Part shown: piece by piece, positions 1 through 54,276 of the stretch | Position numbering within the stretch: position 1 is the first letter of the stretch | How the letters are laid out: each line of letters opens with the position of its first letter | NCBI GenBank assembly: GCA_902827015.1 | Contig: CADEGZ010000001.1 | Span: forward strand, 1 to 54,276 | DNA length: 54,276 nucleotides | Direction: 5' to 3' | Source of the DNA: an uncultured Pseudomonadota bacterium | GTDB lineage: Bacteria > Pseudomonadota > Gammaproteobacteria > UBA6186 > Azoamicaceae | The notes under the pieces: model-generated | The model's database searches: none | What the model was told of the DNA's origin: nothing | Seen by the model: only the letters and a program-made list of their open reading frames with translations | Made by a program: the position numbers and the translations under genes

Positions 1-690
1 TTTAGTATTGTAAATAGTCAAATTCTTCCAAAATCTATACTCCAATTTCCTAACGTTTGCGCAATTAATTATCATGATTCGCTTCTTCCTAAATACGCAG
101 GGGTTAATGCCACATCATGGGCTATCTTAAACAACGAAAAGATTCATGGTATAAGCTGGCATAAAATGGAGGAAACGATAGACACTGGATCTATATTTAA
201 ACAACCTACATTTTATATCAAAGAGGATGAAACAGCTCTTAGCCTAAATTTAAAATGCCATATTCATGCCTTAGAGTCATTTAAAAAACTTATTCAAGAG
301 CTTGCTGGAAATAAAAATGTTACTATATTAGGAAAAATACAAGATAAAAGAAATAGAAGCTACTTCGCTAGTCATCAAAAACCGACCAATTTAGGAATCA
401 TATCTTGGGATGATTCAGCTGAAAATATTGAAAGGCAGTTTAGAGCTTTATATTTTGGAGAATATCCAAATATTTTAACTAGTTTTAAAATAAAAATAGG
501 GGATCAGTTCTTTATTCCTAACAAATTAAAAATTTTAAATATTTCTTCAAGATGTACGGTAGGAACTGTAATAAATATTACAGCTACAGAGATGCAGATT
601 TCCACACAAACAAGAGATATAACACTTGCAAATTTTAAAAATACTAAAGGACAGATGGTTACAATTGATCAGATTAGAAGTTTTTCGTGC
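1..690 (+). other. Formyltransferase (F) loading domain of the NRPS. The catalytic N-terminal subdomain is cut by the window edge; the Fmt C-terminal-like subdomain is present.
   Basis: N-x-H (Asn codon 67-69, His codon 73-75) inside INYHDSLLPKYAGVN. Asp at 181-183 inside ETIDTGSI. This is the Asn/His/Asp catalytic set and the HxSLLPxxxG motif of Fmt/GART-type formyltransferases, as in the LgrA F domain. Confidence 0.8.
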
Positions 691-3600
691 CCTAGATTAA
701 AGTCGGGTTACAAATTAAAAAGTTTAAACAAAAAAATTACAAAAGAACTATATAAAATATCGAACACTATTTCTCGTTCAGAAGATTATTGGGTAAATAG
801 CCTATTGAACTCTAATTCATCGAATATGCCTTTTATGAACCAAACATTGAAAATGGAAGGTATTGAAAAGAAGCTGCAAAGTAAAAGCTCCAAAAAAAAA
901 ACTGATTCCAACGAACGCACATTTTTAACTATAAAGAATTACAATATTGATACAGAAAACCAAATTTATTCTTTTTGTAATGTTATTCTTGCGGCTTTTG
1001 TTATTTATTTTTATCGTATTGGAAACAACTCTGATTTTACTTTTGGTTTTGTAAATTCTTTTCTCCAAAACATACCTAAATCTTTAAAACAGTTTTTTCC
1101 TAAATATGTCCCCCTAACATTTTCAATTAGTTCTTGTATGAAGATTATCCAATTAATAGAAGCCATACAAAAGAATATCGTAACTGCCGAAAAGAACAAG
1201 GCATATTTCAATGATTTACCAGTAAGAAACCAAGATGTCTTTAACGCATATACTACCCTGCCTATTGTAGTCAAGATTAGAAGTTCTCTCTCGAATAACA
1301 AATCAGAAGATGATAAATGTGTCGGTGCGTCTCTTTTATTGTATATCGATGAAATTAACCAGACATACGAGATAAAAACAAGAAATCTTCTAAGTTCAGA
1401 TTCTTTAAACTATGGGGTAGAACATATTCTTAAGAATATTCCTGAACATCTTAATAAAATAGTAGAACAGATACTTAAAAATCCAAACCAAATAATAGAA
1501 GAGATTCCCTTATTGCCAGAAAAAGAAAGCGAACAAGTATTAGTAGAGTGGAATGATACTGAAGTTTCTTATGAAGAAAATGGAGCTAAAACAATTATAC
1601 AGATTTTTGAGCAGCAAGTTGAGAAAACTCCAAACAACTTAGCTGCAATATATAATGATACAAAGCTGACGTACAACGAATTAAACAATAGAGCTAATCA
1701 ATTAGCTCATTATCTAAAAAGCCTTGGAGTAGGGCCTGATGTATTAGTTGCAATAATGATAGATCGTTCTCTTGATTTGATAATAGGAATACTTGGAATT
1801 TTAAAAGCGGGCGGGGCTTACGTACCTCTTGATCCGGGTTATCCAAATGAAAGACTTAAATTTATATTAGACGATACAGGAGTTCGCGTTCTCGTAACGC
1901 GAAAGGATATAGTAAAAACAAAAGAAAAATTCACAAAGAATGCGCTCCAGGCATATTATAAAGGCACAGTAGTCGTGCTTGATACAAAAGAAATGAAAGA
2001 GATGCTTGCGATCCAAAGTGTTAGTAATCCGCCTTCTTTTGTTATGCCGCAGAACCTTGTTTATGTGATCTACACTTCTGGCAGTACAGGAAAGCCTAAA
2101 GGAGTTATGGTAACACATGGCGGGCTTAGTTATTATATGAACCATTCCAAGAAAACCTATAGTTTATATAACGGATCCTCTCTACTACATTCTTCTATAG
2201 CCTTTGATATGTACATAAAGTCTATTTTTCTACCTCTTATAGTTGGCAATTCAATTTATATAATTTCCACTAATTCTATTGATGCATTGGCAAAAATGCT
2301 TGAAGAGCATGAATGTATTGGTTTACTTGAGCTTACCCCTGCGCATCTAAAAATTTTGAAAGATCAAATTATTAGAAAGTCTATACCAAAGCAAAAATGT
2401 AATCTGATCGTCGGAGGAGAAAATTTATTAGTAGATGACATAAATCTTTGGTTACCGATTTTGCCAGAGGCGTTTATTTTTAACGAGTATGGTCCCACTG
2501 AGACAACGATTGGTTGCTGTCTGTTTCAGTTGAATAATAACAATTTTTCATCATCAATGTCTATTCCCATAGGGCGTCCGATTTCAAATACGCAGATTTA
2601 TATTTTAGATTCAAATCTTAATCCAGTTCCTATACTTGTTCCTGGAGAAATCTATATAGGAGGAGTAGGACTTGCTCGAGGATATTTAAGTCGTCCAGAC
2701 TTAACTGCCGAGAAGTTTATACCTAATCCTTTCTTTAATAAAAAGAACTTAGACGGAACTCAAACAACTGCCAGTCTAGCCCAATCATTGAGACTTTATC
2801 GTACCGGAGATCTGGGCCGTTTCTTACCGGATGGTAACATTGAATTCTTGGGGCGCATTGACGATCAAGTAAAGATTAGAGGTTTTAGAATAGAGCTTGG
2901 AGAAATTGAATCTATTCTAAGCACTTATAGTGATATTAGCCAAGCTTTGGTAATGGCAAGAGAAGATAAGCCAGGATATAAACAATTAGTTGCTTACTTA
3001 GTACCAGAGCAAAAGATTAGTGCTTCTTTAAGTGTAGCAGATAAATTTAGCTCCACTGCTAAAGGATCATTCTCTATTTTACATGGAGAGGCAGCCTTAT
3101 CATTAATAGAAGATTTAAGAAAACATCTTTCTCTTAGCTTGCCAGACTATATGGTCCCGGCATTCTTTGTATTTCTTGATAGAATGCCCCTAACTCTAAA
3201 CGGTAAGATAGATAAGAAATCTCTTCCTGCTCCTAATTTAAGTTTGGAAAGAATAAGAGATAGTTATGTAGCCCCTACTAATGAAATAGAAAAAACGCTT
3301 ATTTCGATCTGGAGTGAAGTGTTAAGGATAGATGCGGATAAAATTAGTATTCATGATAATTTCTTTAGGTTAGGTGGTGATTCTATTATTAGTATACAGC
3401 TTACATCTAAAGCTCAAAATACAGGGATTTATTTTGCCGTTAAAGATATTTTTAGTTTTCCAACGATCGCGGGATTAGCTTTAATCGCTACAAAAAAAGT
3501 AGCTAGAGAAAATACTAATCAGTTGATCTCTTTGGCGAAGCCTTTTCAAGGTGGAGTGACCAGCAATATTCCACTGACACCTATTCAACACTGGTTCTTT

Positions 3601-6600
3601 GCGCAAGACTTAAATAATAGAAATCATTATAATCAATCTTCAATACTTTTATTATCTTCCTCTGTTGATTTTTCATTACTCAAAAAATCGTTTAATTTCT
3701 TAATTAAACATCATGATCTTTTGAGATGTAGGTATGCTAAGCATAAAAAGAACAATGGAAATAATTGGGAACAAATTGCCTTAGGGATAGATGAAGAGAA
3801 TATTTCTTCAATTTGGTCAGAAATTGATTTAAAGGATGTGTGTGATCAAGATTTAACTGAAGCCATAGAGAAGCAGTCAAGTAAAATACAGGCAAGCTTG
3901 AATATAGAATCGGGTCCTTTATTAAGAGCGGTTCTTTTTAACTGTGGGAAAACTAGAACAGCAAGGCTCCTTATAGTCATCCATCATCTTGTTATAGATG
4001 GTGTATCATGGCGGATCTTACTTGAGGATTTAGAAAGCATTTATAAACGCTTAAAAGAGGGTTTGAATTTTTCTGATATTTCTAAAATATATAGGAAGAG
4101 CCATTCTTATGAACAGTGGTCTAATGCTTTAATAAAATACGCTCCTCAATCCAGCGTGCTTAAAAAACAAATTCCTTATTGGAAAGCAATAGAACAACGA
4201 TGTAGAAGAATTACACTACCAAAAGATTTTAAAGAACAAAAAACGGAGAGCATAAGCAGTAATAACTCATTGCGTTCAGTGGTTTTGTCTTTAAATGAAG
4301 AAGAAACTAAATTTCTTCTTCAAAGTGTACCCAAAGCCTATAGAACGGAAATCAATGATATTCTTTTAACAGCAGTGACGCTTGCTATAGGGGATTGGAC
4401 TGGAAAGTATGAAATAAGTCTCTCATTAGAAGGGCATGGTAGAGAAGATATAGGGTTTGACATAGACATATCAAGAACAATTGGTTGGTTTACTACAGTA
4501 TTTCCTGTTTATCTTGACTTGAAGAGCAGTGTAAGAATTCAAGAGACTAAAGACATTACTGATATTAACCTAGAAAAAGCTATTAAAAAAGTCAAAGAAG
4601 AAATTAGAAAAATTCCAAATAAAGGTATTGGGTATGGTGTTCTTGCTTATTTAAACAAAAGCTTAAGTAAGAAAAATAATGTTAATGCTGAAAATCAGCA
4701 GCCTATAAGCTTTAATTATTTGGGCCAATGGGACAATATTTTGCAGAAAGAGGGGCTATTTAGCTTTGCTGCTGAATCAAGCAGAGAAAATATATCAAAA
4801 GAAAATAAAGATCCATATCTTTTAAACATTAATAGCGAGATAAAGCAAGGTATTTTTAGTATTTCTTTTGGTTATAATAGTCTTGATTACAAAAAAGAAA
4901 CTATAGAAAAGGTTGGTAATTACTTTATCTCAAGGCTTAAGCAAATCATTAATCATTGCACGATTGAAGGTGCCTATGGATATACATCTTCAGATTTTTC
5001 TCTGATAAATTTGTCTCAACAATCTATTAATACTAATTTTGCCAGCATTAAAGGGATAGAAGATATTTACCCGCTCACTCCAATGCAATCAGGACTTTTA
5101 TTCCAATCTCTATATACACCTGATTCGGACGCTTATTTTGTACAAAGTATTTTTGAACTGATGGGAGTAGATAAACAAGTTTTTCAGCTAAGCTGGCAAA
5201 AGGTAAGTGACCATCATCCCATTTTAAGAACCGGAATAGTATGGGAAAATTTAGATGAACCGGTTCAATACGTTCTTGATCGGGCAAAAGTAGTTTTTGA
5301 GGAATATAATTTAGAGTTGGAAGAAATTAGTAGTAAACAACTTAAACTTGATGAGATTATTCAAAAAGATAGAAAGAAAGGTTTTAATTTAAGCAAAGCC
5401 CCTCTTTTTAGGATAATTCTAGTTAGTTTTTCTGAAAATAAACATTATATGATTTGGAGTCAAAGCCATATATTAACTGATGGATGGAGTACTCCTATTA
5501 TTCTTGGAGATTTTCTTAAAACTTACAGAGAAATCAAAAAAGGAAAGAGAGTAAATGAAATATCACTTACAACAAGGAACCCTTACAGAGAATATATAGC
5601 GTGGCTTAAAGAACAAGACAATACTAAAGCAGAAGCCTTTTGGAAAGAATACTTAGGAGGCATAAGTGGGCCTACAAAATTGAGTCTTAAAGATACCATA
5701 AATCTAAAAGAATACTCAAAAGAAGCGATAATAAATGATTACTTTACACATACAATGAATCTTTCAGAAGAAATCACAGAGAAAATACAAAATTTTGCAA
5801 GGAATAATAATTTTACTTTAAATACTGTAATTCAAGGAACAATTGCTACAATACTTAAAAAGTATACTCAAAAAGAAGAGATAATACTGGGCATTACTGT
5901 GTCTGGAAGAACTGTGCCAATAGAAGGCATTGAGGATATGGTAGGACTTTTTATTAACACTCTTCCATTAAGACTAAATTTTAAAGAGAATGAAAGTATT
6001 ATTTATTTCCTTCGAAGATTGCAACACAATACTCAAAATATAAATGAGTATGCATATTCATCATTAGCTCAAATACAATCTTGGTCAGGGCTCAATGATA
6101 CAAAAGGAGGATTGTTCGATGTTCTTCTTGTTTTCGAAAATTATTATATAGGTGAAGAAGCAAAAAGAGAAACCAGTTTGGATAATAATGATAATAATTT
6201 ACATGTTAGATTCTTAAAAGAAATAGAAAAAGCAGAATATCCCTTGAATATCAAAGTGATACCAGGTGAGAAAATATGCATGGAATTTGGCTATAAAATA
6301 ACACATTTCAATGAACAGACAATTCAAAGACTATCTTCGCATTTTCAAGAATTAATAACAGAACTAACAAATAATTCAGGTAAGAGTATTAATGATCTTT
6401 CTCTTCTAACTGAGCAAGAAAAGGATCAAATGCTAATAAAGTGGAATGAAACGGATGTTGTTTATCGAGAAATTGCTCAACACGAAACAATCATCCAGCT
6501 TTTTGAGAGGCAAGCTCAGAAGACACCGAACAATGTTGCTATAGTATATAATGAGAGACAATTGACTTATAAGCAACTAAATGAAAAAGCTAATCAATTA

Positions 6601-9600
6601 GCTCATTATCTAAGAAGACTTGGGATAGGACCTGGAGTACTCGTCGCAATAATGGTAGCTCGATCTCTGGATTTGATTATAGGCTTGCTTGGAATTGTAA
6701 AAGCAGGTGGAGCTTATGTACCTCTTGACCCAGATTATCCAAATGAAAGACTTAAGTTTATGTTAGAGGACACTAGGGCAAAAGTGCTCGTAACACAAGA
6801 AGAAATAGTAAGAGTAAAAGAAGAATTTGTAAAGAAAGAACTCCAGACATATTATAAAGGCACAATAGTCGTGCTTGATACAAAAGAAATGAAAGAAATG
6901 CTTTCAATTCAACGTGTTAATAATCTGCCCTCTATTGTTATGCTACATGATCTTGCTTATGTGATCTACACTTCCGGTAGTACAGGGAGACCTAAGGGAG
7001 CTGTGATTCAGCATAAATCTCTTATCAATTTAATATTTTGGGTTAATAATACTTTCGATGTTGGTGTCAAAGATAGAATTTTATTTGTAACTTCGATATG
7101 TTTTGATCTGTCTGTTTACGATATTTTTGGTATTTTAATAGCTGGCGGATCGATTCAAATTGCGTCAAGGGATGAAATAAAAGATCCTGATAAACTTCTG
7201 CAATTATTAAATCGTCAACCAATTACATTTTGGGATTCGGCACCAGCTATTTTAAATCAGTTAATGAATGTGATTAATGCTAATAATCATCTTTGCAAAA
7301 GTAACCACCTTAGGTTAATTTTTCTGAGTGGAGATTGGATACCTATTAATCTCCTTAGGCATATCAAGAACTATTTTAGCAATGCACAGATTGTAAGTTT
7401 AGGAGGCGCCACAGAAGCTACCATATGGTCAAATTTTTATAGTGTTACAACGATGAACCCCGCATGGGCAAGTATTCCTTATGGAAAACCAATCTCCAAT
7501 ACTCAATATTATATATTGGATTCAAATCTTAATCCAGTTCCTATACTTGTTCCTGGAGAAATCTATATAGGTGGGTTAGGGCTAGCTTCTGGATATTTAG
7601 GTCGTCCAGATTTGACCGCTGAAAAGTTTATTCCTAATCCTTTCTTTAATAAAAAGAACTTAGACGGAGGAGCACGAAAAGTTAATAGTGTAGTCCAGCC
7701 ACTAAGGCTTTATCGTACGGGAGATCTGGCCAGATTTTTGCCGGATGGTAACATAGAGCTTTTGGGACGCATTGACGATCAAGTGAAGATTAGAGGTTTT
7801 AGAGTAGAACTTGGAGAAATTGAATCTATTCTAAGTGCTTATAGTGATATTAGCCAAGCCTTGGTAATTGCAAGAGAAGACAAACCAGGATATAAACAAT
7901 TAATTGCTTACTTGGTACCAGACCAAAAAATTAGTGCTACTTTAAATGTAGCGGATACATTTATTTCCACTTCTAAAGAAGCCTTCTCTGTTTTACAAGG
8001 AGAATTTGCTTTATCAATAATAGAAGATTTAAGAAAACATCTTTCCCTTAGCTTACCAGATTATATGATCCCAGCATTCTTTGTATTTCTTGATAAAATG
8101 CCCCTAACTCCAAACGGTAAAATAGATAAAAAATCCCTTCCAGCCCCTGATTTAAGTTTGGAAAGAGTGGGAGATAGTTATGTAGCCCCTACTAATGAAA
8201 TAGAAAAAACACTTACTTCAATCTGGAGTGAAGTGTTGAGGATAGATGCGAATAAAATTAGCATTCATGATAATTTTTTTAGGTTAGGTGGACAGTCACT
8301 TTTTGCAACTCAAGTAGCATCTAGAATGAGAAATATATTTATTACAGAAATCTCACTTCGTTTGTTGTTTGAGTACCCTACTATTGCTGCTTTAGGAAAA
8401 GAGATATCGAAAATCATTGATAGTAGAATGGATAAGGATTACAATTCAGCTAATGAAGCCATTCCTCTAATTACTACCTCGTCTGCCAGACCGAAACGTA
8501 TACCTCTTTCCTTTGCACAAAATAGGCTTTGGTTTTTAAACCAATTAATGCCAGGAATTCCTCTTTATAATGTACCAACAGTATTGAAGCTTGTTGGCAG
8601 TTTGAATGTGGCTTGCTTAGAAAGAGCACTTAATGCTTTAATAGTTCGCCATGAAATACTTAGAACAGTGTTTCCTTATATTGATGAAGAAGCCTGTCAA
8701 CTCGTCCTTCCTGAACTTAGTATTGAGATAATAGAAGAGACTATTAATGATAAAAGTTCTTTAGTGAAACTAGCTAAAGAGGAATCAAATATTATATTTA
8801 ATCTAGCTACAGGACCTTTACTTAAAGTAAGGCTCGTATTTTTCTTAGATAAAAACTGTGAAGAAAAAGATCAGGAAAAGAGTGAGTATTTTCTTTTCAT
8901 AACCATGCATCATATAATAACTGACGGTTGGTCTGAGGCGATTTTCTTTAAAGAGCTAGCCACTCTTTACAATCATTACCTAAAAGAAAAAAATGGTAAA
9001 TCTTGCCTGGAAGATTTTGTTTTACCTAATTTATCTTTCCAATATGCAGATTATACTCTCTGGCAGAGAAATTGGCTTAAAGGAAAGATCTTTGAAGATG
9101 AATTATCTTACTGGAAAACCCAGCTTGAAGTGCTTCCAGAATTTATCCAATTGCCAACGGATAAAATAAGGCCTAAAGAGTTAAGTTATGAAGGAGGAAT
9201 TTATAATTTTACTTTGCCAAAAAACATAAGTGAAAAAATAAGAACTTTATCTGAAAAATCAGGAACAACAATGTTCATGACAATGCTGGCAATATTTCAG
9301 GTGTTTCTGTATAAAATATCAGGTCAAGATGATATAGTAGTTGGTACCCCTGTGGCAGGTAGACATTTTAAGGAATTAGAAGGTTTAATTGGATTCTTTG
9401 TAAATACTTTAGCTATTAGAACAAGATTTGAAGGAACAAAAGGTGATCTACAAACTTTTATTAATATTCTAGAAAAGGTAAAGAATACTATCTTGGAAGG
9501 TTATAGGCATCAGAATATCCCTTTTGAACAATTAGTAGATCACTTAAACATTACTAGAACGCTAAATAGGAATCCGGTATTCCAAATCATGTTTACTTAT

Positions 9601-12600
9601 GAGAGTAAGATAAACATTATTATAGAACAAGAATCGTTTGTTCTAAACAATATTAAACTTATGCCATTCGACTCAATAAATGCATATTCTATATCCCAAT
9701 TTGATTTAAGTGTCCATAATTATGAGTCTGATGAAGGAATGAATATAAAATTTGTGTATTCAAAAGATATTTGGACTGAACAAGCAATTCAAAAACTATC
9801 TTCGTATTTTAAAGAGTTAATAACAACTTTGGCATATAACCCAGAAAAAAATATTAATGATCTTTCCTTGTTAACAGAAGAAGAAAAAGAGCAAATGTTA
9901 GTAAAGTGGAATAATACTGGTTTTTATCAAAAAACTAATCAATATAAAACAATTATACAACTTTTTGAGCAACAAGTTGAGAAGACTCCAAACAATATAG
10001 CTGTCGTATATAATGATACGCATCTGACATACAAAAAACTAAATGAAAAAGCTAATCAATTAGCTTATTATCTAAGAAATCTTGGAGTAGGGCCTGATGC
10101 ACCAGTTGCAATAATGGTAGATCGATCTTTAGATTTAATTACAGGGCTAGTTGGGATTTTAAAAGCTGGCGGAACTTATGTACCTCTTGACCCAGATTAT
10201 CCAAATGAAAGACTGAGATACATGTTAGAAGACAGTAGAGCAAAAGTACTCGTAACGCAAGGAGAAATGTTAAGATCAAAAGAAAAATTTGTAAATAAAG
10301 AACTCGAAACATATTATAAAGGTACAATAGTGGTACTTGATACAAATCAAGTCAAAGAATTAATTGCAATACAAAGTGTTAATAATCCACCTTCTTTTGT
10401 TATGCCGCAAAACCTCGTTTATGTAATCTATACTTCTGGCAGTACAGGGAAGCCCAAGGGAGTTATGGTAACCCACAAAGGGCTTACGAACCTTGTTAAA
10501 GCCCAGATGAAAGCATTTGGCATCAAAGAAAAGAGTAAGGTTATACAATTTGCATCTATTAGCTTTGATGCTGCGGCATCAGAAATATTTACCGTTATCG
10601 CTAAAGGCGCGACATTATATTTACTATCTAAAAACACTATAAAAGACAAAGCTCTTTTTTCTAACTTTTTACTTAAGAGTAAGTGCAATCTTTCTACTTT
10701 TCCTCCAAGTTTTTTAAGTAAGATGGACCCAAAAGAAATGAGGCAAATGAAAACTATAATAACTGCTGGTGAAATGTTAACAAGTCACCTCGCAAAAGAA
10801 TGGATTCAAAATAGATGTTTAATTAATGCATATGGTCCTACAGAAACCACCGTAGGATGTACTTCATTTGAGATCAATTCAATGACTAAATATAACAATC
10901 TAGATTTGGTTTCTATTCCTATAGGTTGGCCGATTTCAAATACACAGATTTATATTTTAGATTCAGATCTTAATCCAGTTCCTATACTTGTTCCTGGAGA
11001 AATCTATATAGGAGGAGTAGGACTTGCTCGAGGATATTTAGGTCGTCCAGACTTAACTGCCGAGAAGTTTATACCTAATCCTTTTTTTAATAAAAAGAAT
11101 TTAGATGGAGCACAAACAACTGATAATCTAATCCAATCATTAAGACTTTACCGTACGGGAGATCTAGCCCGATTTTTACCAAATGGTAACATTGAATTTT
11201 TGGGACGCATTGACGATCAAGTGAAGATCAGAGGCTTTAGGATAGAGCTCGGAGAAATTGAATCTATTCTAAATGCTTATAGTAATATTAGCCAAGCCTT
11301 GATAATTGCAAGAGAAGACAAGCCAGGATATAAACAATTAGTTGCTTACTTAGTAGCAGATCAGAAGATTAGTGCTTCTTTAAGTATAGCAGATACATTT
11401 AGTTCTACTTCTAAAGAATCATTCTCTGTTTTACATGGAGAGGCAGCTTTATCATTAATAGAAGATTTAAGAAAACATCTTTTTCTTAGTTTACCAGACT
11501 ATATGGTCCCGGTATTCTTTGTATTTCTTGATAGAATGCCCCTAACTCCAAACGGTAAGATAGATAAGAAATCCCTGCCTGCTCCTGATTTAAGTTTAGA
11601 AAGGTTAAGAGATAATTATGTAGACCCTAGCAATGAAATAGAAAAAACGCTTGTTTCAATCTGGAGTGAAGTGTTGAAAATAGATGTGGATAAAATTAGC
11701 ATGCATGATAATTTCTTTAGGTTAGGTGGCGATTCTATCATTAGTATACAACTTGCATCTAAAGCTCAAAATAGAGGGATTTATTTTGCTGTTAAAGATA
11801 TTTTTAGTTTTCCAACGGTCGCAGGACTAGCTTTAATTGCCAAGAAAAAAGTAGCTAAAGAAAATACTAATAAACTTATCTCATTGGCAAAGCCTTTGCA
11901 AGGCGAGGTGACTGGCAATATTCCACTGATACCTATTCAATATTGGTTCTTTGAGCAATGCTTAAATAATATAAATCACTATAATCAATCTTCAATGCTT
12001 TTATTATCTTCCTCTGTTAATTTTTTGTTACTTAAAAAATCCGTTAATTTCCTAATTAACCATCATGATCTTTTAAGATGCAAATACATTAAGTATAAAA
12101 AGAACAAGGATTCTATTGATAATAAGATTAATAATACTAGGAAAATCCCTTTAAATAGTTGGGAACAAATTGCCTTAGGGATAGATGAAGAGAATATTTC
12201 TTCTATTTGGTCTGAAGTTAATCTAAAGGATGTGAATGACAAAGATTTAACTGATACCATAGAGAAGTATTCAAATAAAATACAAGCAAGCTTAAATATA
12301 GAATCGGGTCCTTTATTAAGAATCGTTCTTTTTAATTGTGGGGAAAATAGAAGAGCGAGACTTCTGATAGTTATCCACCATCTTGTGGTAGATGGGATAT
12401 CATGGAGGATCTTACTTGAGGGTCTAGAAAGCATTTATAAATTCTTAAAAGAGGGTTTCAATTTTTCTGACATTTCTAAAACGTATAGGAAGAGCCATTC
12501 TTATAAGCAGTGGTCTAATGCTTTACTAAAATACGCTCAATCCAGTGAGCTTAAAAAACAAATTTCTTATTGGAAAGCAATAGAACAAAGTTGCAGGGGA

Positions 12601-14088
12601 ATTACACTACCCAAAGATTTTAAAGAACAAAAAATGAAGAGTATAAGCAGTAATAATCCATTGGGTTCAGTGATCTTGTCTTTAAATGAGGAAGAAACTA
12701 AATCACTTCTTCAAAGTGTACCCAAAGCTTATAGAACAGAAATTAATGATATTCTTTTAACAGCGTTGACGCTTGCGATAGGAGATTGGACTGGAAAGTA
12801 TGAAATAAGTCTCTCATTAGAAGGGCATGGTAGAGAAGATATAGGCTTTGATATAGACATATCAAGGACAATTGGTTGGTTTACTACAGTATTTCCTGTT
12901 TATCTTGATTTAAAGAGCAGTGTAAGAATTCAAGAGACTAAAAACATTACTGATATTAACTTAGAAAAAGCTATTAAAACAGTCAAAGAAGAGATTAGAA
13001 AGATCCCAAATAAAGGTATTGGATATGGTGTTTTAGCCTATTTAAACAAAAACAAGAATAATGTCAGTGCTGATTTTCAACTGCCTATAAGCTTTAATTA
13101 TTTAGGTCAATGGGACAATATTTTGCAGAAAGAAGGGCTATTTACTTTTGCCATTGAACCGAGTGGGGAGAATATATCAAAAGAGAATAAAAATCCATAT
13201 TTTTTAAACATTAATAGTGAAGTAAAGCAAGGTATTTTTAGTATTTTATTTGATTATAATAGTCTTGACTACAAAAAAGAAACTATAGAAAAGGTTGGTA
13301 ATTACTTTATTTCAAGACTTAAGCAAATCATTAAGCATTGCACAATTGAAGGTGCTAATGAATATACATCTCTAGAATTTGATTTGATAGTACCTTTTAA
13401 TTATACTACCAATAGTAAAAAAAATCAATTTATATTTTTTATTCATCCAATAGGAGGTGAACTACACTGGTATAACACATTAGCAAAAAAATTATCTAGC
13501 ACTTATGCTTCATACGGAATTAAAAGTCCTTTTTTAGAATCTGATTTGGTTGCCATATCAAACATGGAAGAGTTGGCGGATAATTATACAAAACAAATAT
13601 ATAAAGTACAAAATTCTGGGCATTATACAATTGTTGGATGGTCATTTGGTGCAATTATTGCTTTTGAAGTAGCTAAAAACTTGATCCTTAAAGGGCATAT
13701 TGTAAGTTTAATAATAATTGATCAATCTTCTTATTTACCTAAACAAAATAGCAATACAATATCTATGAAAAATAAAGAAATTATAAATATTAAATCTGAA
13801 GAAAACACTACTTTGGTAGATTACCGTAAAATAAAAGCTAATCTCCTTAATAAGGATCTTTTACTAAGGTATATCTTAAAAGGTAAAGTAAATAATATCT
13901 ATTTATTTAAATCAACAGAATTGCAAGAATATTGTAATATTAATAAATTAGATCCAAAATATTTAGGATGGAATTTTTATTGTGATAGCATTGAAACTTT
14001 TACTATACATGGAAATCATTATTCTATTTTACTTGAATCTAGCGTTAACTTTATAGCATCTACAATCTTGAACGGCTTTATTGAATAA
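1..14088 (+). CDS. Non-ribosomal peptide synthetase, 5'-partial (continues upstream of window). Domain order: F(formyltransferase) - C-remnant - A-T-E - C-A-T - C-A-T-E - TE
   Basis: Frame 1 is open from nt 1, with no stop before the tool's ATG at 166. Nt 1-190 already encode ..[23 protein letters not shown]..IDTG (formyltransferase), so the true start lies upstream. Core motifs read in the translation: A3 [16 protein letters not shown] (~2056), [16 protein letters not shown] (~6951), [16 protein letters not shown] (~10405); A7/A8 [19 protein letters not shown][IV]ELGEIE three times; T GGDSI (~3373), GGQSL (~8288), GGDSI (~11727); E [10 protein letters not shown] (~3982) and [10 protein letters not shown] (~12376), both with EGHGRE, RTIGWFT and [17 protein letters not shown] (~5467) and HHIITDGWS (~8909); TE GWSFG (~13636) plus HGNHYS. 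Confidence 0.93.
   Translation, partial: [4695 protein letters not shown]
781..1500 (+). other. Degenerate C-terminal half of a condensation domain, with no HHxxxDG, lying between the F and first A domain
   Basis: EDYWVNSLL.. then ..[29 protein letters not shown].. resembles C-domain motifs C4/C5 (compare AAFxxLLxRYxGxxDIxFGxPxxxR in intact C domains of this cluster). No HHxxxDG-like string occurs between the Fmt region and the A domain. Confidence 0.5.
1501..2115 (+). repeat. Intragenic direct repeat family R1 (C-A linker to A3), copy 1
   Basis: Encodes ..[105 protein letters not shown]. It aligns by eye with copies at 6394-7005 and 9859-10460. Confidence 0.7.
2578..4985 (+). repeat. Intragenic direct repeat family R2 (A6-A10 + T + E), copy 1, about 2.4 kb
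   Basis: Long runs are identical at nucleotide level to 10930 onward, for example ccgatttcaaatac.cagatttatattttagattca.atcttaatccagttcctatacttgttcctggagaaatctatataggaggagtaggacttgctcgaggatattta. The similarity continues through [10 protein letters not shown] and the whole E domain. Confidence 0.8.
6394..7005 (+). repeat. Intragenic direct repeat family R1, copy 2
   Basis: Same protein string as copy 1 with scattered substitutions (..[64 protein letters not shown]..). Confidence 0.7.
7489..8290 (+). repeat. Intragenic direct repeat family R2, short copy (A6-A10 only), about 0.8 kb
   Basis: ..aatcttaatccagttcctatacttgttcctggagaaatctatatagg.. and the following A7-A10 coding sequence match copies 1 and 3. 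Similarity ends at the T domain (GGQSL here versus GGDSI). Confidence 0.75.
9859..10460 (+). repeat. Intragenic direct repeat family R1, copy 3
   Basis: ..[77 protein letters not shown]. Confidence 0.7.
10930..13375 (+). repeat. Intragenic direct repeat family R2, copy 3, about 2.4 kb, with a small insertion
   Basis: Matches 2578-4985 through A6-A10, T and E. It carries an extra ..[18 protein letters not shown].. segment (~12105-12160) in the E domain. Confidence 0.8.
13420..14085 (+). other. Type I thioesterase (TE) release domain at the C-terminus of the plus-strand NRPS
   Basis: [15 protein letters not shown].., nucleophile elbow [15 protein letters not shown] (GxSxG), and C-terminal ..HGNHYSIL (catalytic His context). 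Confidence 0.8.
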
Positions 14089-15346
14089 ATCGCTTTTTCC
14101 TCCACATTTTTTTAAACCACAGTAACTGGGTAACGTCAATAATTTTGCTATTGGCTACGTTTTTAACAACTAAAAATTTTATCTTCATAAATATCTTACA
14201 GAGTATGATTACAAACACATTGTTTCCTAATACATTCATCATTGTTACAACTGGATCAAATAAAATACATAATGTAGTAATTAAAGCAGACATTTCTCCT
14301 GAAAAATTTAGATGTGCTTCTATAACTGGCAACATTACCAAAATAGTTCCGCCAGGGATCCCTGCTGCAGAAAATTTTGTTAATAGGAAAGATACTGCAA
14401 AGTAATTATAAGTTTCAAACCATGGGAACTTATATCCAAAAGTTACTAAAATTGATAATGTTAAAAAAGGAATAATGATACTATCACCAATCATATGAAT
14501 ATTAACAGTAGTTGGTATAATTACTCTAACAAAATTAGAGCCTTGAGTGTTTTTTTCAGCTGCTTTTAAAGTAATTGGCATAGCCGCTAAACTAGACATA
14601 GTTGAAAAACCAGTTAAAGCTGCAGGTAAGGCATTTTTAATATATTTTAACCATTGTTTAAAATCAAATTTAGCTGCGAGAGCGTATAAAATTGCTAAGT
14701 ATAAAAGACAAGTTAACATGACAATTACCATTATTGGAAGAAAGGATTGAATAATTTTATTTAAAATTCCCTCATGTTGCATTTTTACAAAGAATCCTAA
14801 AGAAAATAGAGGTAATACCGGAATAAAGTACTTTTCAATAAATAAACTAGATATTATTTTTGCGTAATCACTAAATTTATGAATCCAAGAAATTTGAAAA
14901 AATGAAAGTAAAAGTCCCAATGAAAAACCAAAACACAATGCTTGATTGTTTGAAATCCATTTTGGCAATTCGAAATTCCATAATGGAACTAATTGATCTG
15001 TGTACTCAGTATTATTTATAATAATTGAACTTAGCTGAATCAATTCAATTGATCCAACTCCATAAGCAATCAATGTAGAAATGTAGTTAGAAATGCAGAC
15101 AGCTCCAAACAAAAACAACATAAATACAATGGCCTTTTTACTTTGTAATGTAAGTAGAGAAGAAAATAAATAGCTAAAAATAATGACAGGCAATACGAAC
15201 AATAAAATTTCTTTCAAAGTAAGGCTTATTGCGTACAATATGGATTGTAAATTTTGAGGAAGCCAATGGCCAAACAACAACGTACTAATTAAAATTACGA
15301 GTAGTTTAACTGATAAATTCCATTTTAAAAACTTATTAATAGTCAA
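14078..15346 (-). CDS. Cation:dicarboxylate/amino-acid symporter family (SDF/DAACS) membrane transporter
   Basis: 422-aa polytopic protein with family-like strings TMSSLAAMPITL, NIHMIGDS and AAGIPGGTILVM. It is a paralogue of the next gene. Its stop overlaps the plus-strand NRPS stop by 11 nt (convergent). Confidence 0.6.
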   Translation of the reverse strand: MTINKFLKWNLSVKLLVILISTLLFGHWLPQNLQSILYAISLTLKEILLFVLPVIIFSYLFSSLLTLQSKKAIVFMLFLFGAVCISNYISTLIAYGVGSIELIQLSSIIINNTEYTDQLVPLWNFELPKWISNNQALCFGFSLGLLLSFFQISWIHKFSDYAKIISSLFIEKYFIPVLPLFSLGFFVKMQHEGILNKIIQSFLPIMVIVMLTCLLYLAILYALAAKFDFKQWLKYIKNALPAALTGFSTMSSLAAMPITLKAAEKNTQGSNFVRVIIPTTVNIHMIGDSIIIPFLTLSILVTFGYKFPWFETYNYFAVSFLLTKFSAAGIPGGTILVMLPVIEAHLNFSGEMSALITTLCILFDPVVTMMNVLGNNVFVIILCKIFMKIKFLVVKNVANSKIIDVTQLLWFKKMWRKKRFIQ

Positions 15347-15422
15347 AATATTGTGTCCTTTATAGATAAGTCCATTTTTGGCAAGACTATTTCTCGTAAT
15401 ACCTACTCTTTAACAATTACAA

Positions 15423-16682
15423 TTATGAAATAAGAGGATTAATTGCGTTTGATGTTTGTATAGTATGTTTATAACTATCAAACTCCTTTTTTGCTTCACA
15501 ATCAACCACTGCTACCACACATGAATCTGACCATACATTAACTGTTGTTTCTAGCATATCAATTATTGAATAAAACGGCAGAATAATGGCAAGAACATTT
15601 AAAGGAATGTTCATAGCTACTAAAAAAGCACTTGAAAGAAAGTAACAACCCATGGGAACTCCAGCATTTCCGACCGCAGCTATTGTAGCAATAAAAGTCC
15701 ATAATATCATTTCAAAAATAGAAAAATGTATTCCATGATTCATAGACACAAAGAGGACAGTAGTAAGAATAAAAGCAGCACAACCATTCATATTAATAGC
15801 TGTGCAAAGTGGAAATGCTAAATTTGTCAACTTTTTTGGCATTTTTGCTTTTTCTTCAGCGCAACGCATGGTCATGGGTAAAGCTACGCTTGATGACTTC
15901 GAAAAAAAAGCTAACAATAATGCAGGCAACATATCATGAGCCAGCTTTATTGGCGAAATTCCCTTACTTTTTACAAAAAGTGGCAGTACAATCATTCCTT
16001 GAACTAAATTAGCAGCTATTATTGTCAATAAATATAAGGTAATTTGTTTTATATTTAGGTTTCCTTGCACATCTTTAATTAAAATTACCATGAAACTCCA
16101 AACTGCAATGGGGATCAAATATATTATCCAAGATGCTATTTTTATAATAAGACCATGAAGACTTGAAAATAGACTATGCAATGTCAAGCGTTGTTGGCTA
16201 GGTAGCCCCAAACTAGCAAAACTGAATAATATAGCTAAAAACAGTACACTGATTACATGGTTCTCATAGAATGGAGAAATTATATTGGATGGTATAGTTT
16301 GCATAAAGTAAGTTAGGTACTCTTTTTTCTCTGGAGTTTCCATAATTAACGGCTTTACTGTAGAAATTGCACGTGCTGGATCAAATAATAAATAAAGAAT
16401 TAAGGCAATAACTGACGCAATATAAGTAGTAATCAGTGTATATTTTACTAGTTTTTTTCCAATATTTTTAAATTCCTCAATGTTATTCATCCCTAAGGTA
16501 GTAGAAAAAATGGAGAGAAAGATAATAGGAGCACTAATCAGTTTAAATAAATTCATGAATATTTGTGAAATTAAAGAAGCAATTTGATTAAAAACGTTAT
16601 TATCCCAATAGCCTACTAAAATACCTAGGACTAGACCAATGATAATCTTTAAATTTTGATTTAAAGCTAGCTTAAGCCTCAT
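15423..16682 (-). CDS. Cation:dicarboxylate/amino-acid symporter family (SDF/DAACS) membrane transporter
   Basis: 419 aa, polytopic. Contains SSSVALPMTMRC, AINMNGCAAF and AAVGNAGVPMG, which match the conserved re-entrant-loop motifs of GltP/SstT/TcyP-type carriers. Confidence 0.7.
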   Translation of the reverse strand: MRLKLALNQNLKIIIGLVLGILVGYWDNNVFNQIASLISQIFMNLFKLISAPIIFLSIFSTTLGMNNIEEFKNIGKKLVKYTLITTYIASVIALILYLLFDPARAISTVKPLIMETPEKKEYLTYFMQTIPSNIISPFYENHVISVLFLAILFSFASLGLPSQQRLTLHSLFSSLHGLIIKIASWIIYLIPIAVWSFMVILIKDVQGNLNIKQITLYLLTIIAANLVQGMIVLPLFVKSKGISPIKLAHDMLPALLLAFFSKSSSVALPMTMRCAEEKAKMPKKLTNLAFPLCTAINMNGCAAFILTTVLFVSMNHGIHFSIFEMILWTFIATIAAVGNAGVPMGCYFLSSAFLVAMNIPLNVLAIILPFYSIIDMLETTVNVWSDSCVVAVVDCEAKKEFDSYKHTIQTSNAINPLIS

Positions 16683-16924
16683 AATTTATTAAACGACCTC
16701 TTTCTATTTTACAACTCAGATAATTAACCTAAAATTCACATGCCATAATAAATAAATCTACCTGTAAATAACTTATAATTTATCAACTTTCATGTGAGGT
16801 GTTGTATCTATTAATAAGTATAAAGACACGCCATAGGTATCAAAAAACCCCCTCAAATTTTAATTGCCTTTTATTGTAAGCAATTTCAAAACCTTATAAT
16901 CATCTTCCTCTATCATAGAATAAA

Positions 16925-17299
16925 TTAAAACTTGCAAAAGTCCTCTTTCATATCAGTATAATGTATTGCATTTATTTTACTTGCACAGATGAAATCATTT
17001 TCAGACAATCCTGCAATGGCATGTGTCCAATACTTGACTGTACATTGACCATACTCAATTTCCAAATAGGGATGATGATCTTCTTGGTGAGCTATCCAAA
17101 CAACTGCATTAATAAATGCAATATTTTGATAGTAATTTTCAAATTGGAAAGTTCGACAGAGTTTCTTTACCTCACCATTTTCTATTACCCACTCCGAAAT
17201 GCCTTTTAGCATAGAATTTATTTCTTCGTCATTTAAAGGAGGTATTCCCCCTTCACATGGCATACATTGTTTTTTAATTAATTTTTTCACTTTTTTCAT
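16925..17299 (-). CDS. Pterin-4-alpha-carbinolamine dehydratase (PCD/DCoH family)
   Basis: QEDHHPYLEIEYGQCTVKYWTHAIAGLSENDFICASKI matches the PCD core (HHP..Y..V...TH...GL...D). A CxPC string lies near the N-terminus. I chose the ATG at 17299 (AGGGA about 9 nt upstream). The tool's longer start at 17407 would overlap the upstream gene by 71 nt. Confidence 0.75.
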   Translation of the reverse strand: MKKVKKLIKKQCMPCEGGIPPLNDEEINSMLKGISEWVIENGEVKKLCRTFQFENYYQNIAFINAVVWIAHQEDHHPYLEIEYGQCTVKYWTHAIAGLSENDFICASKINAIHYTDMKEDFCKF

Positions 17300-17336
17300 T
17301 ATTTTTTCCCTGAAAAATAATTGATCTAAAGGATTT

Positions 17337-25855: not shown

Positions 25856-26072
25856 CCATTATCAAACAAAAAATAGTATTTTATCACCGAATTCAAAATA
25901 CTACCCGTCCCCTATCATAAATCTTTAATCAGCTTAATGAATCTAACATTAAATTTTATATAAAGCTACTAAAAAGGCGCATGGAGAAATAGTTAAATTT
26001 TTATTTTTAATTACCTGGTAGTCTTAATGTTATTTAAATAGCCAACATCGTTTATAAAAACCTTTATATCTA

Positions 26073-29000
26073 TCAGCTTTTATTTGATGCCAAAATTAGC
26101 TTCTCTAAAAAGTCTAAATAAATCCAGGCTAGATCTTTAATCTTTTCTTCAGAAAAAGTATTAGTGCTATAATTCCAGTCAAAACGAAGTTCATCATTCA
26201 CAACTACCGAAACAATATCAATTTCATGTACTCTTAGTGACTCGCCAGCAATTGGAAAACCAAAATACTCATCCGCCATAGAAAAAACAGTATTACTAAA
26301 TATATTATGTGTAAATTGCCCCAAGTAATTAAAACTAATTAATGGTTTTACCATATTAAGATCTTCTCTTAACTTCTGATTTGTACTCATATACTTTAGT
26401 AATAGGAATTCAAATCCAAAGTTAGGAATGGCCTGTAATTGCTGATCAGTGGCTATAACTAATTGATCTAAAGTTAAATTTTTTTTATACCATAATATGA
26501 TTGGGTAAATACTAGTGAACCAGCCAACTGTACGCGATACATCAAGCTGATTAAAACTATTACGGCCATGAGCTTCTAAATTAACCGTAAGATATTCCAA
26601 ACCGTAAACCTTATAAAAAGTTTGAATGAGCGGTAAAAGCAATAGTGTATTGACATGAACGTTATAATACTTTATTGACCAAGTAAGGAATACTTGAGTC
26701 AATTTTTTATTAAGACATATACTAATAGTTTTTTGGCTTGTATAATTATTAAGGCCTTTTTTAAACATCCTACCAATATTGGACTTAGCTTCTTTGCTTA
26801 AACATCGCCAATAATCAACAATAGGTTGTTTTTCAACAATTTTTACATACTTTTCAAGCTCGTTAGCCCAATTCTGATAACTGGATGTCTTTTCTAATAA
26901 ATCTATGGGTTTATTTTCTTTGAGCTGAAAATATGCTGTGTTTATGTCTTCAATTAGTATTCTCCAAGAAACACCGTCTATTATAAGATGATGAACGATA
27001 ATCAGTAAGCGATTACCTCTTTCGTTACCAAGTTCAAAATACAAAAAACAAGCTAAAGGACCTCGGGAAATATTTAAACTAGCATGTGCTTTATTTGAAA
27101 ATTCAAGCATTTTTTGCTTTTGCTCAGCGTACGAGTAATCCGATAAATTTATATTTGAAAAAACATAGCTGCTTTCTTCATACCTTGCAACCCAAGTCTG
27201 ATTAAAATTAAATCTAAGAGAAAAAACATCATGATAATTAATGACATATTTAATAGCCTGTTCAAGTAATTGTACGTTAAGACTTTCTTTGGGTTTTAAC
27301 TTAAATAACTGATTCCAATAATTATAATTACCAATTTTTTGTTCAAAAAACCAATATTGAATCGGAGATAATTTTTGTTCATTGCCACTAACCCGACTTG
27401 TGATCTCCAATGTTTCAAAATGATTAATAATATTTATTAATTCTTTAATTGTTTGTTTTTCAAACAAGTCTTTCACTCTAATATAAATTTTACGCTTACG
27501 TAACTTGGCAACAATTTGCATTAAAGAAATTGAATCACCTCCCAAATGAAAAAAATTAGAGGTTATATCGTTAACTTCTACTCCTAATACTTCTCGCCAA
27601 ACTTCAGCAATTATTTTTTCAACGTCAGTTTTTGGTTTAATATTCTGATTTAAATCTTCTAGTTGTAAAAAAACTTTATTTTCCAATATGGTTTTTTCCA
27701 ATTCCCTACGATCTACTTTACCATTTTTATTTAACGGAAAAGTATTGATTTGAATAAAATATGAAGGTACCATATATTCCGGCAGTAATTCAATTAGGTA
27801 AGCACGCAAATCTTTAACGGAAATTGGTACATCTGCTTGTAAATAACCTACTAATTTTTTCTGTTTATTAATTTCCTTAAGTAAAACTACAGCTTGTTGT
27901 ACTCCAAAATATGTAGTTAATGTAGCTTCAATTTCGCCTAATTCTATACGCAACCCTCGCAACTTAACCTGGTGATCTATTCTACCAAGGTAATTTAAAT
28001 AGCCCTCCTCATTCCACTTAACTAGATCACCCGTTTTATATAATTTTTGATATTTAATATCATAAGAAAATTGATTATCAATAAATTTTTCAGCAGTAAG
28101 ATTTGGTGCATTTAAATAACCTTTTGCCAATCCAATACCTGACAAATGTAATTCGCCAGATACTCCAATTGGTACAGGATTACTAGACTCATCCAAAACA
28201 TAAACTTTCATATTAGAAATAGGCTTTCCTATAGGAACAGGTAAATTTTGAGAATCAATATAACATTCTTGGTAAGTAACATCTACAGATGCTTCCGTTG
28301 GACCATATAAATTGTGTAGTTTTACTTTTTTTAGTTTTAACAAAAATTTATTAACGTCTTTTCTTGACAGAGCTTCACCACTACAAAATACTTGTGACAA
28401 ACTAGCACAATTCTTAATATCAACAGTATTCATAAACGCATTTAACATTGAAGGCACAAAATGTAAAATAGTAACTTTATGCTTATTTATTTGTTCAAGT
28501 AAATACTCCGGATCTTTATGCCCATCCGGTTTGATAACAACAATACTTGCACCAATAATTAATGGCCAGAAAAATTCCCAAACTGAAACATCAAAGCTAT
28601 AAGGAGTTTTCTGCATAACACGATCATTTTCTGTTAAAGAATATTCTTTTTGCATCCATAATAAGCGATTACTTATACCAGCGTGTTGAATCATAACCCC
28701 TTTAGGAATTCCCGTTGATCCTGACGTGTATATTGTATAGGCAAGATCAGCTTCTGAAATTTCTACTTTTTTATACAACTTTTTTTTCTTACTACCATCA
28801 AGTAAAACGTTAATATTTAAAATTGGCTTATCCGTTATTTCAGTTATTTTATTCTGATAGAATGTTTCTGTAATAATTGCTAATGGTTTTGCGTCGGCAA
28901 TTATTGTTTTTATTCGAAATTCTGGTGTAGATATTTCTAAAGGGATATATGCTACGCCCGCATATAAAATTCCAACTAATGCAATAACTCTCTCAATCGA

Positions 29001-30764
29001 TCGATCCATTATAACAATAACAAAATCACCAGGTTTAGCGCCTTGATACTGTAATTCTGCAGCTATGATCTTTGCTTGTCTATCGAGTTCATAATAATTG
29101 ATAGTAGATCGATCATCGACTAAAGCAATTTTATTCGGCTTAATCGCACACTGTTTTTGAATAAGTAAAGGTATCGGAGTTAAATAGTTAACAGTATAGT
29201 CTTCTGTGTTATTCCATTTTTCGACAACAAGTCGATATTCACTATCTGAAAGAACTCTTAAGTTTTTAACTTGATCTTCTTGGCTAATGATAATTGATTC
29301 AATACATTTACAATAGTTTTCAAAAAATCTCTGAATAAATAAACTAGTAAATATATTTGTTGCATAATCTATGCTAAAAATTAACTGATTTTCTACGTTT
29401 TTAATATCAACGCTCAACTTAAAAGGGGAATACGGATTAGGAGTTAGTATAGATTCTATATCAATGCCATTTAAGTTTAAAGGTTCTTCTTGCTCATCTG
29501 AATAATTAAAAAGTACCTGAAAGAATTGTTGATAATTACCAACGTAATCCTTTTCTAGTGCATGTTTAATAATTTTATCTAGAGGTACTTGTTGAAACTC
29601 GCTTAGTTGACTTAACTTTGATTGTACTTTAATCAAGAATTCAGAAAATATTTCATTATCAATTAACAACCTAAAAGGTATTGTATTAACAAATAAGCCG
29701 AATATACTCTCCATCTTTAAATCAAAACGATTAGAAACAGGAATTCCTATTAGGATATCTTTTTGACATGTGTAACGGTTTAATAATATAATAAAACAAC
29801 TAAGTAAAACTGTATAGAGCGTACAGTTATTTTTATTAGAAAGTTTTCTTATTTTATCTGTTAATTGTTTACTAATATACCAAAATAAAGTGTTTGTAGA
29901 TTTCATTGATTGTTGTGAGCAGTTAACATTATTATTAACAGGTAAATCAAGAATAGTTATATCTTTCAACTCATTGGCCCAAAATACCAATTGTTTATCA
30001 AAAAATTTTTGAGTGCTTTCTTGGTTTTCCCAAATAGCGTAATCTCGGTAGTCTAGTTCTATTTCTTTAAATACATAATCACTGTTAGAATTGTATAATA
30101 TTGACAATTCTTGCATAAATTGCTTAATTGACCAACCATCAATAATAATGTGATGTACTTTAATCAAAAAGACAGTAAAAAATTCATCTTTTTGAATTAA
30201 TGATGCTTGTATTAATGAGTTACTATTTAAATCTAATTTTGTATTAAAAAACTGATCTATATATTCACTAACATTTTTATCATCCATATCGAATAATGAG
30301 GGTTTATCTAAACAAAAATTTATTTCATCTATTACTTTTTGATAAGGTATACCTTCGATTTCAATAAAAGTCGTTTTAAAAATGTTATGTCGGTTAATTA
30401 AGATTTGAATACATTTTTCCAATAAAGGTATATTCAGTTTCCCTCGAAAATTGTAAGCGGCTCTTACTATATAAACTGGCATTTCTGAGGATAATTTTGA
30501 TTCTAGCAACATTCTCTTCTGAGCATGCGAAAGAGGGGCTAATATCTTATTACTTGAAAATTGAGATATAATGGTTGAATAGGCTTCATTGTTAAAATAA
30601 CAAGACTGTAAAAACTCTAATATTTTTGCTTTATTTTGGGAAAGTTTTTTTAAAAAATTTTCAGGAATATTCCCTTGTTTTGACTTGACTTCAAAATTAC
30701 CATTTTTCTCAGAAAGTATTACACCATATGATCTTGCTTCTTTCAAAATATCTACAACACTCAT
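26073..30764 (-). CDS. Single-module NRPS: N-terminal docking domain - C(LCL-type) - A(Ser code) - T - E; no TE
   Basis: Docking MSVVDILKEARSYGVILSEKNG..; C1 LAPLSHAQKRMLL; C3 VHHIIIDGWS (~30131-30157); A3 LAYTIYTSGSTGIPKG (~28695-28727); A4 SFDVSVWEFF; NLYGPTEASVDV; T GGDSISLMQ (~27530-27550); E LSPIQYWFF, VHHLIIDGVSWRIL (~26974-26997), LEAHGR, RTVGWFT, FNYLGQF. Confidence 0.93.
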   Translation of the reverse strand: MSVVDILKEARSYGVILSEKNGNFEVKSKQGNIPENFLKKLSQNKAKILEFLQSCYFNNEAYSTIISQFSSNKILAPLSHAQKRMLLESKLSSEMPVYIVRAAYNFRGKLNIPLLEKCIQILINRHNIFKTTFIEIEGIPYQKVIDEINFCLDKPSLFDMDDKNVSEYIDQFFNTKLDLNSNSLIQASLIQKDEFFTVFLIKVHHIIIDGWSIKQFMQELSILYNSNSDYVFKEIELDYRDYAIWENQESTQKFFDKQLVFWANELKDITILDLPVNNNVNCSQQSMKSTNTLFWYISKQLTDKIRKLSNKNNCTLYTVLLSCFIILLNRYTCQKDILIGIPVSNRFDLKMESIFGLFVNTIPFRLLIDNEIFSEFLIKVQSKLSQLSEFQQVPLDKIIKHALEKDYVGNYQQFFQVLFNYSDEQEEPLNLNGIDIESILTPNPYSPFKLSVDIKNVENQLIFSIDYATNIFTSLFIQRFFENYCKCIESIIISQEDQVKNLRVLSDSEYRLVVEKWNNTEDYTVNYLTPIPLLIQKQCAIKPNKIALVDDRSTINYYELDRQAKIIAAELQYQGAKPGDFVIVIMDRSIERVIALVGILYAGVAYIPLEISTPEFRIKTIIADAKPLAIITETFYQNKITEITDKPILNINVLLDGSKKKKLYKKVEISEADLAYTIYTSGSTGIPKGVMIQHAGISNRLLWMQKEYSLTENDRVMQKTPYSFDVSVWEFFWPLIIGASIVVIKPDGHKDPEYLLEQINKHKVTILHFVPSMLNAFMNTVDIKNCASLSQVFCSGEALSRKDVNKFLLKLKKVKLHNLYGPTEASVDVTYQECYIDSQNLPVPIGKPISNMKVYVLDESSNPVPIGVSGELHLSGIGLAKGYLNAPNLTAEKFIDNQFSYDIKYQKLYKTGDLVKWNEEGYLNYLGRIDHQVKLRGLRIELGEIEATLTTYFGVQQAVVLLKEINKQKKLVGYLQADVPISVKDLRAYLIELLPEYMVPSYFIQINTFPLNKNGKVDRRELEKTILENKVFLQLEDLNQNIKPKTDVEKIIAEVWREVLGVEVNDITSNFFHLGGDSISLMQIVAKLRKRKIYIRVKDLFEKQTIKELINIINHFETLEITSRVSGNEQKLSPIQYWFFEQKIGNYNYWNQLFKLKPKESLNVQLLEQAIKYVINYHDVFSLRFNFNQTWVARYEESSYVFSNINLSDYSYAEQKQKMLEFSNKAHASLNISRGPLACFLYFELGNERGNRLLIIVHHLIIDGVSWRILIEDINTAYFQLKENKPIDLLEKTSSYQNWANELEKYVKIVEKQPIVDYWRCLSKEAKSNIGRMFKKGLNNYTSQKTISICLNKKLTQVFLTWSIKYYNVHVNTLLLLPLIQTFYKVYGLEYLTVNLEAHGRNSFNQLDVSRTVGWFTSIYPIILWYKKNLTLDQLVIATDQQLQAIPNFGFEFLLLKYMSTNQKLREDLNMVKPLISFNYLGQFTHNIFSNTVFSMADEYFGFPIAGESLRVHEIDIVSVVVNDELRFDWNYSTNTFSEEKIKDLAWIYLDFLEKLILASNKS
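30590..30764 (-). other. TubC-like N-terminal NRPS docking domain
   Basis: MSVVDILKEARSYGVILSEKNGNFEVKSKQGNIPENFLKKLSQNKAKILEFL follows the G-V-x-L..(beta-hairpin)..K/P-x-G-x-[IL]..L...K..IL.[FL]L pattern of beta-hairpin docking domains. Confidence 0.55.
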
Positions 30765-30962
30765 CTTAGGATATATTCTCCAAATACATTTTATTAAAAA
30801 ACTTAATAATGAAATTTAACTATTTCAACTGCTAGTGATTGTACATTGCTAACTAACAACTTCTGCACTACCACATAGGTTAATATGTGTCTAGCAATAT
30901 ACAAAAATTATCGTATCAAATCAAGCCAAGCCCTTATAATAACTCGTAAGTTCATGTGGTTT

Positions 30963-33962
30963 TTAAAATTTCTCCCTAACACGAATTCGTTCAATTAAAG
31001 AGTAGATCACAGGTACAACAAATAAAGAAAGTCCAGTTCCCATTAACATTCCTCCGATAATAACCCAACCAATATGTTTTTTCGCAACTGCTCCTGCTCC
31101 TACACTAAACAACAAAGGGATTGCACCACACACCATAGCAAATGTTGTCATTAATATAGGTCTTAGTCGAAGTTCCGCTGCGGTTAGAATCGTATTTTTC
31201 AAAGACCGATCCTGAGTACGAAGCCGATTAGCAAAGTCAACAATTAGTATACCATGTTTAGTAATTAAACCAATCAAAGTAACTAACCCAATAATGGTAT
31301 AAACATTATTCGTACCATTTACCCAATTAATTGTCCAAACTGCACCTGTTATTGAAAGTGGGACTGTTAACAATACTACAAAAGGATGAATGAAACTCTC
31401 AAATAGAGCCGCTAACACTAAGTAAATAAAAACTAAGGCAAGTGCAAAGGTTAACCACATAGCATCTCTAGATTCTTTAAATTGCTCTGCTTTGCCACCA
31501 AACTGATAATGGGCATCAACAGGCAAGTATTTTTTTATAATAGGATCTAATATCTTCATTGCATCATCTAATGCCACCCCTGATTGCAAAGAAACCACTA
31601 CTTCAGTCCCTCGCATTCGATCGTAATGTTTAATTTGATTTAATCCTATGGTTTCTTTTAAAGTAGCTACACTTCCCAAAGAAGCCCATTGTCCTTCATT
31701 ATTAGCAACAAAATAAGAGTTTAAACTACTTAATTCTGAACGCAATTTCTTTGGTGCCCTTACTTGTACATCATAGTCCAACCCTTCAAAATTAAAATTT
31801 GTTACCTTACGACCTGATAATAATGTATATAATGTATCTTCAATGACATCAACATTAATGCCTAATTCATTAACTAATTCTCTATCAAGAATAACTTCTA
31901 GCCTTTTCTTTTCCAAATTTTCTTCGCATTTTAATACATCAAATTCTGGATATTTTCTAGCTTCTATTATTATGCTATTTAAAGCCTTTAAAAGTTTTCT
32001 TTGATCCCCATTATATTGCAAAATAATTTTCAAAGGCTCTTCACTTGCAAAATTTTGGTTATCAGTAATATCTACTTCAGGCCCAATAATAGACTTCAAC
32101 CTAGGTTTTAAAGTTTTAGCAATTTCCTGACTTGTGCGATTACGTTCTTTATTTGGTTTCAGCAATAATGACCACCACATCCACTGATCTTGCCAAATGC
32201 CCGTTACAGTTAATTCGGCTTCCGGTACATTTTTCAATATCGTTTCAATGTTTTTAAACCAACTTTCTTTGATCTCTAGCGTAACTGAATTTTTTGCACT
32301 AATTGAACCTTGTAAATATCCTTGATCTTCGATAGGTACTAATTCAGATGGAAGTTTTTGAAAACCAATGGTTCCTAATAAAATAATTAAAAATAAAGTA
32401 AAACAAATTGCTCTTGGATGTTCTATTGCAATTGTAAGTAACATTCGATAATGAGTAGCCATTATGTCCCAATAATGTATTTTTTTAGATTCTTTTAAAA
32501 ATTTAGCGCCTAAAGCTGGAGTCAATGTTAAAGCAACGAATCCTGAAATAACAACACTTCCCGCTAATGTCCAAGCAAATTCACGAAATATTATGGCAGC
32601 ATCGTCTGCTTGAAACAATAAAGGGACGTAAACAGCAGCTAAAGTAACTGTCATTACTACTACTGAAAAACTAATTTCTTTCATACTACGTTTAGCTGCA
32701 TCTAAACTAGTTAAGCCTTCTTCCATATGTCGATAAATATTTTCAACTACTACTATTGCGTCATCTACCACCAAACCAATGGCTAAAATTAGCGAAAGTA
32801 ACGTAATAGGGTTTATACTAAAATCTAATATCCACATAAGGGCAAATGAACCGATTAAGCACAATGGCACTGTAATCATAGGCAAAAAAGCCGCTCTTAT
32901 TGAACCCAAAGAAAGTGTAATAATAATTCCTACTAAGATAATGCCTTCCCATAATGTATATCTCATATTAATAAAAGCTTCTGAAAAAGCTTTAGTTGCA
33001 TCAAAACTAATAGATACTTTTATAGAATCAGGTAACGTTCTTTTTAAATCTTCTACAAAATGATAAACCCGTTTCGCTACTTGTAAAGGGTTTGCGTTAG
33101 ACTTTGCTAATATTTCTAATCCAACTATATAATTACCATTAACTCTTATTTTTAAATATGTTGGCTTTTGAGTAATTGAAATGGTAGCGACATTATCTAT
33201 TGTTATGCGTTCATTCAATCTTTTTTTCACAGTTATATTTGCAAAATCTTGAGGTTTCTTGACTGACGACATTAAAACTACCGATTGACTTCCAGTTACT
33301 CCTTCAATTTCACCCCCTGAAGTATGTGTATTTTCACGTCGCAATGCATCTACAACATCTTTAATAGTCACTTGAAACTTTGCTAACAATGCTGGATCAG
33401 GCGTTATCGCAATCATATATTGCTCATCACCAAAATGACCAACTTTTGCAACCCCTTCTATTAAAGTTAGACGAGCTTCTATTACACGTCGAATATAATC
33501 AGATAGAGCAGCAATACTCTGAGTTTTATCTTCAAATCTTAAATAAAGAATAGCAGAATTATTTTCCGCTTGCTCTTGAATTTCTGGGCGTTTTACTGAT
33601 TCTGGTAAAACACTCGTGGCAGCTAATACACGATCACGAACTTGGCTTAATGCTTTATGAGTATCAATACCAACTTTAAATTTAATATGAATTTCGCTAC
33701 GACTATCTTGGGTAGTAGAATTAAGTTTTTTAATTCCATCAAGACCAGCCAGAGCATCTTCTAAAGGTTTAGTAACTTGATACTCTACTGTAGAACTATT
33801 AGCCCCAGGAAAAATTGTAGTAACGCATATTTCACTTCGTGTTACATTTGGTGTATGCCGAAGTTCTAAATGATGGAAAGAAACTAAACCTAAAATTAAC
33901 AATACTAAATTGATAGCAATTGTCATTACTGGACGACGTATAAAAATCTCCGAAAATTGCAT
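30963..33962 (-). CDS. RND efflux permease (AcrB/HAE1-like inner-membrane subunit)
   Basis: About 1000 aa. The canonical N-terminus MQFSEIFIRRPVMT starts at the ATG seventh codon of the tool ORF. I prefer it to the TTG at 33980, and it forms a TAATG overlap with the adaptor's stop. There are two large periplasmic loops between TM1/2 and TM7/8, plus ..GLVVDDAIVVVENI.. and ..LRPILMTTFAMVCGAIPL.. Confidence 0.9.
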   Translation of the reverse strand: MQFSEIFIRRPVMTIAINLVLLILGLVSFHHLELRHTPNVTRSEICVTTIFPGANSSTVEYQVTKPLEDALAGLDGIKKLNSTTQDSRSEIHIKFKVGIDTHKALSQVRDRVLAATSVLPESVKRPEIQEQAENNSAILYLRFEDKTQSIAALSDYIRRVIEARLTLIEGVAKVGHFGDEQYMIAITPDPALLAKFQVTIKDVVDALRRENTHTSGGEIEGVTGSQSVVLMSSVKKPQDFANITVKKRLNERITIDNVATISITQKPTYLKIRVNGNYIVGLEILAKSNANPLQVAKRVYHFVEDLKRTLPDSIKVSISFDATKAFSEAFINMRYTLWEGIILVGIIITLSLGSIRAAFLPMITVPLCLIGSFALMWILDFSINPITLLSLILAIGLVVDDAIVVVENIYRHMEEGLTSLDAAKRSMKEISFSVVVMTVTLAAVYVPLLFQADDAAIIFREFAWTLAGSVVISGFVALTLTPALGAKFLKESKKIHYWDIMATHYRMLLTIAIEHPRAICFTLFLIILLGTIGFQKLPSELVPIEDQGYLQGSISAKNSVTLEIKESWFKNIETILKNVPEAELTVTGIWQDQWMWWSLLLKPNKERNRTSQEIAKTLKPRLKSIIGPEVDITDNQNFASEEPLKIILQYNGDQRKLLKALNSIIIEARKYPEFDVLKCEENLEKKRLEVILDRELVNELGINVDVIEDTLYTLLSGRKVTNFNFEGLDYDVQVRAPKKLRSELSSLNSYFVANNEGQWASLGSVATLKETIGLNQIKHYDRMRGTEVVVSLQSGVALDDAMKILDPIIKKYLPVDAHYQFGGKAEQFKESRDAMWLTFALALVFIYLVLAALFESFIHPFVVLLTVPLSITGAVWTINWVNGTNNVYTIIGLVTLIGLITKHGILIVDFANRLRTQDRSLKNTILTAAELRLRPILMTTFAMVCGAIPLLFSVGAGAVAKKHIGWVIIGGMLMGTGLSLFVVPVIYSLIERIRVREKF

Positions 33963-34888
33963 TACCAATCTTCCGCCCAATCAGTACAACTTACCTTTTT
34001 TCCTTCTTGAATTAAACTTTTATGAACTAAAACAACAGGCTCTCCCAAATTTAATCCAGAGGTAACATGCACTCGCCCATCTTGCTTTTCTCCTATTCTA
34101 ATGGCTCTTTTTTGTATTTTACTATCCACTATTACAAAAACATCATATCCATCTATCCCGAAAACTAAACATAACTCAGGGATAATTAATGCTTTAGAAT
34201 GCACCTCTAAAAAATGTCTTATATGTGCTAACATTCCAGGCAACAGATTTCGATTGGTATTTTTAATTGTTGCACGTACTAAAATAGTATGAGCTTTAGT
34301 ATCAACTACCGGCGAAACAAAATTTACAAATCCCTGAAATATTTTATTATGAAATGCTTTAACAAATATTTGAACTGGTTGACCAATCTGTAATCTTACA
34401 GCATAGCACTCAGGAACTCGATATGTTATTGATAAAAAATCCGTATTAACCAATTCGATTAATTCTGTGCCAGTGGTTACATATTCGCCCGGTTTAACCT
34501 GCCAATCGGTTAAATACCCGTCAAAAGGAGCATATACCTCAGGTGCAGCAATAATATTAGCTAATAATGTCCCTTTTTTAACCCAGGAACCAGACTCAAC
34601 TAATAAATATTGAATTCTTCCAGAAGTCCCTGCTTTTAATTTTAATTCCTCCTTTGCTGTTAATTGCCCAACTGTTTCTATTAGTTCGGGCATAGAAGCT
34701 TCTTTTACACGTATAGTTTGAACCTGAATAAGATTTTCTTCACTTTGACTTTCACTAAAAAAATGCTGATGTATTATTATTTTAATGAATATAGCTAAAA
34801 TCAAAATACAAATCATTGATACAAAAAAAATGCAAAAATTTTTAAGATTAGCAAACTTAATATGCTGGATACTAAATTTTTTTAACAC
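33962..34888 (-). CDS. RND efflux periplasmic adaptor (membrane fusion protein, HlyD/AcrA family)
   Basis: It has an N-terminal membrane anchor (FCIFFVSMICILILAIFIKIII), then the lipoyl/hairpin-type string GTLLANIIAAPEVYAPFDGYLTDWQVKPGEYVTTGTELIELV and a beta-barrel tail. It has a GTG start and is coupled to the RND gene. Confidence 0.8.
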   Translation of the reverse strand: MLKKFSIQHIKFANLKNFCIFFVSMICILILAIFIKIIIHQHFFSESQSEENLIQVQTIRVKEASMPELIETVGQLTAKEELKLKAGTSGRIQYLLVESGSWVKKGTLLANIIAAPEVYAPFDGYLTDWQVKPGEYVTTGTELIELVNTDFLSITYRVPECYAVRLQIGQPVQIFVKAFHNKIFQGFVNFVSPVVDTKAHTILVRATIKNTNRNLLPGMLAHIRHFLEVHSKALIIPELCLVFGIDGYDVFVIVDSKIQKRAIRIGEKQDGRVHVTSGLNLGEPVVLVHKSLIQEGKKVSCTDWAEDW

Positions 34889-34997
34889 AAAATATATTCC
34901 ATAAATTCAATTTTTATCTTATCCGCTTCCTTTATATAAATAATATCTACCAAATTAGTAATACCATAATGATTATAAATATATAAACTGCATCTTG

Positions 34998-45400: not shown

Positions 45401-48400
45401 ACCAGTCCAGCTCGTTCCAATGTAACTGACAGTCTTTTTCAATAACCTGTAACGGCTGCGGCATTTCTTCCCAAATAAATGCCGTACGTAACACAGAATA
45501 TTTTTGTAAAATACTTTCCCAGGATTTTTTAAATCTTAATACATCTAACTTCCCATACATATCCCATGTTAACTGAGTTAAGTAGTCATCTGAGTTTTGA
45601 TGATATAGATGGTGGAACAAAAATCCTTGTTGGATACTAGTAGCAGGCAAAATCTCTTCTAATTGAGGATACTTAGATACAATCTTATCTAATTGGTGTT
45701 GATTTAACTTACAAAAAGGAAAATCACCCGAAGATAAAATTTGCCTGTTAAAAGCACGACAAAAAATAATTAAATTTTCTATTTCTTCAATATAATCTTT
45801 AGCCCAATTTTTTACCGTTATTTCAGCATGAATATTTTGGCTATATAACCAATAAAAAATAAAATTATTATCCTGGATAAAACAATTCAGATCTAATAAA
45901 TGAGGCCTAATATTTTGCGGCCCCCGATCAAAACCACTTGTCATTGACACTATGTTAAAATACTTTTCTGAACTATGATCAGAAAATTTTCCTAGATAAT
46001 TATAAGCAAGCTGTGGCATAAAATTATTCCAACCGCACTTACTAGTATCTGAGTTTAAATATCGCAACATACCATAACTAAGTCCTTTATTGGGTATTAT
46101 GAGCAATTTATCCTTTATAAGTTTCAGATCTTGTAATATCTCCCCTGTTTCTGAGATTTCTAGAGATAATGGATACATGTTGGTAAACCATCCAATAGTT
46201 CGCGATAGATCAATTTGATCAGTTAAAGTCTCACGACCATGACTATCAAAGTTTAATACCCAAATTCGATTTTCAGTGTGTTTTTTTAATACCCTTAAAA
46301 GAGCCGTTACTAAAATATCATTTATTTTTAAACTAGTTTGTGCGGTGAGATTATTTACTAAATAACTGGTAGAATCAGTATCTAATTTATAAATAAATTC
46401 TCGCATGCTAGCTTCAATATTTTTACCTTGATAATCTAATGGTAACTCACCGCTAGAATTAGATAGCTGCTTTTGCCAAAAAGATAAATCAACAGTATTT
46501 TTCTCGTCCATCGCCTTTTCAGATAAATAATTAGCCCACTGACGCAAAGAACTAGTTTTTTCTGGAAGCGAAACTTCACAATTATTGATTAATTTATGAT
46601 AAACATTATTTAAATCCTCTAATAATATTTTCCATGAAAATGCATCAATAATTAAATGGTGAGCAATAATATAAAAGTGCTCATCAAAATTACCATTTAT
46701 CTTATTAAAGACAACTGCTTTAATTAATGCACCTTTTTCAAGATCTAAACTGGATTGCATGGCTTGTAAGTGTTTATTTATTGTATTTTCGTAATTAAAA
46801 CTATTAGTTTGTTGTAATGTAATGCACTCTACATAGTCACTGTTAACTTTGTCTAGATAATACTGCTCCCATATAGAATTATCATTCACAAAACATAATC
46901 TAAATGCGTCATGATGTTTTACCAATATTTTAAATGTTTCATTCAATTTTTCAATATCTTTATTTCCATTCCACTTAATTTTGAACACTTGATTCCAATA
47001 ATTATTTTCAATCAACTTCAAATCAAAAAACCAATGTTGAATTGGCAATAGATTAACTCGCCCAGTAAGAAAACCTTGCTCTGGACTAACAGATTTCTTT
47101 GGTTTTATTTTAGAAACTAAACTGGCGATAGTGTTTGATTCAAAAATATCCATTACAGTTAAATAAATTCCTTCTTCATAACCTTTTGCAATAACTTGTA
47201 AAGCCGAAATTGAATCTCCTCCTAATTCAAAAAAATTATCTTCTACTCCTATAGGGGCAACGTTTAATACCGATTCCCAGATGATTGTGAGCTTCTTCTC
47301 TTGATCACTGATTGGAGGAATAAAATTTTTACTGGCGTTATAATTCAAATAAGGATCTGGTAATAAGTTTGTATCTAATTTATTGTTATTATTCAAAGGA
47401 AACTTGTCAACTCTGATAAAAAAAGCTGGGACCATATATTCAGGTAAGTTTTCATATAAATAGTTTCGTAAACCTTCAATTTCAATTGGTTTTTTTTCTA
47501 TGTAATATGCAATTAAGTGCTTATTTTGAAATTTATCGTCTTTTGCTATCACTACATTATCTATTACATTTGGATAAGCATTAATCGTTTGAACAATCTC
47601 CGCAGGTTCAATTCGATAACCACGAATCTTAATTTGCTCATCAACTCGGCCTAAATAATTAACAATACCTTCAGGCAACCAACAAGCAATATCACCTGTT
47701 TTATACATCTTATTAGCATCAAAAAAAGGATCTTGCAAAAACCTTTCTGCAGTCAACTCTGGTTTATTAAAATACCCCTTAGAAACACTTTTTCCTGAAA
47801 TATACAATTCACCAGGAATGCCAATAGGGCAAAGCCTTCCATTGCTATCAAGAATATAAAGTTTAGTATTAAAAGCTGGCTTCCCTATAGGATAAGTGAA
47901 TAAATACTTATTTGCGTTATTAACATCAATAATAAAGGCGGCAGTGGCTACAGTAGTTTCTGTAGGTCCATATTCATTAACAATCTTATGGTGTTGATAC
48001 CTTGTAAGCCATTCTTTAACTTCATTGACCTGTAGGGCCTCACCACCTAAAATAAAAAACCTTAATGATTCTAATTTATGCTGCCCATTCGCAAAGCGAC
48101 ACATTTGAATAAAGTAACTTGGTGTGCATTTAGAAAATGAAATTTGTTTTTCTTCAAGATGATTAAGATAAAGAACTGGATCTTTTTTTACTTCATCATC
48201 ACAAATTGCAACGGTACATCCCTGCAATAAGGGTAAAATAGAACAAGTAACTGATAAATCAAAAGATACAGATGTAGAAAAATCAAAAGTGTCTTTTTTG
48301 GAAACCATAAACACTTTACTAAACCAATTGGTATAATTGAGAACGTTACTATGGCTAATCATTACCCCTTTAGGTTTTCCAGTCGATCCAGAAGTATAAA

Positions 48401-50438
48401 TTAAATAAGCTAATTGACTGGATACAATTGATATATTCGGTGAAGCTACATTCTGTAAATTGATAAATTCATAATCACTGTCTAGATTGACCAAATGATC
48501 AGCATGTACATTTAATTTAGTTATAACCTTGTTATTCGTAATAACTATATTTACTTTAGCATCGCTAAGCATGTATCCAATCCGTTCTTTTGGATAACTA
48601 GGATCTAAAGGTAAATATGTAGCACCAATTTTTAGTACGGCTAATATTGCAACAAATGTATCTATTGAACGATTTAAGCAGATCCCTATTATATCTTCAG
48701 ATTTGGATCCTAAGACAAGTAAATAATTAGCTAATTTATTTGATTTTTCTTCAAGCTCTTGATAGTTTATTGATTCATGATTATAGGAAACAGCAACTTT
48801 ATTAGGGTTAGATTTAACTTGCTGAAAAAAATTAGTTACTATAGTTTGATGAGGATCAATTAAATAATCTGTACTATTCCACTGATATAATAGTAAGTCT
48901 TTCTCTTCTCTATTCAAAATGTCTATATCTCCGATTTTAGACTGAGGATTTGTAACTATAAATTTCAATATTTTTTGGTAGTGCTCAGCTAAATTTTTAA
49001 TAAAATATTCATCAAATAGATCAGTATTATATTCAATAATCCCTTCAACGAAATCTCGGATCCTTTTAAAAGATAAAGAGAGCTCAAACTTAGCATAATA
49101 AAATTGGAATCTATCTTCCTTCACAACTAAACCGGGAAATTCAACAGTATCAGACTCACTTATAGAATAATCAAACATAGTTTGAAATATAGGAGCACGA
49201 TTTTTTTCATAATTAAATTTTACACAACTTAATAACCTATCGAAAGGTAATTTCTGATGTTCACGAGCTTCAATAAACAATTGATTAACTTCAGAAAATA
49301 AGTCTTGGATTTTTTCAACTTTATATAAGTTAATCCTTAATGGTACTGGATTGATTAAAAATCCAATTACACTTAAAAACTCTTCATACTCCCGATTAGC
49401 AAACGAGCTTCCAACTATTAAATCAGATTGTTGAGTGTAGTAGTTAAGCAATAAGTAATATGCAGCCAACAACACAACATGTTCTGAAATAGAGTAAGTG
49501 TATGTTACTTTATTAATATTTTCTACAAGCGCATTATTAATTTGAAAAAATTCACGTTTACCGTTATAAGTTTGTTTCTTTAGCCTATTTTTTGCTGGCA
49601 AAAATACTGGGGTTATATCTTTTAGTTTATTCTGCCAGTACTTAACTGTTTCATCCAACTGATCTGAATAAACAAGTTGATTTTGCCAAGAAGAAAAATC
49701 GATATATTGATAGTTCACTAAAGCTAATGATGGTTCTTTATTTTCATTGTAATTTATATAGGCTTCCCAAAACTCACGCATTAATAAATCTAAAGACCAT
49801 GAATCAATAATAATATGATGTATAACCCATACTAAGGTATAGTGGTTATTCTCTTCCTCAAGAAGATGAACCCTAAATAACGGCGCTATTGTCATTGAAA
49901 TAGGCTGATGAGTAATTTGTTTAATCCACTCATCCTTGTCAGTATTAATTTCTGTCATCTTTTGGTAAAAAAATGGTACTTCCACATTTTCTTCTACAAT
50001 TTGTTGTGGTTCATTGTCTATAATTAAATTTTTAGTTCGAAGAATTTCATATCTAGAAATCAAATATTGCAGACTTTTAATTAAATTACTTACATAGAGT
50101 TTACCTTGCAAACGATAAACTAAAGGAACGTTATACATCCCCTGAGGAACATCTCCTTGTAAGAATTGCCATAAACCTTTTTGGTTAGCAGAAAGAGCAA
50201 ATTTATTTCTATGAACAACCCTAACCAATTGACTAGAATTTTTTTGCTTTTGCTGTTGCAATAATAAATCAACAATAGCTTCTTTATTTGCAATAAGTTG
50301 TTGAATATCACTTTGGTTAAGAATACCTTTTGGTGCACTATAACGTAATTGCTGACTTGAATCTAACCAAATCTTCACACCTTTTTTATTAAACCCCTTA
50401 ACTAAATTGTACAACCTAAATTCATCCAAACTACTCAT
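42483..50438 (-). CDS. Two-module NRPS: N-terminal docking domain - C - A(Asn code) - T - E - C(DCL-type) - A(Asx-like code) - T - acidic C-terminal docking tail
   Basis: Docking ..KKGVKIWLDSSQQLRYSAPKGILNQSDIQQLIANKEAIVDLL; C IHHIIIDSWS (~49801-49825); A3 LAYLIYTSGSTGKPKG (~48366-48395); T GGDSISALQ (~47209-47229); E LLPIQHWFF, AHHLIIDAFSWKIL (~46632-46664), FDSHGRE, RTIGWFT; C ILPATSIQQGFLF, YDHLIFDGWS (~45229-45255); A3 LMYVMYTSGSTGTPKG (~43796-43824); T GGHSLKAVQ (~42649-42669). Confidence 0.93.
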   Translation of the reverse strand: MSSLDEFRLYNLVKGFNKKGVKIWLDSSQQLRYSAPKGILNQSDIQQLIANKEAIVDLLLQQQKQKNSSQLVRVVHRNKFALSANQKGLWQFLQGDVPQGMYNVPLVYRLQGKLYVSNLIKSLQYLISRYEILRTKNLIIDNEPQQIVEENVEVPFFYQKMTEINTDKDEWIKQITHQPISMTIAPLFRVHLLEEENNHYTLVWVIHHIIIDSWSLDLLMREFWEAYINYNENKEPSLALVNYQYIDFSSWQNQLVYSDQLDETVKYWQNKLKDITPVFLPAKNRLKKQTYNGKREFFQINNALVENINKVTYTYSISEHVVLLAAYYLLLNYYTQQSDLIVGSSFANREYEEFLSVIGFLINPVPLRINLYKVEKIQDLFSEVNQLFIEAREHQKLPFDRLLSCVKFNYEKNRAPIFQTMFDYSISESDTVEFPGLVVKEDRFQFYYAKFELSLSFKRIRDFVEGIIEYNTDLFDEYFIKNLAEHYQKILKFIVTNPQSKIGDIDILNREEKDLLLYQWNSTDYLIDPHQTIVTNFFQQVKSNPNKVAVSYNHESINYQELEEKSNKLANYLLVLGSKSEDIIGICLNRSIDTFVAILAVLKIGATYLPLDPSYPKERIGYMLSDAKVNIVITNNKVITKLNVHADHLVNLDSDYEFINLQNVASPNISIVSSQLAYLIYTSGSTGKPKGVMISHSNVLNYTNWFSKVFMVSKKDTFDFSTSVSFDLSVTCSILPLLQGCTVAICDDEVKKDPVLYLNHLEEKQISFSKCTPSYFIQMCRFANGQHKLESLRFFILGGEALQVNEVKEWLTRYQHHKIVNEYGPTETTVATAAFIIDVNNANKYLFTYPIGKPAFNTKLYILDSNGRLCPIGIPGELYISGKSVSKGYFNKPELTAERFLQDPFFDANKMYKTGDIACWLPEGIVNYLGRVDEQIKIRGYRIEPAEIVQTINAYPNVIDNVVIAKDDKFQNKHLIAYYIEKKPIEIEGLRNYLYENLPEYMVPAFFIRVDKFPLNNNNKLDTNLLPDPYLNYNASKNFIPPISDQEKKLTIIWESVLNVAPIGVEDNFFELGGDSISALQVIAKGYEEGIYLTVMDIFESNTIASLVSKIKPKKSVSPEQGFLTGRVNLLPIQHWFFDLKLIENNYWNQVFKIKWNGNKDIEKLNETFKILVKHHDAFRLCFVNDNSIWEQYYLDKVNSDYVECITLQQTNSFNYENTINKHLQAMQSSLDLEKGALIKAVVFNKINGNFDEHFYIIAHHLIIDAFSWKILLEDLNNVYHKLINNCEVSLPEKTSSLRQWANYLSEKAMDEKNTVDLSFWQKQLSNSSGELPLDYQGKNIEASMREFIYKLDTDSTSYLVNNLTAQTSLKINDILVTALLRVLKKHTENRIWVLNFDSHGRETLTDQIDLSRTIGWFTNMYPLSLEISETGEILQDLKLIKDKLLIIPNKGLSYGMLRYLNSDTSKCGWNNFMPQLAYNYLGKFSDHSSEKYFNIVSMTSGFDRGPQNIRPHLLDLNCFIQDNNFIFYWLYSQNIHAEITVKNWAKDYIEEIENLIIFCRAFNRQILSSGDFPFCKLNQHQLDKIVSKYPQLEEILPATSIQQGFLFHHLYHQNSDDYLTQLTWDMYGKLDVLRFKKSWESILQKYSVLRTAFIWEEMPQPLQVIEKDCQLHWNELDWSNLDVDKEQMFKEYIAKDRTKGFDLSKAPLLRLSLIKLSEDKFRLIWSYDHLIFDGWSTSIILKDLFALYEVPVNSVKYLEKESISFADYVKWLSSNHIESKTFWCEYLDGFKNLTGFPMSEELFIEDKDINHGNIYYLSTSFTNNLIEFSRKNAFTLNTLVQASWAFLLSQYSNESDVVFGVTVSGRNVPFQKVNEIVGMFINTLPLRVKCKSMKSIIESLVMIQENMRIISQYETSSLAEIGEWVGVSASNLLNTNIVFENYPVEDKVLSVSEQMNHSDQILISRPIPYVKSGYPLTLVIIPGKKLGIQFSYKTCYFSTKFIERLREYFLNTLKYIIDNPQKQFFSIEYLSLDEKKLLELQLMGPKVVVDNKFVYQQISDIARRVPKTLAIVEDEKKINYGELNESSNRLAHYLRSKNVKPDTFVAIYSPRSALAIVAMLAVNKAGGAYVPLDIYTPSERIKFILEDTKAEVLITEREYLSNINAHHDIKHVILLDELPAEVAEQSKENPININKPQDLMYVMYTSGSTGTPKGVLIEHQSVCNYVQWASHFFINNNGCGVPVHTSLAFDITITAIYPPLVCCHPLYIIRENKGLDGLIEILSESHVYSLIKLTPTHLKILQQCLPSSIEQHVNTIVVGGELLEAKLIESLIHKGACIINEYGPTEATVGCIATQISCKSLPKQGGVPIGMPINNTNLYVLNDECQVSPIGVIGNLYIGGAGLARGYLNNLSMTEEHFVELPFTNQRYYKSGDLVKRLEDGSLEFIGRRDNQVKFNGYRIELNEIEQCLQAHEDIKQVAVILNDINNDKQLIAYYQSGEFSPSKIELREYLKEFLPEYMIPNDFIEVSEIPMTGSGKVDQKALTLIKPLKEIEEQASFILPKTNIEEKIHTVWCAVLNKPKISIQDNFLDLGGHSLKAVQIITRLNELFKVNISLKLLFESRTIEKLAENLEIILDFSKDAEVFEEVIEL
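42486..42518 (-). other. Acidic C-terminal tail (..DAEVFEEVIEL-stop), candidate docking peptide
   Basis: A short unstructured acidic/hydrophobic tail follows the last T domain. The next gene starts with a beta-hairpin-type docking domain. Confidence 0.45.
50244..50438 (-). other. TubC-like N-terminal NRPS docking domain
   Basis: MSSLDEFRLYNLVKGFNKKGVKIWLDSSQQLRYSAPKGILNQSDIQQLIANKEAIVDLLL fits the GV.LW....LRY.APKG.L......L...K..I..LL pattern remembered from TubC-type docking domains. Confidence 0.65.
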
Positions 50439-53400
50439 AATATCCCCTCTTCTAATTCCACAAAATTCGTTGACAAGATCTGCTCAGTATTACTAACTAA
50501 TAAAGTCGCTAAATCAATTCTATTAGAAAACTCCCGCAAAGTTTTTGATTCAAATACAGTCTTTAATGGTAAATCAACATTGAAGTTTTTCTTTACTTTT
50601 ATAAGCATCTGTACTGCTAACAGTGAGTGTCCACCTAATTTAAAGAAATTATCAGTCAAACTAACTTTTTCTCGTTTTAATAATTCACTCCAAATATCAG
50701 CAATTTTAATTTCAACTTCTGTTTGAGGAGGAATAAAATGATTATTTTCTAATGATTTTATAATAGGCTCTGGCAAAGCATTATAATCGATCTTCCCATT
50801 ATTAGACAAAGGAAATTTTTCAAGGTAAATGATTGCTGTTGGCAGCATATAACTTGGCAACCGTTGTTGTAAATAAGATTGCACATCTTCCACTGAGATA
50901 TCTTTTTCAGTCAATATATAGGCTATCAATTGTAAGCCTATTTCTTCCGATCGTATTACAACGATAGCGTCTCGAATATCAGGATAATCTTTTAAACACG
51001 AAGCTATCTCACCTAACTCAATTCTATAGCCACGTATTTTAACCTGGTGATCAACTCTTCCTAAAAATTCAATATTCCCATCTGGAAAATAACGTCCTAA
51101 ATCACCTGTACAATATAAATAACCCAATTCAGGATGATTTATAAAACTTTTCTCTGTACGCTCTTTATCTCGCCAATAACCTTTTGCTACACCTACCCCA
51201 CCAATATACAATTCTCCAGGAACTCCTATAGGCTTTGGTTCGCCTCTATTATCTAAAATATAAAACTTCTGATTAGCCAAAGGTTTTCCGTATGGAATAC
51301 TGCGCCAACTCAGATCTATTTGATCTATCGGATAAATAATTGACCAAATCGACGCTTCAGTCGCACCACCTAAGCTGTTAACTTGAACTTCTTTGCCAAA
51401 TACCTGACGAATTTGTTCAGGTAAAGTTAGTGGTAACCAATCACCACTTAATAAAATAACTCTCAAACTTCTTAAGGTATTATCAAATGAAGATTGTTCA
51501 AGTTGATGTTTAACATACTCTGTAAACATTTGCATTAATGCTGGGACTGAGTTCCAAATAGTTATCTTCTCTTCCAGAAATAATTTAAACCAATGCGCAG
51601 GATCTTTTCGTCCAGATTCCGCTGGTAATACTAAGGTGCCGCCTGCTGCTAAACAACCAAAAATATCATAAACTGATAAATCGAAATTCAAAGCAGACAA
51701 TCCTAATACCTTATCTTCATTTGTAACTTTGAACCGTTGATTTATCGTTTGTATGGTATTGACAGCCCCTTGATGATCAATCATTACTCCTTTAGGTTGT
51801 CCAGTAGAGCCTGAGGTAAAGATAACATATGCCAAGTCATCTAATGCCTGAACTGTACCTGGATCGTGTATAGGCTGATTTTGCCAAAAAGAAAAATCAT
51901 CCACAACTAAACATTGTATATTCGCAGGCCAATCATAAGCTGCGGCATATTCTTTTTGAGTTAGAAATACCGTTACTTCACCTTGTTTTAGTAATTGTTC
52001 AATTCGTTTTACAGGGGTATCAATTGTAATGGGGAGATACGCAGCACCCGCTTTCATAATACCAATAGCAGCGACTACTTCTTCCCAACCTTTTTCCATA
52101 ATAATTGCAACCAATTGATTAGGTTTTATATTTATTGATCGTAAATACCAGGCAATTTGATTAGCGTGGCTAATAAGTGATTGATAAGTTATATTACCAC
52201 GTGCTGAGCACACTGCTAAATGTTGTGGATAATGTCGAGCAGCTTCATCTATTAACTGATGTAAATATTTTTTAGGAAAGTCTAAGACTGTATCATTCCA
52301 ACCATACAAAATTCTCTCTCTCTGTTGCAAGTCTAGCAAAAATAAATCATCAATAGGAATATTAGGAGACTGGACTATTTGCTCTAAAAGTAGCCTATAA
52401 GTATGAATAATTTGATCAATCATTGAATCCGAAAAAAGATCAGTATTATATTCAAAAGCGGCAGTAATTTCCTCAATTTTATCAAAAATAAATAAAGTTA
52501 AATCATATTTTGCTGTACTATAATTTACTGGTATTTCTATCATTTTTTTACCAGCAAAATTGCTGTCTTTGCTTAATTCTTGTTGATAAGAAAACATTAT
52601 CTGAAATAAAGCATTATGATCGATTTGACGCTCAATGTTTAACTCTTCAATTAGTTTTTCAAAAGGTAATTCACGATAATTAAATGCTTTTAATAGTTTA
52701 TCTTGTGTATACTTTAGTATTTGTAAAAATGTTATTTTATCTTCAAATTTATGATGGATAACTAGTATATTTAAAAAGCAACCTATCAATTGCTCTAAAG
52801 CAATATCGTTACGAATTGATATGGGTGTTCCTATTGATAAATCATTTTGTCGGCTATAGCGATAAAGCAAAACAAACAACACAGATAAAAATAAGCTAAA
52901 AGAAGTACTATTATTATCCGATGTTAGCTTTTTTACTGCCAACGTTATATTTGCAGGTATAGTGAAATGCTTAGTACGACCACAATATGTCTGAACAGTG
53001 GGCCTTGCTTTCATAATTGGTAACTGAATCGCTGATACATTATCTTTTAATTCTTCTCTCCAATAATTAAGTGCCTCCTTAAAGTTATTCTTTGTTAAGT
53101 CTTCCTTTTGCCAAAGACTGAAATCAGCGTATTGTAAATTTAAATTTTTTATAAAAGCTATTGTACCTTTAGTCATTTTATAATAATATTCAGACAGCTG
53201 ATTAATTAAAATGCCTGAAGACCATGCATCGAAAATAATATGATGAACGGTAATAACCAGAAAAGATTTTTGCTGTAGGTATCCGAGTAAAATTTTTATA
53301 AGAGGGGGATTTGAGAGATCAAATAATTCTTCAGTTTGAAGTTTTATTAATTTTTTTAATTCCCTATTAAACATAGATGAGTCTAAATTTGTTAAATTAT

Positions 53401-54276: not shown

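Follow-up and report, generated by a model that had tools for sequence, protein, structure and literature searches.

Three adenylation domains of one nonribosomal peptide synthetase gene probably share a common scaffold around specificity cores of different lineages

Three adenylation (A) domains encoded by one nonribosomal peptide synthetase (NRPS) gene resemble one another closely on either side of the substrate pocket and far less within it, which raises the question of how such domains arose. The gene lies at the start of the window, that is, the whole 54,276-nt stretch of DNA analysed here. Judged by sequence comparison, it is very likely a recombination mosaic that follows the ‘unit-and-linker’ plan known from earlier work on NRPSs. 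A preliminary description of this DNA had reported three A domains with shared flanks and different cores; our analysis bears this out, and its boundaries were right to within ~30 nt of the maximum-likelihood breakpoints.

The reading frame (Table 1) matches Pfam profiles for Formyl_trans_N and Formyl_trans_C, four Condensation, three AMP-binding, three AMP-binding_C and three PP-binding domains, and a Thioesterase. The Formyl_trans_N match covers only profile positions 89–170 of 181, as it is cut by the contig start. Membership of the NRPS adenylation domains of the ANL superfamily (PF00501 plus PF13193) was judged by a profile match above the curated cut-off together with motifs A3, A5, A6 and A10 with the Lys 517 equivalent, and profiles and motifs were located three times. 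Among solved structures, LgrA is the best match to the gene (E = 8.5e-211), and GrsA (1AMU) matches an A domain with E = 1.6e-112; with such close solved homologues, the fold is known. LgrA, the initiation module of linear gramicidin synthetase (PDB 5ES5, 6MFZ), is also the best solved match to A1 and, as in LgrA, a formyltransferase (F) domain stands N-terminal to the first A domain, the arrangement of LgrA-type formylating initiation. Unlike LgrA, ~240 residues of degenerate C-like sequence separate F from A1, and F is cut by the contig end. T1 and T3 are of the GGDSI type, and E1 and E3 both carry an HHLV(I/V)DG motif.

Table 1. Features of the NRPS gene and of its modules M1 to M3 (positions in the window)
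Feature	Position	Strand	Basis or observation
NRPS gene, 5′ end cut by contig start	1..14088	+	ORF, Pfam, motifs
Domain order F(partial)-degenerate C-like-A1-T1-E1-C2-A2-T2-C3-A3-T3-E3-TE	1..14088	+	
M1 left shared segment (C-A linker to end of A3, YTSGSTGKPKG)	1519..2104	+	79-80% nt to M2, M3; dS 0.54-0.61
M1 specificity core (A3 end to ‘SIP’)	2105..2559	+	25-29% aa to other two cores
M1 right shared segment (‘SIPIGRPISNTQ’, A6-A10, T first half up to FFRLGG)	2560..3375	+	identity, dS, tree; 87-91% nt, 89% aa, dS 0.24-0.43 vs M2, M3
Youngest-looking M1/M3 tract, directly 3′ of core	2599..2748 (counterpart ~10951-11100)	+	holds 74-nt identical run
T1(rest)-E1, duplicated as T3(rest)-E3 at 11728-13335	3376..4950	+	87% nt, dS 0.38
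M2 left shared segment	6412..7000	+	identity profile, breakpoints, dS
M2 specificity core	7001..7470	+	22-25% aa to other cores
M2 right shared segment, ends at FFRLGGQS	7471..8289	+	identity profile, breakpoints
M3 left shared segment	9877..10462	+	identity profile, breakpoints, dS
M3 specificity core	10463..10911	+	22-29% aa to other cores
M3 right shared segment	10912..11727	+	identity profile, breakpoints, dS

In a codon alignment of the three modules, nucleotide identity is 0.65–0.92 along the left segments (from ~1519/6412/9877 to ~2104/7000/10462), drops to 0.30–0.60 along the cores and is back at 0.77–0.98 from ~2572/7483/10924. Averaged by segment, identity is 0.79–0.91 in the flanks as opposed to 0.43–0.44 in the cores. 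The left flank, from the C–A linker to the end of A3, is 79–81% identical at the nucleotide and 70–74% at the amino acid level among the three domains; the flanks are thus alike, as first described, but ‘near-identical’ overstates the left one. The right flank, at 87–91% nucleotide identity, runs from the motif SIPxGxPISNTQ, 28 residues before A6, to the T-domain motif FFRLGGxS. It therefore extends past A10 to FFRLGG(D/Q)S (3375/8289/11727) instead of ending near 3230, where it had been placed. The long identical runs noted earlier measure 74 nt (2615/10967), 53 nt and 46 nt. The cores span 151–158 residues and share 22–29% amino acid identity. They had been called unrelated; they do belong to different specificity clades, but the word is too strong for what are homologous pieces of A domains.

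The transitions are abrupt, both in the sliding profile and by maximum likelihood, with both sides of the scaffold far more alike than the pocket region. The left breakpoints fall at 2105–2129 (M1), 7001 (M2) and 10463–10487 (M3) and the right ones at 2560–2598 (M1), 7509 (M2) and 10912–10950 (M3); a three-segment model outperforms uniform identity by 2ΔLL = 278–318. Breaks thus lie at the A3 end, at SIPxGxPISNTQ and at FFRLGGxS. Between M2 and M3, a weaker similarity (0.70–0.78) begins already near 6290/9757. Directly after ~8290, the identity of M2 to M1 and M3 falls to 0.4–0.5, T2 downstream being unlike T1 and T3, whereas M1 and M3 remain 85–96% identical for another 1.6 kb through T and E, to ~4950/13335. 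The core is accordingly an island within ~3.4 kb of duplicated M1/M3 DNA, whose T–E portion has a dS similar to that of the flanks. The tract just 3′ of the core holds 4 mismatches in 150 nt, compared with a flank average of 9% (scan P = 0.029).

Could one A domain simply have been triplicated, its pocket then diverging fast under positive or relaxed selection while contacts to C and T held the flanks? A domains in general do vary most between A3 and A6, with a median within-protein identity of 0.27 in the core versus 0.46 and 0.53 in the flanks, as such a history would have it. However, synonymous sites are saturated in the cores (dS at least 2.2 or saturated) and not in the flanks (0.24–0.68). 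The three domains form a clade in both the N-flank tree (support 99.8) and the C-flank tree (support 100), yet the core tree rejects a grouping of the three cores (ΔlnL 195, AU p = 1.9e-39). Flank and core trees therefore conflict, and rate differences do not explain this, as dS is saturated in the cores only. Moreover, the closest outside relatives of the cores (52–63% amino acid identity for A1, 60–63% for A2 and 46–47% for A3) all exceed the 22–29% found within the gene, and relatives at 46–63% sit in other phyla. Two of the cores have exact or near-exact counterparts of their specificity codes in distant NRPSs. We thus consider a history without recombination exceedingly improbable, and rate variation as an explanation of the pattern was rejected on the AU test and the core-only saturation of dS. 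The cores do not behave as fast-evolved copies of one another, the outcome that would have spoken against the preliminary description, and the flank-versus-core phylogenies that it proposed conflict with each other.

The specificity codes give a view of what the cores may select. Nine of the ten code positions lie inside each core (2105–2559, 7001–7470 and 10463–10911) and Lys 517 lies in the shared flank; the middle piece therefore holds most, though not all, of the pocket residues ascribed to it. The A1 code reads DMKEIGEIGK, which we take to be a diverged Asn type. Its core falls in a starred clade of the core tree with Asn-type cores and is 52% identical to P0010 and 51% to P0018, both of which carry DMTKVGEVGK. 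The A2 core is 60–63% identical to P0018, P0141 and P0150 in a starred clade of 11; its code, DLYDFSLIWK, recurs identically in P0150 and P0151 and is presumably close to DLYNLSLIWK for Cys. The A3 core is 46–47% identical to P0354 (code DASTIAAVCK) and P0298 (code DASTVAAVGK), and its own code, DASTIAAVGK, is near what we assume to be the Tyr code, DASTVAAVCK. These codes and the domain order predict N-formyl-D-(Asn-like)-(Cys-like)-D-(Tyr-like) as the product.

Because the genome is a MAG in 296 contigs, an assembler might have fused reads from several genes or strains where the flanks repeat, creating chimeric A domains. Identical runs of 46–74 nt in the flanks would favor such joins, and Logan contigs do break at those repeats. 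Nevertheless, separately assembled Logan contigs from four runs of three studies (wastewater or activated sludge) cross five of the six junctions and are 100% identical to the gene there. Contigs matching 1971–2644, 1992–2355 and 2440–2619 cover both junctions of M1, those matching 7296–7638 and 7462–7720 the right junction of M2, and one matching 10242–10996 both junctions of M3, all with zero differences; the left junction of M2 (~7001) is spanned by none of the listed Logan contigs. In addition, a false join within a flank would reorder modules rather than make divergent cores, and one frame of 4695 codons is open throughout. We give an assembly artefact next to no credence; the independent contigs over five of the junctions and the single open frame led us to reject it.

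The mosaic that we favor would have two layers. The scaffold pair, from the C–A linker to A3 and from before A6 to the T motif FFxxGGxS, would have one recent ancestry across all three modules, whereas the pieces from A3 to the pre-A6 site would derive from three A-domain lineages, one a diverged Asn type, one Cys-like and one Tyr-like. On either side of the core, DNA coding for conserved motifs probably served as the site of homologous recombination, so that specificity unit and scaffold came to have separate histories. An ancestral A–T–E module with an Asn-type core could first have been copied to give module 3, and its A domain as far as the T motif could then have been copied into module 2. 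Other A domains would have supplied the cores of modules 2 and 3, and later gene conversion would have kept parts of the flanks alike. Contacts with the C and T partners would stay the same in every module, while the amino acid selected differs. A1 appears unrecombined because its core and scaffold have the same nearest outside relatives: P0030, P0018 and P0010 are the nearest outside scaffolds, bear Asn-type cores and are also the closest relatives of the A1 core. Core GC3 equals flank GC3, and therefore any imported core must have arrived long ago. Nor are the flanks recent copies, given their dS of 0.24–0.68; their identity to other A domains of the same genome does not exceed 48%.

Alternatively, the A domains had separate origins and intragenic gene conversion homogenised their flanks without any core being imported, selection for substrate choice purging conversion tracts that entered the core. 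This may be so, although we rather doubt it. Informative sites in the left flank split 48/55/56 among the three pairings, which fits repeated conversion at least as well as a single duplication, and they are clustered (runs test P = 0.013 and 0.03). Likewise, M1–M3 dS is 0.54 in the left and 0.24 in the right flank (P = 0.001), and the younger M1/M3 tract adjoins the core. The flanks of the three modules are nearer to one another than to any of the flanks in P0030, a collinear homologue, and no position-for-position match of this gene’s flanks to P0030 was found, as concerted evolution would give. The collinearity of P0030 may, however, mirror mere domain order, as P0013 aligns similarly (42.8% over 2811 residues). 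In P0249 and P0067, flanks 97–100% identical surround cores of 22–29% identity, which fits ongoing homogenisation, and left and right flanks in the congeneric genome G013 group differently. On the other hand, a single native core beside two foreign ones would lead one to expect the relatives that the A1 core and scaffold have in common, and M1–M3 homology continues unbroken through T–E, as after module duplication. Evidence thus exists for both core import and flank homogenisation. The preliminary description had offered either subdomain replacement or concerted flank evolution. Each is a history of recombination, and such histories are favored by the abrupt transitions, the tree conflict and the core relatives.

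A donor or an orthologue would bear directly on the mosaic. No orthologue of the gene was found among 40 relatives (best 62%), and neither an orthologue nor a donor in genome_contigs (best 44%) or metagenome_contigs (best 63%). Word-indexed searches with the three cores yielded no donor, the best outside cores being 46–63% identical, and an exhaustive search with the A3 core gave nothing close, its ranking being dominated by multi-domain proteins. Across these collections, then, the searches found neither a donor nor an orthologue whose core differs at the corresponding position. Regressing core on flank identity over 1219 outside A domains gave a near-zero correlation (r = −0.08 to 0.21) that is useless as an outlier test; its near absence is in line with widespread uncoupling.

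The architecture closely follows that of the kahalalide NRPSs of Candidatus Endobryopsis kahalalidifaciens, in which a conserved CA–A3 linker, a variable specificity unit from A3 to an extended A6 and a conserved A6–T1 linker to the T motif are combined with T–(E)–C as a separate ‘chirality unit’ (Li et al. 2024, PMC11428043). In those terms, the left segment of M1 is the CA–A3 linker and its right segment the A6–T1 linker. The present gene has all four boundaries; T–E is common to its two D-type modules, and its L-type module diverges after FFRLGGxS. Unlike the 20 kahalalide pathways, the case here concerns three modules of one gene in an unrelated wastewater bacterium, the flanks are older, and the right boundary lies 28 rather than ~7 residues before A6.

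Swaps of A-core subdomains that spare the C–A linker, the small C-terminal A subdomain and the T interface are also known from microcystin, Ahp-cyclodepsipeptide, polymyxin and hormaomycin synthetases (Baunach et al. 2021, PMC8097286). The same part of the A domain appears exchanged here, and detection likewise relied on sliding-window identity and tree conflict; those cases involve orthologous clusters, often with a named donor module, whereas here the comparison is between paralogous modules within one gene, for which the searches gave no donor. A-core subdomain swaps were reportedly also the subject of work by Crüsemann et al. in 2013, and Kries et al. are said to have engineered swaps of the GrsA-PheA flavodoxin-like subdomain in 2015.

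That subdomain has been used for engineered swaps (Thong et al. 2021, PMC8616955). Each core here, like it, is a contiguous piece (~140–150 residues in the comparison) with nine of the ten code residues, spanning code positions 235–331, and corresponds to about GrsA 200–347 when anchored on those two positions. By these sequence anchors, the natural unit (151–158 residues versus 139 engineered) starts ~15–20 residues earlier, at the A3 end, and adds the helix preceding the engineered subdomain. The third boundary coincides with the XUT fusion point, the T motif FFxxGGxS being a frequent natural recombination boundary in a data set in which A-subdomain exchange was not seen (Bozhüyük et al., 10.1101/2022.12.02.518901). 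As in that work, three-module similarity stops at FFxxGGxS; unlike it, an A-subdomain boundary is present in the same gene.

This kind of mosaic and its breakpoints are already well described, and the gene, a further example, opens no new question. It does appear to be a clean three-way natural case in which only the pocket-bearing piece of the A domain was exchanged. Its breakpoints (the A3 end, SIPxGxPISNTQ and FFxxGGxS) match hotspots published and used in engineering; their value as engineering sites, proposed in the preliminary description, thus agrees with the literature, where both pattern and use are on record. The cut sites gain independent support from a low-GC, uncultured lineage, and three cores on one scaffold provide a matched set for testing scaffold tolerance of foreign cores.

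The same mosaic occurs in 20 of the 329 other multi-A NRPSs of the sample. In these 20, most left breaks closely follow A3 (median column 165), and right breaks fall at the site found here or up to ~28 residues further on, between it and A6, both being columns that the selection criterion favors. G013 also has this mosaic. Relatives of the scaffold occur in G013, in P0030, P0032, P0038 and P0067 (Alphaproteobacteria MAGs), in P0013, and in matches from Candidatus Megaera and Caedibacter. It is conceivable, although unlikely, that the scaffold is a ‘chassis’ shared by horizontal transfer, in which exchange of specificity units and re-homogenisation of the flanks go on continually; if so, it would be a second natural diversifying NRPS system like that of kahalalide, but one acting across bacterial classes. 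As a separate observation, the hosts of the scaffold-relative NRPSs outside G013 look protist-associated or intracellular.

The three adenylation (A) domains of the plus-strand NRPS share their flanks around cores of different ancestry, an arrangement that very probably arose by recombination at motif boundaries. The gene (1..14088, + strand) is a single open frame, truncated at its 5′ end by the contig end; the 54,276-bp window is this entire contig, from a metagenome-assembled genome of 2.49 Mb and 296 contigs. Pfam recognizes a partial formyltransferase, four stretches of condensation type, three AMP-binding domains paired with AMP-binding_C, three carrier domains and a thioesterase, which together with motifs give the order F, then a degenerate C-like region and A1-T1-E1-C2-A2-T2-C3-A3-T3-E3-TE. 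Among solved structures, domain A1 matches LgrA best (E = 8.5e-211), the module of linear gramicidin synthetase that performs formylating initiation. All three A domains carry an insert of ~30 aa in the small C-terminal subdomain, between motifs A8 and A9, that is absent from most relatives, whose matches split at query residues 1-150 / 180-269. The contig has a GC content of ~31% vs 37.5% for the genome. The host BipA and GlmS (genome contigs C4 and C5; proteins P0362 and P0363) look gammaproteobacterial by their matches and give no support to a chlamydia-like host: BipA matches solved BipA chains, presumably enterobacterial, with 883 bits over 604 aa, and GlmS scores 753 bits.

The three modules (M1-M3) were aligned as proteins, back-translated to codons and scanned in 20-codon sliding windows. 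Pairwise nucleotide identity is 0.65-0.92 in the left flank (C-A linker to motif A3), drops to 0.30-0.60 over ~60 nt at the core start and is back at 0.77-0.98 near the SIPxGxPISNTQ site. Both these windows and a three-segment likelihood fit, from which the break positions are taken (2*dLL = 278-318 over uniform identity), show the transitions to be abrupt. The preliminary description had placed the segments correctly to ~30 nt by this fit, but it ended the shared right flank near 3230, whereas the flank extends beyond A10 as far as FFRLGG(D/Q)S in the T domain. Its term 'near-identical' is too strong for the left flank, which is 70-74% identical in amino acids; the longest identical runs among the flanks are 74, 53 and 46 nt. 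M1 and M3 keep 85-96% identity for 1.6 kb further, through T and E. The cores span 153 (A1), 158 (A2) and 151 aa (A3) and include nine of the ten positions of the specificity code, where the preliminary description gave all the pocket residues between A4 and A5; the tenth, the Lys517 equivalent, lies in the shared flank.

Segment boundaries, inserts and junction-spanning contigs in the three modules
Feature	M1	M2	M3	Strand	Basis
Left flank	~1519 to ~2104	~6412 to ~7000	~9877 to ~10462	+	sliding windows
Left break	2105-2129	7001	10463-10487	+	likelihood fit
Right break	2560-2598	7509	10912-10950	+	likelihood fit
Identity regained from	~2572	~7483	~10924	+	sliding windows
A8-A9 insert, ~30 aa	~3019-3111	~7933-8025	~11371-11463	+	
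FFRLGG(D/Q)S	3375	8289	11727	+	
Logan contigs across both junctions	1971-2644, 1992-2355, 2440-2619		10242-10996		
Logan contigs across right junction		7296-7638, 7462-7720			

The NRPS gene is also found, at 100% identity, in metagenomes of wastewater and activated sludge that come from three or more studies (2015-2024). None of the Logan contigs listed spans the left junction of M2. Over the other junctions, Logan contigs assembled from four runs of three studies match the gene without differences, ruling out an assembly artefact.

If rate variation alone were responsible, the cores would be fast-evolving versions of one another. The left flanks have a Nei-Gojobori dS of 0.54-0.68 and the right flanks one of 0.24-0.44, as against a core value that is at least 2.2 or not computable. 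In trees of 48 A domains, A1, A2 and A3 form one clade for both the left (SH-aLRT 99.8) and right flanks (SH-aLRT 100), whereas forcing them together in the core tree costs 195 log-likelihood units (p-AU 1.9e-39). The cores are 22-29% identical among themselves and have closer relatives in outside NRPS proteins: P0010 and P0018 for A1 (51-52%), P0018, P0141 and P0150 for A2 (60-63%), and P0354 and P0298 for A3 (46-47%). No further A domain of the same genome matches the flanks at more than 48% identity, and no remaining A-domain pair there exceeds 60% flank identity. The dS contrast, the tree conflict and the outside core relatives rule out rate variation alone and assign the cores to different A-domain lineages. 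The shared flanks and differing cores first noticed are thus confirmed, and their reading as subdomain replacement or flank conversion is borne out as a recombination history.

Between these two histories we lean modestly towards core import, in which the scaffold would have been duplicated, cores then imported and some conversion followed. Outside the gene, the scaffolds most similar to its own are those of P0030 (module 3), P0018 and P0010, which have Asn-type cores and are also closest to the A1 core; A1 thus looks unrecombined. A2 and A3 combine that scaffold with cores whose closest relatives have ordinary, distant flanks. In addition, M1-M3 homology is continuous through T-E (dS 0.38), making the core an island in ~3.4 kb of duplicated DNA. 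Homogenization of the flanks by gene conversion remains the competing account. It is favored by clustered informative sites in the left flank (48/55/56 for the three pairings, P = 0.013), by those in the right flank (36/64/32, P = 0.03), by unequal M1-M3 synonymous divergence between left and right flanks (P = 0.001) and by a 150-nt M1-M3 tract adjoining the core with 4 mismatches (scan P = 0.029). The flanks are also nearer to each other than to any flank of P0030 (3786 aa, Alphaproteobacteria bacterium 41-28). This F-domain NRPS, collinear with the gene at 43% identity across 3,483 aa, differs in code at all three positions, with its Asn-type core in module 3, not module 1. GC3 is equal in cores and flanks, and no donor or orthologue was found among 40 relatives, in a genome-contig and a metagenome-contig collection or by an exhaustive A3-core search; all exchange events are therefore old.

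Specificity codes were read off after aligning 1222 A domains by HMM. They are DMKEIGEIGK for A1 (relatives, DMTK(I/V)GEVGK), DLYDFSLIWK for A2 and DASTIAAVGK for A3 (relatives, DASTIAAVCK); Stachelhaus codes are DLTKLGEVGK for Asn, DLYNLSLIWK for Cys and DASTVAAVCK for Tyr. From the codes and domain order, the predicted product is N-formyl-D-(Asn-like)-(Cys-like)-D-(Tyr-like). Relative to the Asn-type DMTKIGEVGK of its relatives, A1 carries T239K and K278E (2206-2220 and 2329-2331), which resembles an exchange of two charges within the pocket; its substrate may therefore differ from Asn. The code of the A2 core (7001-7470) is identical in NRPSs of Clostridium saccharobutylicum and Vallitalea (P0150, P0151). 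The canonical Cys code occurs on the minus strand of this contig, in the NRPS at 50435-54274, whose core is only 39% identical to that of A2.

The phenomenon is already known. Partial A-core exchange is the prevalent mode of NRPS diversification that spares the C-A linker and A-T interface (Baunach 2021, PMC8097286). The A domains here show exactly the three-segment plan described in an intracellular symbiont, with a CA-A3 linker, a specificity unit reaching from A3 to the extended A6 and an A6-T1 linker, T-(E)-C being a separate chirality unit (Li 2024, PMC11428043). The present case departs from this only in detail: the right boundary precedes A6 by 28 residues instead of about 7, the flanks are older and the lineage is new. 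FFxxGGxS has been named a natural boundary (Bozhüyük et al., 10.1101/2022.12.02.518901), and cut sites of this sort have already served in engineering (Kries 2015; Crüsemann 2013; Thong 2021, PMC8616955). Judged by sequence anchors at positions 235 and 331, the exchanged unit would correspond to about GrsA residues 200-347, and thus to the 139-aa flavodoxin-like subdomain of Kries and Thong plus the helix right after motif A3.

Among 330 multi-A NRPSs, gathered by core and not flank similarity, 21 including this gene contain A-domain pairs in which the two flanks each reach 65% identity or more and the core stays at or below 35%. The fitted left breaks fall mostly right after motif A3 (median column 165) and the right breaks at columns 315-343, from the SIPxG site to A6, columns that the selection criterion favors in both cases. 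In P0249 (7660 aa, ENA), the seven A domains have flanks that are 97-100% identical and cores that are 22-29% identical, and in P0067 a 100% identical right flank surrounds Gly-type and Asn-type cores; these two, P0274, P0087 and P0275 are far more extreme mosaics than the present gene. The NRPS cluster of a congeneric genome (L092/L093, G013:C58:38000-71900) is a like mosaic of seven A domains whose left and right flanks group differently, which means that its two scaffold segments recombine separately from each other.

Follow-up and report, generated by a model that had tools for sequence, protein, structure and literature searches.

A pair of paralogous single-module NRPSs as candidate alternative final modules of a shared assembly line in an uncultured gammaproteobacterium

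Among the closest described systems is the wollamide and desotamide pathway, an experimentally proven bifurcated NRPS in which WolG1 and WolG2 both act on WolH (Booth 2022, PMC9205934) and for whose docking domains (DDs) the PaxB docking-domain structure 6TRP served as modelling template (PMC9205934). Among the anabaenopeptin genes are those for AptA1 and AptA2, two starter modules used as alternatives (Rouhiainen 2010, as reviewed in PMC8402340), and in the vatiamide pathway combinatorial docking links a PKS module to each of three NRPS branches, all multi-module and with near-identical DDs (Moss 2019, as cited in PMC10127204). Docking is promiscuous in the RXP system Kj12ABC, where β-hairpin N-terminal docking domains (NDDs) bind the last 5 residues of the T-domain tail (PMC6195595). 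Natural recombination within A domains employs an exchange unit inside Acore, leaving Asub-T untouched (Baunach 2021, PMC8097286).

The window analysed here is a whole contig of 54,276 bp (CADEGZ010000001.1; 31% GC) from an uncultured gammaproteobacterium, each end of which interrupts an NRPS gene. Look-up of the S12 peptidase described below led only to a Logan contig of 14 kb (ERR3089238), which is 100% identical to positions 15184–29512 and adds no sequence. Coordinates refer to the window, and all features located below are on the minus strand. Encoded at 37768–42486 and 26073–30764 are P1572 (1572 aa) and P1563 (1563 aa), each a single-module NRPS with the layout NDD-C-A-T-E (ORF calls, Pfam, domain HMMs and specificity codes), predicted to form a D-Val and a D-Ser fork, respectively. 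Pfam detects TubC_N, two Condensation domains, AMP-binding and PP-binding in each, and custom domain HMMs recover the C-A-T-E order in both.

The two proteins are 55% identical over their full length (BLASTP, E = 0), a likeness far above chance, and are by far each other's closest relatives; the next-best relative of P1572 in a search of 5.8e9 proteins is 36% identical. By domain, identity is 62% for the NDD, 63% for C, 61% for T and 66% for E, and the DNA repeat blocks common to the two genes are 69–79% identical. An earlier note on this DNA, made from the letters and a list of their open reading frames, had described two paralogous single-module NRPSs with closely related docking domains and very similar C domains and Asub-T-E portions, and these values bear it out; the motifs that it listed (PLSHAQKRML, VHHIIIDGWS, GGDSISLMQ and HHLI[IV]DGVSWRIL) are present in P1572 and P1563. 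A GTDB scan for homologous clusters gave no match above 35% identity, the paired single-module layout was absent from the other loci inspected in that scan, and exact-protein look-ups with P2651 (the subunit encoded upstream) and P1572 returned no match.

Interrupting this similarity is the N-terminal A core. Residues 516–843 of P1572 (39958–40941) share 33% identity with P1563, against ~63% outside the block (2dLL = 98), which argues that the substrate pocket has been replaced; over the corresponding residues 517–845 of P1563 (28230–29216) the DNA repeat with P1572 is absent. The P1572 block runs from the WNN motif of the C-A linker to just past A5, comprising A-domain motifs A1–A5 and nine of the ten specificity-code residues. 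Each block is 41–44% identical to A domains of unrelated bacteria (41–43% for that of P1572), compared with 30–33% to the block of its paralogue. The remaining A domains of the contig, at 30–36% identity, do not include the donor.

The idea of a fork is not new, and the arrangement appears to match the WolG1/WolG2 bifurcation design proven in Streptomyces. In both cases the last subunit is duplicated as a whole gene within one cluster, divergence is centred on a recombinant A block (A2 to A5/A6 in wollamide, here from the C-A linker/A1 to slightly beyond A5), the predicted substrates for the last residue differ, and each copy retains an N-terminal docking domain for the same upstream subunit, a feature that is predicted for the present pair. 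WolG1 and WolG2 are bimodular, 81% identical and from high-GC Streptomyces, whereas P1572 and P1563 are single-module, 55% identical and encoded on a low-GC contig; judged from the sequences, their split appears older than that of WolG1 and WolG2. As in the recombination surveyed by Baunach 2021, the swap is confined to Acore and Asub-T is kept; its left breakpoint falls in the C-A linker (WNN motif) or at its border, where the region that the survey found usually preserved has its edge. AptA1 and AptA2 are likewise paralogous subunits of one cluster with differing A specificity, a common partner and product variants; there the fork lies at the line start (two donors, one acceptor), and the one proposed here at the line end (one donor, two acceptors).

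GrsA-anchored extraction yields the codes DAFWLGGTFK for P1572 and DVWHFSLVDK for P1563, exactly as read by hand in the earlier note. Its assignment of a Val-type and an EntF-like Ser pocket agrees with the matches found: the first code is identical at 10/10 positions to Brevibacillus A domains and at 9/10 to DAFWIGGTFK, the code that SrfA-B-like ORFs carry at the Val position, and the second at 10/10 to the Ser code of Escherichia coli EntF. P1572 is predicted to take Val, on the basis of code identity with the Brevibacillus and Bacillus loci, and P1563 to take Ser. Structural support for Val was sought from the best PDB match, LgrA A1, and set aside, as the pocket differs at the A4 motif (..FSFDGSALD..).

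Following the NDD is a C domain of LCL type, at residues 70–515 in P1572 (40942–42279) and 71–515 in P1563 (29220–30554). The log-odds of the LCL over the DCL model are +182 and +172, respectively, compared with −165 and −181 for the two C domains of the contig that follow E domains, from a classifier trained on labels given by position (123 LCL, preceded by T alone, and 18 DCL, preceded by E) that recovered 120/123 LCL and 18/18 DCL domains in cross-validation. The P1572 domain carries PLSHAQKRML (an SxAQxR-type C1) and HHIIIDGWS, and its top PDB match is the LCL archetype TycC5-6 (2JGP). The contrasting motifs that the earlier note quoted for C domains after E domains are present as well, IYPLTPMQSGLLF at residue 1636 of P4640 and ILPATSIQQGFLF at residue 1598 of P2651.

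At the other end of P1572 are a T domain with the GGDSI motif of the type preceding E domains (39109–39333) and an E domain (37771–39108; HHLIVDGVSW, LEGHGRN and FNYLGQ) whose last helix is the end of the protein. The E domain of P1563 (26076–27407; HHLIIDGVSW, LEAHGRN and FNYLGQ) also ends without a C-terminal extension. COM-mediated handover from E to C involves a donor extension of 20–35 residues after the E domain and a DCL acceptor C domain. No COM-type extension follows the E domain of P1572 or P1563, GrsA having ~35 further residues, and both C domains are LCL; neither paralogue looks suited to the D-configured product of the other, as the earlier note had argued, and the checks that it proposed by computation (C-domain subtype and A-domain codes) all favour alternative modules. 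Serial use, in which P2651 would pass its chain to P1572 and then P1563 (or to the pair in reverse) to give one peptide with Val and Ser, is permitted by gene-order colinearity, and rules of C-domain subtype have exceptions. Both proteins nevertheless end at the E domain with no residues left for a COM donor or a tail, which makes this order unlikely, and their LCL scores and NDDs of one class, binders of T-domain tails, reduce it to a highly improbable reading.

Immediately upstream of P1572 is P2651 (42483–50438), with the architecture NDD-C(LCL)-A(Asn-like)-T-E-C(DCL)-A(Asn-like)-T, and upstream of that P1261 (50435–54276), ..A-T-C(LCL)-A(Cys-like)-T, truncated where the contig stops (both from Pfam, domain HMMs and codes). 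The P2651 stop and the P1572 start overlap by 4 nt, and P1261, P2651 and P1572 are translationally coupled. P1563 is not; it lies 7 kb away behind four genes, one for a TauD-family dioxygenase and three transporter genes, with a 198-nt gap upstream. The TauD-family gene (36851–37762; Pfam TauD, 138 bits) begins 5 nt downstream of P1572 and likely encodes a β-hydroxylase for a carrier-bound residue. In the AT-rich DNA around P1563, a scan for promoters and terminators gave as many hits as expected from shuffled sequence. The only other NRPS of the contig, P4640, was considered as a donor or acceptor for the paralogues and rejected, having a formylation domain at its start, which runs off the contig start, and its own TE at its end. 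P2651 is presumed to be the sole suitable donor for both paralogues within the contig. The contig also encodes an SDF symporter, with relatives of up to 77% identity and a Parachlamydiaceae MAG relative at 59%.

The NDDs of P1572 (residues 1–55, 42322–42486) and P1563 (residues 1–55, 30600–30764) are of the TubC_N β-hairpin class (PF18563, cutoff 26 bits), with 36.9 and 34.7 bits, the third NDD of the contig scoring 34.5. That of P1563 is 19% identical to the NDD of P2651. The best PDB match of the P1572 NDD is Kj12B-NDD (6EWT), and AlphaFold2 (AF2) predicts an α-β-β-α-α fold (H-E-E-H-H, pLDDT 70–81), the class to which we take PaxB-type DDs to belong as well. The contig holds three TubC-type NDDs compared with only two T-domain tails, ..EEVIEL of P2651 and ..LEEGIL of P1261, both short, acidic and hydrophobic, placed after a T domain and ending in a large hydrophobic residue. 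Similar tails (..VEGEL, ..EEGVL and ..EEITL) occur in other genomes. P2651 ends in ..DAEVFEEVIEL, which includes the EVFEEVIEL of the earlier note and, as stated there, comes after an L-type T domain; this T domain is of the GGHSL type and is followed by no E domain. The last nine residues (EVFEEVIEL, 42486–42512) form a putative short linear docking motif.

Examined by the Kj12 recognition rules for pairs of β-hairpin NDD and tail (PMC6195595), the P2651 tail places Ile at −2 opposite Ala of P1572 (β2 V23-L-E-A26-K27-S) or Val of P1563 (β2 N23-F-E-V26-K27-S), and the P1261 tail places Gly at −2 opposite the Tyr of the P2651 NDD (Y27 position). Four natural neighbouring pairs of tail and NDD from other genomes follow the same trend at −2. 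Conserved in both paralogue NDDs are a small residue at the Y27 position and E25, K27, S28 and K29, and the P2651 tail is consistent with the predicted interface of both. In neither case does Lys27 face an evident acidic residue, tail position −3 being Val, and the pairing departs in this from the salt-bridge register of Kj12. In a single-sequence AF2 model of the P1572 NDD and P2651 tail as a chimera, the NDD folded and the tail was unplaced (pLDDT < 50). As proposed here, a single C-terminal docking element serves several NDDs in the vatiamide and RXP systems, the RXP NDDs being of the same β-hairpin class; RXP modules are, in contrast, iterative with a terminal C domain at the end, and the NDDs here are only 62% identical and depart from the salt-bridge pattern of Kj12.

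The position of P1563 bears on two other explanations of the pair. Parallel lines are known from pentaminomycin/BE-18257 and surugamide A/F, and here one paralogue, most likely the distal P1563, could be fed by a subunit encoded outside the contig. Both contig ends being cut within NRPS genes, the TauD and three transporter genes separating P1563 from P1572, its own upstream gap, and NDDs conserved no more than the rest of the protein would all suit such an arrangement. The interface residues of both NDDs nevertheless suit one class of tail, a second tail of that class was not found in the contig, and P4640 has its own start and TE; we regard parallel lines as rather unlikely. Alternatively, only one paralogue, probably P1572 through its coupling to P2651, might be in use, the other being silent, conditional or a leftover. 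The Booth model predicts that one of the copies depreciates and is lost (PMC9205934), and P1563 is both uncoupled from the core operon and altered in the EGHGR motif of its E domain (G to A, LEAHGRN). Its catalytic motifs are nevertheless complete (HHxxxDG twice, A3, A8, the A10 Lys, the GGDSI Ser and the E-domain Glu) in a full-length protein, those of P1572 being likewise intact, even though the genes have diverged to ~75% DNA identity. This points to purifying selection acting on each copy; a redundant or decaying duplicate is an unlikely account.

We favour, with moderate confidence, a reading in which P1572 and P1563 are alternative last steps of one bifurcated line fed by P2651. On this proposal, the subunit that ends the minus-strand NRPS line (..P1261, P2651, then P1572 or P1563) would have been duplicated as a whole gene, and in one copy the N-terminal A core with its pocket, from the C-A linker to just past A5, would have been swapped for that of a foreign A domain by recombination, with the docking, C, Asub, T and E domains retained. 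The last T domain of P2651 would carry a peptidyl chain ending in L-Asn or an Asn-like residue, and the ..EEVIEL tail would present it to either β-hairpin NDD. The LCL C domain of P1572 would then join the chain to Val, and that of P1563 to Ser; epimerization of the terminal residue would give two product series, with a D-Val or a D-Ser end. Docking of both paralogues to P2651, both activities, epimerization and release are predictions from sequence.

Release may be carried out by a stand-alone type II thioesterase of 262 aa (19099–19887; Pfam Thioesterase, with PDB matches RifR, TesA, RedJ and SrfD), the only cytoplasmic hydrolase candidate for this step in the contig. P1572 and P1563 lack a cis TE, a terminal C domain and an R domain. 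Surugamide-family lines, desotamide included, are offloaded by a SurE-like cyclase, whereas this contig has no assignable SurE-type cyclase, nor the donor of the A block. Encoded at 21102–22349 is a secreted S12 (β-lactamase-fold) D-peptidase of 415 aa, identified by its Sec signal peptide and PDB matches, for which the T-E terminus of the paralogues and the fold had suggested a SurE-type identity. Such cyclases are taken here as cytoplasmic β-lactamase-fold kin of SurE/Ulm16 with an extra C-terminal lipocalin-like domain. The S12 protein was rejected on account of its signal peptide, an S12 domain (residues 24–384) that leaves no space for the extra domain, and a best match to alkaline D-peptidase (4Y7P, 1e-31) compared with SurE (2e-10, N-terminal part only) and Ulm16 (5e-5); it is predicted to be a resistance or maturation peptidase. 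The earlier description of the modules as terminal is weakened because no release enzyme is assignable in the contig.

Because the tails of P1261 and P2651 are alike and each of the three C domains downstream is of LCL type, P1261 might feed P1572 and P1563 directly, skipping P2651. A wider promiscuous docking network of this kind, with release that is neither by a cis TE nor SurE-type (for example, by the type II TE) in an uncultured low-GC and possibly host-associated bacterium, is distinctly unlikely; if true, a single cluster would make at least four products.

Should both forks be active, the pair would be a second natural bifurcation of an assembly line, independent of and evolutionarily distant from the Streptomyces case. 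It would have come about in the same way, by duplication of the last subunit and then exchange of the A-core pocket block, here in a minimal format of one C-A-T-E module with a β-hairpin docking domain. It would then support bifurcation as a general route of NRPS evolution and offer engineering a natural one-to-two docking pair and naturally validated exchange-unit boundaries, from the WNN motif of the C-A linker to just past A5. A second, tighter pocket swap is present inside P4640 of the same contig; with the swap that sets the paralogues apart, the NRPS genes of this organism seem to preserve a natural record of how subdomains are exchanged, and a useful one.

On the minus strand of the window (roughly 31% GC over 54,276 bp), P1261, an NRPS gene cut by the contig end (50435 to the window end; ..A-T-C-A-T), is followed by P2651 (42483–50438; TubC_N docking domain-C-A-T-E-C-A-T) and P1572 (37768–42486; TubC_N-C-A-T-E), with 4-nt overlaps at both junctions. 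Located 7 kb beyond P1572, behind a 198-nt upstream gap, is P1563 (26073–30764; TubC_N-C-A-T-E); between the two are genes for a TauD dioxygenase, a MATE exporter and an HlyD/AcrB pump. After P1563, still on the minus strand, come a 917-aa MATE protein, a β-lactamase-fold protein, an MFS transporter and a stand-alone thioesterase, then a CmlA-like hydroxylase, a pterin dehydratase and two SDF symporters. The earlier note's observation of two paralogous single-module NRPSs is confirmed by the shared layout of P1572 and P1563, by 55% identity over their full length and by the motifs it quoted, all found at the places it gave. To the extent that sequence can judge, the reading of these as two alternative terminal modules is supported, and we give a bifurcation into ..-D-Val and ..-D-Ser series a slightly better than even chance.

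The two proteins are mutual nearest relatives: in a search of 5.8 billion clustered proteins the runner-up reached 36% identity, and among GTDB loci the best match was 35%. Identity between them is 62% in the N-terminal docking domain (NDD), 63% in C, 60% in the rest of A, 61% in T and 66% in E, and 33% in a block of the A core (P1572 residues 516–843); a two-breakpoint model fits better (2dLL = 98). The block starts at the WNN motif of the C–A linker, ends shortly after motif A5 (the PIGKPISN stretch, before A6) and includes nine of the ten positions of the specificity code. In both paralogs the block shows 41–44% identity to A domains of unrelated bacteria, as against 30–33% to the other paralog, which it matches no better than it does the contig's remaining A domains. 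DNA repeats (69–79% identity) span the NDD/C and T/E parts and leave out the block. Most simply, the whole gene would have been duplicated, after which the part of one A core that bears the pocket was replaced.

Natural recombination aims at Acore and leaves Asub-T alone (PMC8097286); the block fits this pattern, although its left boundary differs, lying at the C–A linker. Essentially the same design is seen in the wollamide/desotamide pathway, where wolG1 and wolG2, duplicates of the last NRPS gene, differ by a recombinant block in the A domain (A2 to A5/A6), the docking domain of WolH serves both encoded proteins, and heterologous expression gave two product families (PMC9205934); P1572 and P1563 differ in coming from a very different, low-GC organism and in their minimal single-module format. 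Forks of a related design occur in the AptA1/AptA2 alternative starters (PMC8402340), the vatiamides (cited in PMC10127204) and the RXP promiscuous docking domains. The predicted P1572/P1563 fork is well supported and would add to a known kind of design.

Anchored on GrsA-PheA, extraction of the ten code positions returned the canonical DAWTIAAICK for GrsA itself (positions 235–517) and reproduced exactly the codes previously extracted by hand, DAFWLGGTFK for P1572 and DVWHFSLVDK for P1563. The latter had been given as the Ser code of EntF, and E. coli K-12 EntF, annotated as a serine-activating enzyme, indeed gives it by the same pipeline (10/10). The P1572 code agrees at 10/10 positions with A domains in two Brevibacillus loci, and at 9/10 with DAFWIGGTFK, which precedes DLTKVGHIGK in three Bacillus ORFs, the Val-Asp order of SrfA-B (surfactin). 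Codes of the P2651 A domains are Asn-like (DLTKIGEVAK and DITKVGEVGK) and that of P1261 is Cys-like (DLYNLSLIWK).

A positional classifier was trained on 76 NRPS loci, with C domains directly after an E domain labelled as accepting a D-configured donor (DCL, n = 18) and those preceded by a T domain as accepting an L-configured donor (LCL, n = 123). Cross-validated by locus, the HMM score (LCL minus DCL) was >0 in 120 of the 123 LCL domains and <0 in 18/18 DCL domains. The contig's two post-E C domains scored −165 and −181, the C domains of P1572 and P1563 +182 and +172, and the first of P2651 +190. Against the PDB, the P1572 C domain scores highest with the LCL archetype TycC5-6 (2JGP, 159 bits); SrfA-C (110 bits) and TycB1 (91 bits), which accept D-configured donors, rank behind it. 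Both C domains are therefore LCL, not DCL, as their motifs had indicated, and neither paralog is built for a D-configured donor. The internal E domain of P2651 (residues ~1260–1400, window ~46400–46700, minus) carries HHLIIDAFSW in place of HHxxxDG(V/W)S, and FDSHGRE versus LEGHGRE, with Asp at the catalytic Glu position; the C domain after it is DCL-type all the same.

The NDDs of P2651, P1572 and P1563 all exceed the Pfam TubC_N threshold and have rhabdopeptide Kj12B/C NDDs as best PDB matches; for P1572 residues 1–55, single-sequence AF2 predicts the expected α-β-β-α-α fold, with β2 at residues 23–28. In the Kj12C/Kj12B complex, the last five residues of the C-terminal tail form an extra strand on β2, Gly(−2) lies against Tyr27 and two salt bridges tune affinity (PMC6195595). 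Mapped by these rules, the P1261 tail (..LEEGIL) has Gly at −2 opposite Tyr of the P2651 NDD (..QLRYS), and the P2651 tail (..EEVIEL) has Ile opposite Ala in P1572 (..VLEAK) and Val in P1563 (..NFEVK). Four naturally adjacent pairs from other genomes, a small sample, combine Gly with Tyr or Phe (loci L069 and L047) or Ile or Leu with Ile or Val (L021 and L073), which suggests a size complementarity common to the contig and these pairs. The Kj12 salt-bridge register is not reproduced in the contig's tail/NDD pairs, and an AF2 chimera of NDD and tail left the tail unplaced. The contig has more NDDs (three) than tails (two), and the P1572 and P1563 NDDs are of the same interface class; the main rival to a fork at P2651 is a partner NRPS outside the contig, which is cut at its ends, and this we consider unlikely. 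P4640 (1–14088, plus; F-A-T-E-C-A-T-C-A-T-E-TE), a separate NRPS with its frame open to base 1, initiates and terminates alone, with its own formyltransferase start and TE, and is therefore ruled out as a partner.

Aligned to GrsA and the contig's three internal E domains, P1572 and P1563 end with the last E-domain helix (..LESIILASKEA and ..LEKLILASNKS); GrsA continues for ~35 residues, the COM donor region, and the contig's internal E–C junctions span 35–40 residues. Because this alignment reveals no downstream docking element after either E domain, and both acceptors are LCL, action of the paralogs in series is unlikely. Both E domains retain HHxxxDG, the catalytic Glu of the EGHGR motif and FNYLGQ.

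The terminal reading is weakest on release: neither paralog has a terminal C domain, an R domain or a cis TE. With a β-lactamase-fold gene close to a T-E terminus, SurE-type offloading comes to mind. Against this stand a classical Sec signal peptide (MVSKFFTKCCVLVMVLSLSIAEA/TE) in the 415-aa product (21102–22349, minus), an S12 domain that takes residues 24–384 and leaves no space for an extra lipocalin-like domain, and far weaker matches to SurE (2e-10, in the N-terminal part only) and Ulm16 (5e-5) than to secreted alkaline D-peptidase (1e-31). On these features the protein looks like a periplasmic D-stereospecific peptidase, a type of enzyme associated with resistance to NRPs that contain D-residues (PMC9541196, PMC8127968). 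Its SxxK and YxN motifs are GSITKS and YTN, its neighbours include two MATE exporters, an RND pump and an MFS transporter, and the D-Asn-forming module 1 of P2651 belongs to the same line; this setting suggests periplasmic self-resistance or prodrug processing. Among the contig's cytoplasmic proteins the one candidate for release is the stand-alone type II thioesterase (262 aa), similar to RifR, TesA, RedJ and SrfD. Adjoining it (16925–18929, minus) are the CmlA-like diiron β-hydroxylase and pterin-4a-carbinolamine dehydratase, which may hydroxylate the Tyr-like residue of P4640 module 3 (code DASTIAAVGK) or another carrier-bound residue.

P4640 begins beyond the contig with a formyltransferase domain (1–1605, plus; HDSLLPKYAG; Formyl_trans_N, 63.5 bits, plus Formyl_trans_C), and the condensation domain before A1 is limited to its C-terminal half (model positions 184–329); this is an F-domain initiation module with a remnant C-domain lobe. 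Its modules 1 and 3 (A-T-E; residues ~441–1620 versus ~3227–4404) are ~85% identical outside one block of ~155 residues (641–796, about A3/A4 to A5; ~30% identity), with codes DMKEIGEIGK versus DASTIAAVGK, a second pocket swap in the contig, tighter and younger.

In the 917-aa MATE exporter (22783–25536, minus), an N-terminal extension of ~380 residues bears a CE-clan (Ulp1/ChlaDUB-like) cysteine-protease signature (SGCHWVGIII, IIYIDSLED, QEDVVSCGPLTIENL); Peptidase_C48 reaches 19.9 bits in Pfam, just below the 20.7-bit cutoff, and RickCE_cat is also weak. Such a protease–MATE fusion adjoining an NRPS is unusual. For one SDF symporter (15423–16682, minus) the only named relative is from a Parachlamydiaceae MAG (59%), with closer matches of up to 77%; taken with the GC content and the CE-clan protease, this is a weak hint that the bacterium is host-associated. 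Window 15184–29512 is matched at 100% identity by a Logan contig from run ERR3089238.
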